Part shown: positions 1 to 64,000 of the stretch, one piece after another | Layout of the letters: every line of letters begins with the position of its first letter | How positions within the stretch are numbered: position 1 is the first letter of the stretch | Origin: an uncultured virus (IMG/VR IMGVR_UViG_3300044950_001783) | Taxonomy: Duplodnaviria; Heunggongvirae; Uroviricota; Caudoviricetes | Strand: one strand, 5' to 3' | Length of the DNA stretch: 64,000 nt | IMG/VR virus record: IMGVR_UViG_3300044950_001783 | Position numbers and translations under genes: made by a program | The notes under the pieces: generated by a model | Databases searched by the model: none | Seen by the model: only the letters and a program-made list of their open reading frames with translations | What the model was told of the DNA's origin: nothing

Positions 1-437
1 GGGTGGAGATGGCTGTCGGCCAGGGCCAGCGTGATCAGGAAGGAGACCAGCACTTCGCGCAGGCTACGTGTGTGTCCACAGACGGACATGAAGCGCTCGC
101 AAATGGCGGCCAGATCGGTGTCCAGGTCAACGCCACGCTTGAACAGGGCAATAGCCTGGGTGCGGTGTTCCTGGCTCATGCCGAGTTTCCTGATCAGATC
201 CTCGGTGTGAGCGATCTCAGCCTCGGATACCCGGCCATCGGCCTTGGCCAGGCGCCCGGCTGCAATAAACAGCGTTTCCAGAAAAACCGTCTGGCGCAGG
301 GCGTTTTGCAGGGGGTTGGCGCCGCCAGTGCCGTAGTTGCGGACACGGTCGACGAACCAGCCCGCAACGAAACCGAGGAGGGCGCCGGTAACACCAGCGA
401 AGTAGTAGCCCGCAATTAGGCCGATGATCTTGAACAC
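1..437 (-). CDS. djlA: Co-chaperone DjlA (membrane-anchored DnaJ-like protein), 5' part only, runs off the window edge
   Basis: Not in the ORF track. Translated by hand from GTG at 437 (AGGAG upstream): MFKIIGLIAGYYFAGVTGALLGFVAGWFVDR...GRLAKADGRVSEAEI...ITLALADSHLHP. The N-terminal TM anchor and TerB-like AKADGRVSE motif are typical of DjlA. Confidence 0.85.
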   Translation of the reverse strand, partial: MFKIIGLIAGYYFAGVTGALLGFVAGWFVDRVRNYGTGGANPLQNALRQTVFLETLFIAAGRLAKADGRVSEAEIAHTEDLIRKLGMSQEHRTQAIALFKRGVDLDTDLAAICERFMSVCGHTRSLREVLVSFLITLALADSHLH

Positions 438-949
438 GCATGCTCCTGTTTCGATGGCGTCCAGGTTGGGGCTGGACAGGAAGTTCTGATGCTAGCTTGG
501 AACCTGGCTGAAGAGGGTTTGCCAATCACCTGTCTGGAATCAATCCCGGGCGATACCATGAGGCGAAACGCGGTGCTCCGTAAATGGGGTTCGCTGACCC
601 AGGCAGAGGCATCCGGCCAACATAGAGGAGCAAGCATAGCCAAGAGTTGAATCCGCAGAGCCGCGATCAGCCTTGCTGGCGGCTCCTGGCACATGCAGAC
701 ATGGCTTTTTCCCATCTTCCGGACGCCATCAATCCTGTTTTTCTCTCTGAACATCCTTGTTGCCACCCAATATCGAAAACAAAATTGATTAAATATTGAT
801 CAGGTTAAGTGTTTGAATATAAAGGAATGTGCCTTCCGGACTTCGTGACTTGATCGTCCGGAAGAAAGAGAGAAGAGAGCGAGAAAAACCGCAAAAACGG
901 TGAAAAACAGAGTGCTGGCGGGGTGCCGAAGTCCGGAAGCCATAAGCGA

Positions 950-981
950 AAAACCCCGCCAACACTGGCGTGTGGCGGGGT
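950..981 (-). terminator. Rho-independent terminator-like hairpin near the probable element boundary
   Basis: ACCCCGCCA (953-961) pairs with TGGCGGGGT (973-981), followed by a T run on the minus strand. Confidence 0.55.
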
Positions 982-1225
982 CTGTCGTTTTTGCATGATA
1001 CTGTTTTTACTACGATTTCTGGTGGTGGGGCCGCTACCAGCCCCCAACCGCACCAGTTCAGGGGTTTAGGAGCGCTTCGTATTCCTACGAAGCTGCTCGA
1101 ACGATTGCCTTGCTTCGGAAAAATGTAAAAAAGCCAAGTGGATTTGACTTGGCACCACACCACATTGAGTGCGCCATCAGTTCGATTCCGAAATGCTCAA
1201 TTGAACCCGCGTCCGTAGTTCCCCG

Positions 1226-1924
1226 TTACCGATAGCCCAACCGACCCAGTTCGCGCCGCAAACAACTGTAATACGTTCCTGGGCCACTGTACTTTTGGGC
1301 ACTTTCACAGGCACGCTCGATTGCTGCCTGTTCAGAATAATTCGCTCGAGACATGTCAGGCCGGCCACCAGATGAGCGCAAGTTCCCGAGTTCTCTTTTC
1401 AGACATCCATAGTACGCGCCTGGCCCACTGTACTTTTTGGAGCTGTCGCAAGCGCGTTCGATAGCTTCTTGCTCTGAACTAGTGGCACCTGACATATCTG
1501 GACGACCACCAGTAGACTGAAGATTTCCGAGCTCTCGTTTGAGACAAGCGTAGTACGCTCCCGGACCACTATATTTTCGGGCGCTATCGCAGGCCCGTTC
1601 AATAGCATCCAGTTCTGAGGAACTAGCCGCCGACAAATCTGGGCGACCACCTGTTGAGTTCAAGTTTCCAAGTTCTCGTTTCAAGCAACCATAGTACGCC
1701 CCAGGCCCGCTGTATTTTCTCGCGCTGTCACAGGCTCGTTCTATTGCGTCTTTCTCGGAAGAGTTTGCCCTTGACATATCTGGTCTGCCACCAGATGAAC
1801 GCAAACTACTAAGCTCTCGCTTCAAACAATCGTAGTACGCAGACGGTCCGCTGTATTTGCGAGCGCTATCACAGGCACGCTCAATGCCTTCTTGTTCAAA
1901 CGAGTCTACTTGCGACAAGTCTGG
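1226..1924 (-). repeat. Five tandem 47-aa (141-bp) coding repeats
   Basis: Consensus PD[LM]SxxxSxExxAIERACDSARKYSGPGAYYxCLKRELGNLxSxGGR; the last copy is truncated to 44 aa. Confidence 0.95.
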
Positions 1925-2956
1925 TTTCCCCGATGTTTCACCTGTACCCCAGGATGGTGTCTGCACCGGTTTTGTTGCAGTGGGCGGAGGGGGCGCCGGG
2001 ATAAATTGGGGCTGAATCGATGGTTGTGGTGGACTAGGCTCCTTTGCCTTTGGCCTTTCCGTACTTTGTAACTTACGAAGCAGATCTTCAGTTGGTTTCC
2101 CATCTGCAGTCAGGCCGCTATCCCGCTGAAACGAACTAATGGCCGAACGGGTTTTCCCTCCAATGAATCCATCAGCAGTACCAGCGTCGTAGCCCAGTAC
2201 ATTCAATCGCTGCTGTATGGCCTTAACAGTTGGGTCCGGCGTTGGCTTTACGGCTTGCGGAGTAAGCTTTGGCGTAGCAGGCACCCCAGTAGAAAACCTT
2301 CCACGCCCTTCTGCTTGGAGGTCGGCACGGTAGCGCTCGACTTCGCTTCGCGCGCTTTCCAATGCCCCCTTGCGATAACGGAACTGGCCACAACGATTGT
2401 TGTAATCTGAAACCATCCCATTGAAACGATCGACATGGGAGTCAATGTAGTAATTGACCGCTGCCTTCGCAGATTCGAGTCGTATGTCCTCGGCCAAGCA
2501 ATAGCGTAGCTGAGCGCTGCTCAAAACGGTATTAGTGCCGGCTGGTGGTAATTCTTCAGACAGTCTACTGGGGGCTGCCGGTGTTGCTGCAGGCGGCGAA
2601 TACGAAGGGACCGAAGGGCTTGATGAGTAGGATGGCGACGCCTGATTCTTGTTTCCCGACCCTGCTGCCATCCAGATAACTGCTATTACCGCACCTATTC
2701 CAAGAACCCACTTCCAGCCTGAATTATCCGATGGTTGGGTCGGTGCTTGGTATGGTTGTGCTGTTGATTGTGTCTGGCTACTTTGCTGTGCACTTGTTGC
2801 GCTTTTCTGCTCCTCGTCGGGAACTACCTGCTTTGCAGAAACCGGAGTCGTCGGGGCTGACTTCGGAACGTCAGTGTCTATCTCAACATCTGACACCAGT
2901 GAAGAGAGGCCGGCAAAACCCGCCACATTTTTGTTTTTATCGTCCTCAGATGACAT
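1226..2956 (-). CDS. Single-pass membrane protein with peptidoglycan-binding domain and five Cys-pair repeats
   Basis: TM KWVLGIGAVIAVIWMAA; PG_binding_1-like VKAIQQRLNVLGYDAGTADGFIGGKTRSAISSFQRDSGLTADG; five C-terminal repeats. Paralogue of 6357-7679. Start may be 2965 or 2956. Confidence 0.85.
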   Translation of the reverse strand: MSSEDDKNKNVAGFAGLSSLVSDVEIDTDVPKSAPTTPVSAKQVVPDEEQKSATSAQQSSQTQSTAQPYQAPTQPSDNSGWKWVLGIGAVIAVIWMAAGSGNKNQASPSYSSSPSVPSYSPPAATPAAPSRLSEELPPAGTNTVLSSAQLRYCLAEDIRLESAKAAVNYYIDSHVDRFNGMVSDYNNRCGQFRYRKGALESARSEVERYRADLQAEGRGRFSTGVPATPKLTPQAVKPTPDPTVKAIQQRLNVLGYDAGTADGFIGGKTRSAISSFQRDSGLTADGKPTEDLLRKLQSTERPKAKEPSPPQPSIQPQFIPAPPPPTATKPVQTPSWGTGETSGKPDLSQVDSFEQEGIERACDSARKYSGPSAYYDCLKRELSSLRSSGGRPDMSRANSSEKDAIERACDSARKYSGPGAYYGCLKRELGNLNSTGGRPDLSAASSSELDAIERACDSARKYSGPGAYYACLKRELGNLQSTGGRPDMSGATSSEQEAIERACDSSKKYSGPGAYYGCLKRELGNLRSSGGRPDMSRANYSEQAAIERACESAQKYSGPGTYYSCLRRELGRLGYR

Positions 2957-3031
2957 GCGCCCCACCCACCCATCAATCGATTCAGCGAATCATCGCCAGA
3001 AAACTAACAGCCACAACGGCATTTAGTACAC

Positions 3032-3586
3032 TTAAATTTGCTCGTACAGTTTTTTTGCATCAAAACGATTAATTTTTAACTTCATCCCAATGTGTTCACA
3101 TAGATTTGATACCGCCACATCTTCTGCCAAGAGCGAACGATCGACAGAAACCAAAACCAATGCTTTGGAAATTGCATTGCTGGCGATATTCAATGCCTCA
3201 GGTTTTCCATGACCCATAGTCATTGTGATACCAGGAAGCTGCCATGGAATTATTTCCTGTGTAAGGACATTCGATGCCTGGACATGGGCATTTGCCATGT
3301 CCTCGGCTGCTTGTTCGCAAAGCCGTTGAAACTCGTTTGAGAGCAAATAACTTTGAGATGACGATTTCTTGACTGCAATAATCGCAAGAGCAATCGGCAT
3401 AAACTCACCAAGAATAAAATCTTGCTGAATCAGCCTTGCTATGATTTCATTTTGCCGCGGACTGGGCGGCGAGAGTTTTTTTAATCTTTCAACAGTTGAA
3501 TACAACAAATCATATCCTGACGCCGAAAAGTCCACTCTTCCGGAAAATACGCGAATTACCAAATTAAACAAATTTGCCATGAGCAT
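3032..3586 (-). CDS. Hypothetical protein (AT-rich)
   Basis: Open frame 3032-3754. ATG at 3586 or 3580 avoids overlap with the upstream gene. No recognisable motif. Confidence 0.6.
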   Translation of the reverse strand: MLMANLFNLVIRVFSGRVDFSASGYDLLYSTVERLKKLSPPSPRQNEIIARLIQQDFILGEFMPIALAIIAVKKSSSQSYLLSNEFQRLCEQAAEDMANAHVQASNVLTQEIIPWQLPGITMTMGHGKPEALNIASNAISKALVLVSVDRSLLAEDVAVSNLCEHIGMKLKINRFDAKKLYEQI

Positions 3587-3629
3587 CCCATAATTCGATT
3601 TTTCTACGTGTTCTCTCGAGTGGATCTGT

Positions 3630-4274
3630 CTACTGCGACAAACTGCTTGTAAGCTGACTCTTGACCAGGTCCAACTTTGCTTTGTGGGCGAGAGGGCGCT
3701 TGAATACTTTGTTTTCGATTTGTTCTGAAACCTTGCTGATCGCAATGTAAGCAAAGCTGAGTCCCGAATTGCGCTCAGTCGACTTCATCTCGATAAAGTC
3801 GTACGGAAAGTTTTGACAGAATTTATGAAACCCGCAAAACTGAGGCACTTCTTGTGTGAAGTGGAATCCGTCAGGCGTCAGCCGAGAGCGACGGGGGTGA
3901 TAGAAATCCGTGAAGAAAATAAACCACTCGTTTCCGAAAAACGTCACCGCCTCAAAAACATCGATAGTGTTGATTGCACCAATACGGTGAAAGAGAACAC
4001 GCTCTCCCTTATTCGTTTCCAGCTTCGATAAGTAGGCAAGTTGTCCAATGGGGCCGTTTACAGGGATTGGATTTGTCGCTGAGAACCCAAACGGACCACT
4101 TCCGTTGGGATCACGGTCGTAAGCCGGACTGGACTTGATCATTTCCTTCATTGCCGGATGAAGCATTTCCAACTGAAATTCTTCATCCTCCATAATCCTC
4201 CGGATCTGTCCAAACGCTTCTTGAAGTGCTTTCTGCTCCTTGTTGCCTCCGAAGAGATTTGATAAGAAACCCAT
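3630..4274 (-). CDS. Hypothetical protein with GPFGFSATNPIPVNGPIGQLAYL motif
   Basis: 214-aa ORF with AGGGG RBS, co-oriented in the operon; amphipathic N-terminus MGFLSNLFGG. Confidence 0.8.
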   Translation of the reverse strand: MGFLSNLFGGNKEQKALQEAFGQIRRIMEDEEFQLEMLHPAMKEMIKSSPAYDRDPNGSGPFGFSATNPIPVNGPIGQLAYLSKLETNKGERVLFHRIGAINTIDVFEAVTFFGNEWFIFFTDFYHPRRSRLTPDGFHFTQEVPQFCGFHKFCQNFPYDFIEMKSTERNSGLSFAYIAISKVSEQIENKVFKRPLAHKAKLDLVKSQLTSSLSQ

Positions 4275-4324
4275 AATACCCCCTTGAAAATATTGCTCTG
4301 GCCGGCGGCCGTAATTGATAACGA

Positions 4325-6340
4325 TTAGTCCCTGAAGTATTCGCTCAGCTTGGAAATGCCCTTCTTAAATCCGGATCTCACTACGTGATCCAGCAGATGG
4401 GTATTCCAATGACTCATATAGGATGCCGAGCCGTAAGTTTTCTTGTCGCTCTTGGAGCCAATCACAAACTCACCGTTTGCGCTCCAAACATGTACGTCGC
4501 TCCAAGACAATCGGATCTTCTCATTGGATCCCAATAATTTATGTTTCGTCAAAGTGACAGCTCCGTCTTCGACCAGCATGTCGCCAAAGTGCAGAGACCG
4601 TCCTTCTTCGAGGGCCTCGCTCATTTCGATCATCAACCGGACGCACACAGCCCGCCAGAGAGCCTCGATAAAGCCCGAGAAAGTAGATTCCTTTTTGAGG
4701 CTGATCTCTGTCGAATTATTTCGTGTTGCAAAAGCAATCGTGTAATCGGTGCCAGTCGGAATGCCGTTAACAGAGTGACTGACACTTCCCCATCTCACTG
4801 CAGTGATGGCATCGAGTGGATATCGATTGCCCTTCCAAACCACACCTTCAGGTGAAATACTGAGCGAATCTTTGAAGACAAGGCCAACATCAGCGTTAAA
4901 CGTTATCGCTCGCGCCCACTCGGCCTCTCGTTTTTGGGCTTGTGCCTTCGCCTGCATTCGCTTCGTGTGGATGTCTGAAAGAGTATCGACGTCTTGCTCC
5001 ACTCGCTCGGCCACCTCGGGTAACTCTGCAAATAGCTCCTGAATGAGAATCGTCAGTCGCTTGGATGAGTCCAGCATGTCATGATTGTTGAAGAGATCAA
5101 TAGCAAGACTACGTATGGAATAGGCCAACTCGTTGCTGTGGTCATGATCGATACCACGAGCTTTTGCGCTCAGCTGGATAGGCTGAGCAAACCTGTCCCA
5201 ATTACGTGCAACTTTTTCGATCTTTTCGACCAGGGGCTTGATGGCACTTTCGCCTGATTCGGCAGAACTCCTGGCAGCCTGAACAAGCTTTTTAACATTT
5301 TCTGCTTCCCTCTCGAGGACACCCTGTACCTCTACTGCATAGCTGTCCACCAGGTCGTCAATCAACTCCGGAGCATGGTCTTCACCATTACAGGTCGCAC
5401 CATCGACAGCGAATGTCATCGCATCCAAGAGAGATGCGGGCGGGAGTCGATTCAAAGCATCCTTAATTGCAGTCCTGAAGTATCGCTTACGCTCAAGTAT
5501 TTCATGCTCGACTTGGTCATCCTTGATTTCCGGAAAACCCGATACTGCACGATCTTCGTTTATGTCCCGGACGACTTCATCCAGATCGAGATCATCAACG
5601 AGGTAGGCCATCTCCTGAATGAACTCGGCAACATCATCTGCTTGATCATTCGCATTAACAGCCTCGAACGCAGCTGCCATGAGATTGCAATGAGCGAGAG
5701 TCGGCAATCCGGACTCCACTCGGATTGCCATAGGATCACGCAGCAGACCTTCCAGTAGTTGCGACGCTTTACGGGGGGAAACGCCTGGGAGCCAGGCTAT
5801 TTCCGCAGACAGTCGATTTCGTGGGTTGGTAAGGTCAGTTCGAGCCTTTTGGCAAACCTCATGATCCAGTTCAAGTGACTTTTCTTCTGCTTGTTCAACG
5901 ATCTTCTTCCGATCGTCCCTGGTCGTAACACCCAAAATGGCAAATGGGTTCTTATGCAGGATTGTTGTCCGGATAGAGCGTGGAGTGCGTGTGCTTGTTG
6001 GGGGCGGCGGGGGGCGTGACGCAGCAGGCTTTGGCGGATTGCTAGGCTTCGCTGCTAAAGGAGACTCTGGTTCGCTCCGACCACCAAGCATCGCCATGAG
6101 CTGAGGATCTTTCAAAGCCTCGCTAGCCTGTGCAAGCAAATTCGCCGGTGCAGAGAGCTTCAAATGGTTTTTGATCTCATGTGCATAGCTCAAAAGCTGA
6201 GAGTTGGTGGATAGATGCTCACACAGCACTAGTGACAGGGCTAACGCCTGGTCACCTTTAGGTATGGCTCGACAGGACTTACATGCAGTCAGCGCACCAA
6301 ACTTTTCTTCGCCACACTTAAAACAGATTGCTTTGGTCAT
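4325..6340 (-). CDS. J-domain-like protein lacking HPD, with N-terminal Zn ribbon and helical repeat region
   Basis: CFKC...CKSC at the N-terminus. NPFAILGV...KARTDLTNPRNR resembles the start and end of a J domain but has no HPD. GAGG RBS. Confidence 0.65.
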   Translation of the reverse strand: MTKAICFKCGEEKFGALTACKSCRAIPKGDQALALSLVLCEHLSTNSQLLSYAHEIKNHLKLSAPANLLAQASEALKDPQLMAMLGGRSEPESPLAAKPSNPPKPAASRPPPPPTSTRTPRSIRTTILHKNPFAILGVTTRDDRKKIVEQAEEKSLELDHEVCQKARTDLTNPRNRLSAEIAWLPGVSPRKASQLLEGLLRDPMAIRVESGLPTLAHCNLMAAAFEAVNANDQADDVAEFIQEMAYLVDDLDLDEVVRDINEDRAVSGFPEIKDDQVEHEILERKRYFRTAIKDALNRLPPASLLDAMTFAVDGATCNGEDHAPELIDDLVDSYAVEVQGVLEREAENVKKLVQAARSSAESGESAIKPLVEKIEKVARNWDRFAQPIQLSAKARGIDHDHSNELAYSIRSLAIDLFNNHDMLDSSKRLTILIQELFAELPEVAERVEQDVDTLSDIHTKRMQAKAQAQKREAEWARAITFNADVGLVFKDSLSISPEGVVWKGNRYPLDAITAVRWGSVSHSVNGIPTGTDYTIAFATRNNSTEISLKKESTFSGFIEALWRAVCVRLMIEMSEALEEGRSLHFGDMLVEDGAVTLTKHKLLGSNEKIRLSWSDVHVWSANGEFVIGSKSDKKTYGSASYMSHWNTHLLDHVVRSGFKKGISKLSEYFRD

Positions 6341-6356
6341 TGCGTATTACCAATCC

Positions 6357-6902
6357 TCAATTACGCAGTTGTGCCAATTGGCTCGACAGACACGCGTTGT
6401 AGGCAGCAGGTCCATTCACATACTTGTCGGTAGAGCAGGCAGCCTCGATAGATTGCCGAGCTGACGCAGATAGCCCTGATAAATTCGGTCTGGAGCCTTG
6501 CTGCTCTAGCGCGTGCAACTGCGATGAAAGGCAGTTGTTATAGGCAGAGGGGCCGTTGACGTACTTGTCAGTGGAACAGGCTGCTTCAATAGACTCACGT
6601 TCGGACGACGACAATCGAGAAAGATCAGGTCTTCTGTTTTGGGGTGTGAGCGCTGAAGCTTGTTGTGTCAGGCAAGCGTTATATGCAGCCGGGCCATTGA
6701 CGTATTTGTCCGTCGAGCAAGCGGCTTCGATCGACTCCCGCTCAGCTCCGGAGAGCCGGCTCAGATCAGGTCTTCTCACACCATTTCGCAGAGCGTCCAT
6801 CTGTCCTGCGATGCAGTTTTTATAGGCCGCAGGGCCATTGACGTACTTGTCGGTAGAACAGGCTGCCTCTATAGACTCCCGTTCAGGCCCTGAAAGTTGG
6901 GG
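6357..6902 (-). repeat. Four tandem ~47-aa coding repeats
   Basis: Core SIEAACSTDKYVNGP[AS]AYxxC present four times. Confidence 0.95.
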
Positions 6903-7679
6903 ATTCGCTATTGAAGAGACCTTTTGTTCCGGAACAACCGCAGGCGGTTCCGGATTGAGGGTGATTGTCGGCGAAGGTGATACAGACGCTGTGGCTGGCT
7001 TTCCTGCGAAATAGCCTCGTCCTTCAGCAGCGAGCTCGAATCGAAATGGTTCAATGTCGGAGCGGGCACTTTCTAATGCGCCAGACCGATATTTGAATGC
7101 ACCACAACGACTGTTGTAATCAGCAACCATTGCGTTGAATTGGTCAACATCAGAGTCCGCGTAGCTACTGAGACTGCCCTTGGCGGCCTCCATCCGAATA
7201 TCTTCAGCTAGACAATATCGGATCTGAGCGGCGCCAAGTACATGATCCCTTCCGGCTGGCGGCATTTCTTCTGATGGCCGTCTTGGCGCCTGGGGCTCAC
7301 TCACCGAAGATTGGGATGTCGGTGCCGTAGCATAATTACTCGGGGTATAACTCGACGGTGATGATGTGTTTTTGTTGCCAGAGGCCCACACAAGCCAGAT
7401 GACGCCAATCACCGCACCTATACCCAACAACCATTTGCCTCCAGAAGATCCGCCGCTCGGCTGAACAGGTGCTTGGTATGCTTGTGGCGCAGGCTTAGCG
7501 ACATGATCCTCTTGGGACGACGTGGCGCGAGGCTGCGGATTATTTGTTGCGGGACCAGGTTTGTTCTGTGTTTTCTGCTCAGGAGGCTCTACAGTCATAT
7601 CGACGTCAGAAACCATCGAGGAAAGCCCCGCGAATCCTTGACCTGCACCTTCTTTTTTTTGTTCTTCCCCTGATGCCAC
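6357..7679 (-). CDS. Single-pass membrane protein with four Cys-pair repeats
   Basis: TM KWLLGIGAVIGVIWLVW; shares the RYCLAEDIR...DYNSRCG domain with 1226-2956; four C-terminal repeats. Confidence 0.85.
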   Translation of the reverse strand: MASGEEQKKEGAGQGFAGLSSMVSDVDMTVEPPEQKTQNKPGPATNNPQPRATSSQEDHVAKPAPQAYQAPVQPSGGSSGGKWLLGIGAVIGVIWLVWASGNKNTSSPSSYTPSNYATAPTSQSSVSEPQAPRRPSEEMPPAGRDHVLGAAQIRYCLAEDIRMEAAKGSLSSYADSDVDQFNAMVADYNSRCGAFKYRSGALESARSDIEPFRFELAAEGRGYFAGKPATASVSPSPTITLNPEPPAVVPEQKVSSIANPQLSGPERESIEAACSTDKYVNGPAAYKNCIAGQMDALRNGVRRPDLSRLSGAERESIEAACSTDKYVNGPAAYNACLTQQASALTPQNRRPDLSRLSSSERESIEAACSTDKYVNGPSAYNNCLSSQLHALEQQGSRPNLSGLSASARQSIEAACSTDKYVNGPAAYNACLSSQLAQLRN

Positions 7680-7689
7680 GGACTATCCC

Positions 7690-9129
7690 CTAAATAAACC
7701 CTATTCGCCGTTGCGATCCACCTTCGCGCTCTCTTGCTGGAGCAGAATCCATCGCGTCCAACAAGCTGTGATGGTCCAATTTGTCTTTTCCGGCGCGTGC
7801 GGCCAGTCTCGCTCCTTCGCGAATAACGAAGGTAACGTCGGACAAGGGGCGGCCAGCCAATTCCTTTGCTAAGGGTTTGGGATCTACGTCATCCTCTTTT
7901 GGTAACGTAGACAAGAGCGTTTCAAGCAAAGACAAGACTTCGCCTTCGCTTGCAAAGTCGACGTTGATGACATGATCGAATCGTCCGCGCCGCAAAATTG
8001 CGGGATCGATCATGTCGACTCGATTCGTCATGGCGATAATCAGCACGTCGTTCTTTGTTGCCTCTGGAATACGCCGCAAGAACTCAGCGACTTCTTCGAC
8101 GCGGTGGTGTCCAGATCCCATTTCCCGATCAGCAAGGAAGGCTTCCATCTCATCAATAACGAGCACGGATGGCGAGTTTTGCATCGCCTTGTCGAATACT
8201 TCAGCGACCTTCTTGCTCGTCTCGTGAATGTACGGGCTGGCGACACTGGAGGCCTCAATCTGGAAACTTGGCCATCCCAGAAAATCGACCAGGCGCTCAA
8301 CTGCAAAAGTCTTTCCACACCCTGGGGGGCCATGCAGAACTACCGCAGCGGGGAAATCTATACCTAATGCCTTATAGCGCTCACGGTTCTGAACGATATC
8401 GACAATGTGTTCGTTGAAAAAATCAGCAAGCTCAGGACGCCCAGCAAGTTCAAATACCCTGGGGGCTGATCCCTGGTCATGCGTTTCTGTCTTGGCTTCA
8501 GTTCTCTCTGTTTGTTTGGTCTCAGTGCGGTCGGGAGGTACCCGATGCCTATCGGCCGGAATTATTTCGGTAACTTCGATACCTGCAGCTTGGACTACAT
8601 CTTTGAGGTGGTTAGCCCCAAGCCAACTCAAGGTTTGACGCAACCGCCTGAATGATTTGGCTGAAACACTTGCACCACCAGTTAGCCAATATCCGAGAAC
8701 CACATCATCTTCAGTTCTTGAACTGATGCTGTAGGTTGGCAGGATGCGACTGATCTTTTCGACGTACAAGGCATCCTGAAGAGGAGTCTCCGCATCGATA
8801 TCACGCGTAGCCTTCAGCGCAAGCGCGAATGAAAGCGCTTCCGCCTTGGTGCTTGGTGAGTCACCATCAGAAACGGGGCAAAGGACTTGGCTTGATCCGC
8901 ACGAGATTTCCCAAAGTACCGTCTCGCCAAAGTTGAATGAGCCAAATAGTCCTGCGTCGATCAGTCCCGCTTCAATCCATCGCTGAGCAAGCTCATTCTG
9001 GACAATAAGGGCACGGCCACCGCCTGGTGTTTCCAGAATTTGCCAATTCGGGCCCTCGAATAGTGCGACACGCGTCTTCGCGCCGTCAGGCAACTTGAAG
9101 CCAATTGGAAGCCACGCATCAAATGCCAT
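7690..9129 (-). CDS. Classical-clade AAA+ ATPase with unrecognised N-terminal domain
   Basis: Walker A GPPGCGKT, Walker B VLVIDE, SRH TNRVDMIDPAILRRGRFD, C-terminal RRIGF; no protease domain. Confidence 0.9.
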   Translation of the reverse strand: MAFDAWLPIGFKLPDGAKTRVALFEGPNWQILETPGGGRALIVQNELAQRWIEAGLIDAGLFGSFNFGETVLWEISCGSSQVLCPVSDGDSPSTKAEALSFALALKATRDIDAETPLQDALYVEKISRILPTYSISSRTEDDVVLGYWLTGGASVSAKSFRRLRQTLSWLGANHLKDVVQAAGIEVTEIIPADRHRVPPDRTETKQTERTEAKTETHDQGSAPRVFELAGRPELADFFNEHIVDIVQNRERYKALGIDFPAAVVLHGPPGCGKTFAVERLVDFLGWPSFQIEASSVASPYIHETSKKVAEVFDKAMQNSPSVLVIDEMEAFLADREMGSGHHRVEEVAEFLRRIPEATKNDVLIIAMTNRVDMIDPAILRRGRFDHVINVDFASEGEVLSLLETLLSTLPKEDDVDPKPLAKELAGRPLSDVTFVIREGARLAARAGKDKLDHHSLLDAMDSAPAREREGGSQRRIGFI

Positions 9130-9132
9130 AGA

Positions 9133-11625
9133 TCAACTCCGCACGATATTCGTGCTGGCCATCATTTCATCATCGCCAGCCGAGCCGATACGCACCGAGT
9201 CAAGATGCGCCACCACTGCCCTTAGTTTGTCGATATCGTTTGCCTTCAGTGCCTCGGTTCCCGCTGCAACCAACTGTGCATGCTCGTGCACATCCGGAAA
9301 AAGATATGAGTCTTGGGCCAGCCACTTGAAGCGGTCGATCACGAACCAGTCCTGCCGCCACAGAATCAAGAAGTTCTTCCCTCGCAATTCGTCCAGGTGG
9401 CTTTCAAAATCACCACTGTTGTTGTCGATCGAACGCTGTGCTGTCTTGGCTAGATTGTCGAATGCATTCGCTTCAGTTGGGCGGGCATGTTCCCGAACGT
9501 GCTTATCGAAAAATTCCACTGCCTTATCGAACTCAAGCTGGCGAATTTCCTTCAGATGCTCCTTGCGAGCAAGAGCCAGTAGTCGCTTGGCCTCCTGGAC
9601 ATTGTCCATTGCCTGTTTGGCCGCTTCGGGGTCAGTCTCACCCGACTTCATGGATTCCGCTTGCTCTAATTTCTCGCGAGCCTGATCCAGTTTCGGATCA
9701 TCGATCTTCGATGCCATTTCTTCTAAACGCGCCATCGCGTGCTCGGATTGCTCTTCAACCAGTTTTGAAGCTTTGGTGTAATCGATTTGGCCGTCCTGGC
9801 GGGAGTAGAAGTTGCGCCCACTGTGAAACAAGCCGCCAATTGAAGGTACCGAAACCTCCATCTTGATGTTCCCGGAATCCAGGATTTCGTATTCACAGAT
9901 GAGCTCGGCGCCAGCAGCTATAACTCCATCGTCAAAGTCTGAACCTTTGATCTCAAACATCCCGATGAAACGGTTATCGGTGACTGGATCCGAGATTTCA
10001 CCTTCCCACAGTTTGAACTTGATAGATCCAGCGCTACCGGCCTTGAGGGATTCCTCGGATTTGAAGGTCTTCTTGCCCTTCTTAGGCAACTGATCGCCTT
10101 CTCGGACAAGATGATCAAGGACGATCCGTCCGCCCAGTTTGTCCCGAGCTTCCACGCCGATGGAGTGAGAAGCGGGAATTGCATCGATGCTGGCAGCCGT
10201 CCTGGAAATTACGATCTTGTCTTCACGAAGGGCAACAGGCCCACCCTTGGAATCAAAGACGAAGACCTTAAACATGTTCTCCCCAGGCTTCGCTAGACTA
10301 AGCTCGACCGACGCGCCATCCTTAAGCGCCAAGCGGCCTGACGACCATCCGGTGTCCAGACTGTCAATCTGGAATTCCGCGCCATCAGCTGCCTTCCCAC
10401 CGAGCTTGGCCATCACCTTGGCCTTTGAGTCTGGGGTCCGAGAAATGTAGTTAAAGGAAAGGTCTAGCGCGCCTCCCGCACTAATTGCCCCTCTAGCATT
10501 TTTGCGGCCACGAGTTTGCGACGACCAGTCGATTGATTCGGCAAAGACAGCCGCACCTTCAGCCACTGCCGTCATGGGGTTAACGTCTGTCGAAGAAGCG
10601 ATGCCAAGTTCAAAAGCAACTTTGTCTCTGAGCGGCTTGTACTGTGTTGGACCTCCTACGAACACCACACGCTCAACGTCGTGCGGGCTATATCCAGCTT
10701 TCTCTAGGGTTTCGCGAGCGGACTGAATGGATTCTTCGAGCTTGCCAGAGATCAGATCATCAAGTAGATCTCGGCCAAACGGGATATCGACGTAGATTTC
10801 CCCACCGGACTCATCTGTAACGCCGAGATCAGACTCAGTCAGGCTGATTACGGACTCTTCCTTCGCAGATAGCTCGATTTTTGCCTTTTCAGCAGCCCAA
10901 AGGCACATTCTGATAAGCGACTTGTACTTGGCATTGGCACTGAAATCGTCAGGGAGCTCAAAGTTGGAAAGCAGCCACGGCTTCACGACGTTATCAAGGA
11001 TGGCGCGATCAAAATCGGTACCGCCACACATGGCAACACCGCCGTGAGCCAATAAACTGACGCGACCGCTAATGCTTTCTGCAAGAGCAATATCCAATGT
11101 GCCGCCACCAAGGTCGAACACGAGGAAGACACCATCGCCTTTTCGCTGTCGCATAACACTCATGACAGCCGCGACCGGCTCCTGCATCAAGGCAACACTC
11201 CCCAGGCCGGCCATTTCAGCCGCAGCCAATGTTGCATCCTTTTGCATCTGATTGAAGGCAGCAGGAACGGTAATGACGGTTCCAGTCTCTCCGCTATTTC
11301 GGATTTCCTCCGGAAGGTAGCCAAAGCATAACTTCAGAATTTCTGCGGAGCACTCTTCTGGCGTCATCGTAATGTTTACCGCCCCCAACTTCACCGGGGT
11401 GCTCGTCCCCATCATGCGTTTGAACTTGGTCGCGGCATTATCTGGATTCTTTGCGGCACTATCGTATGCACGCTTACCAAGGTACTTGTTGCCTCTTCGA
11501 TCAATGAAGATGGCTGACGGCGTTACGTCGTTTTGATCGGGGCTCTTGTACAAGCGCACAGATTCCCCGTCATAGGAACAAATGGCACTGTTCGTCGTGC
11601 CGAGGTCAATCCCGATGTATTTCAT
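9133..11625 (-). CDS. Hsp70/DnaK-family chaperone, atypical 830-aa form
   Basis: IGIDLGTTNS, TVPAAF, EPVAA, FDLGGGTLD, GGTDFD, FVGGPT, VAEGAA. Confidence 0.95.
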   Translation of the reverse strand: MKYIGIDLGTTNSAICSYDGESVRLYKSPDQNDVTPSAIFIDRRGNKYLGKRAYDSAAKNPDNAATKFKRMMGTSTPVKLGAVNITMTPEECSAEILKLCFGYLPEEIRNSGETGTVITVPAAFNQMQKDATLAAAEMAGLGSVALMQEPVAAVMSVMRQRKGDGVFLVFDLGGGTLDIALAESISGRVSLLAHGGVAMCGGTDFDRAILDNVVKPWLLSNFELPDDFSANAKYKSLIRMCLWAAEKAKIELSAKEESVISLTESDLGVTDESGGEIYVDIPFGRDLLDDLISGKLEESIQSARETLEKAGYSPHDVERVVFVGGPTQYKPLRDKVAFELGIASSTDVNPMTAVAEGAAVFAESIDWSSQTRGRKNARGAISAGGALDLSFNYISRTPDSKAKVMAKLGGKAADGAEFQIDSLDTGWSSGRLALKDGASVELSLAKPGENMFKVFVFDSKGGPVALREDKIVISRTAASIDAIPASHSIGVEARDKLGGRIVLDHLVREGDQLPKKGKKTFKSEESLKAGSAGSIKFKLWEGEISDPVTDNRFIGMFEIKGSDFDDGVIAAGAELICEYEILDSGNIKMEVSVPSIGGLFHSGRNFYSRQDGQIDYTKASKLVEEQSEHAMARLEEMASKIDDPKLDQAREKLEQAESMKSGETDPEAAKQAMDNVQEAKRLLALARKEHLKEIRQLEFDKAVEFFDKHVREHARPTEANAFDNLAKTAQRSIDNNSGDFESHLDELRGKNFLILWRQDWFVIDRFKWLAQDSYLFPDVHEHAQLVAAGTEALKANDIDKLRAVVAHLDSVRIGSAGDDEMMASTNIVRS

Positions 11626-11996
11626 GACTCTGCCTTCCTGAGCATCACTGTGCCTTGTTTTTTTAGCCCTTCGGGGCCCATGATGATGGGTTCCACCATC
11701 TGATCAACCAAGAGTTGATCATCAGGATCAAAGTCGCCAATGTTTAAAGCCGATGCTGCCATGCCGGGATCGAAAGGCTGGCCTTCGACGTTAACCAACT
11801 TCAGGCCGCTCGCATCAAGGCTATCCTCGACCTTCTTTTGGAAATAGCGAAGCTGGTTGACGTATCTGGCACCTTCTCCTGCATCCAGCTTGTTAACCAC
11901 CCGCGCAAAGAGCCTAGAAAAACGCCAGCTTTCAACAGCGACATCGATCAGTGATCGTTCCAGCTGCTCATTATTCTGATTGTTATCAGTTGTCAT
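11622..11996 (-). CDS. GrpE-like nucleotide exchange factor
   Basis: Helical N-terminus, then LDASGLKLVNVEGQPFDPG...VDQMVEP...KQGTVML, resembling the GrpE C-terminal beta domain. ATGA overlap with Hsp70. ATG at 11996 follows a G-rich RBS. Confidence 0.6.
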   Translation of the reverse strand: MTTDNNQNNEQLERSLIDVAVESWRFSRLFARVVNKLDAGEGARYVNQLRYFQKKVEDSLDASGLKLVNVEGQPFDPGMAASALNIGDFDPDDQLLVDQMVEPIIMGPEGLKKQGTVMLRKAES

Positions 11997-12458
11997 TACC
12001 CCCCCGCAGTCTGCCATTTTCGACAAAGTGACCTACTCACAACATAGGTATACCAAGACCTTGCGTCATTTCGATCGTCCGAGATGACGATAATCCCATG
12101 GTGGCTCCGAGCTCCCATATCGACGTTCAAGAACCTATTACCTTTGGCCGAGACTCGCCACTTGCGGTGGAACCAGCGTGTTCGACGAGATGCTTGATTT
12201 CTTTGGCGCGCCTCGCGGCGCTCGGGACCGTCGTAGTCGCTCATCTTCTCGGTACAGACGCACCCAACCTCGAACTGAACTACCAGTTTCAGTGTACTCC
12301 ATGATGTGGACGTATCGAACTCACTCCTTTCCTTACATCTAGCAGGTCGCATAGCCAGACTTGTTCACGGCATCACCGTCGGCGCGGATGTCGATGACAT
12401 CGACACAGTTCCACCCCTTGTGGGGGATGCCCTGCTGGTCCCAACGGTTATCGCTCAT
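11996..12458 (-). pseudogene. Degraded Cys-rich (probable Zn-binding) hypothetical gene
   Basis: From ATG 12458: MSDNRWDQQGIPHKGWNCVDVIDIRADGDAVNKSGYATC*M*GKE*VRYVHIME, then a frameshift into FEVGCVCTEKMSDYDGPERRE...WRVSAKGNRFLNVD. Confidence 0.7.
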
Positions 12459-12490
12459 TAAACATCCCTTATTATCATCATAATGAGTAT

Positions 12491-12533
12491 CACTAAGTCG
12501 CATAACGCCGCTATAGACTTAGCTTAGTGCGAC
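12491..12533. promoter_or_regulatory. Nested inverted repeats in divergent promoter region; candidate WYL-regulator operator
   Basis: CACTAAG (12491-97) with CTTAGTG (12523-29); CTAAGTC (12493-99) with GACTTAG (12516-22); GTCGCA (12497-12502) with TGCGAC (12528-33). Confidence 0.5.
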
Positions 12534-12581
12534 ACATATACTGTGCGCAAGAGTGCCAACCAGCCATTATTGGCTCGCAAG

Positions 12582-13484
12582 ATGTCAAACGAAGAAATTT
12601 CAGAACTGACTCAGCCCCAGCGCGACCGACTCGCCTTCATCGAGTTGCGTCTGCGCTTCATCGGGGAAATTCGCCGCCAGGATTTGGTGGCACGATTTGG
12701 TATCCAGGCGGCGGCTGCGACAAGGGATATCGCCCAGTACAAAGAGATTGCTCAGCGCAATCTCGACTACGACCCCAAGGGCAAGGTGTACGTGCGCGGC
12801 GAGTGGTTTCGCCCGGTGTTCGAGTATCCGGTAGAGCGCGTGCTCGCTTGGCTGTCGCAGGGGTTTGGGGATGGTGAGCCACTACGGTTCAAATCTCTTG
12901 TTTCATGTGAAGGGCCTGCGTTATTAAACAAGCCGGATCTCGAAACGCTGTCTGTGCTGACGCGCGCCATTCATCGAAAGGGTGTTGTCGAGATTTCATA
13001 TCGAGCGTTGTCCAGCGGACTGACCACGCGGGAGATCGTCCCGTTTGCACTGGCTGACAACGGGTTGCGCTGGCATGTACGTGCCTATGATCGGCGCAGT
13101 GGCGAATTTCGGGATTTTGTCCTGACACGTATTGCCGATGCCCGACTGATATCTGGCCGCACTGAAGAACACGAGATGCCAGACCAGGACATCCAGTGGA
13201 CCCGAATTGTCGAGCTTGAACTGGTGCCGCACCCGGCGAACGTCCAGCATCCCGACGCTATTGAAGCCGACTATGGCATGGATGGCGGGGCTCTTCGCAT
13301 TCGTGTCCGTGCCGCTGTGGCAGGCTACCTGCTCCGCCGATGGAACGTGGACTGCACCGAGAATCACGGCCTCAAAGGTGCCGAGTACCACCTGTGGCTT
13401 CGCAATCACCTATCGCTGGTTGATGTAGCCAACCTCAGTATCGCGCCTGGGTACGTAGCGCCGACACGATCAACGGACAATTGA
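12582..13484 (+). CDS. WYL-domain transcriptional regulator, CapW/BrxR type (wHTH-WYL-WCX)
   Basis: wHTH RRQDLVARFGIQAAAATRDIAQY; WYL GLRWHVRAYDRRSGEFRDFVLTRI; WCX YLLRRWNVDC. Confidence 0.9.
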   Translation: MSNEEISELTQPQRDRLAFIELRLRFIGEIRRQDLVARFGIQAAAATRDIAQYKEIAQRNLDYDPKGKVYVRGEWFRPVFEYPVERVLAWLSQGFGDGEPLRFKSLVSCEGPALLNKPDLETLSVLTRAIHRKGVVEISYRALSSGLTTREIVPFALADNGLRWHVRAYDRRSGEFRDFVLTRIADARLISGRTEEHEMPDQDIQWTRIVELELVPHPANVQHPDAIEADYGMDGGALRIRVRAAVAGYLLRRWNVDCTENHGLKGAEYHLWLRNHLSLVDVANLSIAPGYVAPTRSTDN

Positions 13485-13495
13485 GGACGACGGCC

Positions 13496-13861
13496 ATGCC
13501 ATGCGCAGCAACTCACCGAATCATCAACTTCGCAGCGACAGCGAGTTACCTTGCCTCTCGGCCGCCGGAGCAGCAACAGGGCATCACGCATCCAATTGTC
13601 GGTGGAACCACTTCAGCACTGCTGGCGAGCTTGCCTGATGCCATTGAACCGGCCATCCATCCGCATCACCGTCAGTTTTTTCATAGCTTCGCGTTCGCCG
13701 GTATGGTCGGCTACGGCCTGCATCGAGCCTACCGATGGAATCCAGAAACAGACGGGCAAAAGCTGTTGCGCGTAGGCGCTCTGGTTGTCGGCTCCGCGTA
13801 CTTGCTTCACCTCGCGGCTGACTTGTTTACCGCACGCTCCATTCCCGTTCTCGGCAAGTAA
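13496..13861 (+). CDS. Small membrane metal-dependent hydrolase (YdjM-like)
   Basis: TH...SLPDAIEP...HHRQFFHS...YLLHLAAD motifs, hydrophobic helices, GAGG RBS. Confidence 0.75.
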   Translation: MPCAATHRIINFAATASYLASRPPEQQQGITHPIVGGTTSALLASLPDAIEPAIHPHHRQFFHSFAFAGMVGYGLHRAYRWNPETDGQKLLRVGALVVGSAYLLHLAADLFTARSIPVLGK

Positions 13862-13872
13862 GGAGGCTCATC

Positions 13873-14079
13873 ATGGCAAAAACCCCTGGCAATCACGGTA
13901 AGCACTGGACCCCGGAGGCTGTTTCTCAGCTCAATGATTTGGCAAAGCAGAATACGCCGACCCGTGTTATCGGCCTGAAGATGCAGCGCACGCCCGAAGC
14001 CGTGGCGCAAAAGGCTAGTCAGGAAAAGATCTCGCTCAAGCCGACCAACCAGTCGCCATACAACCGTCGCAAACCCTGA
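13873..14079 (+). CDS. Small basic HTH/Myb-like hypothetical protein
   Basis: AGGAGG RBS; HGKHWTPEAVSQL...TPTRVIGLKMQRTPEAVAQKA. Confidence 0.75.
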   Translation: MAKTPGNHGKHWTPEAVSQLNDLAKQNTPTRVIGLKMQRTPEAVAQKASQEKISLKPTNQSPYNRRKP

Positions 14080-14115
14080 AACAGCGGCAATCCGGCGCAA
14101 ACGACAGACACCCTC

Positions 14116-17100
14116 ATGCTGAAGCTAGAGCAGATCCAGAAAAACGCAGCCATCTCCGGCATTGAGCCCGGACAAGTGGTGCGTGTCGTGACCACGGAAC
14201 CGGCTGGCGACAGCGCTCTCACCGTCTATTACAAAACATCGGATGGCAAACTTCTGGAGCGGATGCTGTTCCGCACAGACGAGGCAAATCTGTCGTTGGC
14301 CGAGGCCGGTCGGCCGTGGGCGTTCGATGCGCCAGGCGAAGAATTCAAGCTTGCCACCGAAGCCTACCGGATCAATCTGGCGCACCTGTTCGATCCGATG
14401 ATGGCCGTCCATACGTCCAACGTCGAACCACTGCCGCACCAGATTACGGCAGTCTACGAATCTATGCTGCCGCGCCAGCCGCTGCGCTATGTACTGGCGG
14501 ATGACCCTGGTGCAGGCAAGACCATCATGGCCGGGCTGTTCATCCGTGAACTGCTGATGCGTGCCGACGCCAAGCGTGTGCTGATCGTCGCGCCCGGCAG
14601 CCTGGTCGAACAGTGGCAAGACGAAATGTTCGAGAAGTTCGGTCTGTCCTTCTTGCTGTTTTCCCGCGAGCAAGTTGAACAATCACGAAGTGGCAATCCC
14701 TTCGACGACATCGACCTGATGGTTGCCAGGGTAGACCAGCTATCCCGTAGCGAAGACCTCCAGGAAAAGCTGCGCCTTTCGCATTGGGATCTGATCGTCG
14801 TCGACGAAGCGCACAAGCTCTCGGCCAGCTACTTTGGCAACAAGGTCAACAAGACCAAACGCTTCCAACTCGGCGAATTGCTGGGTTCTATTACCCGCCA
14901 CTTTCTGCTGATGACCGCCACGCCTCACAACGGCAAGGAAGAGGACTTCCAGTTATTTATGTCGTTGCTGGACTCCGACCGCTTCTACGGCAAGTTCCGC
15001 GATGGCGCGCACAAGGTCGATGTCACCGATCTGATGCGCCGAATGGTCAAGGAAGACCTGCTCAAGTTTGATGGCTCCCCCCTGTTCCCCGAGCGCCGTG
15101 CCCGCACTGCCAACTACAAACTCTCCGACAAGGAGGCCGCGCTTTACGCCGCTGTCACCGACTACGTGAAGGAGGAGATGAACCGTGCGGATCAATTGCA
15201 AGATGGCGCACGTAAGGGCACGGTAGGCTTCGCGCTGACCTCGCTGCAGCGCCGCCTAGCATCGAGCCCGGAAGCTATCTACCAGTCGCTCAAACGCCGT
15301 AGCAACAAGCTCAAGCGTCGTGTCGAGGAAGAAAAACTTCGTCAGCGTGGCCAGACGCTGGCAGAGACCATAAGCCTGAACAATATCCCCGAGGACATTT
15401 GGGAATCTGCTGATGCACTCTCACCGGACGACTACGAGAACTTCGAAGAAGCCGTCGTCGATCAAGCCACGGCAGCACAGACCATCCAGGAGCTTGAGGC
15501 CGAAATCATCATCCTCGAAGGTCTGGAGGAACAGGCCCGCCAGGTCGTCCACTCTGGCCAGGATCGCAAGTGGGATGAGCTATCCAAACTACTGCAGAAC
15601 ACGCCCGAGATGCACGATGCAGACGGTCGTCAACGTAAGCTCATCATCTTCACCGAGCACCGCGACACGCTGAACTACCTCGCGGTCAAGATTCGCGGCC
15701 TGATCGGCAACGAAGAGTCTGTCGTGATGATCCACGGCGGCGTCAAACGCGAAGATCGCCGCAAGGTGCAAGAGCTATTCCGCAACGATCCGGACACCCG
15801 CGTGTTGCTGGCCACCGATGCGGCGGGCGAAGGTGTGAACCTGCAAAACGCCAACCTGATGGTCAACTACGATCTGCCGTGGAACCCCAACCGGCTGGAG
15901 CAGCGCTTCGGTCGTATCCACCGCATCGGCCAGACTGAGGTCTGTCACCTGTGGAACATGGTCGCCGCCGAAACCCGCGAGGGCGACGTATTCCAGCGCC
16001 TGTTTGAAAAACTGGAGGTCGAGCGCAAAGCGCTGGGCGGTCGCGTGTTCGACATCCTCGGCGAGGTGTTTGAAGAAAAAAGCCTCAAAGACCTGCTGAT
16101 CGAAGCCATCCGCTACGGTGATGACCCCGAGATACGCGCCCGACTGCACCGCAAGGTCGAAGGCGCCCTCGATACTCAGCACCTCGAAACCATCATCAAG
16201 CGCAACGCACTATGTGAAGAGGTGATGGACGAGCGACGCCTGTTTGCCGTCAAGGAAGAGATGGAAAAGGCCGAAGCCCGCAAGCTGCAACCCTATTTCA
16301 TCCGCTCCTTTTTCAACCAGGCATTCCAGCAACTTGGCGGCGAGCTGCGCCCCCGCGAGCAAGGCCGTTACGAGATCACCCACGTTCCGGCCAATATCCG
16401 CGAACGGGATCGGCAAATCACAGGCCGCGACCGTCGCAATGCCGACCCGGTGCTGCGCCGCTATGAGCGAGTCTGCTTCGAGAAGCAGTTCGTCCGTCTC
16501 ACCGAGCGGATTGGCGCACCGATGGCCAGCCTGATGCATCCAGGCCATCCGCTCATGCAGTCCGTGACCGATCTCGTGCTGGAACAGCATCGCAACAAGC
16601 TCAAGCAGGGAACTGTGCTGGTCGATCCGAGCGACATGGGCATCACACCCAAGGTGATGTTCATCATCGACCACTCGGTGAGAGAAGGCGCCGACCCCGC
16701 CCACGTCGTGTCTCGCCGTATGCAATTTGTCGAGATCGACCCACAAGGCAGCGCAATCAACGCCGGCTGGGCACCCCACCTCGACCTGGAGCCGATCAGC
16801 AAGGCGGATATGGGCTTGATCGAGGATGTACTGAGCGCGTCCTGGCTCAGTGGTCAGCATGGCCAGATCCTTGAACAAGTTGCTCTCTCTCATGCCGCCA
16901 CGCACCTTGTGCCCGAGCACTTTGACGAAGTACGCACCCGGCGTGAAAAGAACGTCGACAAGACCCTGACTGCTGTACATGAGCGTCTCGTCAAAGAAAT
17001 CAACTACTGGTCGGATCGCTACATCAAGTTTCAGGACGACATTGCCGCCGGCAAAGACGTGCGTCTGACGCTCGAAAACGTCCGCCGCACGATTGACGAC

Positions 17101-17667
17101 CTGACCACACGACGGGAGTCGCGTGAGAAAGAATTGCTGGGGATGCGCCACGTCATCTCGGCAACACCGGTTGTAGCGGGGGGCGCATTGGTGATTCCCG
17201 CCGGACTGCTGATGCAGCGCAAGGCGCAGCCAGGATGGACGGCTGACGCCGATGCGCGTGCGAGAGTCGAGTGGGTGGCAATGAAGGCCGTGATGGACGC
17301 TGAACGCGCACTCGGTCACGAAGTCATCGATGTTTCGGCGCAGAAATGCGGCTGGGACTTGACCAGCCTGCCGAAAAGTACAGATGGCAAGATTCCGCCC
17401 TCGCGCCACATCGAGGTCAAGGGCCGAGCCAAGGGCAACACCACGGTCACGGTCACCCGCAACGAAATCCTCTACGGGCTGAACCAGCAGGACAAATTCA
17501 TCCTGGCCATCGTCCTCGTCGATGGTGAACAACACGAAGGGCCGTTCTACGTGACCAAGCCCTTCACGCAAGAACCGGATTGGGCGGTCACCAGCATTAA
17601 CATGGATTTGCAGGAGCTATTGAAACGCGCAAATCCTCCCGAAAGGAATAAAAGTCATGCGGATTGA
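14116..17667 (+). CDS. SNF2-family helicase with C-terminal DUF3883 nuclease-like domain
   Basis: [49 protein letters not shown]-terminal GWDL...IEVKG...TRNE. Confidence 0.92.
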
Positions 17668-19120
17668 ACATGTTTACCTAAAAAACTACCGCTGTTTTGA
17701 CTCTCTATCGGTGGATCTCCATCCACAAATGACAGTCTTGGTTGCGCCAAACGGCCAGGGCAAAACCAGCGTGCTAGATGCCATCAAAGTAGCTCTGTGG
17801 CCCTATGTCGCAGGTTTTGATTTGGGTAGCACAACTAACGATGTGACAAGCATCCAGATTGATGACGTGCGGCGAGAGCAAGTGCAATCGCATGAGATGG
17901 ACTGGCGGCTACCTGCAGAAATCAAAGCAATGGGGCAATTACAGGTTCGCCAACTCGTTCTTGATGGCACCCTGAAGAATCCACTCCCAGAGCCTGCAGG
18001 CTCGATGCTTGATGTTGCCGTTACCTTTCATGAGGACGTTCCCTGGCAGGGTGTGCGCTATCGGGAAAGTGTCAAAAAAGGAACAAAAACCAAAGAGCCA
18101 GTTATTGTGGGCGCGTTGAATCTCAACGAAACCGCAAAGGCTTTAGAGCAGCGGATATTTTCGGGTGAGCAAAAAACACCTGACGACTTGCCGATGCTGG
18201 GCTACTACGGGACTGGCCGACTCTGGGCGCAAAAAAAGCTTACGTCTGCACATGAGAAAGCTGACAGTGAGGCGTCGTCACGCACTTTTGCCTACCGGGA
18301 CTGCCTGGACCCGGCATCCAGTTACAAGCATTTCGCCCAATGGTACACACGGATTTTCAAGTCGTTCCGGGCAGCGCAGATTCGCAATCTCGAAAAGCGC
18401 TTACCTCTGGACGCAGATGTTTCCTATGGGTTGATTGCACCTATCAGGGCTGTTCAGCTCACCACAGATGCAATTCTGGGGTCTCATACGGGTTGGAGAG
18501 AGCTTGAGTACAGCGAGGAGCATGAAGAGCTGGTGCTGACCCACGAGCAGTATGGGCAACTCAAGGTTAGCCAACTCAGCGACGGCATCCGCAACATGCT
18601 GGCATTGGTAGGGGACATTGCGTACCGCTGCTACAAGCTCAACGCTCATCACGGCGAAGCCGCACCACTCCGTACGCATGGCATTGTGCTCATCGACGAA
18701 GTGGATATGCACTTGCATCCGGGCTGGCAACAGACTGTCTTGACCGATCTGATAACGGCTTTCCCAAAACTGCAATTCATCGTTACCACTCACAGTGCCC
18801 AAGTGCTGACCACGATCCCATCAGAGTGCATCCGCATATTGAGAGACAACCAGATTTATTCCGCACCGCCGGGAACGGAAGGTGCTGAGCCGGAGCGCAT
18901 GCTCAAGCAAGTGCTGGGGTTGCATGAAGTTCGCCCCCCTGCCAATCCAGCGACTCAGGAACTGAAGGAATACCTCGCATTGGTCGACAACGACCAATGG
19001 AATTCCCCTCGTGCCCTGGAATTGCGCGAAAAGCTGAATGCCCGCTACCAGGGCAACGAACCGGCATTGCTGGAAGCCGACTTGCGTATCGAAAACCGCA
19101 AGTGGGAGCTAGGAGAATGA
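17657..19120 (+). CDS. ptuA: ABC/SMC-type ATPase, Septu PtuA-like
   Basis: APNGQGKT, signature QLSDG, Walker [15 protein letters not shown]; coupled to the downstream HNH gene. Confidence 0.8.
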
Positions 19121-19929
19121 AGCGAGTGCTCAGGCAGCCAGAGCCTATCCAACTCACCAACTATCGTAATGCCAACCCAACAAGCACTTGGGAGCAGATG
19201 CGGAACGATGCAATCCACGATGGTCCCGCCGCCTACGACGAAAGCCGAAGGAAACTGATCGCAGACCAAGGCGGAATTTGCGCATTTTGTGAAATCGACA
19301 TCCGTGATAACGATCCGCTGAAATGCAGGGTGGAGCACTTCCACCCCAAGTCTGATGTCACCCCGGCGCATAACTGGGCCTTGGACTGGGACAACCTGCT
19401 AGCCGTATGCGCAGGCGGCTCTTACAGGTTTACATCCGCGCCCTATGTCCATGAACCCTTGGCAGAAAACCTCAGTTGCGACGCCCACAAGGACCGAATG
19501 ATCCAGGCTGGGAAGCTGCAAGAACAATGCGAAGGATGGATTCTTAACCCTGCCGAAATCCCCGTATCCCCCAGCTTTTTCCGTCTGGAGATGAGTACCG
19601 GGCGACTTCTACCCGATCCCAACCACTGTGCCGCCTTGCCCGCCTGGCCTGGCAATCGGCACGCTGACGCGCAAACCCTGGTGCAACACACCATAGATAT
19701 GCTCAATCTCAACTGTGACCGACTGTGCAACGCACGGCTCGCCATCATCAGGGATATCGAGCGCAACAAGAAAAGGCAGCGTGAGGCAGGATTCTCCGCG
19801 CAGCAGGGCTTGGGTAACTTGGCTGTCCACTACCTGCGCCAACGCTGGCCAGGATTCTTCTCCACCATCCGTTTATGCCTCGGCACAGCCGCCGAAACGC
19901 ATTTGGCGAATCTCGGCTACCAGGGCTGA
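19117..19929 (+). CDS. ptuB: HNH endonuclease, Septu PtuB-like / retron-associated type
   Basis: [36 protein letters not shown] at 19117 overlaps the ATPase stop (ATGA), with AGGAG RBS. Confidence 0.8.
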
Positions 19930-19931
19930 TC

Positions 19932-22820
<2,889 letters not shown>

Positions 22821-22834
22821 TTGAGGAGCAGCAG

Positions 22835-25663
22835 ATGAGTCTCAAACCCTGGCGTGAAATCGCTGTTCCTCATGAGGACGTACTCAAAGGCACCTTCCAG
22901 CAGGCCGAATTCGCTGCGGATTTGTCACGCGTGCATGACGGCACGGCAACCGCCGAATATCAAAATCCGGCACTGTTTTTCCAGCGTACCTTCATCACCG
23001 AAGGGATGCGGCTGCTGCTCGACTCTGTGGTGAAGCGCTTGTCTGGCAAGGGTGGCGATCCGGTCATCCAGCTGCAGACGGCCTTCGGTGGCGGCAAGAC
23101 CCACACGATGTTGGCGGTCTATCACTTGGCCAGTGGCGAAGCCCAGGCAAGTGATCTGCCAGGAGTGCCAGCCATTCTGGATGCGGCGGGTGTCACCGAG
23201 CTACCGCGTGCGCGAATCGCAGTACTGGATGGCAACAAGTCTGCCCCCAATCAACCGACCGTGCGTGACGGCCAGAGTATCCGCACCCTTTGGGGCGATC
23301 TGGCCTGGCAGTTGGGCAAGGCGGAGGGTTACGCCCTGGTGGCGGATGCGGATGCCTCGGGCACTTCTCCCGGAAAGGCCGTGCTGGAGGCGTTGCTTAA
23401 TCGCTATGCGCCTTGCGTGATCTTGGTCGACGAGCTGGTCGCCTATGTGCGCCAGTTTGAAGAAGGCAAGTCTCTGTCCGGCGGCAGTTTCGATTCCAAC
23501 CTGAGCTTCATCCAGGCGCTGACTGAGGCGCTCAAGGCTGTGCCGACTGCGGTTCTGTTGGCTTCGTTGCCGGAGTCGGACAAGGAAGCGGGCAGTCAGC
23601 GTGGCGTGAAGGCCTTGGCTTCGCTGTCGCACTACTTCGGCCGCATTCAAGCCCTATGGAAACCGGTGGGCACCGAGGAGGCTTTCGAGATCGTCCGTCG
23701 CCGACTGTTCACCAACATCAACGACAAGCTGGCGGCGGAATCGGTGTGCCGCTCGTTCGCCGATTACTACATCGCGAACAGCGACGACTTTCCTCGCGAG
23801 ACACAAGAAAGCCGTTATTTCGATCGTCTGCTGCACGCCTACCCGATCCACCCGGAGGTGTTCGACCGCCTGTACGAGGATTGGTCATCACTGGACAATT
23901 TCCAGCGCACCCGTGGTGTGCTGAAGCTGATGGCCAAGGTCATTCACCGGCTTTGGATGGACAACGACAAAGACCCCCTGATCATGCCGGGCAGCTTTCC
24001 GCTGCAGGATGCGGACACCCGCAACGAGGTGATTTACTACCTGCCGCAGGGTTGGGACCCTGTTGTTGAACGCGACGTGGATGGCGACCGCGCCGAAACC
24101 ACTGAGATCGAAAACCGCGACACACGCCTTGGCAGTGTGCAAGCCTGCCGCCGCTCCGCGCGGACCATTTTCCTTGGTAGCGCGCCAAGCACAGCAAACC
24201 AGATGGTTCGAGGCCTGGAGCTGGAGCGTATCGTTTTGGGCGTGGCGCAGCCGGGCCAGCAGGTCAGCATTTACAAAGACGCGCTGCGCCGTCTGGGCGA
24301 CCGCTTGCACTATCTGAACAGCGCCAACAACAGGTTTTGGTTCGACACACGTCCAAACCTGCGCCGGGAGATGGAAGAGCGCAAGCGCCGGTTCCAGGAC
24401 AAGGAGGATGTGTTCCCTGCCATCCGTGACCGCGTACAACGTAGTTTCGCGTCCGGCGTGTTTGGCGGCACGCACGTCTTCACAGCCAGCGGCGACATTC
24501 CCGACGATTGGCAGTTGCGTCTGGTCGTGCTGCCGCCCGATGCGGCCTTCACCCGCAGCGGACAGAGCCTCGCGATTGAGCGCGCAACCGCGATTCTGAA
24601 GAATCGAGGCGACCAGCCGCGCTTCAAGCAGAACCGCCTGATTTTCCTCGCCGCCGACTACGACAGCGTAAGCCGCCTGAAGGATCAGGTGCGTTCGACC
24701 TTGGCGTGGCAGTCCATCGTCAGCGACATCAAGGAGATGAAGCTCAACCTCGACCAATTCCAGGCGCGGCAAGCCAGCAAGAGCATGGAAGATGCGAACG
24801 AGGCACTGCGCCGGATGATCCGAGAGACCTACAAGTGGATGGTTGCCCCGATGCAAGAGGCTCGTCCAGGCAAGGGGTTGTCAGAAATTCAGTGGGAGCA
24901 CTTCCAGGTCAACCCAAGCGCGCAGAACCTGTCGCAGGAGATCGAGCGCGTACTGAAGGAAAACGAACTCCTGATCACCGAGTGGGCCCCGATCCACTTG
25001 GCCAAGGTGCTGAAAGACTGGTTCTGGAAGGAAGACGTCAAGGAAGCCAGCGCGCTCAATGTTTGGCAACAGAGTTGCCAGCAGCTCTATCTGCCCCGCC
25101 TCAAGGACGACACGACGTTCCAACATACGATGGCCGTCGGCGCGGAGAGCCGGGACTTCTTCGGCTTCGCACAGGGCAAAGAAGATGGCCGCTATGTTGG
25201 CTTCAGCATCGGCAAGCGCACGTCACTGTTTCTCGACTCATCGCTACTGCTAATTGAACCGGTCACCGCCGCTGGATACGCCGAAGCGCAACGGGCCGCC
25301 GAAGAAGCAGCCCGGCCGAAGCCGGCCGAACCTGGAAACATGCCCCCGGGTAGCGGCACGCCCCGCGCCGAGGATCCAGCCAAGCCGACCTATCAGACCG
25401 GTGGTGACAGTGCCGCGCAGGCGGTCAAGAAGCAGTTCTACGGCAGTATCGAACTCGATGCGATTCAGGCCAAGAAGCAATTCGCCGACCTGGTCGATGA
25501 AGTGATTCTGCAATTTACTGCGCGACCCGGGGTAAAGGTCAAGATTGCCATCGAGATTCAGGCCGAGTCGACCACGGGTTTCGATGATGGATTGCAGCGC
25601 GCAGTGAAGGAGAACTGCAATGTGCTGCGGTTCAAGAATGCGGAATTTGAGGACGGCGAGTGA
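22835..25663 (+). CDS. DUF499 ATPase
   Basis: LKPWRE...PHEDV...[44 protein letters not shown]. Confidence 0.92.
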
Positions 25664-27102
25664 TGGATCGCGAGATCGAGCTGTTCATCCAAGACTATCT
25701 CAAAGAGATACGGGAAGATAACGCAGCCATCTTCGCAGGTGCAGGATTGTCAGCTCCAGCTGGGTTCGTGAACTGGCGGGATTTGTTACGCCCAATTGCG
25801 GAGGAGCTTCGCCTTGATGTCGATAAAGAACACGATTTAGTGGCAGTAGCCCAGTACCACTGCAATGAAAATGGTGGCAACCGGCATAAATTGAATCAGC
25901 TGCTAATCGAGCAACTCACTGTTGGAGCGGCCCCAACGGATAACCACAAGGTATTGGCTCGCCTCCCAATTAGCACGTACTGGACGACGAACTACGACCA
26001 GCTTATTGAGACAGCTCTGAAGGACGCCGGGAAGATAGCGGACGTCAAATATGTCACCGAGCAACTGGCCACTACCAAGTCAAGGCGAGATGCTGTTGTC
26101 TACAAGATGCACGGTGACGTGGAGCATCCGCACGACGCAGTTCTGATTAAAGACGACTATGAGAAGTACCACATAAAGAGGGGCGCGTTCACCAACGCAC
26201 TCTCCGGAGATCTAGTTTCCAAGACGTTCCTGTTCATCGGTTTCAGCTTTACCGATCCGAACCTTGACTACGTCCTCAGCCGAGTGCGCGTGAATTTCCG
26301 CGAAAATCAACGGCGGCATTACTGCATCTTTAAAAAGCGCACGAAACAGAATGGCGAAAGTGATGCTGAATTTGAGAATGCCAAGATTAAGCAGCGGTTG
26401 GCAATTGAGGATCTGAAACGATTCAATATTAAAACACTACTGATCGACGAGTACGCGCAAATCACGGAAATCTTGGTACGGATAGAACGGCAGTATCGTC
26501 AACGCACGATATTCATTTCCGGGAGTGCCGAGGAATACGGTGCCTGGACTAAAGCGGAGACGGAAGAGTTCCTGCGAGATATAAGTCGAGCATTAGTGCA
26601 GCAAGGTTACCGGATTGCAACCGGGGTGGGATTGGGCGTTGGGGACGCTGTTATCACTGGGGCCATTGAGGAGGTATACCGAGCACGTACCGGGCATATT
26701 GAGGACTCTCTAATCATGCGCCCGTTCCCGCGAGCCAATTCTGACCCTGCAGTCCGAAAGCAATTATGGGAATCCTACCGGCAAGAGTTGATTTCTAGCG
26801 CTGGCATCTGCTTGCTAGTGCTGGGAAACAAGAAGGCTGGAGTGGACATTGTGCTTGCCGATGGCGTCCGCCGTGAGTTTGAGATTGCCGTTGATCATGG
26901 ACTTAGTGTGGTGCCTATCGGTGCGACGGGATATATGGCGCGCGAATTATGGAATCAGGTAGTTGGATCAATGGAAACGTACTACCCAGGGAAAAACGGC
27001 GAGCTAAAAAACAAGTTTGATCAGTTGGGGAGCGAAGTCGAGAAGCCTGCAGAGCTGATTTCTCGAATTCTGGGTTTCATAACGCTTATCACTAAGGAGT
27101 AG
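25663..27102 (+). CDS. thsA: Thoeris ThsA (SIR2 NADase + STALD/SLOG sensor)
   Basis: GAGLS, TTNYD, YKMHGD, FLFIGFSFTDPN; C-terminal IFISGSA...GVGLGVG...PIGATG. Confidence 0.92.
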   Translation: MDREIELFIQDYLKEIREDNAAIFAGAGLSAPAGFVNWRDLLRPIAEELRLDVDKEHDLVAVAQYHCNENGGNRHKLNQLLIEQLTVGAAPTDNHKVLARLPISTYWTTNYDQLIETALKDAGKIADVKYVTEQLATTKSRRDAVVYKMHGDVEHPHDAVLIKDDYEKYHIKRGAFTNALSGDLVSKTFLFIGFSFTDPNLDYVLSRVRVNFRENQRRHYCIFKKRTKQNGESDAEFENAKIKQRLAIEDLKRFNIKTLLIDEYAQITEILVRIERQYRQRTIFISGSAEEYGAWTKAETEEFLRDISRALVQQGYRIATGVGLGVGDAVITGAIEEVYRARTGHIEDSLIMRPFPRANSDPAVRKQLWESYRQELISSAGICLLVLGNKKAGVDIVLADGVRREFEIAVDHGLSVVPIGATGYMARELWNQVVGSMETYYPGKNGELKNKFDQLGSEVEKPAELISRILGFITLITKE

Positions 27103-27105
27103 AAA

Positions 27106-27597
27106 ATGGCACGACGCGTATTTTTCAGTTTTCACTACGACCGGGATATACGACGCGTAGTGCAGGTTAGAAACTCGTGGATTGTCCGGGCGGGCAATGA
27201 GACCCAACCTTTCATGGATAAGGCTGAATGGGAATCCATAAAGCGCACTGGCACTCAAGCCATCGAAAAGTGGATCGACAAGCAGCTTAATGGAACATCG
27301 GTGACTGTCGTTTTGATTGGCGCTGAGACCTATGATCGAGAATGGGTTAAGCACGAGATCAAGCGGAGTTACGAACTCGGAAAAGGCATGCTGGGGATTT
27401 TCATTCACAACGTAAAAGACCCGCAGAATGGAATGGACACGAAGGGCAAGAATCCGTTTGCCCACTGGTCAATCAAGAAAAGTGGGCGTGACGTGCCGTT
27501 TTCAGAGCTCTACAAGACATACGATTGGGTTCGAAATGATGGCTACAGTAACTTTGCTAGCTGGATTGAAAGTGCTGCCTTGGCCGCTGGGCGCTAA
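27106..27597 (+). CDS. thsB: Thoeris ThsB TIR protein (DUF1863 type)
   Basis: RRVFFSFHY, SVTVVLIGAET, WVKHEI (catalytic Glu); directly follows thsA. Confidence 0.9.
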   Translation: MARRVFFSFHYDRDIRRVVQVRNSWIVRAGNETQPFMDKAEWESIKRTGTQAIEKWIDKQLNGTSVTVVLIGAETYDREWVKHEIKRSYELGKGMLGIFIHNVKDPQNGMDTKGKNPFAHWSIKKSGRDVPFSELYKTYDWVRNDGYSNFASWIESAALAAGR

Positions 27598-27614
27598 GCG
27601 AGGAATCTGGAGAT

Positions 27615-28208
27615 ATGGCGTTTCTGACAAACAGCGAAGTGCGGCAAGCAGCACAAGGCAGGTTGCAAAAGAGTTTTTCAGTATCTGCATCTCAAGTGCT
27701 TCGAGAAGCCGTGCGAGCATCAAGCGCGGAAGACAAATTTGATATTTTCTTGTCGCACGCATCCGAAGATTCTGAGATCGTTCTTGGTGTCCGTGAAATT
27801 CTTATTGGCCTCGGACTGACCGTATATATCGATTGGATTGACGACCCGCAGTTGGATCGAGGCAACGTTACTGCCGAAAATGCTGACATGCTGCGTCGGC
27901 GTATGCGCGCATCGAAAAGCCTAATTTTCTTGACAACAAAGAACAGTGCAACGTCACGGTGGATGCCTTGGGAACTCGGTTTCTTTGACGGTCTCAAGAC
28001 AGGATTTATCGGGGTTCTACCGATTGTTGGCTATTCCGGTGGCACGTTTTCGGGCCAAGAGTATCTTGGGTTGTATCCTTTGGTCGAAAAGCTGCCACTT
28101 ACTGATGGCGGAACAAAGTTTTGTGTCGTCGAGCGGGCTAGAAAAGGCTATCGATTCTTGGATGATTTTGCCCGCGGGCAGGGGACGATACGTGCGTTCA
28201 GCGGCTAA
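27615..28208 (+). CDS. thsB: Second TIR-domain protein (ThsB-like)
   Basis: FDIFLSHASED, VYIDWIDD, SRWMPWELGFFDG (catalytic Glu). Confidence 0.85.
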   Translation: MAFLTNSEVRQAAQGRLQKSFSVSASQVLREAVRASSAEDKFDIFLSHASEDSEIVLGVREILIGLGLTVYIDWIDDPQLDRGNVTAENADMLRRRMRASKSLIFLTTKNSATSRWMPWELGFFDGLKTGFIGVLPIVGYSGGTFSGQEYLGLYPLVEKLPLTDGGTKFCVVERARKGYRFLDDFARGQGTIRAFSG

Positions 28209-28224
28209 AAAACTTAGTTGATTC

Positions 28225-28686
28225 TCAAAGTAGCAACATCAAAATCTCTGCGTTACGCCTTTCCACCAGCCCAGGCAATACAAGCCCTCCGCCGTAAATC
28301 CAACGGCGTAGTTCCTGCGCAGCGCTCGACCAGTCTTTCTGATTGATCCGCCGCCGTAGCGTCGATGCTTGCAGCCGCCCCGCCCCGAGGTTGAAGGTGA
28401 AATCGACGATCGCCGCGAGCCGATTTTCAGGCCCGGTGGCCAAAACCGGGCAGTAACGCAGCGTGGCGTTCAGCGCCGACATCAGGTCGCGAGCCAGATT
28501 GACCTCGGCTTCGGCCTCCGTGATCGGCGGATGCTTCGGATCGCAAAGATGCCCATAGCCGATGGTCCAGTACCCCGCAGGGCAGACATACGGGTGCGCC
28601 CGGAGCAGTGGGTCCCCTTTCGGCACCCGATGAAATCCCTCAAACCGCTTGGCCAGATCGATGGCCGCCTCGGGTACTTGCATCAC
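28225..28686 (-). CDS. Phage lysozyme (GH24 endolysin)
   Basis: KRFEG...YVCPAGYWTIGYGH...DFTFNLG...LPGLVERR. Confidence 0.92.
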   Translation of the reverse strand: MMQVPEAAIDLAKRFEGFHRVPKGDPLLRAHPYVCPAGYWTIGYGHLCDPKHPPITEAEAEVNLARDLMSALNATLRYCPVLATGPENRLAAIVDFTFNLGAGRLQASTLRRRINQKDWSSAAQELRRWIYGGGLVLPGLVERRNAEILMLLL

Positions 28687-29156
28687 CGCATCCGATCAAA
28701 CACGCGGCCGAGGAACCAGAAATTCAGCACCCCGGCCCACAACGCCTGATCAGCATCCGTCCAGGCATGAACAACCGCCACACTCCACAGAGCCCCGCCG
28801 TTGATGGCTGCTGTGAACGCCGCCGTCTTGGCTGCGCAGTACAAGGCCATGAACCAGTAGGTGACGACCGGCCGCACGCTGGACGACAGCGCATCCGCCC
28901 AGGCCACCCCAGTTTTTTCACCCTGAGTGCGCACAGCATCGCGCAGAGCCTCGATGGCCCCGGTGTTCCAGGCTGCTTCGGCACTCACGCCAATCTCGGC
29001 CATGCGCTGTGCGCCCCGAATCTTCTCGAATTCCAGCGCCTTGTCCTGCATCGCCAGTTCGTGGCCGCGCTCACCCTTGCGGTCGAGCCACTTCAGTACC
29101 TCGGGTGCCAGACGAAACGCCCCGCCCAACAATCCCCCCAGCAATGTTTCGATCAT
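28683..29156 (-). CDS. Membrane protein, putative holin
   Basis: Hydrophobic segments, SVRPVVTY and NFWFLGR motifs; overlaps the lysozyme start. Confidence 0.6.
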   Translation of the reverse strand: MIETLLGGLLGGAFRLAPEVLKWLDRKGERGHELAMQDKALEFEKIRGAQRMAEIGVSAEAAWNTGAIEALRDAVRTQGEKTGVAWADALSSSVRPVVTYWFMALYCAAKTAAFTAAINGGALWSVAVVHAWTDADQALWAGVLNFWFLGRVFDRMR

Positions 29157-29446
29157 GGCGCGCTCCCGAAGATTTTCAGTTTCAGAACGGTGCCGGCGAC
29201 GACCGCCAGAACCAGGCCGGTGACCAGCATTTTCACGATGGTGATGCCGGCGGTGCGCTTGGCCTCGTTAAAGGCATCGAGCAGGTTGCGCAGTTCGCGG
29301 ATGTCATGGGCGGCGTCCTCGCCGTCCAGGCCGACGCCATGCAGGGCGGTCTTGGCCCCCTTGGCGGCGGCGCATTCCAGGATGCGCTCCAGTTCTTCCT
29401 GGGGCAGCGTCACCGACTTGCGACGCTCGATCAGTGGTTCAGTCAT
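29153..29446 (-). CDS. Lysis-cassette membrane protein (DUF6127-like)
   Basis: AAAKGAKTALHGVGLDGEDAAHDIRELRNLL plus C-terminal TM; GGAG RBS. Confidence 0.7.
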   Translation of the reverse strand: MTEPLIERRKSVTLPQEELERILECAAAKGAKTALHGVGLDGEDAAHDIRELRNLLDAFNEAKRTAGITIVKMLVTGLVLAVVAGTVLKLKIFGSAP

Positions 29447-29469
29447 GTTTCTGCTCTCCATAAATGCGA

Positions 29470-29490
29470 AACCCGCCACGAGGGCGGGTT
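29470..29490 (-). terminator. Hairpin between tail and lysis genes
   Basis: AACCCGCC-ACGAG-GGCGGGTT; weak T tail. Confidence 0.45.
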
Positions 29491-29514
29491 CCAGGGTCGT
29501 GCGTAAAACGAGCT

Positions 29515-29733
29515 TCAGACGGGATAGATGTGCCGTGCCACCGGAGCACGGGTTGCCATGCCGTGGCGGACCAGCACCCGGTCGCCGATGGCCAGGACAT
29601 CGAGGGAGCGCGCCGTCACCGCACCGCGTTCGGTGGCGACACGCACCAAGCTGCCGTTGAACCCCACCAACGCGCCGACCACAGTTAGGTCAGGGGCGAT
29701 GAGGCGCGAGAGTTCCTGCAGCGGGAATGTCAT
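29515..29733 (-). CDS. Phage tail-region hypothetical protein
   Basis: 72 aa; ATGA-coupled to the upstream gene. Confidence 0.7.
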   Translation of the reverse strand: MTFPLQELSRLIAPDLTVVGALVGFNGSLVRVATERGAVTARSLDVLAIGDRVLVRHGMATRAPVARHIYPV

Positions 29734-30026
29734 CGCAGCTGCTCCAGGTTGAGACGGGTGTCGATGGCCGCCTCAGTCACCGTGATCTGGATGCCGGTAA
29801 CCTTGGCGCGGTAGGCGCTTGCGGTGGATGGGTCATTGGCCTCGACGATTTGGCCGAGGCGGAACCCAGGCCGGAAAACGACTTCCAACTCGATCTGGTT
29901 GAACGCATGCGCATGGGCATCCATCTCGGCCACACCCCGCTGCAGCAAGGCCTCGTCCGACAACAGCGGCTCGACAATGGGCGTGCCCTCGCGCAGACCG
30001 TCACCGCGATAGACCTCGACGATCAT
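29730..30026 (-). CDS. Phage tail-region hypothetical protein
   Basis: 98 aa; ATGA overlaps on both sides. Confidence 0.75.
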   Translation of the reverse strand: MIVEVYRGDGLREGTPIVEPLLSDEALLQRGVAEMDAHAHAFNQIELEVVFRPGFRLGQIVEANDPSTASAYRAKVTGIQITVTEAAIDTRLNLEQLR

Positions 30027-30532
30027 GTCGCGCTCCCCTTGATCAGGGCGAGGATCGAGAAGTCGGTTTCCCCGTTGAGCGCGGCGGGCGAAGCCAGGGC
30101 ATAAACCTGGGCCTGGGCCTCGTAGGTGACCTTGGCCACGCCCACGCCTTTCACTGCGGATTTAACTGTTACCTTGTCGGACTGGAGCGTGAGGGTGCCC
30201 AAACTGCGGCCATACCAGACCGATGAGTCGATTCCCGCCCGGGCCGGCACGCTGAGACTGGCGTTATCGGTTTCCTCGAACATCATTTCGTCAGTGACCG
30301 TCACGGTCGCTGTGCCCTGGGCGGAAAGTGAGCCCGCCGAGCAGATCGTCTCGGTGATGCTGACGTTGTCCGACTTGTAGACGAGGATGTAGACCGTCTC
30401 GCCCGGGCTGAACGACGTTTTTCCGCCATTCAAACCCTGCGGCCGGGCATCCACCTCGGCTGAGAGATGCCCCTCGCTCGTACCCTGGCCGTCAGGGCTG
30501 CCGAACTGCACGCGGATGGTGGCATTGGCCAT
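30023..30532 (-). CDS. Phage tail-region hypothetical protein (beta-rich)
   Basis: 169 aa; AAGGAG RBS; operonic. Confidence 0.75.
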   Translation of the reverse strand: MANATIRVQFGSPDGQGTSEGHLSAEVDARPQGLNGGKTSFSPGETVYILVYKSDNVSITETICSAGSLSAQGTATVTVTDEMMFEETDNASLSVPARAGIDSSVWYGRSLGTLTLQSDKVTVKSAVKGVGVAKVTYEAQAQVYALASPAALNGETDFSILALIKGSAT

Positions 30533-30543
30533 GCATTACTCCT

Positions 30544-32166
30544 TCAAGCGTCGACCAGGATGAACTGGACTTCCTCATCGGCGGCGAGCGTGACGCGCCA
30601 GTCGAGAGAGGTGGTGGTGTAGGTGAGATCGAGCAGGCTGTATCCGGGCACCGCCGCGACCAGCGACTGGCCGTCCGCCGTCACGACCCCGAGATCGGTG
30701 TGCTGCCAGGTGGCGCTGGTGATGGCCGTGACCGGATATCGGGTGCTCGCCCGACCTTCGATGAATTCAACGACTTCGGAATCGCTGCGCATCACTTCGC
30801 CCAGGGCAGCGATGACGGTGGCCGGGTGCCCGGTGTGCGTGAGCAGCACGGGCCGCACTGTCATCAGGTAGGCTCGTACCGTGCCCTGATTGGCGTCGTC
30901 GGCATCGGCGACATACTCGATGCGATCAGTGGAACTCCCGCTCGCGCCGTCCTCGTTGGCCAGGGTGACCCGGTTGTAGCCGCGCGCCGGGACGTTCTGG
31001 GCACGGCTGGCCAGAACATCGGCATCGAACAACTGGTGGGACACCGGCGCTTTCCCATAGTCGGGGATGCTCACCGCATGCCGACGGCGGCAAACCACCG
31101 TGCCGTCCGGATTGCTCTCGACAATCCCACCGATGGCGGCAACCACGCTGCGGGCAGCAGCGAGCGGTGTCACGCCTTCCATCAGCAGCCGACCGGCAGG
31201 GATGATCCAGTCCGGCAATTGCCAGTTCACCGCGCCGATCAGTTCCTCCACCGCCGAGCGTGCCGGCAGAGCCCCAGGCTGGTAATACCGGGTCGTCGCC
31301 GCGAAGGGGGAATCAAGCAGGGCCAACGGCGAGATGGCGGTCAGTTCGCAGCGCTGGCTGGTCTGTGACTCCCGCGACAGGGTCTTGCCGTCCACCACCA
31401 GCGCGAAGGTTTCCAGGCCCAGGACAAGGGTGATCGGGTCACCGATCGCAATGGCGGCGAAATCCGCGACGTTCGCGATCTCGACCGTCGCGATCCACAC
31501 CGGACTACCCTCATCACAACTCAGGGTGGCCTGGAGGATGCGGATCGTGCGGTCCTGCCAGACCAATTCCGGTGTGTTCATCACCGCCTGGAGATGCTGA
31601 TCGGCAAGCAACGACCAGGATGTGGTGAGCCGCTTGGCGACCGGATTCATGTCCGTCACGCCGTACCCAATTACATGGCACGCGACGACCGACTGTGTCA
31701 GCCAGTAGGAGAAACGCATGGCCTTCCGGCAGGTGCCGAGATCGGAGTACAGCGCCAGGTGCCGCTTCCGGAGCAGGTTCACCTCGCCATAGGGCAAATC
31801 AATTCTGGCCCGAAGCCGTTGCACATCACCGTAAGGCAGCGTCACTCGCAACCGGTGCTGCCGGGCATCTCCATAGGGAATGGCCATGCGCCGCCGATGC
31901 TGACGCAGGTCGCCATAAGGCACGCGGTTCCCTCGCTCCAGGCGCAGGCCATAGGGAGCACAGTGCGTGCCGGCAAAGCGCAGCGTCCAGCCGGTTTCAT
32001 TCCGCCACGCCCTGGCCCGAGTAAGGTCCCAGGCGGTGGCATTGGATGCAAAAACCTCGGTCGTACCCCAGGCGGCCGAGAAGCGGACTCGCAACCGCGA
32101 CGGACCAGAGTCGGCATGAACGCCCAGTTGCAGCGTCAGGCCGATGGACAGGCCGGTGTCGATCAT
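30544..32166 (-). CDS. Putative tail tip/hub protein with 14-aa PYGD repeats
   Basis: 540 aa; position downstream of the tape measure gene; repeats visible in the translation. Confidence 0.65.
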   Translation of the reverse strand: MIDTGLSIGLTLQLGVHADSGPSRLRVRFSAAWGTTEVFASNATAWDLTRARAWRNETGWTLRFAGTHCAPYGLRLERGNRVPYGDLRQHRRRMAIPYGDARQHRLRVTLPYGDVQRLRARIDLPYGEVNLLRKRHLALYSDLGTCRKAMRFSYWLTQSVVACHVIGYGVTDMNPVAKRLTTSWSLLADQHLQAVMNTPELVWQDRTIRILQATLSCDEGSPVWIATVEIANVADFAAIAIGDPITLVLGLETFALVVDGKTLSRESQTSQRCELTAISPLALLDSPFAATTRYYQPGALPARSAVEELIGAVNWQLPDWIIPAGRLLMEGVTPLAAARSVVAAIGGIVESNPDGTVVCRRRHAVSIPDYGKAPVSHQLFDADVLASRAQNVPARGYNRVTLANEDGASGSSTDRIEYVADADDANQGTVRAYLMTVRPVLLTHTGHPATVIAALGEVMRSDSEVVEFIEGRASTRYPVTAITSATWQHTDLGVVTADGQSLVAAVPGYSLLDLTYTTTSLDWRVTLAADEEVQFILVDA

Positions 32167-32993
32167 CAGAGCGCCGTGAAGCTGGCCGGTGCGGGCAAAG
32201 CAAGCGGCGCGTAGTCATTGGCAAATGCCCACCATCCCGGCAGCGGTGCTTCTCCCCAGGCATAACCGCTGGTCAGCTTCATGATGTGTTCGATCTCGCC
32301 TTGCAGGTGCGCTCCCGGCGAGTTGTCGATTGTGCAAAACAGCGGGGCAACCATTCGTGGTAGGGGCGATTCTGCGTGCCGCTGCACGCCAGCGAGCGGA
32401 GACCAGAGTGTGCCGACAGCGTGGATATTGATATCGCCAGCCTCCGTGATTGCGTATGGCGTGCGCCACTCACCACCGTCATGAATGCCATAACGACAGG
32501 CCAACCCGACATAACGGTCGGCGGCGTAGCGGCGCGTCCTCGAGGCCATGGCGCTCGATTCGAACCAGTGTCCGTACTCCGGATGCAAAGCGTCCCATTG
32601 TTTGGAAATCAGCCACCACCAGCCTGCGCTGCCGTCGGCGGCGAAGGTGACAGCCCGATAGGAGGCCCACTGCGGATCGGTGTCGGCATTGAGCAAATAC
32701 ACACCATGTGAGGAGCGGCTGTTCAAATCGTCGTCATTCATGCCCCAGATGGCGCGGGCGCGAATGTTGTAGCCGCTGCCGTCTTGCTCGATGCGCCAGT
32801 GGGGAATGTCATCGCTGATCGTGCCTGCCGCGTGGCCAGCGGGGAGCACTTCAAAGGCGAAGTCATTCTGGTAGATGATGACGAACCCCGCCGCTTCAAA
32901 AAACGCCTTGAGCGTGGCCAGCATGGCGATCAGTGCCGTCCCATCGAAATCGCCGGCAGCATATTCCTTGGTGAAACCCACCGTCGCCATCAC
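32166..32993 (-). CDS. Tail-region hypothetical protein, aromatic-rich
   Basis: 275 aa; overlaps both neighbours. Confidence 0.7.
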   Translation of the reverse strand: MMATVGFTKEYAAGDFDGTALIAMLATLKAFFEAAGFVIIYQNDFAFEVLPAGHAAGTISDDIPHWRIEQDGSGYNIRARAIWGMNDDDLNSRSSHGVYLLNADTDPQWASYRAVTFAADGSAGWWWLISKQWDALHPEYGHWFESSAMASRTRRYAADRYVGLACRYGIHDGGEWRTPYAITEAGDINIHAVGTLWSPLAGVQRHAESPLPRMVAPLFCTIDNSPGAHLQGEIEHIMKLTSGYAWGEAPLPGWWAFANDYAPLALPAPASFTAL

Positions 32994-34000
32994 GCACTCT
33001 CCCCATGAATCGCCAGGGAGGCGAAGTCATTGGCCAGGCTGAAGGTGCCAGCGGGCACCTGGCGGCGGTACCAGATCGGAATCGCCGCCGGATGCGTGTC
33101 GAAATGCATGCCCTCGCTAGCCTGGAATGTGCCACTCCATCCCGCCGCCTTGAGCGTGAAATACGGCGTGCTGGTGGCCGGGTTCACTGGCGCAAAGTCG
33201 GCGCTGGTCGTGCCCGAGGCGGGTAGCGCGCCCACCGTGTTGCCCGACACGTTGAAGCTGTTGGCACCAGCGAAGCTCAGGGTCCAGGTCTGCTCGATGG
33301 CTCCCTTGTTGTGCGCGACGAGATTGCCGACCGTGGCCGAATCGAATAGGCCGGCGGCGCTGGTGAGCGCCAGATTCGACCAGGCGCCAGCAACACTGGC
33401 CTGCTGATAAACCGCGCTCACCAGGGAGGGTTGGATCGCGTAGGCATTCACCAGCGCCGGCGTGAAATCCAGGGTGGCGAAATCTGCCCCATAGGTGACA
33501 CCAGACAGCGTCACCCATTCCTCATTGCCCGCGCCGCCCGTACTTGGGCGGTCGGACACGCGAACGAGGTCGCCAACCCGGAACGGCTGCAGGCTGGCGT
33601 ATTCGGCGTTGTGTTCACAGACGACGTTGATTTGAGTCGCGCCGCCTGCCACGGGCGCGAACAGCGTCCCGATGCCATAGGTGCGGCCCGCGATCTGGTC
33701 CTGGGTGTCGGTGGCCGTGCCAAGTTGGAACACCACGAAGTCGCCTGCAGGTGTCGGCGCATCGATGAACAATCGCACATTCAAGAGGGCTGCGTCCTGC
33801 GCGCTGTTGATGTGGATGAAGGCCTTGCGCCATTTCACCGATCCCGCGCCGCGTTCCGATTGCGAAACGTCCGGGAAGAGATTGTTTTTCACGCCGGAGA
33901 CCAGTTGGGCGAAGGCCATGCGGCCGCCGTTCTGCGCGGGTGTTGCGTCCGACTGCAAGGTGGCGGACCGCCAGAGGATTTCGTTGTCGAGGATGGGCAT
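32990..34000 (-). CDS. Putative tail structural protein
   Basis: 336 aa; GVKNNLFPDVSQSER...WRKAF; tail operon position. Confidence 0.7.
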   Translation of the reverse strand: MPILDNEILWRSATLQSDATPAQNGGRMAFAQLVSGVKNNLFPDVSQSERGAGSVKWRKAFIHINSAQDAALLNVRLFIDAPTPAGDFVVFQLGTATDTQDQIAGRTYGIGTLFAPVAGGATQINVVCEHNAEYASLQPFRVGDLVRVSDRPSTGGAGNEEWVTLSGVTYGADFATLDFTPALVNAYAIQPSLVSAVYQQASVAGAWSNLALTSAAGLFDSATVGNLVAHNKGAIEQTWTLSFAGANSFNVSGNTVGALPASGTTSADFAPVNPATSTPYFTLKAAGWSGTFQASEGMHFDTHPAAIPIWYRRQVPAGTFSLANDFASLAIHGESA

Positions 34001-34008
34001 CGGGATTC

Positions 34009-34389
34009 CTACACAGTCATGAGTTTCAGGGTGGCGAGGTAAAAATCGCCGGGCTGGGGGTTGGCCAGGTTGAACAAGGGCTTCGCCTCGAAGGCGGGCG
34101 GCTCGTGGTGGCGGAACAGGATCTGGAAGGCCTGGCCGCGTAGTTCGAGGGTGAAGGTGCCGCCCGGACTGTTGGCCAGCAGGGACAACGCCTCCACCTG
34201 AGCGCGCGTAAGCCAGCCAGCGTCCGGTTCCGACTCCAGGGTGATCGGCAGGCCGCCGCTGTGCTGGCCATAGAACACCACCACTGAGCCATCCAGGGTG
34301 CGGCGCACGGTCTGTGCCACCGACTGGGCGGCAAATTCATCGGTCCACACCAGCCCATCCGGTAGAACCACGGTATCGAGTCGGATCAT
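34009..34389 (-). CDS. Putative distal tail protein
   Basis: 126 aa; LPDGLVWTDEF...RTLDGS...PITL. Confidence 0.65.
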   Translation of the reverse strand: MIRLDTVVLPDGLVWTDEFAAQSVAQTVRRTLDGSVVVFYGQHSGGLPITLESEPDAGWLTRAQVEALSLLANSPGGTFTLELRGQAFQILFRHHEPPAFEAKPLFNLANPQPGDFYLATLKLMTV

Positions 34390-36206
34390 GGCGTGATCGT
34401 CCGTGTGTGGATGACCGGACTGCCCGGTACGAGCAGGTAGTCGAAGTCGGTGCCCGCCGCATTGCGACGCCGGTTGACGGCCTCGTAGTTGAGTTTGAGT
34501 TCGACGTTCACCGTTGGTGGTGCGTTGCTGGGCAGACTCAGCGTGAAGATGCGTGGTACGTCAATGTCGCCTGGCACGCACATAATCTGCTGGGTTTGCA
34601 CCGTGCCGTTCGGCCAGGTCACGCGGATATGGCCCCACAGGCATTCGAAGGCATCGCAAGGTGCGGCGTAGTCCACCACGCGCAAGGTCAAGTTGTGCGT
34701 CCATCTCCAAGGCACCACCACCGGCCCGCCCGGCCAGTGGACGTGTTGGGTCGTTGTCCACGCATCGATGGCTACCTTGGCCTGGCTGTCGCGATCCGGC
34801 AGGAAGGCATCGCAGCCGTTCCAGGACACCGGCAGGCGCAGGATGACGTGCGGAAACCAACCCTGGGGTGGGTAGCCCACATCGACGCCGCCCAGCGGGA
34901 TGAAGCGGATATCGACGTTCCCGTCCCAGTGGTAGACATTCCGTTGCAGGGTCAGGCGCAACTTGATCGATTCCACGACTTCTGTGAATGGATTCGGGGC
35001 GCTGGGTGCGACCGACACGCTGATGACGCCGTCAGACTGGAAGATGTTGAAGTCCTGGATATTGTCCGGGGCGAGTTCCACCTTGCCGACCAAGCATTCG
35101 GGCAGGGCCACGACCACTTCCTGCATCACGCCCAGCGTTGCCGGCCCCACCACGATCTCGGGCAGCACCTGATGTGGCGTACCGGGACTGTTGAAGATGC
35201 GGTGCCGGGCGACGATGGGGCGCGAATCGATGGTGCCGACGTGGTTGATCGATAGCGTGATCGTGTCCAGCGCCTCGCCGCTGCCGGCTCGGATGCGCAC
35301 CAGGGTGATTGCGGTGGGTAGCGCCCGGAAGATCAAATCCTCGAGACAACCTGATGGCACCAGAGCCCAGTTAAAAAGCGGCGGCGGCGACGTCCACCAG
35401 GAACAGCCGAGGTAATAACAATAAAAGTCGGTGTACGCCGCTGAGTTGGCAACACTCGGGCTTAAAGCCGACCAGGAATCCAGGACCGCGCCGTTGTTCG
35501 CCCACTCGGCGGTGATTTCGAGGCGGATGGATGCCACTTCCAGTTCGGTCTGCAGATCGTCGTAGACCTGAACCTGGGCCGGGATCGGCAGGAAACTGTG
35601 GCCGGTGATACGCACCGCGCCCTGCACGCCCTCGGAGGTGAGTTGCAGATCCCGCAACGACAACGGATTGGCCGGATTCAGCAGACCGTTCACCGGCTGC
35701 ATCGCCTGCTCCAAAGCATCCAGGTCATAGGTAGCACCCGTCCCCTTCCAGAAGACTGAGCGCGGCACGCTGACCGGCGGTGCATTTGGGTCGACAGGAA
35801 AGCTGGGGTGATCAGGATCGAACGGATCGCAAGGCGGCGGCGTCCCGCCTGTCGGAGTGAAATGCACGTTGACCTGAGTCGACAGCGCCACGGCAGGCTG
35901 ACTTTCGCTAATGGTCGTCCGCGCATCGAGTTTCGAGGTCACGCGCAGCTGGAGGCCGCTTGGCTTTTGCGTGTCGGTCACGCCGCCTTGCAGGCAATCT
36001 TCGTATTCACGTTCAGCCGTCTCCAGCGCCGCCCGGTAGGGTTCCTCCCATTTGGCGATGAACCAGTTGCGCGCGTAGTCGGTCATCTGGCCGCCGTGTT
36101 GGTTCAGGTAGCCAGGAATCCACTCGAAACCGGGCGGCGTGCAGGCTTGCGGATGCGGTTCGCGCCGGATACAGGTTTTAAGGGGGATGCGCACGCGTGC
36201 GTCCAT
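34386..36206 (-). CDS. Large hypothetical protein directly after the tape measure gene
   Basis: 606-aa ORF with TAATG and ATGA overlaps; Pro/Trp/Cys-rich; no recognised family. Confidence 0.7.
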   Translation of the reverse strand: MDARVRIPLKTCIRREPHPQACTPPGFEWIPGYLNQHGGQMTDYARNWFIAKWEEPYRAALETAEREYEDCLQGGVTDTQKPSGLQLRVTSKLDARTTISESQPAVALSTQVNVHFTPTGGTPPPCDPFDPDHPSFPVDPNAPPVSVPRSVFWKGTGATYDLDALEQAMQPVNGLLNPANPLSLRDLQLTSEGVQGAVRITGHSFLPIPAQVQVYDDLQTELEVASIRLEITAEWANNGAVLDSWSALSPSVANSAAYTDFYCYYLGCSWWTSPPPLFNWALVPSGCLEDLIFRALPTAITLVRIRAGSGEALDTITLSINHVGTIDSRPIVARHRIFNSPGTPHQVLPEIVVGPATLGVMQEVVVALPECLVGKVELAPDNIQDFNIFQSDGVISVSVAPSAPNPFTEVVESIKLRLTLQRNVYHWDGNVDIRFIPLGGVDVGYPPQGWFPHVILRLPVSWNGCDAFLPDRDSQAKVAIDAWTTTQHVHWPGGPVVVPWRWTHNLTLRVVDYAAPCDAFECLWGHIRVTWPNGTVQTQQIMCVPGDIDVPRIFTLSLPSNAPPTVNVELKLNYEAVNRRRNAAGTDFDYLLVPGSPVIHTRTITP

Positions 36207-39166
36207 TACGCCCCCCGCGACAATTCACGCAGCGCACTCGCCAGTTGCATCGCGGTCTCGCGCGAGGACTGCACGGTGTGCGGCTTGCCGCCAACGTGGA
36301 AGCGCAGGTCGACCACGTCGCGGGTGGGTGTGGAATTCGAGCCATTCCCCATCGTTGCCTGGACCACGGCATTGGCCACCGCGCCACCGGCGGCGAAGCG
36401 CGGCACTTGCGGAACAAAGCCGGCATTGAGCGCCGCGAAGAAGCCTTCGCCGAACTTGCGCACTGAGGCCGCACGCACCACGAATTCGCCGTGCGACAGC
36501 AGCGCCGGCACAGAGTCAGAGGTTTCCGTGCCCGCGCCAAAGATGCGCCCGGACATCCGTTTGAATCCTTCCGCGATGGCCTGGCCCCCTTCGGCAAACC
36601 GCTGGATCAGGCCGCCCTGGGCGTTGGTGGCCACCTTCGTCACATAGATGGTGTGGCGGCTCGAAGTGGGACGCATCAGTTCCGCCACCGCTGCGCGGTA
36701 AGCCACAAGATCAGGCAGCGGGGTGTGCATCGCCGTCGTCGGGTTGGATAACACCGTGCGCGCATCCTGGGCGAAAGACGCCAACTGCGCCCGGGGCTGG
36801 TCGAAGGACACCAGGGCCGGGATCTCCACCTTGGCTGCCGAAAGCATGCCCTTCAACGTGTCGATGTCGGTCATCACCTTCGTGGTGTCGGCCTCGACCT
36901 TTGCGACCAGCGCCAAGTTGCCGGTGTCGGTTTTTAACTTTTCCAGAGCGGCTTCGGCTTCTTTGGTGTCAGCCTGAATCCTGGCGATCAACTGCTGGGC
37001 GTCGGTCAGCGCTTTCAGTTTCTCGATGCCGGCTCGCGCGCCCTCGATGTCGACCTCGAGTTTCAGCTTGTCCTGGGAGAGGAGTTGCTGGCGCAGTTTG
37101 CCGAGTTCGTCGGAGACCGAGGCCAGGGCGCGCTTGGCTTCATCGGCACCGACCCCAGCCGCCGTGGCCGCCTGCTTATGGGCATCACCCAGCCCCTTCA
37201 GCGCCGCGTCGGCGATGCCGGCGGATTCCTTGATCTGGCCGATGGCGGTGGCGGCGGCCTGGCCCTCAGACACCATTGTCTGGGTGACCGTCTTGCCATT
37301 CTGCTCGACTTGCTGGGTGACAGCGGATGCCGAACGCTCGGCCAGGGCAATGGCTTCTTCGGCGAGTTTCCGCGCCTGCTCATAGTTGCCCGCATCCAAG
37401 GCTGCCTTGGCTTGGGCCTGTTTCTCGTCGATCTGGCGCAGCCGGTCCTGGTAGGCGGCGTAGTCGTCCAGGCCCTTGCGGCTGAGTTCGCGGATGCGAT
37501 CCTCGACCGAGAGCTTCAGATTGAGCCGCGCTTCCTCAGCGGCCTTGGCGGCATTGAGATGCCGTTGTTCCTCGGCGATCAGCCGGTCGACCGTGGCGCG
37601 ATAGGCCGATTCCAGTTGGCCGTATAGGGAAACGCGCACCTCCACCGCCTGACGCTCGATAGTTGCCACATCCTGGCCAGCGGCCCGTGCCAGGGCGACG
37701 GCCTGGCCATAGGTCGCCTGCCAGGCGGCTTCCATCTGTTTCGCACCCGCTTCGACAGCGGCGAGCTTCTCGCGCTCGGCGGCCAGCAGATTCTGGGTTG
37801 AACTCTGGATAGCGGCTGACTCGGAACGCGCCGCCGTTTGCGCGGCGGCTTCCTGGCGCTTGTAGTTGCTCTCGACCTCGGCCACGCGGGCGTCCCAGAT
37901 CGATTTGATGTCGGCGGCGACCTGTTTGTAACTGGTGGCCAGTTGCTTGACCGTCTCGGCGGCTTTCTTGGTTTCCGCGTCCAGCGCCTGGCGGATGGCT
38001 TCACCGGCTTGTGTCGCCGCGCCCTGGATGGCGCGCAGTGCGTCCGCCGTGCCAGGCAGTGCTGCTTTCAAGCGTTCAGCCGCCAGGGCAGCCAGCGCCA
38101 TCTGGGTTTTGACGCTCACGGTGCCGGTGGCGGCCAGTTCCTGCAGCGCGGCGTCGAGTTGATCGATCTGCGCCCGCTGCCGGCCCAACTCGTCGATAGC
38201 GCGATTGGTTTCGCGGATGTCCTGTACGGTATTGACGAGTCCTTTGCCCATCTCCCAGACGGCCACCGCCGCCAAGATGGGCAGGAAACGGGTGAATGCG
38301 GCCTTCAACAAGTTGACCGATTCCAGCAGTTTGGCCGCCGCCGCAACCCCCTTGACCGCCAGCACCGCCACCAGGACTTCGCCCAGAGCGCGCATCACGG
38401 CCAGGATCTCATCACCGTGGCTGGCCAACCCCACCAGCGCGTCAGCCAAGCGCTGCAAGGCGGGGAGTGCCGCTTCGGCCACGCGAAGGGCGATGCCGGA
38501 CAGCGCCTGCTTGACCGTGTCGAGCGTGTCGTTGAACTTCTCGGCCGCCTTCGCGGTGTCGCCGCTGATCTCCAGGCCCAGTTCCTTGAACTTCTGCTTG
38601 AGTTCCTCGATGCCGGCACGGCCCTGGTTCAGGAACGGAATCAGCTCGACGCCGGCTTTGCCGAACAACTTCACGGCCAGCGCCGACTTCTCTGCGCCAT
38701 CGGGCATGACGGAGAAGGCGTCGGCCAGATCAAGCAGCACCGCTTCGGTCGGACGAATCTGGCCAGCGGCATCCTTCACCGAAACGCCGAGGCGGCTGAA
38801 GGTTTCAACCTGCTCCTTGGATCCGCCCGCCGCTTCGACCATCGCGGTGGCCAGCTTCTGCATGCCCTTGGCCAGGCCCTCCAGCGAGATGCCGGACTGT
38901 TCGGCGATGGGTTTCAGCAGTGACAGCGACTCGACCGAGATACCGGTCTTCTGAGACAGCTTGGAGAGATCGTCGGCGGTATCGAGCGCGGCCTTGCCGG
39001 CTGCCATCAACCCCGCGACCGACAGTGCCGCACCCAGCCCGGCCAGCATGCCGTTGACCGATTTGGCTGCGGTGGTGATCCCCTCCAGGCCGCTCTTCAC
39101 CGAGGCGAACGCCTGCTTGGTCTGGTCGATGGCAGCAATCAGGATCTGGGCACGTTCAGAGGCCAT
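36206..39166 (-). CDS. Tail tape measure protein
   Basis: 986 aa, Ala-rich and helical; LSKLSQKTGISVESLS, AVKLFGKAG, GTETSDSVPALLSHGEFV. Confidence 0.9.
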   Translation of the reverse strand: MASERAQILIAAIDQTKQAFASVKSGLEGITTAAKSVNGMLAGLGAALSVAGLMAAGKAALDTADDLSKLSQKTGISVESLSLLKPIAEQSGISLEGLAKGMQKLATAMVEAAGGSKEQVETFSRLGVSVKDAAGQIRPTEAVLLDLADAFSVMPDGAEKSALAVKLFGKAGVELIPFLNQGRAGIEELKQKFKELGLEISGDTAKAAEKFNDTLDTVKQALSGIALRVAEAALPALQRLADALVGLASHGDEILAVMRALGEVLVAVLAVKGVAAAAKLLESVNLLKAAFTRFLPILAAVAVWEMGKGLVNTVQDIRETNRAIDELGRQRAQIDQLDAALQELAATGTVSVKTQMALAALAAERLKAALPGTADALRAIQGAATQAGEAIRQALDAETKKAAETVKQLATSYKQVAADIKSIWDARVAEVESNYKRQEAAAQTAARSESAAIQSSTQNLLAAEREKLAAVEAGAKQMEAAWQATYGQAVALARAAGQDVATIERQAVEVRVSLYGQLESAYRATVDRLIAEEQRHLNAAKAAEEARLNLKLSVEDRIRELSRKGLDDYAAYQDRLRQIDEKQAQAKAALDAGNYEQARKLAEEAIALAERSASAVTQQVEQNGKTVTQTMVSEGQAAATAIGQIKESAGIADAALKGLGDAHKQAATAAGVGADEAKRALASVSDELGKLRQQLLSQDKLKLEVDIEGARAGIEKLKALTDAQQLIARIQADTKEAEAALEKLKTDTGNLALVAKVEADTTKVMTDIDTLKGMLSAAKVEIPALVSFDQPRAQLASFAQDARTVLSNPTTAMHTPLPDLVAYRAAVAELMRPTSSRHTIYVTKVATNAQGGLIQRFAEGGQAIAEGFKRMSGRIFGAGTETSDSVPALLSHGEFVVRAASVRKFGEGFFAALNAGFVPQVPRFAAGGAVANAVVQATMGNGSNSTPTRDVVDLRFHVGGKPHTVQSSRETAMQLASALRELSRGA

Positions 39167-39818
39167 GAGTGTTCAGTTGTTGCAGGATGTTCGTTGCCAA
39201 CTTAGGCAATTGCGCGCGCACGATGCCGGGCAGATCGAAGCGCCCGCGCAGGGTCACGCTCGGCACCAGCACGGCAATGGGGATTTCCTGGCCGCGCTTG
39301 ATGGTTTTTGCACCGGTGCGGCTGCGTTCGGCGCGCTTGAAGCGGCGCAACTCGGACGTGTTGTCCTTGATGTTCTCAGCCATCAGGATGACTCGGCCGT
39401 GCCGCTCGATGAAGAAGGCATTGCCGGCGCGCATCAGCCCGTCGATCACACGCTTGAAGGCGCGGCGGCCGATGCGCTGGTGCTCGGGCAACAGCGGGAT
39501 CAGCAGCTTGCCGCGCTTGCCAGTGATCGTGCCGCCCTTCATGTGCAGGCCCAGCCAGGAAATTTTCGAACCGATGAGCAGCGCCGGGAATCGCTCGGGA
39601 CTGCCGGCATAGATCTTGGATCGCATCGACTTCAAAAATCCCGCCTTCTTCACCTTGAACGCGGACTGCATGCGGCTGCGTGCGGCGTCGGCCATTTCGC
39701 GGCCAACAGTTTTCATGGCGGCTTCGACCGCCTTGCGAATCGCCCGGCGCTTCTCCGGCACCCAGCTATCGAGCCGCTTCGGATCGAGCAGGCCGGAAGT
39801 GGTCAGCGACAGCTTCAT
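39156..39818 (-). CDS. Basic phage tail-region protein (DUF6441-like)
   Basis: 220 aa, Lys/Arg-rich; EIPIAVLVPSVTL. Confidence 0.7.
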   Translation of the reverse strand: MKLSLTTSGLLDPKRLDSWVPEKRRAIRKAVEAAMKTVGREMADAARSRMQSAFKVKKAGFLKSMRSKIYAGSPERFPALLIGSKISWLGLHMKGGTITGKRGKLLIPLLPEHQRIGRRAFKRVIDGLMRAGNAFFIERHGRVILMAENIKDNTSELRRFKRAERSRTGAKTIKRGQEIPIAVLVPSVTLRGRFDLPGIVRAQLPKLATNILQQLNTHGL

Positions 39819-40081
39819 GGCTTGAGTTCACGCAGGAGAGATTTGATTTCGCTGTTGCCGCCGCGCTGCGCGGTCACCAGCAGCGCGAACTGGGCGACGA
39901 GTTCCAGGCGTTCGCTGCGTTCGATCGCTTCGATGAACGCGCGCACTTGGGCCACCGTGTAGTTCAGGACTTCGGGGTAGCGGTGGCCGTGCCCGACGAG
40001 GCGTTGGAGAAGCGCGCCCCAATCGTCTCCACCCGGCTCGCCACCCGCGCGAGCACCGGGGCCAGGCGCTGGATAAAAAAA
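39815..40081 (-). CDS. gpT-like -1 frameshift extension of the tail chaperone
   Basis: The -1 frame is open from the slippery site to a stop overlapping the next ATG (DWGALLQRLVGHGHRYPEVLNYTVAQVRAF...). Confidence 0.6.
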   Translation of the reverse strand, partial: FFYPAPGPGARAGGEPGGDDWGALLQRLVGHGHRYPEVLNYTVAQVRAFIEAIERSERLELVAQFALLVTAQRGGNSEIKSLLRELKP

Positions 40082-40374
40082 TCGGCGTTCACTTCGAACA
40101 CCGCCTCGCTCAAACGAATCGCTTCGTCCAGTTCCCGCGCAGCCACCCACTCGCGCGGCTTGCGGATGGCCACGGCCAGGGCGGAGACCAGATCCTCGCC
40201 GCGCTCACCAAACAGGGCGAGCCAGTCCACATCTCCGCTCAGATGCTGAGCGAAGGGGCGGATGGCGCGAATGAAGGTCGGCAATTCTCCGACCTTCAAG
40301 GGGGCGATGGCCAGGGTCTCGCCGGCAATCTCGACGACGACTGGCTCGGGTACAAAGGTGTCCAAGGTCATGGC
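39964..40374 (-). CDS. Tail assembly chaperone (gpG-like)
   Basis: Directly downstream of the major tail gene; contains a slippery T7 run at NADFF. Confidence 0.7.
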   Translation of the reverse strand, partial: AMTLDTFVPEPVVVEIAGETLAIAPLKVGELPTFIRAIRPFAQHLSGDVDWLALFGERGEDLVSALAVAIRKPREWVAARELDEAIRLSEAVFEVNADFFIQRLAPVLARVASRVETIGARFSNASSGTATATPKS

Positions 40375-40376
40375 GT

Positions 40377-41132
40377 TCATCCAATCTGCACGATGCGGCC
40401 GAACTGGCCCAGGACGGCGTCATAGGGCTTGCTGGCATTCGCCAGCAGCGAACCCTCCAGTTCGAACTTGTTGTAGTCGTTGGAGATCAGCGCCAATTCC
40501 TTCAGCGGGTCGAACGCCACCCGATACAGTTCAACCAGCACCCGGGCGTTGCCCGCCGCCGTATTCACGCCCTCGAGGCGCAGGAAGCGTTCCGGCAGCG
40601 GCTGGGTGAAGAGGCCGATCTCGGTCACCACGCCAAAGGCGTAGCTGGCCTTGAAGGGAGCGGTCAGGCCGGTGATGTCCAGAAACTGGACGGCACCGAA
40701 GTCGGTATCCGGCGTGTAATGCGTGCCCAGGGTCAGGGTTGCGGGCGTGGCCGCGCTGTCCTGCAGCACCAGGGTGGAAACCTTAGGGTGCGCCAGGAAG
40801 TAGCGATCGCCAATCACTGGAGCTGTGCCGCCGATCGGTTCGTCGGTGACCGTGCCGTTGCTGCCCAGGACGGAAGTGCCGTAGAGCGCGAGGGCCAGGT
40901 TTTCAGCAGTGAACTCCTCAATGGTCAGGTTCACGCTGGCCGACTTGGACTTCACCATGCGGTGATCGAGCGAGCGCTGGCCGGATTGCGACTCGTAGTG
41001 CTCCAGCACATCGGTCTTGAGGGCAAGTTTCAGTTCTGCCACGTTGCCAGGCGAACGGACTTCAACCGGATTGCCGGCGGCGTCGCGCTTGCCCAGATAG
41101 ACGCGGCCCTGGAAGGATGCATAGGTACTCAT
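40377..41132 (-). CDS. Major tail (tube) protein
   Basis: YASFQGRVYLG...GNVAEL...HYESQSGQR...VELYRVAFDP; GAGGAG RBS. Confidence 0.75.
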   Translation of the reverse strand: MSTYASFQGRVYLGKRDAAGNPVEVRSPGNVAELKLALKTDVLEHYESQSGQRSLDHRMVKSKSASVNLTIEEFTAENLALALYGTSVLGSNGTVTDEPIGGTAPVIGDRYFLAHPKVSTLVLQDSAATPATLTLGTHYTPDTDFGAVQFLDITGLTAPFKASYAFGVVTEIGLFTQPLPERFLRLEGVNTAAGNARVLVELYRVAFDPLKELALISNDYNKFELEGSLLANASKPYDAVLGQFGRIVQIG

Positions 41133-41361
41133 GAAGAAGTCTCCTCAGACGAATTGGAAGGGGTGATTGGTGGTGAGGTGCGGATGGATGACGTCCGTCG
41201 TCGGGCGTGCGGTGGTCTGTCCGGATCGCTGACCAAGACTGGACGCGCGACACCGGAATCCACCAGCCAGCGGGCCAGCGACGTGTCGAGTTCGATGCGG
41301 TCACGCGGCTGGTAGTCGCGACCGGCGTGGGTGTGGGGTATCAGGGTTCAACGAGGGGCAT
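41129..41361 (-). pseudogene. Small virion-gene ORF interrupted by a 1-nt frameshift
   Basis: ATG CCC CTC GTT GAA CCC TGA stops at codon 7. The shifted frame reads LIPHTHAGRDYQPRDRIELDTSLARWLVDSGVARP... to a TGA overlapping the tail gene ATG. Confidence 0.55.
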
Positions 41362-41364
41362 GGC

Positions 41365-41805
41365 TCATCCCTGGCTGGCGAGATCAAAGGCCAATGTGCG
41401 ATAGGTGATCTGGTAGCGGGCGGGGATCAGGGCCGCCGTGGCATCGGCGTCCTCTACGTCCCACTCGCAATCCAGTTCCTTGATGCCCAGACACAGTCCG
41501 CCGAGATTGGCGTTGGCAAACAGCGCCGTGTGCGCCGCAACCAACAACTGGTCAGCGATGTCCTCGGGGGCGACGTCAACCTGCTCCCGAGCCAGGGCGT
41601 CAATGCGCACCACCAGCTGCCGCACGACACGGTCGTTGGACCGTTCCACGATGCTGTCCGACTCGGGAAATACCAGCAGCGCCGGGGACTGCTCACGTGT
41701 GATGCCGGTGGTCGGTGAGCGGTGAAACGTCGCGCCCAGAGATTGGGCGACGGGCAATAGCAGGCCCACCACCGCTTGCATGCAGCGTTCACGGATGGAG
41801 TTCAT
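41365..41805 (-). CDS. Putative tail terminator/completion protein
   Basis: 146 aa, MNSIRE...YQITYRT; position between head and tail genes. Confidence 0.7.
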   Translation of the reverse strand: MNSIRERCMQAVVGLLLPVAQSLGATFHRSPTTGITREQSPALLVFPESDSIVERSNDRVVRQLVVRIDALAREQVDVAPEDIADQLLVAAHTALFANANLGGLCLGIKELDCEWDVEDADATAALIPARYQITYRTLAFDLASQG

Positions 41806-41861
41806 GGTTTCCCTTCAGGGGGTCATAAAATCGGCACATTGCGAACAGGGAGGACGTCCCC

Positions 41862-42476
41862 GTGGTTTATGTCCCGAAGAAAAAGCACCGTTCAAGCCAG
41901 AGCACACCTTGCCTCTACACCTTGAAGATCGAACTCCACCCTGACGTGATGCAGCCGCCCGTATGGCGACGCCTGGTCGTCGACGGTCGGGTGAGCCTCG
42001 CCAAGCTGCACCACTTCATTCAAGCGGCGATGGGCTGGACTGATGCCCACAACCACAGCTTCGAAATTCGCGGCAGGCGCTATGGGCCGCTAAGCACCTC
42101 GGAGATTGCGTGTGAGGACGAACGCAAAACCAAGCTCAACGTCCTTTTCCTGGAGGAAGAGCAGTACATCTATCGCTACGACGATGGTGACGACTGGGAG
42201 CACGTGATCACCGCAGAGTCCTTCGAGGTGGTCGACCACGATCCAGCAGGCGTTGCCTGGGTAATCGATGGCGCGCGCGCCTGCCCGCCCGAGGATGTGG
42301 GCGGTGTCCACGGTTATCACGACTTTCTGGAGACACTGCTTACCCAGCCTCACAGCGACACGGCCCAGGAACTGCTTCTTTGGGTCGGCGGTGAATTCAA
42401 CGCTGAACTGTTCGACCGCCGCGCGGCCAACGCCACTATTCAGCGTTTGATCTGGAACCGATGGGGCGGAAAGTAA
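41862..42476 (+). CDS. pRiA4b ORF-3-family protein (moron)
   Basis: PPVWRRLVV, LHHFIQAAMGW, ACPPEDVGG; GGAGG RBS; opposite strand to the virion genes. Confidence 0.85.
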   Translation: MVYVPKKKHRSSQSTPCLYTLKIELHPDVMQPPVWRRLVVDGRVSLAKLHHFIQAAMGWTDAHNHSFEIRGRRYGPLSTSEIACEDERKTKLNVLFLEEEQYIYRYDDGDDWEHVITAESFEVVDHDPAGVAWVIDGARACPPEDVGGVHGYHDFLETLLTQPHSDTAQELLLWVGGEFNAELFDRRAANATIQRLIWNRWGGK

Positions 42477-42761
42477 CTACAGCCGCGTGAGCGTGGCGCG
42501 GGCCTCGGTGCCATCGCCCGTCACGGTGATTTCCCGCACGCGATAGCTGCGCCCGGAGATCCACAGGGTGTCGCCGGAAGCCAGCGCCGGCAGTCGGCTC
42601 AAGGGATAGCGGATGCTGTAGTTGCGTGAGACACCCAGGCCATCCAACACGTCCTCATCGGGAGCACGGAAGTCGACCATGACTTCCGTACTTCCAAATG
42701 CAGCGCGCGTCAGCATCCCGGACCGGGCCGCTGCGTCATACATGGATTCGATGGCTATCAT
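42477..42761 (-). CDS. Head-tail joining protein
   Basis: 94 aa; ISGRSYRVREI...GDGTEARATL. Confidence 0.7.
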   Translation of the reverse strand: MIAIESMYDAAARSGMLTRAAFGSTEVMVDFRAPDEDVLDGLGVSRNYSIRYPLSRLPALASGDTLWISGRSYRVREITVTGDGTEARATLTRL

Positions 42762-42858
42762 GCGGGCTGCCAGAAAGAATTGGCGCAGAGATTGGATTGA
42801 TTTTGCAATTTGTATCCGTTGTTAATCAATAAGTTAAAAATAACTATTGGAGTGAAAC

Positions 42859-43161
42859 ATGAAGAAGGCTAAGACGGTCGCAGAGGCGAAAGTACTGGAA
42901 GCCATCCCCAACATCGGTCCGGCAGTTGCCGGGTATCTGCGTGAGATCAGCATCCACAAACCGTTGGATCTCGTGGGGCAGGATCCCTACGTCATGTTTC
43001 AGCAGTTGTGCGCCCAGACCGGGGTTAACTACGATCCCTGTCTGCTCGACACCTTCATCGCTGCCACCCGTTTTATGGCCGGCGAACCACCGCAACCCTG
43101 GTATCGCTACACCAAGGAGCGACAGACCACGCTCAACACTTTTTCTTTCAGGACATCGTGA
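42859..43161 (+). CDS. Helix-hairpin-helix protein, Cdd1-like (moron)
   Basis: LEAIPNIGPAVA...GQDPY...LC...DPCLLDTF; GGAG RBS after an AT-rich intergenic region. Confidence 0.8.
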   Translation: MKKAKTVAEAKVLEAIPNIGPAVAGYLREISIHKPLDLVGQDPYVMFQQLCAQTGVNYDPCLLDTFIAATRFMAGEPPQPWYRYTKERQTTLNTFSFRTS

Positions 43162-44155
43162 CCCGTACCAGCAACGCCGGGCGGTGGCACATAGGCAGCG
43201 GGTTGCTCTGCGTGTGCAGGTCAGTGCCTCGGTCGAACTTGCGTGGTTCCTGCTTGGCGTAGAGCGGCTGACCCAGGGTATTCACCGTTTCGTTGAAGTC
43301 GGCCGGCGCAAAGTAGGTGTAGAAGGTATCCACGGTTCCCAGAGGGAAGGCATGGCCTTCGCCTGCTGCGATAAAACGGCGGGTGATCGTGCCGTCAGAC
43401 GCCTCTCCCACATACTCTTGGAAGGTGATGCCGGCAAAGTTGAATTCATTGCGCATGTCGGAGCGCAGCGCATTCCCGGTTTGCCAGTTCTCATAAGCCT
43501 TTTCGACCTTGGAGTGACTGGTTAGCGCATCGAAAAACTCCGGGGATACCAGGCATTTGACGCTCGTCATGAACTCGCCTTGGAGGGATTTTTCCAGATA
43601 GCGCTTGAGATCGGTGCAGGTCTTCTTGATATCCGTTCCGGCATTGGAGAACTTGAAATCCACCACCTTGGGCGGGATATCGAACACATCATAGAGGTCA
43701 AAAAGCTCCGAGCCGTCCGCATCCAGAATTACGCCCTTCAAGGCACCCATGCGCAGATGTTCCAGGGTTATGGCGTGTTTGTTCCGCATGGTCTGCAGGT
43801 GCTCGACCATAACATTGGAGATGGACTGCAACTCGGATTCCATGCCGAAGGCGCGGATGCCCTGTACCTCCTCCGGCAGCACCACATCCTCGTGCGGGAT
43901 GTGGGGGATGACGAAGGAACGCAGCTTGCGTTTGCCGCGCACACCCACGGTACCCGGCGAGCCCACAGGCATGGTCGGCAGCAGGCTCAGGACACCGTTT
44001 TTTTCCTCGATGGCAATCTGGCGGAAACGCACCGGTTTCGCCGGAAACTGGTTCATCTGGTCCATCAACCCGAAGTTGTTCGGCAAGATGTTGATGGCGG
44101 TGGACAGCGCCGTCATGGAGAAAGCCGGGTTGTCGAAGGGATTGTTCATGGGCAT
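43148..44155 (-). CDS. Major capsid protein (lambda gpE-like)
   Basis: 335 aa; IPHIPHEDVV, TLEHLRMGALKG, TQSNPLPMC. Confidence 0.9.
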   Translation of the reverse strand: MPMNNPFDNPAFSMTALSTAINILPNNFGLMDQMNQFPAKPVRFRQIAIEEKNGVLSLLPTMPVGSPGTVGVRGKRKLRSFVIPHIPHEDVVLPEEVQGIRAFGMESELQSISNVMVEHLQTMRNKHAITLEHLRMGALKGVILDADGSELFDLYDVFDIPPKVVDFKFSNAGTDIKKTCTDLKRYLEKSLQGEFMTSVKCLVSPEFFDALTSHSKVEKAYENWQTGNALRSDMRNEFNFAGITFQEYVGEASDGTITRRFIAAGEGHAFPLGTVDTFYTYFAPADFNETVNTLGQPLYAKQEPRKFDRGTDLHTQSNPLPMCHRPALLVRVTMS

Positions 44156-44157
44156 GG

Positions 44158-44544
44158 TCAGATTCCTTTGCGAACGAGGATGCCGAGCGCCTTGAGTTGG
44201 GCGCTGGCGGATTTTTTCTCGGCGACGGTGATGCCGGTGGGCCAGACCAGAGCGTGGTCAGCGACGATGGCGTGGCGGGCGACGATGAGTCCGTCATCCC
44301 GGTCGGCCAGGTTGGCGTCCACCGCCTGAATCAGGACGCCGGCAGAAGTCTGGGAGCCATCGGTGGCAGAGGGATCGACCGCCTTGACCTTCGAGGATGC
44401 GGTGACCACGCCTACGACCGCGCCCAGCGCCAGAACCTGGCCGGCGGCGACGGTGACCTGATCGCGGGAATACAGATTGGGTGCCTCATATTTGAGGAGG
44501 TCCCCCAGGTTGAGGCCTTCGGTGAATACAGGTTTGGTCGGCAT
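44158..44544 (-). CDS. Head decoration protein
   Basis: YSRDQVTV...DPSATDGSQTSAGVL...LKALGILVR. Confidence 0.85.
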   Translation of the reverse strand: MPTKPVFTEGLNLGDLLKYEAPNLYSRDQVTVAAGQVLALGAVVGVVTASSKVKAVDPSATDGSQTSAGVLIQAVDANLADRDDGLIVARHAIVADHALVWPTGITVAEKKSASAQLKALGILVRKGI

Positions 44545-44547
44545 GGG

Positions 44548-45798
44548 TCAGTCCTTTCCGGCACGGGCGCGTGCCTGGGCGATGAGGGGGTTGTCCTTGA
44601 GGGCTTCAGGCTTCGCAGCCATGGCTTCAGGGGTCAGGTGGGAGGTGATTTCGGAACCATCGGCGCGAAGCGCCAGCAACGTGCGGCGCACGTTGGCCAC
44701 CGGGGTCTGGGCCGCGAGGTAGCTCGCGGTGCGCTCGGGCACGCCAGCCAGTTGGCAGAGTTCCGCCACCTCGATGGCGTCGGCATAACTCAGGGCGGTG
44801 GCGGTCGGTTCAGCCACTGTTGTAGGAGAAGTCCGGTCAGCAACAGCGCTGGCAGGGCTTCCGGTATCAGGGTCAGGGGCATGCATGGAGTTCTCCATAT
44901 CAAGGGTTGTCAGGGGTGAAGCCAGGGGTGATGTCACTTCCTCGGCCCGCGCCGCAGACAGGCGCTGCACGGTTCGAGGGGTGAGGAAATCGGCCATCTC
45001 GGCCAGGGTGTCGTCGAAGGTGGCCACGGCATCGGCCAGCCCCGCTGTGACAGCGGCGTCGCCAAAGTAGAGACCGGCCTCGGTAGCGCGCAGGGCATCC
45101 GCACTGAGGCGTCCGTGGCTCGCCACCGTGTCGATGAAGAGGCCGTAGAGCCGGTCCACCTCGGCCTGCAACATGGCGCGGGCCTCGTCGGTGATGGCGG
45201 TGTGCGGCGAGAGGTCGTTCTTGTGGGCGCCAGCGACGATCGGCGTGTACTGCAGCCCCGCCTTCGCATCCATGCCAGACTGGTCAATGTGCATCGCAAT
45301 CACGCCCACCGAGCCGATCCCCGCCGTGCGCGTGACCACCAGCCGAGAGGCCGCGCTCGCCAGGGCATAGGCCGCCGAGAAAGCGGATTCATTGGCGATG
45401 GCCCAGACTGGCTTGATCTTGGCCGCAGCGGCAATGCGGTCAGCCAGGTCGAACACGCCGCCGGCCTCGCCGCCCGGTGAATCCACGTCGAGCAGGATGC
45501 CGGCAACGGACGGATCGGCCAGCGCTGCTGCCAGTCCGATTTGAATCGCCTGGTAACTCAGTAGCCCCGATTCCGCCTCCATCCCCAGGGTGCGGCGCAC
45601 CAGGGAACCGTGTATGGGAAGGATGGCGATGCCCGGCGTGGGCGAGGCCACTGGCCGGGAGGAAGGCAGCGCCGCTTGCGGCAGCGTGCCGTCCAGACCG
45701 AGCCGAGGGGCCATGACCGAGAGGATCACGTCCAGTTTGGGACGATGGATCAGCAGCGGCACGCCGAACAGGCGTCCCGCCAGATGCGGATAGAGCAT
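44548..45798 (-). CDS. S49 prohead protease/scaffold (gpC-like)
   Basis: LDVDSPGGE, AFSAAYALASAA, GSVGV. Confidence 0.92.
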   Translation of the reverse strand: MLYPHLAGRLFGVPLLIHRPKLDVILSVMAPRLGLDGTLPQAALPSSRPVASPTPGIAILPIHGSLVRRTLGMEAESGLLSYQAIQIGLAAALADPSVAGILLDVDSPGGEAGGVFDLADRIAAAAKIKPVWAIANESAFSAAYALASAASRLVVTRTAGIGSVGVIAMHIDQSGMDAKAGLQYTPIVAGAHKNDLSPHTAITDEARAMLQAEVDRLYGLFIDTVASHGRLSADALRATEAGLYFGDAAVTAGLADAVATFDDTLAEMADFLTPRTVQRLSAARAEEVTSPLASPLTTLDMENSMHAPDPDTGSPASAVADRTSPTTVAEPTATALSYADAIEVAELCQLAGVPERTASYLAAQTPVANVRRTLLALRADGSEITSHLTPEAMAAKPEALKDNPLIAQARARAGKD

Positions 45799-45810
45799 GG
45801 GGAAACCCTT

Positions 45811-47361
45811 TTAGATCAGGAGCGCCGGATCGGCCGCCTGGGGATCAGAGGTGGGATCGGCAGGAGCGGGTTCTGCCGGTGTGTTCCTGGATGGCATGAC
45901 GGCGGTGGGCTGGTCGTGCCGGGGGTCGGACTCGAACACCAGCCCCAGTGCATCCGCCCGGGCGTTGTCGGCCGCGATCTCGCGATCAATGTCCTCAGCG
46001 TCGTAGCCGAAGGAGGAAATCGCCTCCGAGCGGGACAGTAGCCCGGCGCGGATGGCGGTCAACATGGCGTTGAATTCCTTCTGTGGGTCCACCCACTGCC
46101 AGCCCTGCGGGATCCACTTGCAGGCCAGGTATTCGCGCCGTCTTTTGGAATAGCCGGGCAACTTCAGTGCGCCCGACAGCACCGCCTGCTCCATCCAGGC
46201 CGACCAGATCGGCCGGCACAACTGATGCACGATCACGCCATGCTGGATGGCCTCGCAGCGACGGCGAAACTCCAGGAGCCCGGCCCGGATGCTGCTGTAG
46301 TTCACCTGGGTGAGGTCGCCGGTCAACTGCTCATAGGTCACGCCCATGGCGGCAGCCACCGCGCGGAACTGCATGCGCAGAAACTCGCCGTAGGACGCGC
46401 CCACATCGGCCGGCTGCGAGAATTTGACGTCCTCACCCGGCTCCAGAATTTGCAGCGTGCCGGGTTCCAGGCCCGCCAGGGCCACCCCGTTCTGGTCGGA
46501 GTTGCCTTCCCCCATCAGGTTGTCCTCGGGGGAGAGGCGGGTGATGAAGCCGGCGAACATGGCGGCGGTCTTCTTCCTCACCAGTTCGGCGTCGTCGTAC
46601 TGGTCGAGTTCGTTCAGCTTCACCAGGGCGCGGGAGAGCCAGGGCTCACCCCGGATCTGGCCAGGTCGCAGCGGACGGAACAGGTGAATGATCTCGGCTG
46701 CATCCACGCGCACGGTGTCGATACCCCCCTGGCTGGACATCGGAGCCAGGGCACCATCCTCGGGATGGCTGCGGTAAAGGTGGTAGGCCACACGCCGGCC
46801 CAACTTGTCGAACTCGATACCGGCGCGCACCACGTTGCCCGAAGGCAGATCGCCGTTCATGGAAACCGGCAGATGCTCGGGTTCCAGCAACTGGATCTGC
46901 AGCGGCACAGCCAGCCCATCTTCTTCTCGGCGGGGGCGCAACCGCACCAGGCATTCTCCGCCTTCGAGCATGGCGCGGCAGGCCATCGCCTGCAGACCGT
47001 AGAAATCGGTCAGGCTGGCAGCGTCAGCTTCCTCACACCAGTCCCGCCACAGCGACTGGATGCGCTCGCGTTGCGCGGGATCCACCAGCATGGACTGGGG
47101 CTTGATGCCGGTACCGATGGCATTGGCGACGAAACCCTCCAGCGCGGCATTGGCCCAGGCATTGCGGCGCACTAGGTCGCGACTCTTGGTGCGCAACTCG
47201 GACTGGGTTGCCAGCATGGCCGCCACCGCGCCTGGATTGCCCGGCATCCAGGCCCAGGCGCGACGTCCGTATCCGGCCGCTTCATGGGTCGGGGTGCGAC
47301 CGAACAAGGCGCTGATCTTGCCAAACCAACCTGCTGACCATTTTGTGTTTCTTCTGGCCAT
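45811..47361 (-). CDS. Lambda-family portal protein
   Basis: LRTKSRDLVRRN, RPGQIRGEPW, VNYSSIRAGLLE, WVDPQKE. Confidence 0.93.
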   Translation of the reverse strand: MARRNTKWSAGWFGKISALFGRTPTHEAAGYGRRAWAWMPGNPGAVAAMLATQSELRTKSRDLVRRNAWANAALEGFVANAIGTGIKPQSMLVDPAQRERIQSLWRDWCEEADAASLTDFYGLQAMACRAMLEGGECLVRLRPRREEDGLAVPLQIQLLEPEHLPVSMNGDLPSGNVVRAGIEFDKLGRRVAYHLYRSHPEDGALAPMSSQGGIDTVRVDAAEIIHLFRPLRPGQIRGEPWLSRALVKLNELDQYDDAELVRKKTAAMFAGFITRLSPEDNLMGEGNSDQNGVALAGLEPGTLQILEPGEDVKFSQPADVGASYGEFLRMQFRAVAAAMGVTYEQLTGDLTQVNYSSIRAGLLEFRRRCEAIQHGVIVHQLCRPIWSAWMEQAVLSGALKLPGYSKRRREYLACKWIPQGWQWVDPQKEFNAMLTAIRAGLLSRSEAISSFGYDAEDIDREIAADNARADALGLVFESDPRHDQPTAVMPSRNTPAEPAPADPTSDPQAADPALLI

Positions 47362-47582
47362 CAGAACCCCTTGCTGGTGGTGACCCGGATCTGCCGGGGC
47401 GCTTGTGGCCACAGGCCGGTGTCCACCGCCTGGCGGTGCAGATCGGCCTGAACTTCACGGATCGCGGCTTTGAGTTCATCGACAGTGCGGTATTCCACGG
47501 TCTTGTCGGCGAAGGTGACGCGCTTTTCTCCCTTGGCCAGAGCTGCTTGCAGGGCGTCGAGTTGTTCCTGGGTGTAGGCCAT
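47361..47582 (-). CDS. Head-tail joining protein (gpW-like)
   Basis: YTQEQLDALQAALAKGEKRVTFADKTVEYR; just upstream of the portal gene. Confidence 0.85.
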   Translation of the reverse strand: MAYTQEQLDALQAALAKGEKRVTFADKTVEYRTVDELKAAIREVQADLHRQAVDTGLWPQAPRQIRVTTSKGF

Positions 47583-47974
47583 CAGCGGTACACCACGACG
47601 TTTATCTCACTGGAATCGGCCAGCGTGCCGGAGGGCGTGGCGCAGACCAGTTCGACGTCGTCGGTCGTCTTGTCATCGCAACTCACCCGGGCGGCGGCCA
47701 TCTTCATGGACTTGTCGCTGTTGCGAGCGAAAGCCAACCAGCAGTAGTGCTCGTCGGGCATGGATTCGGCGAAGACCACCCGATATTTGCCGGGGGACAG
47801 GCGCATGACCTTCTTCACGTTGTGCCCGGCGTGGACCACGACCTCACCCCGTACCCACCCAAAGCACACCCAGGCGCGGGCGAGGCCTGGATGCTCAGGG
47901 GTCACCCGGGCCTTCAGTTCCTGGCCGATGCGCGTGGCGAGGGCCGCGATGTGCTGCGCCAGGGTCATCATCAC
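47582..47974 (-). CDS. Phage hypothetical protein (fibre-tip-like)
   Basis: ARAWVCF...HNVKKV...GKYRVVF. Confidence 0.7.
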   Translation of the reverse strand: MMMTLAQHIAALATRIGQELKARVTPEHPGLARAWVCFGWVRGEVVVHAGHNVKKVMRLSPGKYRVVFAESMPDEHYCWLAFARNSDKSMKMAAARVSCDDKTTDDVELVCATPSGTLADSSEINVVVYR

Positions 47975-48747
47975 AGGCGAACCGTGGCGGTTAGTAGCCG
48001 ACGCTCGGCGGCAAGGCGCTTGATTCGGGTGCGATCGGCCAGGTACTCGATCTGGTAGTCCGTGGATGCAGGCACCAGGATGCGCTCCGTGGCTGGCGCA
48101 TAGAACTGCACCTCGGCCATGGCCAGCGCACCCTCATAGTCCGGTCGGGCGGTGGCGGTAATGTTGATTTCCCAGCAAGAGAAGCTGGCAGCCTGAGCCA
48201 GGCTGAACTGCCGGCGCTGCGCATTGCTCCAGGTCACGCCGGACTGGGTGTCGACTACGGTCCAGTTCACCCCATCGTTCGAACCACGCAGTGTCCAGTC
48301 CCTGGGGGCGCTGTCACCGTAGGCGTTGCGCGCCGTAATGGCGTAACTCAGCAGGCTTTTTGTCGTCGGGAAACAGCAGCGCCACCATCCACTGGTGACG
48401 TATGCAGCTGCCGTCCAGTGCATGGAAAGGTTGCCATCGACGGCACGCCAGGGGCCGGACGTCGAGGGATGTGTCGTCGACGCGGAAATGCTGCACAAGG
48501 GCGACGTATTTCCCGTCATCACCGGAATCAGGCTGGCCCCGGGTTCGAATACCTGTTCCGCGAGCGAGACCAGGCGCTGGTAATCAGGATCACTGGTGTG
48601 GACGATCTCCAGGGTTTCGCCCGGGCCCAGATCCAGGGTTTGCCGACTGCCAGGCAATACAGCGGGAACCGGCGGGGTGGCATTGCCCAGCCGCAGTTGG
48701 GTGATCCAGTCGCGAACCGTACCCAGATGGGTGTCGAGTGTGCTCAT
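47971..48747 (-). CDS. Discoidin (F5/8 type C)-domain protein
   Basis: WRAVDGN...SYAIT...APRDWTLRGSNDGVNWTVVD...AEVQFY. Confidence 0.75.
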   Translation of the reverse strand: MSTLDTHLGTVRDWITQLRLGNATPPVPAVLPGSRQTLDLGPGETLEIVHTSDPDYQRLVSLAEQVFEPGASLIPVMTGNTSPLCSISASTTHPSTSGPWRAVDGNLSMHWTAAAYVTSGWWRCCFPTTKSLLSYAITARNAYGDSAPRDWTLRGSNDGVNWTVVDTQSGVTWSNAQRRQFSLAQAASFSCWEINITATARPDYEGALAMAEVQFYAPATERILVPASTDYQIEYLADRTRIKRLAAERRLLTATVRL

Positions 48748-48772
48748 GAGATGCCTCGATCAAGAATTGGGA

Positions 48773-48810
48773 GCCCGGCCTGCCCGAAGGCAGGAAACCG
48801 GGCGGGCAGG
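48773..48810. other. Intergenic GC-rich hairpin
   Basis: CCTGCC-CGAA-GGCAGG inside an outer GCCCGG/CCGGGC pair. Confidence 0.5.
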
Positions 48811-48811
48811 T

Positions 48812-49303
48812 TTAGATCAGAGCGGCTTCGAAGGCAGCGACGAAGTCGAAGGCGGTGTCGCCCACATCGGCAGATGCCACCGCACCAATGTTGCTGCGGG
48901 CTTGAGCCTGCTCGGGTGCTGTCAGGGCCTGGGCGGCGTCATAACGAACACGCTTGTTGACCGCGTCCAGCAGCGCGGTGGCGGCGGTTTCACCGGTCTG
49001 GATGGCCTGCTGGATTTCCAGCAAGGTGTCGAACGCGGCATCGGCGCCACCCAGGATGTCAGCCTTCAATGCGTCGAGCAGGCCGACAATCTTGGAAGAC
49101 GAGTACGTGGTGCTGGTGGTGATCGCGCTGTCATCGATGCTGGTGGACGCATTGACCGCGTTCTTCAGTTCGTTGATGGCCGACACCAGGCTGGTCTTGT
49201 CGGTGGTGGACAGGGAGGCCAGCGAGCCGATCTTGGTGGAGACCGCGTTGAATTCCTGGGCAGCGCGAAGGACGAAGCTCTGGATCTGGGTTTGCAAACT
49301 CAT
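48812..49303 (-). CDS. Phage fibre-like structural protein
   Basis: LSTTDKTSLVSAINEL, AFDTLLEI, EQAQARSNIGA. Confidence 0.75.
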   Translation of the reverse strand: MSLQTQIQSFVLRAAQEFNAVSTKIGSLASLSTTDKTSLVSAINELKNAVNASTSIDDSAITTSTTYSSSKIVGLLDALKADILGGADAAFDTLLEIQQAIQTGETAATALLDAVNKRVRYDAAQALTAPEQAQARSNIGAVASADVGDTAFDFVAAFEAALI

Positions 49304-49351
49304 GGTGAGATTCCTTAAAGAAGATTGAAGGTTTTGGGCAAGACGCCCACA

Positions 49352-51304
49352 TCACCCGATCCAGCGGCTCTTGATGACGCGCCGCGCGGGTTTCGGGATT
49401 CCAGAAACACCGAGGCCACCGCTGGGGGTGGCCTCGATAGGGAATTCGGTTTCAGTCGTTTGTGGATCCGGGGGCGACAGCCCCATCTGCCGCTCCAGTT
49501 CACGCCAATGGCGTTCCTCGAAGCGGTCCAGCCCAGCGGCAGCAGCTGCGGCCCGGGCATAGACGTAGCAGTCCAGGGCCTCATTGCGCTCGCGGGTCTT
49601 CTGCCACTCCCGCACAGGGAAGCCGTTGCGGTTGCGGCGGGTGATCAATTGTTCGGCGCAGAGTTGCTGAATGAACTCGGCGTCCACCTTCGGCAGATGA
49701 ACGAAACCCGCAGGAAAGATGACCGTGACGTCGTCCTCGTCCACCTCGGCGGCTTTGCGCAGGGCGTTGTAGAACTCCAACTTGGCGATGCCCACCGCCA
49801 CCGAGTAGACCTTGATACCCCGGCGCAGCTTCTTGCCGGCCTGGGTAACGTCTACCGCTGTTGGCGTGCCGATCAGAGCCGCGCCTCGCGGCACACCCTT
49901 CACCGCCATCAGCCGGTGGTCCTTCGCCGTGCGCACGAAGGCGTAGGCCTCCTGGGTGGCGAAGCCGGTATCCAGGGCGATACGGGCCAGCGGCATCTGT
50001 GCGCCCGAGGCATGGGTCCAGGATTCGGTCAGTATCTGGGCCAACTGACGCCAGACCGTGTCCCGCGCGGTGTCGCCCATCAGCACTCGGTGCTCGATGA
50101 GCCACGCTTCCTTGCCGCGCCCGAAGGCCCAGATCGAGGCTTCGATGCGATCCTTCTGTACGTCGGCGCCGCCTACCAGCAGCAGGCCGCCGGAGGGAAT
50201 GCTGCCGATGCGGTAATCCTCGCGCCGCTCCAGTAACCGCTGCCAGTCCGGCGCCTCGCCTTCCTCGATCCAGGTCTCGCCCAGTTCCGTATTCTTGAAG
50301 GTCTTGATGGCCGAAGCCGATCCGGATTCCTTGTTTACGGAGGATTCCCAGGCGGCGGCGATGTCGCGCCAGAAGCGCCAGCCGATCGGGCTGTAGAGCG
50401 ACGACAGGTGGAAGCCTGCGGTTTTGCTATTGCTGGCAGCCATTGCCCGCCACTCGCCCGCCGCCAGCATTGCGGTCTTGTGATGTTCGGCAATGGCGGT
50501 GTCGCAGGTTTCGCAGACGTAGGCCGCCGTCTCGGGATGTTTCTTGTCCCAGCGCAGTTGCTCGAAGCGCAGCCACTGGCGGTGGCCGCAGTGCGGACAG
50601 GGCACGAAGTAGCGGCGCTGGTCGGACGCCTCGTATTCGCGTTCGATCGCTGACACCCCGGCGATGGTCGGGGTGGATACGATGAAGATCTTGCGCCGCG
50701 CGAAGGTGCGGGTGCGGGCTTCGGCCAGCGAAATCGCGTCACCCTCACCATCGACGTCTAGGGGATATCCGTCCACCTCGTCGAGGAAGAGATAGCGCAC
50801 CGGCATGCTTCGCAATCCGACGGCGCTGTTCGCTCCGGTCATCACCAGCACGCCGCCCCTAAATTCCTTGGCCAGGATGGTGTTGCCCGAGTCGCGGCTG
50901 CGGGCCGGCGAAATCAGTTCCTTCAACGTGGGCGACTCATCGATCAGCGGGTCGATGCGCTGCTTCGAGTTGCGCTTGGCCATCTCCACTGTGGGCGACA
51001 CCGCCATCATCGGGCCGGGCGCGTGGTGGATCACGTAGCCGATCCAGTTGTTGCCGCATTCCGTTTTGCCCAGTTGGCCGCCGGCCATGAACACGATGCG
51101 CTCGATGGGCGACGTCGGCGACAAGCAGTCCATGATCTCCTTGAGATACGGCGTGCGGCTGGTCCGCCATCGCCCGGGTTCCGAGGAAGATTTGCTGGAC
51201 AGCACCCGGTGCCGGTCGGCCCATTCCGACAGGGTCAGCATCGGGTCGGGGGTCAGCCCCTCGCGCCAGGCGCGTTCGATCTCGATGCCGCCTTCGTAAT
51301 CCAT
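49352..51304 (-). CDS. Terminase large subunit (lambda GpA family)
   Basis: Walker A GGQLGKTE, FLDEVD, STPT, VPCPHCG, GADVQ, RNEALDC. Confidence 0.95.
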   Translation of the reverse strand: MDYEGGIEIERAWREGLTPDPMLTLSEWADRHRVLSSKSSSEPGRWRTSRTPYLKEIMDCLSPTSPIERIVFMAGGQLGKTECGNNWIGYVIHHAPGPMMAVSPTVEMAKRNSKQRIDPLIDESPTLKELISPARSRDSGNTILAKEFRGGVLVMTGANSAVGLRSMPVRYLFLDEVDGYPLDVDGEGDAISLAEARTRTFARRKIFIVSTPTIAGVSAIEREYEASDQRRYFVPCPHCGHRQWLRFEQLRWDKKHPETAAYVCETCDTAIAEHHKTAMLAAGEWRAMAASNSKTAGFHLSSLYSPIGWRFWRDIAAAWESSVNKESGSASAIKTFKNTELGETWIEEGEAPDWQRLLERREDYRIGSIPSGGLLLVGGADVQKDRIEASIWAFGRGKEAWLIEHRVLMGDTARDTVWRQLAQILTESWTHASGAQMPLARIALDTGFATQEAYAFVRTAKDHRLMAVKGVPRGAALIGTPTAVDVTQAGKKLRRGIKVYSVAVGIAKLEFYNALRKAAEVDEDDVTVIFPAGFVHLPKVDAEFIQQLCAEQLITRRNRNGFPVREWQKTRERNEALDCYVYARAAAAAAGLDRFEERHWRELERQMGLSPPDPQTTETEFPIEATPSGGLGVSGIPKPARRVIKSRWIG

Positions 51305-51840
51305 CAATCCACCTTGGGGCGCAATTCGCCCAATTCCATCAGGTGCGTGCGCACCGCCGCGTCCAGGGCGATGTGCAGGGCATGGGCATCCATGCCGAGG
51401 GTGGCCGCCATCTGCGCCGACACCCGTGCCGGCCAGTTGAGCCAGGCGTCGCGTTCATTGCGCGCCAACTGGAAGACATGGGCGATGGCCTGGGAACGGT
51501 CGACCAGATCGCCCTTGAGCCGGGCCAGGCGCACCTTGTTGGTCTGCGCCTTGACCACTTCGTTGACCGTGCGAGCCTGCAGCAGCGAGGTGCCGCCGGT
51601 GCCCAGACTGGGGGTTTGCGGCTCGGCCTGGGCCGGCGCTTCCTTGACAGTGATGGTCTCGGCCCGGCGCTGGGTGCCCTGTGCCGGGGCCTCGGTGTTC
51701 TTGTTCCACTCCCGATCGACCTTGTCCGGATCCAGCGTGCCATCCGCCTCGGGCGTGATGCGGCCAGCGCGAATTGCCTTGTGTACGGCGGTGTCGGACA
51801 CCCCCCGATGGCGGGCGTAAGCGCGAATCGAGAGACCCAT
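51304..51840 (-). CDS. Terminase small subunit
   Basis: N-terminal HTH SIRAYARHRGVSDTAVHKAI; coupled to the large subunit. Confidence 0.85.
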   Translation of the reverse strand: MGLSIRAYARHRGVSDTAVHKAIRAGRITPEADGTLDPDKVDREWNKNTEAPAQGTQRRAETITVKEAPAQAEPQTPSLGTGGTSLLQARTVNEVVKAQTNKVRLARLKGDLVDRSQAIAHVFQLARNERDAWLNWPARVSAQMAATLGMDAHALHIALDAAVRTHLMELGELRPKVD

Positions 51841-51944
51841 GGAATCCAGCTAAAAATTGATGGTTTTGTTCGAGATAAAGCTTGGCTTGTCTCTGGCACA
51901 GCGCGTTCATGACCACACCATCAACCACGTCCACGGAGACGACC

Positions 51945-52211
51945 ATGACCACGCAAACCCCCGAAAAACGCCAGGAACTGATCGACGAACTGCGCGAGAT
52001 CCAGGTGCAGATGCTCGAGTGCATGGAGCAGGCCAAGACCCTGATCAAGCAAAGCGGCCTGGAGATGACCCTGCAACGTGCCGAGTCCTACTGGCTTGCC
52101 CACGCCAAGATGGCCCTGACCAACGACCACGGCTACCTGGGCGGCTCGATGTGCTCGATGGAAGACACCATCGCGGAAATCGAAGCGGCCACCGAGGACG
52201 ACGAGGACTGA
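51945..52211 (+). CDS. Cassette 1: small acidic hypothetical protein
   Basis: GGAG RBS; MTTQTPEKRQELIDEL...EDDED. Confidence 0.8.
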   Translation: MTTQTPEKRQELIDELREIQVQMLECMEQAKTLIKQSGLEMTLQRAESYWLAHAKMALTNDHGYLGGSMCSMEDTIAEIEAATEDDED

Positions 52212-52302
52212 TCGAGATCAGGAAGCCTGGCGAAACGCTTGGCTTCCTGCTTGAACAGCGCGTTCATCACATCACCATCAACGACGTCACAAGGACACGA
52301 CC

Positions 52303-52524
52303 ATGACCACGACCATGACCCAGATCGACACCATTTACGCCCTGATCGCCCAGAAGCACCTGCGCATCGAAACCCTGGAAACCCGCCATTCGGATCGCCT
52401 CGATTTCCACGACGTGGCGGTCTGGAGTGTCCGCGACGCCCTGGAAGCCGCGTTTAAAGCGGGCGTCGAAGTCGGCATGAACGTGTCGCGGCCCTCCGAG
52501 CAGGAAATCGCCAGCGCCGACTGA
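52303..52524 (+). CDS. Cassette 2: DUF6900-like protein
   Basis: IAQKHLRIETLETRHSDRLDFHDVAVWSVRDALEAAFKAG. Confidence 0.85.
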   Translation: MTTTMTQIDTIYALIAQKHLRIETLETRHSDRLDFHDVAVWSVRDALEAAFKAGVEVGMNVSRPSEQEIASAD

Positions 52525-52613
52525 ATACAGATCGAAGCCCAAGCGCGAAACGCTTGGCTTCACCTCGGAACAGCGCGTTCATGACATCACCATCAACCAG
52601 CAAGGAGCACGAC

Positions 52614-53132
52614 ATGACCACCATCAAACTGACCGAATCCCAAACCACCATCCTGACCCAGGCCGCCTACCGTCCTGATGGCGACATCGAACCCCTGCCG
52701 CCCACCCTGCGGGGTGGTGCGCGGGCCAAAGTAATCGGCGGACTCACCACGCGCGGACTGATCGTCGAGCAAGACGGCAAGCACGTCCTTACCGACGACG
52801 GCTACACCGCCATCGGCCGCAGCCGCCCGGCCCATAATCCGGAACCGACTGAGGACGCCGCCTTGGAGGCCGATGTCGCCGCCGCCGAAGCGACCTGGCA
52901 GGACACGGCCAAGGAGACCAAGCCCCGCACCCGCGAGAACAGCAAGCAGGCACAAGTGGTTGCAATGCTGAAACGCGCCGAAGGGGCGACGATTCCCCAG
53001 GTTATGGCCGCCACGGGCTGGCAGGCGCACACGGTGCGCGGCACCTTTGCCGGGGCCTTCAAGAAGAAGCTGGGCCTGAACCTGATCTCGGAGAAGACCC
53101 AGGGCGGCGAGCGGGTCTATCGCGTAGGTTGA
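52614..53132 (+). CDS. Cassette 3a: DUF3489 protein
   Basis: SKQAQVVAMLKRAEGATI...TGWQAHTVRG...RVYR. Confidence 0.88.
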   Translation: MTTIKLTESQTTILTQAAYRPDGDIEPLPPTLRGGARAKVIGGLTTRGLIVEQDGKHVLTDDGYTAIGRSRPAHNPEPTEDAALEADVAAAEATWQDTAKETKPRTRENSKQAQVVAMLKRAEGATIPQVMAATGWQAHTVRGTFAGAFKKKLGLNLISEKTQGGERVYRVG

Positions 53133-53147
53133 ACGGGAGTCACGATC

Positions 53148-53384
53148 ATGCCGAATCTCATCCAAATCATGGAATCGCTTCGCGAGCAGCCGCGCCCGCT
53201 CAACGCCGAGGAGGACGCTTATCTGAACACCCTCATGGTTGAAGTTGCGGGCGCCGAGAACGATGCCCAGCGCTGGCGCATCCTTGAACGCGAAGGCATG
53301 AACCGCATCAACATCGAAGCCTACGGGTTTGACGCCGATGTTCTGGCCCATGTCTTTAAATTGCGCCGGGCTTCAATGAATTGA
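53148..53384 (+). CDS. Cassette 3b: hypothetical protein
   Basis: 78 aa; GGGAG RBS. Confidence 0.7.
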   Translation: MPNLIQIMESLREQPRPLNAEEDAYLNTLMVEVAGAENDAQRWRILEREGMNRINIEAYGFDADVLAHVFKLRRASMN

Positions 53385-53451
53385 AAAGCTTGGCTTCTCA
53401 ATCACACAGCGCGTTCATGGGGGCGTCATCCACGTCCCCAGGAGCCATCAG

Positions 53452-53592
53452 ATGGACTTCCACCTTTACAAAGCCACCCGCGCCGACGGCACGGTGTACT
53501 TCTTCCACCACCGCAGCATGGAGGAGGCCAAGGTCTTCGCCAGCGATGCGGTCAAGGTCATCGATTGCCATAGCCCGGAGGTCGCGCAATGA
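53452..53592 (+). CDS. Cassette 4a: 46-aa protein (not in the ORF track)
   Basis: AGGAG RBS; MDFHLYKATRADGTVYFFHHRSMEEAKVFASDAVKVIDCHSPEVAQ; ATGA overlap with the next gene. Confidence 0.7.
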   Translation: MDFHLYKATRADGTVYFFHHRSMEEAKVFASDAVKVIDCHSPEVAQ

Positions 53593-53846
53593 ACAGCATC
53601 GACATCCTGGGGCAAAGACTCGGTACCGCCGCCCTGACTACCCTGGTGCGCCTGTGCCCGGAGATCAGGATAGCCAGCCCGGCGCGACAGGAGGCCGCGT
53701 GTGCCGCGATGCGCGCCAAGTCCAAGGAAGCCATCGACGAGTTGCTGGACGACGCCAAGGCCGTGCCCTGGCTGGCGGAGGTGGCCTTTGCCAGCGCGGT
53801 GCTGACCCTCGCCAACGAGGGGGTCAGGGTGTTGAGGGGTGGCTGA
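53589..53846 (+). CDS. Cassette 4b: hypothetical protein
   Basis: 85 aa; GGAGG RBS. Confidence 0.75.
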   Translation: MNSIDILGQRLGTAALTTLVRLCPEIRIASPARQEAACAAMRAKSKEAIDELLDDAKAVPWLAEVAFASAVLTLANEGVRVLRGG

Positions 53847-53945
53847 GTAGAACTCCGGGAAAGCGGGTGAATGCGCTTGGCTTATCAAGCTCACAGCGCG
53901 TTCATACGGATGTCGATTACCCCCCAACGCACCAGGAGAACCGCC

Positions 53946-54305
53946 ATGACGACCATGACCATCAGCATCGAACGCACCCCTCGCACCTTGAACTTCGGCG
54001 GCACCGCCATCGAGGTCGAGGAGTTGGGCGTCCGACTGCCATTTGCCCGCAAACCTGTCGACCTCAGCGAGGTGGGCGGCAACGGACAAACCAGGGTTTA
54101 CATCACAGAGACCAAGGAAGTGACCCCGGCCGAATTCGATACCTTTGCCCGCAGCCTGCTGGTCTCGCGCGAGTGGCTGCGCGGCAAAGGCGGTGGCACG
54201 GGCGACGGCTACCTCTGCGTGGAGGTCACCGCGCCGGGCCGCCCCTACCTTTACGTCAACCCGGAGGGCAGCGATTACGCCCGCTACGTGGCACGCCTTG
54301 GTTGA
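53946..54305 (+). CDS. Cassette 5: hypothetical protein
   Basis: AGGAG RBS; LPFARKP...YVNPEGSDYARYVA. Confidence 0.8.
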   Translation: MTTMTISIERTPRTLNFGGTAIEVEELGVRLPFARKPVDLSEVGGNGQTRVYITETKEVTPAEFDTFARSLLVSREWLRGKGGGTGDGYLCVEVTAPGRPYLYVNPEGSDYARYVARLG

Positions 54306-54402
54306 TCGAGAAAGATTGAAAATGAAGCCTGAATTGCTTGGCTTCTCAATCGCACAGCGCGTTCATATGGGTGTCGCAACCAACACCCCGCAGGAGAAAA
54401 CG

Positions 54403-54771
54403 ATGACCACCACCAACCACACCCCCTCCACCCAGAACGACGCCTGGGGCTTTTTTGGCACCATGAACGAACACGCCAACGTCGCCTGGCCGATCGCGAT
54501 GCGCGCGATTTCCGAAGCCACCGGCCAGTCGCTGGAAACGGTCCGAATCTTTATGGACAGCCGCTACGGACGCCATTTTGCCGACAGCGTACTCAACCAG
54601 ATGCACAACGGCGCAAATCTGGATGCCGCCATCGCCGCCGCCACGCAAGAGTGGATGGGCTGGACGATCGGTCGCATCACCAGCAAGGAATACGGGATCC
54701 CGCGCGGACTGCCTTACCTGACCGGGTTTGTGATTCACACCGAGATCACCGACGAAGCACTCGCCGCCTGA
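54403..54771 (+). CDS. Cassette 6: hypothetical protein
   Basis: AGGAG RBS; NDAWGFFGTM...DSRYGRHFAD...GIPRGLPYLTGFV. Confidence 0.8.
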   Translation: MTTTNHTPSTQNDAWGFFGTMNEHANVAWPIAMRAISEATGQSLETVRIFMDSRYGRHFADSVLNQMHNGANLDAAIAAATQEWMGWTIGRITSKEYGIPRGLPYLTGFVIHTEITDEALAA

Positions 54772-56015
54772 CCAGACGCGGCATCAAAGGCCACCCCGTC
54801 CGACTGGCGGGTGGCCTGGCAACCGGCAAACTCCTGCCAGCGGCGAACAATAACGTCGCAATACTTCGGATCGAGTTCAATCACGCGTGCATGCCGGCCC
54901 GACTTCTCGGCCGCGATCATCGTCGTACCGGATCCACCGAAGGCATCCATCACCACGTCCCCTGGGCGGCTTGAGTTGCGGATCGCCCGCTCCACAAGCT
55001 CCACCGGCTTCATGGTCGGGTGCAGGTCGTTCTTGTGCGGTTTCTTGATCTGCCAGACGTCGCCCTGGTCGCGGTCGCCGCACCAATGGCGCTTGCCGCC
55101 CTCCGGCCAGCCATACAAGATCGGCTCGAACTGGCGCTGGTAATCGGCGTGGCCCAGAGTGAATGTGTTCTTGGCCCAGATGATGAAGGTGGACCACTTG
55201 CCCCCGGCGGCGCGGAAGGCGGATTGCAGGGTGTCGAGTTCGGAGGATGACATGGCGATGTAAACCGCGCCCCGGCAGTGCGCCAACGTTGGCGTCAGCG
55301 CCGCCAGCAGAAAATCGTAGAAGCCATCACCGAGGTTGTCGTTCAGGATCGCCCGATCCTTGCCACGCTGCCTGTCCTTGGCCGTGTTGGCGTAGTTGAC
55401 GTTGTAGGGCGGGTCGGTAAAAGCCATGTCAGCCCGCTCGTCGACCAGCAGTGCCTCATAGCAATTGGCATCGGTGGCGTCGCCACAGAGCACGCGGTGG
55501 TCGCCACAGATCCAGATGTCGCCCGGACGCGATACAACCGGTCCGAAGGATTCCGGAACTGCATCCTCGTCGGTCTGCCCCTCGGTCGTGGATTCCTCAC
55601 CGGCCAACAAATCGGCCAGCGCGTCAGCGTCGAAACCAGTGAGCGACAGGTCGAAGTTATCGTCTTGGAGTGCGGCCAGTTCCACCTGGAGCATAGCTTC
55701 GTCCCAACCAGCGTTCTCGGCGATACGGTTGTCCGCGATCACCAGGGCGCGGCGCTGGGTGGGGGTGAGATGGTCGAGCACCACTACCGGAACAGTCGGG
55801 ATGCCGAGTTTCTGGGCGGCGGCGAGCCGACCATGACCCGCCACGATCACGCCGTCGCTCCCGGCGAGGATGGGATTCGTAAAGCCAAATTCAGCAATGG
55901 ACGCGGCGATCTGCGCGACCTGGGCATCGTTATGTGTTCTGGCGTTTCTTGCATACGGCAGCAGTTTGCCGGTGGGCCACTGCTCGATCTTGTCGGCGAG
56001 CCAGGAGATGCTCAT
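54735..56015 (-). CDS. ParB-N domain + DNA methyltransferase (DPPY, probable m6A)
   Basis: PYARNARTH, AGHGRL, TDPPY, HPTMKP, DAFGGSGTT. Confidence 0.92.
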   Translation of the reverse strand: MSISWLADKIEQWPTGKLLPYARNARTHNDAQVAQIAASIAEFGFTNPILAGSDGVIVAGHGRLAAAQKLGIPTVPVVVLDHLTPTQRRALVIADNRIAENAGWDEAMLQVELAALQDDNFDLSLTGFDADALADLLAGEESTTEGQTDEDAVPESFGPVVSRPGDIWICGDHRVLCGDATDANCYEALLVDERADMAFTDPPYNVNYANTAKDRQRGKDRAILNDNLGDGFYDFLLAALTPTLAHCRGAVYIAMSSSELDTLQSAFRAAGGKWSTFIIWAKNTFTLGHADYQRQFEPILYGWPEGGKRHWCGDRDQGDVWQIKKPHKNDLHPTMKPVELVERAIRNSSRPGDVVMDAFGGSGTTMIAAEKSGRHARVIELDPKYCDVIVRRWQEFAGCQATRQSDGVAFDAASGQAASASSVISV

Positions 56016-57406
56016 GCCTGTGCCCCCAACCGATCGGCGGCAACGGCATCGAAGGTCTGGCCGCTGGCAAGTAACGTCACCGGCACGCCAGGATGATTCT
56101 GTTGGAAACGCTTGATGGCCACGTCCACATACTCCGGCGCGATTTCCACCGCCCGTACTTTCCGTCCGGTCCGTTGCCCGGCAAGCAGCGAGGTGCCGGA
56201 GCCGCCGAAGGGTTCGAACACGATTCCGCCCACGTCGGTGAAGGACTCCATGATGTGCACCGGCAAGTCGACCGGAAACACGGCCGGATGGTCGATGTCC
56301 TGACCGATCTTGCCCTTGTGCCGCATGATGCGAATCACGCTGTCGGGTATGCGGTGGTCCTGGGTGGGGGTGCCGGAATGCGTCCAGCCCCCAACCTCAC
56401 CATCCTTGCCGCGCATGGCTGTCGATGAGCCATCGGCGCGCAGGTGCGTTTCCTGCCCGGCGAATTTGCACGGCACGATCTTGTTGGGTTTGCGGCTCTG
56501 GCGGTTGAAGTGGAAAACGAATTCGAAACTCGGGGCCAGTCGGCCAGACCAATCGCCAGGCATCCCCGGCCCCTGGTCCCAGACATACCAGGCGAAGCGC
56601 CGCCAACCTTGGGCGCGCATCCAGTCGAGCCAGCCGTTCCAGTAGGGGAGCACTTCATTGTCGCGATGGATCAGTCCCAGGTTGACCAGGACCTGGCCAT
56701 CGGCGGCCATGGGCAGTCGGGCGAAGACGCCGCACATCAGGTCATCCCAATCGACGATGGCGTTGGTGTAGTCACGTTGGCTGCCATAGGGCGGCGAGGT
56801 GAAGCACAGATCGGCGGCCTCTCCAGCCATCAGCGCTGCAACCACATCGGCGTTGGCGGCGTCGCCACAGATCAGGCGGTGCGCACCCAACTGCCAGACA
56901 TCGCCCAGGCGGGAGACAGGATTGGCCGGGACGTCGGGCACCTCATCGGCGGCCTCCGGCTCGTCCGGACCCAGCGCGGCTTCCTCATCAACTGCAACAG
57001 CCTCGGCGAGCAGTCGTTCGATCTCAGCGTCATCGAAACCGGTGTGCAGCAGGTCATAGCCAGCCTCCTGCAACTCAGCCAGTTCCAGGGCCAGCAGTTC
57101 CTCGTCCCAGCCTGCCTGCAAGGCGAGTTGGTTGTCGCCGATCACGTAGGCCCGTTTCTGGGTTGGGCTCAGATGGCCCAACTCAATCACCGGCACTTCG
57201 GCCAGCCCCAACTTGCGAGCGGCTGCCAGACGACCGTGGCCAGCGATGAGGCCGTTGTTGCCATCCACCAGGAGGGGATTGGTCCAGCCGTATTCCACGA
57301 TGCTGGCGGCGATCTTGGCCACCTGCGCCTCGGAGTGGGTCCGGGGATTGCGGGCAAAGGGGATGAGCGTCTCGACCTTGCGGTATTCGACGGCGAGCGT
57401 GTTCAG
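56012..57406 (-). CDS. ParB-N domain + DNA methyltransferase (SPPY, possibly m4C); probable CTG start
   Basis: PFARNPRTH lies upstream of the track's start at 57322; AGHGRL, TSPPY, HPAVFP, EPFGGSGT. Confidence 0.88.
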   Translation of the reverse strand: MNTLAVEYRKVETLIPFARNPRTHSEAQVAKIAASIVEYGWTNPLLVDGNNGLIAGHGRLAAARKLGLAEVPVIELGHLSPTQKRAYVIGDNQLALQAGWDEELLALELAELQEAGYDLLHTGFDDAEIERLLAEAVAVDEEAALGPDEPEAADEVPDVPANPVSRLGDVWQLGAHRLICGDAANADVVAALMAGEAADLCFTSPPYGSQRDYTNAIVDWDDLMCGVFARLPMAADGQVLVNLGLIHRDNEVLPYWNGWLDWMRAQGWRRFAWYVWDQGPGMPGDWSGRLAPSFEFVFHFNRQSRKPNKIVPCKFAGQETHLRADGSSTAMRGKDGEVGGWTHSGTPTQDHRIPDSVIRIMRHKGKIGQDIDHPAVFPVDLPVHIMESFTDVGGIVFEPFGGSGTSLLAGQRTGRKVRAVEIAPEYVDVAIKRFQQNHPGVPVTLLASGQTFDAVAADRLGAQA

Positions 57407-57447
57407 ATCAAGGACTCCGAATTGGCGCGTGCTGCGCTGGAAACGAC

Positions 57448-57480
57448 AAAGCCCGCCGACGAGCAGACCGTGGGCGGGCT
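57448..57480 (-). terminator. Hairpin upstream of the methyltransferase operon
   Basis: AGCCCGCC ... GGCGGGCT followed by TTGTCGTTT on the minus strand. Confidence 0.45.
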
Positions 57481-57498
57481 CAGGAAATCAGTTCGGGG

Positions 57499-57607
57499 TG
57501 CAAACCTGCAAACCCCGCAAACCCTGCAAACCTCGGTTTGCAGTCGGACACTATCGAAAGGCCGCGCTCTCGCCTCCCGCATGGCGGAGGCGACAGGAAG
57601 GACCCGT
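57499..57607 (-). other. Putative lambda-like cos packaging site (cosQ, cosN, cosB-like repeats)
   Basis: Minus strand reads ACGGGTCCT-20 nt-GGGAGGCGAGAG-CGCGGCCTTTCGATA, followed by GTTTGC repeats. Confidence 0.65.
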
Positions 57608-57634
57608 TGAATATCTGCCGACCATCTGACACTC

Positions 57635-57684
57635 AAAAAATGACCACCCGAAGGTGGTCAGAAAAACCTTCCGTTGCGGAAGGT
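57635..57684 (-). terminator. Tandem hairpins terminating the replication operon
   Basis: TGACCACC-CGAA-GGTGGTCA (57641-60) and ACCTTCCG-TTG-CGGAAGGT (57666-84), each followed by a T run on the minus strand. Confidence 0.75.
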
Positions 57685-57832
57685 CAGGGAGCTTGTGCGT
57701 CTGGTCGACGATAGCGAAATCCTACGGGAAAACCGCCCGAAATGTTGCAGCTGGCGAAAGCCGCTTCGACCCGCATCCATCCTCGGAATCTCCTATTGAC
57801 CTGCGATTCCCGGCAAATTGCCGCAACTCCCC

Positions 57833-58252
57833 TCATAGAGTCGGTGCACTCGCGAAACGTCCAGCTCGAAGTGGGATGTGTTGATTCAGGTTGTCGGCGA
57901 CGACCCGCAATGCCCGCTGCCAGCGCCGCCACGCCGTGGTGCGATCGCAGCCGAAGCGCCGGCAGACATCCTTCCACTCGTACTCCTTGGCTCGCATCCA
58001 GATAAGGTGGCGCTGCTCCTCTTCCAGCCACTGCACCCAGCGCATGGCCTCCAGCATCCGCTCGATGGCCTCGGGGCTGGGCGGCAGGGGCCGCAGTTCG
58101 ATGTCCTCGCCGGACATGGCCTCCCACTCCTGGCGGGCGAACAACGGCCAGACGGTGAAGTATCCCTGCACCCGCACACGGGGCAGTCGCCGGCTGGTGT
58201 GCACCGTCTCCTGGAAGCGAGCGGCCACGTCCTCGATGGTCCATTCAGCCAT
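57833..58252 (-). CDS. DUF6362-like HTH protein, candidate late-gene regulator
   Basis: WTIEDVAARF...WKDVCRRFGCDRTTAWRRW; last gene before cos. Confidence 0.75.
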   Translation of the reverse strand: MAEWTIEDVAARFQETVHTSRRLPRVRVQGYFTVWPLFARQEWEAMSGEDIELRPLPPSPEAIERMLEAMRWVQWLEEEQRHLIWMRAKEYEWKDVCRRFGCDRTTAWRRWQRALRVVADNLNQHIPLRAGRFASAPTL

Positions 58253-58460
58253 GGTGGCCTCCCTTCCCCGACTCGCCATAGAGCCGCTCGCCGATGCGCC
58301 GGATGAACTCGCGTTCGACGAAATCCAGGCGATCGTCGGCCTCGGCAACCACCAGGATGTGTTGGCCGCGCCAGCCGTCCCGCTTCACGGCTTCCAGGTC
58401 GGTGGCCTCGGGCAGGTGACGGGCCAGGGGGCTGCGGTAGCGTGGTTCCGGGATCTTCAT
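58245..58460 (-). CDS. Phage hypothetical protein
   Basis: MKIPEPRYRSPL...IGERLYG; GGAGG RBS; overlaps both neighbours. Confidence 0.75.
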   Translation of the reverse strand: MKIPEPRYRSPLARHLPEATDLEAVKRDGWRGQHILVVAEADDRLDFVEREFIRRIGERLYGESGKGGHHG

Positions 58461-58927
58461 GCGCCCACCTCCTGAGTCTCGATGGCGAAATGGAGTAGCG
58501 CCAGGGCATCCGCCTCGTTGTCGTCGCGGGGGGTGTAACCACGCGCCGTGGCTGCCGCGACCATGTCGGCCTTGCCGGCGTTGCCCTTGCCCGTGGCGTG
58601 CTTCTTGATCGTGCCCACCGGCACGCCCTGGTATGGGATGGCGTGGTGTTCGCACCAGGACGTCAGTGTGGCCATGAAGCCGCCGTAGGCGTGGGCGGCA
58701 TCGATGCCCGCGTGCCGACGCACCTCCTCGAAGTAGACGACATCAATGCCGTCGCCGCTGTGCTTGATCTCGGTGAGCCATTTACGAAACCGTAGGTAGC
58801 GCATGCCGCCGCCCTCGAAGCGCTGCGGCTTGAAGTCCTCGGTGTCGCTGATGATCTGGCCGTCCTTGAGGCGGATGGCCCAGCCGGTGTGGGTGCCCAG
58901 GTCCAGGGCAAGGATGGCGGTGTTCAT
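58457..58927 (-). CDS. RuvC-like Holliday junction resolvase
   Basis: ILALDLGTHTGWA, FEEV, KKHATGKGNA, DDNEADA. Confidence 0.8.
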   Translation of the reverse strand: MNTAILALDLGTHTGWAIRLKDGQIISDTEDFKPQRFEGGGMRYLRFRKWLTEIKHSGDGIDVVYFEEVRRHAGIDAAHAYGGFMATLTSWCEHHAIPYQGVPVGTIKKHATGKGNAGKADMVAAATARGYTPRDDNEADALALLHFAIETQEVGA

Positions 58928-58968
58928 CGTCCAACCTCCATCTGGCCACCCAGACCAGACTGCCCTCC

Positions 58969-59190
58969 ACGTAGGAGAGAGGGAGTCTGTGCTCCCTCTC
59001 CTACGTAGTAGGAGGGGGTCCGCATGCAAACATATGGAGCAAGGTAAATCGTTGATTCATCGGAAAATACGGAAGATTGCGGAAGCTTGCCGCAAACATC
59101 CGCATGCAAACTTCCAGAACACGGAGAATCCTTGTAAATCAATGACATTTGTTTGCAGTCAGTTTGCAGTTTGCGGAAGTTTGCGGGACT
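58969..59190. repeat. Hairpin plus GCAAAC/GTTTGC iteron-like repeats; candidate replication origin
   Basis: Inverted repeat at 58969-59006; GCAAAC at 59026, 59092, 59106; GTTTGC at 59151, 59162, 59169, 59179. Confidence 0.55.
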
Positions 59191-59219
59191 TTCCGCAATC
59201 ATCCTGAGCAGGGATTTCA

Positions 59220-61388
59220 TCAGGCAACGCATGTGTTTTCCTCCTCCTGGTAGATCCAGATTTCGGGGTTTTCGACAGGGAGTGGCGCCCCGGTCTGGGG
59301 GCACTTGTAGTGGGTGGGCAAGACCCGGATCGACTCGGTTAACATTTCGCCCGTGGCCTCATCCGGCGGGCCGATGGCGCGGTTGAACACCATGCCATCG
59401 ACGCAGAGATAGCCGTTCCTGCTGCGACCGACCGAGGGCAGGCCATAGGGCTGGTGGTCGCGGAAGTATTTGATGTAGCCCTTGCTCGCCAGCACGGCCA
59501 AGCGCTCGTTGATGGTGCGGGAAGCGCCCAGCCCTGCCTGGCTCTCGAAGGTCTCGGCGAACTGGTTGGCCGTGTAGCAGCGGCCCTGGCCTGCCTCATC
59601 GAACAGGATCTGCAGGATCACGTCATGCTTGCGCCGCCGCTCCGCATCCAGGCGCTCACCGTAGTCCTTCATCACCAGGCGGTCACTGTCGTCGACCTCG
59701 CGCCAGACGCCCTGAATCTTGTCGACGTGCTTGAGTGGGATGCCCGCGCCGTTGCGCAGCTCGAAGATGAGTTGCCGAGTCGTCCGGGACTCATCGGGGC
59801 GGTACAGGATCATCCCGCTGCTGTAATAGCCGCGCAGGCTGCCTGCGCCCGCAAGCGCCTGGAACGGATCTTCCTCGAACTGCTTCTTGGCGAGCTTCCG
59901 GGTGTGGTGGACCAGGATCACGCCGGCATCCGGGTTCACCTCTTGGCGTAGTCGTTCCACCCGCTGCGACAGGAAGTACAGCATGGCACCGTTGTCGTTC
60001 TCGCCACCGGCGTCGCCGCCGTCGAACACGTTGCGTATGGGATCGATGGCGATGATGTCGGGCGGCTCGCCGCCGAAGGCACGCTGGATGGCCGGGATCA
60101 CCTGCGCCAGGCCTGCGTCGTCGAGGATCAACCGCAGCTGCGGTGTGGCGACGAAATTCACCCGTGCATCCAGTACCCGATGCGAGGGCAGCCGGATGCC
60201 TTTCACCCGCTCGCGCAGGTAGTAGTACTGCACCTCGGCCTGCAGATAGAAGACACGCAGGGGGCGCGCTGGATGCATGCCGAGGAAATCTGCGCCCGCT
60301 GCCATGTGGGTCAGCCAGGCGAGCAGGAAATCGCTCTTGCCGACCTTTGGCGCGCCGCCGAACACCAGTAGGCTGGCCGGAGGCAGCACACGAGGCGCAA
60401 TGAGGTCCAATGGCATCGGCGAATCGTCGTCAAGCATCGCCCCCAGGCTGAAGGTGGGCAGCAGGACCGGGGCCGCCTTGATCACCCGCCGCTCGCCTTC
60501 GCGCAGGAAGCTCGCGACGTCGAACCCCTGCTCGAAGGCATCGGCCGCATCCCAGCCGATGGGCTGATCGGCCGGCGGCACCAGGATGGCGACCGAGGCA
60601 GCTCCCGCCGCCACGCTTGCCCGTGCGGCGGCTTCGGCGTAATCCCAGCCCGGAGGATCACGATCCGGCCAGATCACCACGTCCTTGCCGGACAAGGGTG
60701 ACCAGTCGGTCTTGTCGATGGGCGCCCGCGCGCCGTTCATCGCCGTGGTCGCAGTGATGCCCTGGCGGATCAGCGCATCGGCGCACTTCTCGCCTTCTGC
60801 CAGGATGACGGTTTCGGCCTGGGCGACGTCTGGCAGGTTGTAGAGTGGCCGGGGGTCGGGGGCGCGGCACATCCGGGCGCGCACGTCCCAGGGGCGGAAC
60901 TCCTTGCGGCCCGGTTCCGGATCGTAGCGATAGACGCAGGCGATCAGTTCTCCGGTGGGGCTCAGGTAGTCCCACTTGGCGGTATGGGGGCCGAGTTCGT
61001 CCCTGGGCGCCTCTGTGCGTGCAGGCGTCGGCTGGGCCAGGGACTGACCTGCCAACCGGGCAGCGGCCTCCATCACCGCGCCGAAGTCGCGCCGGCTGTC
61101 CAGTCCGTGGCAGAGTCCGATGAGCTCGAACACATCACCGCCCTGACCCGTGGCGTGGTCGAGCCACAGCCCCGCCTTGTCGCCGTCGAGCGCCACCTCC
61201 AGGCTGTCACCCGGATCGCCGTGGAGGTTGCCCACAACGAATTTGTGGCCGCGCATCTTTCCTGCTGGAAACAGCGCATGTAACACCGAAGGCAGCCGGG
61301 CGAGCAGTTCGGCGCGCAGGATTTCGCGTTGTGCGGTCAGGTCGACCCGGATGCCAGTGATCGGTGGCACCTCGTTGAAATCAAGCAC
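59220..61388 (-). CDS. Primase (TOPRIM)-helicase (AAA_25/RepA-like) fusion
   Basis: AEGEKCADAL, WPDRD, WDAAD; Walker A GAPKVGKS, IDP, HHTRK; GTG start after GGGAGG. Confidence 0.88.
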   Translation of the reverse strand: MLDFNEVPPITGIRVDLTAQREILRAELLARLPSVLHALFPAGKMRGHKFVVGNLHGDPGDSLEVALDGDKAGLWLDHATGQGGDVFELIGLCHGLDSRRDFGAVMEAAARLAGQSLAQPTPARTEAPRDELGPHTAKWDYLSPTGELIACVYRYDPEPGRKEFRPWDVRARMCRAPDPRPLYNLPDVAQAETVILAEGEKCADALIRQGITATTAMNGARAPIDKTDWSPLSGKDVVIWPDRDPPGWDYAEAAARASVAAGAASVAILVPPADQPIGWDAADAFEQGFDVASFLREGERRVIKAAPVLLPTFSLGAMLDDDSPMPLDLIAPRVLPPASLLVFGGAPKVGKSDFLLAWLTHMAAGADFLGMHPARPLRVFYLQAEVQYYYLRERVKGIRLPSHRVLDARVNFVATPQLRLILDDAGLAQVIPAIQRAFGGEPPDIIAIDPIRNVFDGGDAGGENDNGAMLYFLSQRVERLRQEVNPDAGVILVHHTRKLAKKQFEEDPFQALAGAGSLRGYYSSGMILYRPDESRTTRQLIFELRNGAGIPLKHVDKIQGVWREVDDSDRLVMKDYGERLDAERRRKHDVILQILFDEAGQGRCYTANQFAETFESQAGLGASRTINERLAVLASKGYIKYFRDHQPYGLPSVGRSRNGYLCVDGMVFNRAIGPPDEATGEMLTESIRVLPTHYKCPQTGAPLPVENPEIWIYQEEENTCVA

Positions 61389-61794
61389 ACGCAGCCTCCC
61401 GCAGAGCCTGGGCACGAGGCTGGCTGCGACTGGATTTGGCTGACTTTATGGGCTTCCAGAGCGCATCCTCGTTCACCAGATAGCCGGCCTTGGCCGCCAC
61501 CTCCCGCACGAAATCGAGATCGATGCCGATCAGGTCGCACCAGAAACCGAGGCCCGAACCGCTTACCAGGAAGCGTCGTGCACGGTGGCGCTGGTTGTCG
61601 TCGCGGCCGATGGCATCGCCAATGGCCTGGGCAATCATCGCCACCCAAAGTTTCGTTTCCGGGCAGACCGTGACCACATGGCGCAGCAGGACTCGCTGAA
61701 CCGCCTGGATGCCGATGTGGGGCCGAGCCGGCGACCACATCTCCATGCCGCCCTGCGCGTTGAAACGGATCTTTGCTTTGGTTTTTGGTTTCAT
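61381..61794 (-). CDS. Phage hypothetical protein
   Basis: PETKLWVAMIAQAIGDA...WCDLIGID; GGAG RBS. Confidence 0.7.
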   Translation of the reverse strand: MKPKTKAKIRFNAQGGMEMWSPARPHIGIQAVQRVLLRHVVTVCPETKLWVAMIAQAIGDAIGRDDNQRHRARRFLVSGSGLGFWCDLIGIDLDFVREVAAKAGYLVNEDALWKPIKSAKSSRSQPRAQALREAACA

Positions 61795-62525
61795 TGGGTT
61801 CTCCAACAACGGTTAGCCCAGGCGCACATGCGGCATTCGACGTGCGATGGTTCGGTGGTCATGCGAGGGAGTTGGTCGCCAGCCTCTGTGGCGGAGATCA
61901 CCTTCACCGCCCGGTCCGACATGCGTTGCGCCAGGGCGGCATCGAATGGAACACGCTCGGCGTAGATCTCCATCGTGTCGGCGTTTACCGCAGTGAATAG
62001 GGCCGGGTGCTTGTAAAGTTCGAGATAGGCCTGGTAGATCGCCACCTGGGCGGCGTACACGGGTTTGGAAACGGCGAGATGCCGCTTCTCCAGATCGCGC
62101 CAGGATTTGCCACCGAGGCACTTTGACTCCCAAAGCGCCGGGTAGGCGAAGCCCTCCGGGCCGCCGACGATCACGCCATCGATATGCCCCTGCAGCCGGC
62201 CATCGAGCAGGCTGAAGCCGAACTGCTGGCCATCCCGGCCATGGGTGCGCAGGTCGAACCCAGCCAGACGCAGCCAGTTCACCATCTGCGCTTCGTTGTC
62301 GTGACCACGCTCGAAGATTCGCAGGATGCGCCCGGAGAATTCCTTGCCTGGATCCACCGGCGCGGCGGCGTACTCGAACTGCAGGGCGCGCTCGCAGGCC
62401 ACCCCGAGCCGCGAGGCCCCGAGGTAGGCGCGGCGCTCCTGCTGCCGGGCCTTTGCCTGCATGCCGGCATCGACCAAGGCGGTGATCTGGCCGGAGAGGG
62501 AGGAAGTGGAATTGAAGTCGAGCAT
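61791..62525 (-). CDS. PD-(D/E)XK exonuclease (Cas4-like, four Cys)
   Basis: YLGASRLGVACER, GHIDG, WESK, QVAIYQ, CRMCAWANRC. Confidence 0.8.
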   Translation of the reverse strand: MLDFNSTSSLSGQITALVDAGMQAKARQQERRAYLGASRLGVACERALQFEYAAAPVDPGKEFSGRILRIFERGHDNEAQMVNWLRLAGFDLRTHGRDGQQFGFSLLDGRLQGHIDGVIVGGPEGFAYPALWESKCLGGKSWRDLEKRHLAVSKPVYAAQVAIYQAYLELYKHPALFTAVNADTMEIYAERVPFDAALAQRMSDRAVKVISATEAGDQLPRMTTEPSHVECRMCAWANRCWRTQ

Positions 62526-62932
62526 CAGGCTGTCCTCCCTACAGGCCGAACGGGTGCGGACAGCGCCTGCTCATGGGTGGCGACCATGGCCTCGGTCCAG
62601 GCCGTGACGATGGCGTTGACCACCGCCAGGGCCTCGGCCTCGCTGTAGTGGCCCAGGGGCTTGTCAAAGCCGATCTCGGCGGCCGCCTCGCCGAATGGGC
62701 GCAGGCAGGCCCGCATGGCGGCAAGTTCCATCTCGGTCGGATCAATCATGAACACTTCCTCCAGTTCGGGGTCCTTGTCTTTCCAGGATCCATAGAGGGC
62801 ATGGAAGGCGGCCTGACACCGGCGCGAGCAGAAGACCCAGTTGCGCGGAACGGAGCGGAGATCGCTGGGCCGGTAACGGGTGTCCATGTGCCCGAACCCG
62901 AAGGTTTGTCGTGTGCAGATGAGGCATTTCAC
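62525..62932 (-). CDS. Zn-finger / DUF6511-like phage protein
   Basis: CLIC...FCSRRCQ; MIDPTEMELAAM. Confidence 0.7.
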   Translation of the reverse strand: MKCLICTRQTFGFGHMDTRYRPSDLRSVPRNWVFCSRRCQAAFHALYGSWKDKDPELEEVFMIDPTEMELAAMRACLRPFGEAAAEIGFDKPLGHYSEAEALAVVNAIVTAWTEAMVATHEQALSAPVRPVGRTA

Positions 62933-64000
62933 GCCACCTCCTGCATCAGGACCGCGTCGTTGGCAGAGTGGCTGGCTTGCTCACCGGCGCGCAGCACCAA
63001 CTGCTGGATCGCACGCTTGTTGAACTGGAAGGTCAACAAGACCGAGGCCTGGTAGCGGGTTAGACCGAAATCTGCTCGCTTTTCGGGGGGCAGATAGTTG
63101 AGTTGCTTCTCCGTGGCCGGCTCGTTGATCCAACGGCGCGTCTTATGCGCGGAGCCCTCCGACTCGTGGTCGTTGAGCCAGTCGTCGGCCTTGGCCAGGC
63201 ACACCGTGCGCTCCCCGATGGCCAGGAGGTGGGGGCGGCTTTCCTTGGCCCCGCCCACGGCATACCAGCGACCCGCAAGGAAATAGACGCCGCCCCAGGC
63301 ACTGAAGCCGGTGGCCATCATGGTGTCGTCGTTCCCGAACAGATCAATCCAGCGGAAGTTCGAGCGCTTGAGCAGGTCGATCTCGCTCATTACGAAGTTG
63401 GTCAGTGCCTCCACGGCGCGCACTTCGCGTTCCCAGACATGACCACACAATGGACATTCCATGACGGCGAGCGGGACGATGGCCCCGCAGTCCGGGCAGT
63501 CCTTGGTCGGTGCCTCACCCTCCGTCAGGTGGCCGTCGAGGTTAACCTCCTGCTCCAGCGAGCCATGCATCAGGCTGGCCGTACCAAAGTCCAGGACGAT
63601 ACAGTCGGCCTTGATGACGCCGGGGAATTCCTCAGGGTCGATGGTGCGCAGTCCGCGACCGACCATCTGGATGAAGGTGGACTTGTAGGAACTGGGGCGC
63701 AGCAGCACTACACAACTGGTCGGCGGGTAATCGTAGCCCTCCGTGAGCACGGCCACGTTGACCACAACCCTGGCCTGGCCCCGTTCATAGTCGGCCAGAC
63801 GTGCGCGGCGCTCGGTATCGGCCAACTCGCCATGGATCAGCACGGTGGGAATGCCCGCCGCGTTGAAGGCCTGGCAGACGCTGTCGGCGTGCGCCACTGT
63901 TGAGCAGAACACGATGGTCTTGCGGTCGCCGGCCTTTTCCCGCCACCGGGCGATCACCGCGTCGGTGATCAACTGCTTGTTCAGGATGGCCGCCACCTCG
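62929..64000 (-). CDS. Superfamily 2 (DEAD/DEAH) helicase, 3' part
   Basis: IVFCSTVAHA, LTEGYD, QMVGRGLR, CPDC...CPLC; runs off the window edge. Confidence 0.9.
   Translation of the reverse strand, partial: EVAAILNKQLITDAVIARWREKAGDRKTIVFCSTVAHADSVCQAFNAAGIPTVLIHGELADTERRARLADYERGQARVVVNVAVLTEGYDYPPTSCVVLLRPSSYKSTFIQMVGRGLRTIDPEEFPGVIKADCIVLDFGTASLMHGSLEQEVNLDGHLTEGEAPTKDCPDCGAIVPLAVMECPLCGHVWEREVRAVEALTNFVMSEIDLLKRSNFRWIDLFGNDDTMMATGFSAWGGVYFLAGRWYAVGGAKESRPHLLAIGERTVCLAKADDWLNDHESEGSAHKTRRWINEPATEKQLNYLPPEKRADFGLTRYQASVLLTFQFNKRAIQQLVLRAGEQASHSANDAVLMQEVA

Follow-up and report, generated by a model that had tools for sequence, protein, structure and literature searches.

The mitochondrial import motor PAM consists of mtHsp70, Tim44, Pam16/Pam18 and Mge1, where Pam16 is a J-like subunit lacking HPD. 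The motor is held at the membrane and pulls a protein that is crossing it by the unfolded N-terminal segment. Cdc48/p97 and Msp1 also extract membrane proteins, and motors of the Cdc48 type are best known from archaea and eukaryotes. Among bacterial Hsp70s, HscC proteins are 550-580 aa long and expected not to use GrpE, while DjlB and DjlC are true J-proteins, according to the accessible part of PMC8215388. Other Hsp70s occur in conflict systems. In the available portions of two papers, the CnuD Hsp70 of CoCoNuT belongs to systems built around McrBC-type GTPases/HEPN (PMC11090510), and GTPase/tubulin/Hsp70 systems come with GrpE and DnaJ fusions, GAP1-N2 GTPases and FNIII/DnaJ proteins (PMC7159879). 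An excerpt of a 2026 review calls bacterial Hsp70s beyond DnaK, HscA and HscC largely unexplored 'dark matter' (PMC13580251).

Here we analyse an operon in a 64,000-nucleotide stretch of DNA (the window) that encodes an Hsp70, a GrpE-like factor and an AAA+ ATPase together with membrane proteins sharing an N-terminal tag. The best reading of the region is that it belongs to a large cassette family that spreads horizontally. ORF calling placed eight co-oriented ORFs on the minus strand at 12026..1226. There is a 4-bp overlap between the GrpE-like gene and the Hsp70 gene, and the gaps that follow are 3 bp (Hsp70/AAA+), 10 bp (AAA+/membrane protein) and 16 bp (membrane protein/scaffold), making a five-gene core of ~7.7 kb (4325-11996). 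These coordinates bear out the first-pass annotation, which described eight same-strand genes with the first five overlapping or at most 16 bp apart. On the 3′ side of the scaffold gene come a 50-bp gap, then an overlap, then a 66-bp gap. Just past the last gene, a terminator-like hairpin with a T-run (1133..1153, minus strand), picked up by a consensus scan only, likely marks the operon end.

No description of this gene set was found in the main texts of openly accessible literature. PADLOC-DB v2.0.0 (2023 copy) returned no family for seven of the eight operon proteins and only generic AAA matches for the eighth, the AAA+ ATPase, so the operon matched no system catalogued there, as had been anticipated.

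The 830-aa Hsp70 (9133..11625, minus strand; PF00012, E = 1.4e-52, residues 4-363) is non-canonical. It belongs to the Hsp70 superfamily by its actin-fold nucleotide-binding domain (NBD), and 26 Hsp70 sequences keep the signature motifs GIDLGTTNS, DLGGGTLD and VGGPT with little or no variation. The NBD (1-363) is followed by an insert of ~115 aa (~364-479) and a long helical C-terminal part. Against the canonical DnaK equivalog (NCBIfam TIGR02350), the protein scores 196.9 bits with a cut-off of 822.55, and residues 2-362 alone align; similarly, its profile aligns with PDB DnaK chains over 2-363 only. Because of this low score, and because a separate canonical DnaK above the cut-off is also present in all five host genomes checked, the cassette Hsp70 is an extra one rather than the housekeeping one. 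Residues ~480-590 may be a divergent SBD-beta, judging from an hhalign comparison of 480-587 with the SBD-beta of DnaK/HscA that is collinear, with P = 0.0024 and a probability of only 12%. When the 467 C-terminal residues (364-830) were searched against PDB sequences, one chance-level row came back and no solved structure was matched; an ESM Atlas look-up of the C-terminal part gave only unnamed or Hsp70-labelled clusters, with no structures. More than 100 clusters of this Hsp70 are 87-98% identical, their sources being named as alpha-, beta- and gamma-proteobacteria.

Upstream of the Hsp70 gene lies that of a 124-aa miniature GrpE-like nucleotide exchange factor (11622..11996, minus strand). 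Its ORF stays open to a TTG at 12026, but the start is probably the ATG at 11996, because the resulting 124 aa agree with homologue lengths of 123-125 aa. The AlphaFold2 (AF2) model (pLDDT 89.7) comprises a helical hairpin and a C-terminal beta domain, and in a Foldseek search against PDB, ranks 1-10 were all GrpE or GrpEL1 chains (E from 5.7e-4 to 4.5e-2, probability 0.80-1.00). At the level of the predicted structure, the GrpE fold, a long helix pair with a C-terminal beta domain, is thus confirmed. No Pfam or NCBIfam model matched at E ≤ 0.01, and a profile search of PDB sequences found no GrpE. The GrpE-like identity assigned earlier is therefore upheld by the fold model, though not by sequence families.

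The third gene (7690..9129, minus strand) encodes a 479-aa AAA+ ATPase (PF00004, E = 3.9e-31), which consists of a conserved N-domain (1-~195), a variable linker and a single AAA module of the Cdc48/p97/VAT type. Its best PDB relatives are NVL, VAT, p97 and Cdc48 (E from 1e-60 to 1e-50 over ~230-450), and the N-domain (1-195) had no match in a PDB sequence search. Walker A and B, the Arg-finger region and the pore-loop aromatic residue are kept; GPPGCGKT, VIDEME, the SPYIHE loop and RRGRFD vary little or not at all across 21 AAA+ sequences. The protein falls outside the Cdc48/p97/VAT family proper, which is defined by two AAA modules, a double-psi-barrel N-domain and more than 802.65 bits (TIGR01243), as it has one module and 146.9 bits. 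Neither is it IteA of IetAS, with 86.2 bits against the IteA equivalog value of 510; the PADLOC match to IetA (3.9e-26) covers the generic AAA module, and a Pfam search revealed no protease gene in the operon that might be an IetS partner.

The fifth gene (4325..6340, minus strand) encodes a 671-aa protein, modeled with a pLDDT of 90.4 by AF2, that we call the scaffold. A Zn-ribbon with helices (1-87, optional in the family) and a disordered segment (88-117) precede a helical region extending to ~480 and tandem PH-like domains (481-660). The PH/PTB matches have Foldseek probabilities of 0.85-0.97, but E values above 1e-3, with VIA Z scores of 7.6-8.9. In 4 of 22 aligned relatives, a C-terminal membrane anchor replaces the PH domains. 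The family is large, its search at E ≤ 1e-3 having reached 2509 clusters built at 50% identity.

The scaffold had been labeled J-like at first, but sequence does not support this label. None of the 22 family members matches the J-domain model PF00226 even at E ≤ 10, the HPD motif is missing, and the aligned position reads D-H-[D/E] without being invariant. Alignment of the scaffold with six J-domains by hhalign gave P = 0.033 (0.3 in the reversed control). PDB searches with a profile of the scaffold, and with its J-like region of 77 aa, yielded chance-level rows only and no J-domain, and whole-model fold searches listed no J-domain protein, being filled by the helical and PH parts. The AF2 model places helices at 132-136, 144-154, 160-171 and 173-182, and the region ~130-182 may possibly represent J-like helices that lack HPD. 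Since the scaffold has neither a sequence-detectable J-domain nor HPD, the trigger of the Hsp70 ATPase is left without an assigned part.

Two of the genes encode envelope proteins, which are paralogues with 44% identity. Protein 1 (440 aa; 6357..7679, minus strand) carries the N-terminal tag GFAGLSSMVSD (7605..7637, minus strand), a low-complexity linker, one membrane span, a two-Cys periplasmic domain and four Cys repeats. Protein 2 (579 aa; 1226..2965, minus strand) carries the tag GFAGLSSLVSD (2888..2920, minus strand), a membrane span, the two-Cys domain, a PG_binding_1 module (E = 6.1e-16, residues 245-299) and five Cys repeats. The repeats, read from the translations, are ~47 aa each, and TRF detected a 141-bp period with 3.2 copies at 1350-1794. 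Thus, the translations and the PG_binding_1 match agree with the original description of two Cys-repeat transmembrane proteins, one of them with a peptidoglycan-binding module.

In an alignment of 28 members of this main membrane family, C156 and C192 are invariant and the tag is nearly so; the conserved part comprises the tag, one membrane span and the ~85-aa two-Cys domain. Among 1102 ORFs of 80 related loci, the strict tag motif occurs in 70, in each case close to the N-terminal end of a membrane protein of the cassette. These are 66 of the 73 main-family members and four non-homologous membrane proteins of the same operons. A low-complexity linker separates the tag from the membrane span by a median of 57 aa (range 43-88). 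The domain types point to a single-pass, N-in C-out topology, which would place the tag in the cytoplasm. This presumably cytoplasmic N-terminal tag, common to cassette membrane proteins including non-homologous ones, is the new element of the cassette. On the outer side, the periplasmic parts vary between loci among peptidoglycan-binding, SLT, TonB-C and Cys-repeat modules; of 13 others tested besides protein 2, six have PG_binding_1, one has SLT and one has two TonB_C domains. The earlier idea that periplasmic disulfide repeats sense or block something at the cell wall holds to the extent that the predicted periplasmic parts carry cell-wall modules (PG_binding_1, SLT, TonB_C), but the Cys repeats themselves are an optional, variable add-on.

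The two remaining ORFs, initially listed as two hypotheticals of the operon, fared differently. The 214-aa protein (3630..4274, minus strand) is a conserved accessory, with relatives in 27 of the 51 loci with room, whereas the overlapping 240-aa ORF (3032..3754, minus strand), which sits within a stretch of 43% GC, has no relative in any of the 80 loci and no family match, and is a doubtful cassette member. Family-model searches (Pfam, PADLOC, NCBIfam) with the 214-aa protein gave no match, and its ESM Atlas look-up returned unnamed or Hsp70-labelled clusters only, with no structures. Its N-terminus, MGFLSNLFGG, is similar to the envelope tag.

Linkage was counted over the 80 related loci, for each gene only at loci whose contig has room for it. 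The GrpE-like gene immediately precedes the Hsp70 gene at every such locus (76 of 76), and the same order continues with the AAA+ gene (66 of 68), a membrane-protein relative following it (59 of 63) and the scaffold gene (53 of 54). Of the four loci without the main membrane family, at least two (L012 and L067) carry another tagged protein instead, and an extended cassette form at other loci has a second tagged paralogue downstream. An arrangement that dozens of unrelated genomes repeat in the same order goes well beyond what chance would produce. Hsp70 relatives were found in 283 species genomes, with Proteobacteria, Planctomycetes and Acidobacteria among the named hosts. The gene-neighbourhood check proposed for the Hsp70 homologues accordingly revealed a conserved order and homologues that co-occur across genomes. 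What had been proposed as a dedicated Hsp70 machine is indeed a self-contained set, with its own GrpE-fold factor and its own AAA+ ATPase, genetically locked to single-span envelope proteins.

The cassette resides in mobile or variable DNA. Its flanks (124 ORFs) contain integrases, ICE backbone genes, TraG, Tn3, RepC and some defence genes. It directly follows SNF2-helicase/DUF6094-methylase genes of an ICE backbone in seven loci, a backbone that also has DUF3577 and DUF3275, and elsewhere it neighbours a TraG-type coupling protein, DUF4400, RepC or DUF932. It also adjoins Tn3 transposases and ordinary chromosomal genes, and is found on short contigs without transfer genes. Metabolic and stress genes of the flanks include TerC, a CusS/R-like two-component pair and efflux-type permeases. 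A DUF2357 gene is the downstream neighbour of the cassette at one locus (L023). We rejected the notion that the system is phage-borne as a general rule, with scaffold relatives on only 8 of 2.9 million viral contigs.

In the window, a WYL regulator gene (12543..13484, plus strand; PF13280, E = 2e-12; PADLOC WYL, E = 9.3e-21) diverges from the cassette and is co-oriented with a following YdjM-like gene and the Hma, Septu and Thoeris genes. Positions, Pfam and PADLOC all agree with the initial view that the far side of this divergent regulator holds three defence systems (HmaA/B/C, PtuA/PtuB, and ThsA with two ThsB). The link to the cassette that had been drawn from this layout was not sustained. 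Of the 56 loci with room for it, only 5 have a WYL gene close to the cassette, and in L001 and L005 this gene has the same orientation as an Hhe-like gene. We therefore rejected WYL as the cassette regulator; the gene, given here for context only, belongs with the neighbouring Hma/Septu/Thoeris island.

We conceived that the dedicated chaperone/unfoldase acts from the cytoplasmic side on the tagged envelope proteins, and put the probability of this reading at roughly 55%. The private Hsp70 with its mini-GrpE, the Cdc48-type AAA+ unfoldase and the helical/PH scaffold would form a cytoplasmic machine, to which the single-pass envelope proteins would belong as dedicated clients or as working parts. 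The machine would recognise the tag GFAGLSSLVSD, located ~57 low-complexity residues before the membrane span, and would use ATP to pull on, unfold or extract the tagged proteins, and this would switch or power what their periplasmic parts do at the cell wall. We infer the role of the tag as a handle, and likewise which component would bind it, whether the action would be extraction, force transmission or biogenesis, and what the host would gain. A bolder form of the proposal, which is speculative and unlikely to be right in full, is a previously undescribed ATP-driven trans-envelope device, whose cytoplasmic Hsp70/GrpE/Cdc48-like motor would grip the universal tag and pull single-pass proteins whose outer ends hold peptidoglycan or the outer membrane through PG-binding, SLT or TonB-C modules, so that cytoplasmic ATP would drive mechanical work or rapid wall remodelling, and which mobile elements would spread as a barrier to phage or DNA entry.

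The first-pass annotation had suggested a possible defence module. Anti-phage or anti-plasmid defence, where periplasmic domains would detect an invader or stop it at the cell wall and Hsp70/AAA+ would respond through envelope change or cell killing, is a possible but less likely reading. The adjacency behind it stands, because the window cassette does adjoin Hma, Septu and Thoeris as well as a lambda-like prophage, and the nearest database record is assigned to viruses. Elsewhere, some immediate neighbours of the cassette are known or candidate defence genes (Hhe/PDC-S37 twice, PDC-S21, PDC-M27C, PDC-M26A, a GajB-like helicase, LmuB-like, SoFic and a type I methylase), and periplasmic modules are exchanged from one locus to another, a behaviour common in receptor parts. 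On the other hand, PADLOC matches at E ≤ 1e-10 amount to 16 of the 124 flanking ORFs, a raw count with no background comparison, while the majority of these ORFs are mobile-element or unknown genes. The operon proteins contain no recognisable protease, nuclease, toxin or other output domain in Pfam, PADLOC and NCBIfam, and the one PADLOC match is the generic AAA+ one to IetA, far below the NCBI IteA cut-off. Scarcity on viral contigs also speaks against defence, as does conservation, for identity among the ATPases of different bacterial classes is 70-98%, which is unusual for defence proteins.

Such conservation would suit a mobile envelope-proteostasis or stress-tolerance module, which would keep particular envelope proteins functional during heat, metal or cell-wall stress. 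Every part is of a chaperone type, the cassette travels as cargo of ICEs, transposons and islands beside the TerC, CusS/R-like and efflux-type genes, and the excerpt of PMC8215388 proposes HscC with the membrane-anchored DjlB/DjlC as membrane-protein chaperones. We nevertheless regard this explanation as improbable. To a general stress chaperone, a strict 11-residue tag on co-encoded membrane proteins would be superfluous, no shared promoter or operator and no conserved heat-shock or stress element stood out by eye in 14 upstream regions of the 74 extracted, and small heat-shock protein or protease genes were not found alongside. Still less probable is that the cassette serves the mobile element itself, with the ATPases placing or removing tagged PG-binding or lytic-transglycosylase proteins for wall remodelling or entry exclusion in conjugation or prophage life. 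The ICE-backbone genes preceding the cassette, its transfer- and replication-type neighbours elsewhere and the SLT domain on one tagged protein fit this, but the cassette occurs also beside Tn3, ordinary chromosomal genes and on short contigs devoid of transfer genes, and no type IV secretion gene adjoins it with any regularity.

If the tag-and-pull reading is true, the cassette would be a new bacterial way to couple cytoplasmic ATP to cell-wall events; if it protects against phage, it would amount to a chaperone-driven defence system. In both cases, it offers a concrete, testable case of Hsp70 'dark matter', with a complete parts list and a candidate client handle in the 11-residue tag, and is compact enough to be easily cloned and assayed.

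Compared with known systems, the cassette resembles the DnaK-DnaJ-GrpE set plus ClpB in having an Hsp70, a GrpE-fold factor and an AAA+ threading motor whose pore loop bears an aromatic residue, here encoded together. It differs in that its Hsp70 is far below the DnaK cut-off, with 830 aa, the ~115-aa insert and a long tail, its GrpE is a 124-aa miniature that sequence does not detect, no HPD J-domain is present, and its AAA+ is a single-ring Cdc48/p97 type unlike ClpB. Moreover, in contrast to DnaK and ClpB, the cassette travels on mobile DNA and is linked to tagged membrane proteins.

The conflict systems of PMC11090510 and PMC7159879, in their available portions, share with it a non-housekeeping Hsp70 in defence-type neighbourhoods, and one of their themes includes GrpE. 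Their McrBC-type GTPases/HEPN, GAP1-N2 and FNIII/DnaJ proteins are absent from the cassette operon, and the window operon also lacks the McrB-like GTPase and DUF2357 McrC homologue that define CoCoNuT type III. Conversely, the same portions, which deal with Hsp70 and GrpE, do not mention a Cdc48-type core AAA+ or N-terminally tagged envelope proteins.

The HscC-DjlB/DjlC system of E. coli, as far as the accessible text describes it, likewise pairs a specialised, non-housekeeping Hsp70, proposed to have membrane proteins as substrates, with co-factors tethered to the membrane, and the tethering has a parallel in the scaffold relatives with a C-terminal membrane anchor (4 of 22). The cassette Hsp70 is not of the HscC type, when judged by the size, GrpE use and J-proteins given there, with its 830 aa, a GrpE-like gene in 76 of 76 loci and no J-domain. 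No AAA+ partner or tagged client set is known for HscC.

With PAM, the cassette shares an Hsp70 with a GrpE-type factor, possibly a J-like part without HPD, and membrane-linked pulling as proposed here; homology is limited to Hsp70 and GrpE, and the cassette has no translocon but an added AAA+. Finally, in comparison with Cdc48/p97 and Msp1, the cassette ATPase has one AAA module and an unrelated N-domain, with no ubiquitin-like tagging or protease partner seen in the operon. Like them, it is a classical-clade AAA+, and in its putative clients the single membrane span is preceded by a long, unstructured and presumably cytoplasmic segment.

Eight open reading frames (ORFs) occupy the minus strand between 12026 and 1226. 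They encode a small GrpE-like protein (11622-12026, with the start probably at ATG 11996, because the resulting 124 aa matches the homologue length), an 830-aa Hsp70 (9133-11625; Hsp70 NBD at residues 4-363, E 1.4e-52), a 479-aa AAA+ ATPase (7690-9129; Pfam AAA, E 3.9e-31), a 440-aa membrane protein (6357-7679), a 671-aa protein carrying a Zn-ribbon at its N-terminus (4325-6340), a 214-aa protein (3630-4274), a 240-aa ORF (3032-3754) and a 579-aa membrane protein (1226-2965; PG_binding_1, E 6.1e-16). Pfam and NCBIfam searches gave no family for the operon proteins other than the Hsp70, the AAA+ and the 579-aa protein. The first five genes are spaced by -4, 3, 10 and 16 bp, and a terminator-like hairpin, a consensus match only, lies directly after the last gene on the same strand (1153-1133). 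The first-pass annotation had described the operon and its surroundings accurately.

Within the operon of ~52% GC, a stretch at 3000-4000 has 43% GC. Besides the 240-aa ORF it contains one site resembling a plus-strand promoter (3353-3382) and one resembling a terminator (3450-3474). An antisense transcript or a short foreign insertion could account for this stretch. Upstream of the cassette (11996-12100), a 21-nt string, TTGGTATACCTATGTTGTGAG, is found that also occurs in L001, a related locus in another genome, at a different distance to the start codon; this string may be an operator or promoter element.

When one genome per species was scanned, an Hsp70 relative was found in 283 species genomes, and 80 loci were retained. 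Counted over the loci whose contig has room for the gene, and with order and strand matching those in the window, the GrpE-like protein is present in 76/76, the AAA+ in 66/68, a relative of the 440-aa membrane protein in 59/63, the 671-aa protein in 53/54, and the 214-aa protein in 27/51. The gene-neighbourhood check proposed earlier for the Hsp70 homologues thus returned a conserved order. None of the 80 loci contains a relative of the 240-aa ORF, which is located in the 43% GC stretch; it was therefore not counted as a cassette member. Clustering of the 1102 ORFs of these loci revealed a longer form that also has the 214-aa protein, two secreted proteins (one of ~170 aa) and three membrane proteins, namely a second paralogue with the N-terminal tag described below, one of the RDD family and a small one. 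The cassette in the window is a shortened version of this form.

By record title, the hosts are proteobacteria of the beta, gamma and alpha classes, with a few contigs assigned to bins under the names Planctomycetes, Acidobacteria, Armatimonadota, Elusimicrobia or Geobacteraceae. Some of the latter are short MAG contigs, for which mis-binning is possible. The best 120 Hsp70 clusters in a large protein collection are 87-98% identical, their sources including Nitrosococcus, Ferrovum, Polynucleobacter and Pelagibaca. Among 1.84 billion representatives, the 671-aa family comprises 2509 clusters at E ≤ 1e-3, 1885 at 1e-10 and 1001 at 1e-30. Of 2.9 million viral contigs, just 8 encode a relative of the 671-aa protein. 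The nearest database record is a 48-kb IMG/VR entry, which includes the cassette.

Judged by its modelled fold, the small protein is a miniature GrpE. When its AF2 model (pLDDT 89.7) was compared with the PDB, each of ranks 1-10 was a GrpE or GrpEL1 chain (E 5.7e-4 to 4.5e-2); the relationship was not detected by sequence searches (Pfam, NCBIfam and profile against PDB). The Hsp70 is an additional one beside the host DnaK: it reaches 196.9 bits, where the DnaK cut-off is 822.55, and a canonical DnaK above the cut-off is also present in 5/5 host genomes checked. Its NBD signature motifs are invariant in 26 aligned sequences. After residue 363, no sequence alignment to solved Hsp70s was obtained. 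A candidate divergent substrate-binding domain probably follows a ~115-aa insert, because residues 480-587 align collinearly with the SBD-beta of DnaK/HscA in a local profile-profile alignment (P 0.0024, probability 12%).

The AAA+ is a single classical module closest to NVL, VAT, p97 and Cdc48 (E 1e-60 to 1e-50), with Walker A, Walker B, the pore-loop aromatic residue and arginine fingers conserved; no match was found for its conserved N-domain (1-195). Incidentally, RRIGF[I/V] is conserved at the very C-terminus of the AAA+ proteins. It is reminiscent of the motifs with which proteasomal ATPases dock, by their C-termini, onto partner rings, and no partner is evident here.

The model of the 671-aa protein (pLDDT 90.4) starts with a Zn-ribbon and helices (1-87), after which a disordered linker leads into a long helical scaffold and then a pair of PH-like domains (481-660), the PH/PTB matches having Foldseek probabilities of 0.85-0.97, but E > 1e-3, and VIA Z of 7.6-8.9. 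Among 22 aligned relatives, the Zn-ribbon part is missing in about half, and in 4 a helical segment with a membrane anchor at the C-terminus takes the place of the PH domains. The stretch 'NPFAILGV...LDHEV...LTNPRNRL' is J-like by eye and has four short helices in the model. PF00226 matches none of the 22 family members even at E ≤ 10, and a profile search of PDB sequences with this stretch returned no J-protein. Aligned by hhalign with six J-domains from the hosts' dnaJ/hscB, the region gave P 0.033 versus 0.3 for the reversed control, and the HPD position reads D-H-[D/E] in the family and is not invariant. This is possibly, and possibly not, an HPD-less J-like module.

Alignment of 28 membrane proteins gave one common plan: a near-invariant (K)GFAGLSSLVSD at the N-terminus (the tag), a low-complexity linker, one hydrophobic span and then a ~85-aa domain with two invariant cysteines. 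The C-terminal part varies between loci, being absent, PG_binding_1, 47-aa two-Cys repeats (as in the window), other Cys-rich repeats or SLT. By translation, the tag lies at 7605-7637 in the 440-aa protein and at 2888-2920 in the 579-aa protein, both on the minus strand. Of the 1102 ORFs, 70 match the strict pattern, namely 66 of 73 main-family proteins and 4 non-homologous proteins of the same operons: one with two TonB_C domains (E 1.3e-25), a 596-aa protein in two copies, and one of 197 aa. The seven main-family members missing it comprise five near-variants and two apparent mis-called starts. The distance from tag to span is 57 residues in the median (range 43-88, n = 57). The tagged N-terminus is without a signal peptide, and the C-terminal parts are probably periplasmic, because of their domain types. 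The 214-aa protein starts with a tag-like MGFLSNLFGG. In the longer form, the RDD-family protein and a ~95-aa membrane protein have a common N-terminal motif, MAYEDPNAP (loci L015, L017, L018, L020, L032, L037, L054 and L055; clusters 9 and 13), which may be a second tag class.

We conceived that the conserved set is a motor with handles, a machine that acts on the tagged envelope proteins, and give this reading a probability of about 0.55. The motor would be the Hsp70 with its own exchange factor, the Cdc48-type threading ATPase and the scaffold, and the envelope proteins would offer handles on the cytoplasmic side, namely the fixed tag and a long stretch without structure. Tag binding and pulling are proposed because a specialised Hsp70 can recognise a single client motif, as HscA does with IscU, and AAA+ unfoldases begin at unstructured ends. 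Having bound the tag, the machine would pull, unfold or extract the envelope proteins and so control their cell-wall-binding ends; extraction, force transmission or assisted insertion could be the outcome. A restricted client range is attributed to HscA in a 2021 review (PMC8215388).

Flanks were sampled as 124 ORFs, i.e., 35 cluster representatives and 89 neighbours at most 3 ORFs away (L001-L053). Many are mobile-element genes: tyrosine integrases (one cluster in 10 loci), an ICE backbone set (DUF3577, DUF3275, DUF6094 methylase, SNF2 helicase) immediately before the cassette in 7 loci, TraG/TrwB, DUF4400, RepC, DUF932, Tn3 transposases and a resolvase. Ordinary metabolic genes occur at island borders. 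PADLOC matches at E ≤ 1e-10 were obtained for 16/124, a descriptive count rather than an enrichment test; strong ones are Hhe/PDC-S37 (twice), PDC-S21, PDC-M27C, PDC-M26A, SoFic and a type I methylase, and others are generic (helicase, HTH).

In the window, the WYL regulator (12543-13484) is divergent from the cassette, and beyond it lie HmaA, PtuA/PtuB, HmaB, HmaC, ThsA and two ThsB, followed by a lambda-like prophage from ~28.2 kb to the window end. The first-pass annotation had set the cassette next to a defence-type WYL regulator. Its divergence and its place next to defence genes hold, but its linkage to the cassette does not: WYL genes are near the cassette in 5/56 loci with room, and they are co-oriented with Hma genes in the window and with an Hhe-like gene in L001/L005, so the WYL gene belongs with the neighbouring defence genes. 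A 126-aa YdjM-family membrane protein gene (13481-13861) overlaps the WYL gene end by 4 bp, precedes HmaA and may be co-regulated with the WYL gene. PtuA/PtuB (17657-19929) has HmaA (14116-17667) on one side and HmaB/HmaC (19875-25663) on the other, all co-oriented and tightly packed, so that one defence system sits inside another's operon. Thoeris (25660-28208) has a SIR2-STALD ThsA and two different ThsB TIR proteins, and is directly followed on the opposite strand by a phage lysozyme gene (28225-28686); therefore, the island abuts the prophage lysis end. Surrounded by minus-strand tail and capsid genes of the prophage, two plus-strand genes at 41862-43161, one PRiA4_ORF3-like (E 2.1e-48) and the other matching Cdd1 'pathogenicity locus' (E 3.9e-26), have the appearance of moron-type inserts.

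Defence against phage or foreign DNA, although consistent with this neighbourhood, is a tentative reading and on the unlikely side, as the cassette has no effector and its conservation is unusual for such a role. It nevertheless ranks ahead of stress tolerance, which we consider improbable, and of a function in the life of the mobile element itself, which is more improbable still. All three are compatible with the motor-and-handle reading. The earlier interpretation thus stands in part: a dedicated Hsp70/AAA+ set with envelope proteins is real, the WYL regulator is not linked to it, and the function we infer.

The claim that no catalogued system matches was borne out by PADLOC (2023 copy), which has no model for 7/8 operon proteins and only a generic match for the eighth, the AAA+. 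Its assignment as IetA was rejected at 86.2 bits against the 510-bit NCBI cut-off. The gene set was not found described in the full-text literature searched; a description elsewhere, as in subscription journals or supplements, is possible. In the portions available, Hsp70s are known from other conflict systems, CoCoNuT (PMC11090510) and NTP-dependent systems (PMC7159879), neither with this gene set, nor does a protease-effector preprint describe it (PMC12642450). The 2021 review lists three prokaryotic Hsp70 types, DnaK, HscA and HscC, and expects HscA and HscC to work without GrpE (PMC8215388); remaining DnaK derivatives are termed unexplored in a 2026 review (PMC13580251). Beside these, the cassette is a real, widespread and apparently undescribed variant of the Hsp70/AAA+ theme, and it offers a clear experimental entry point.
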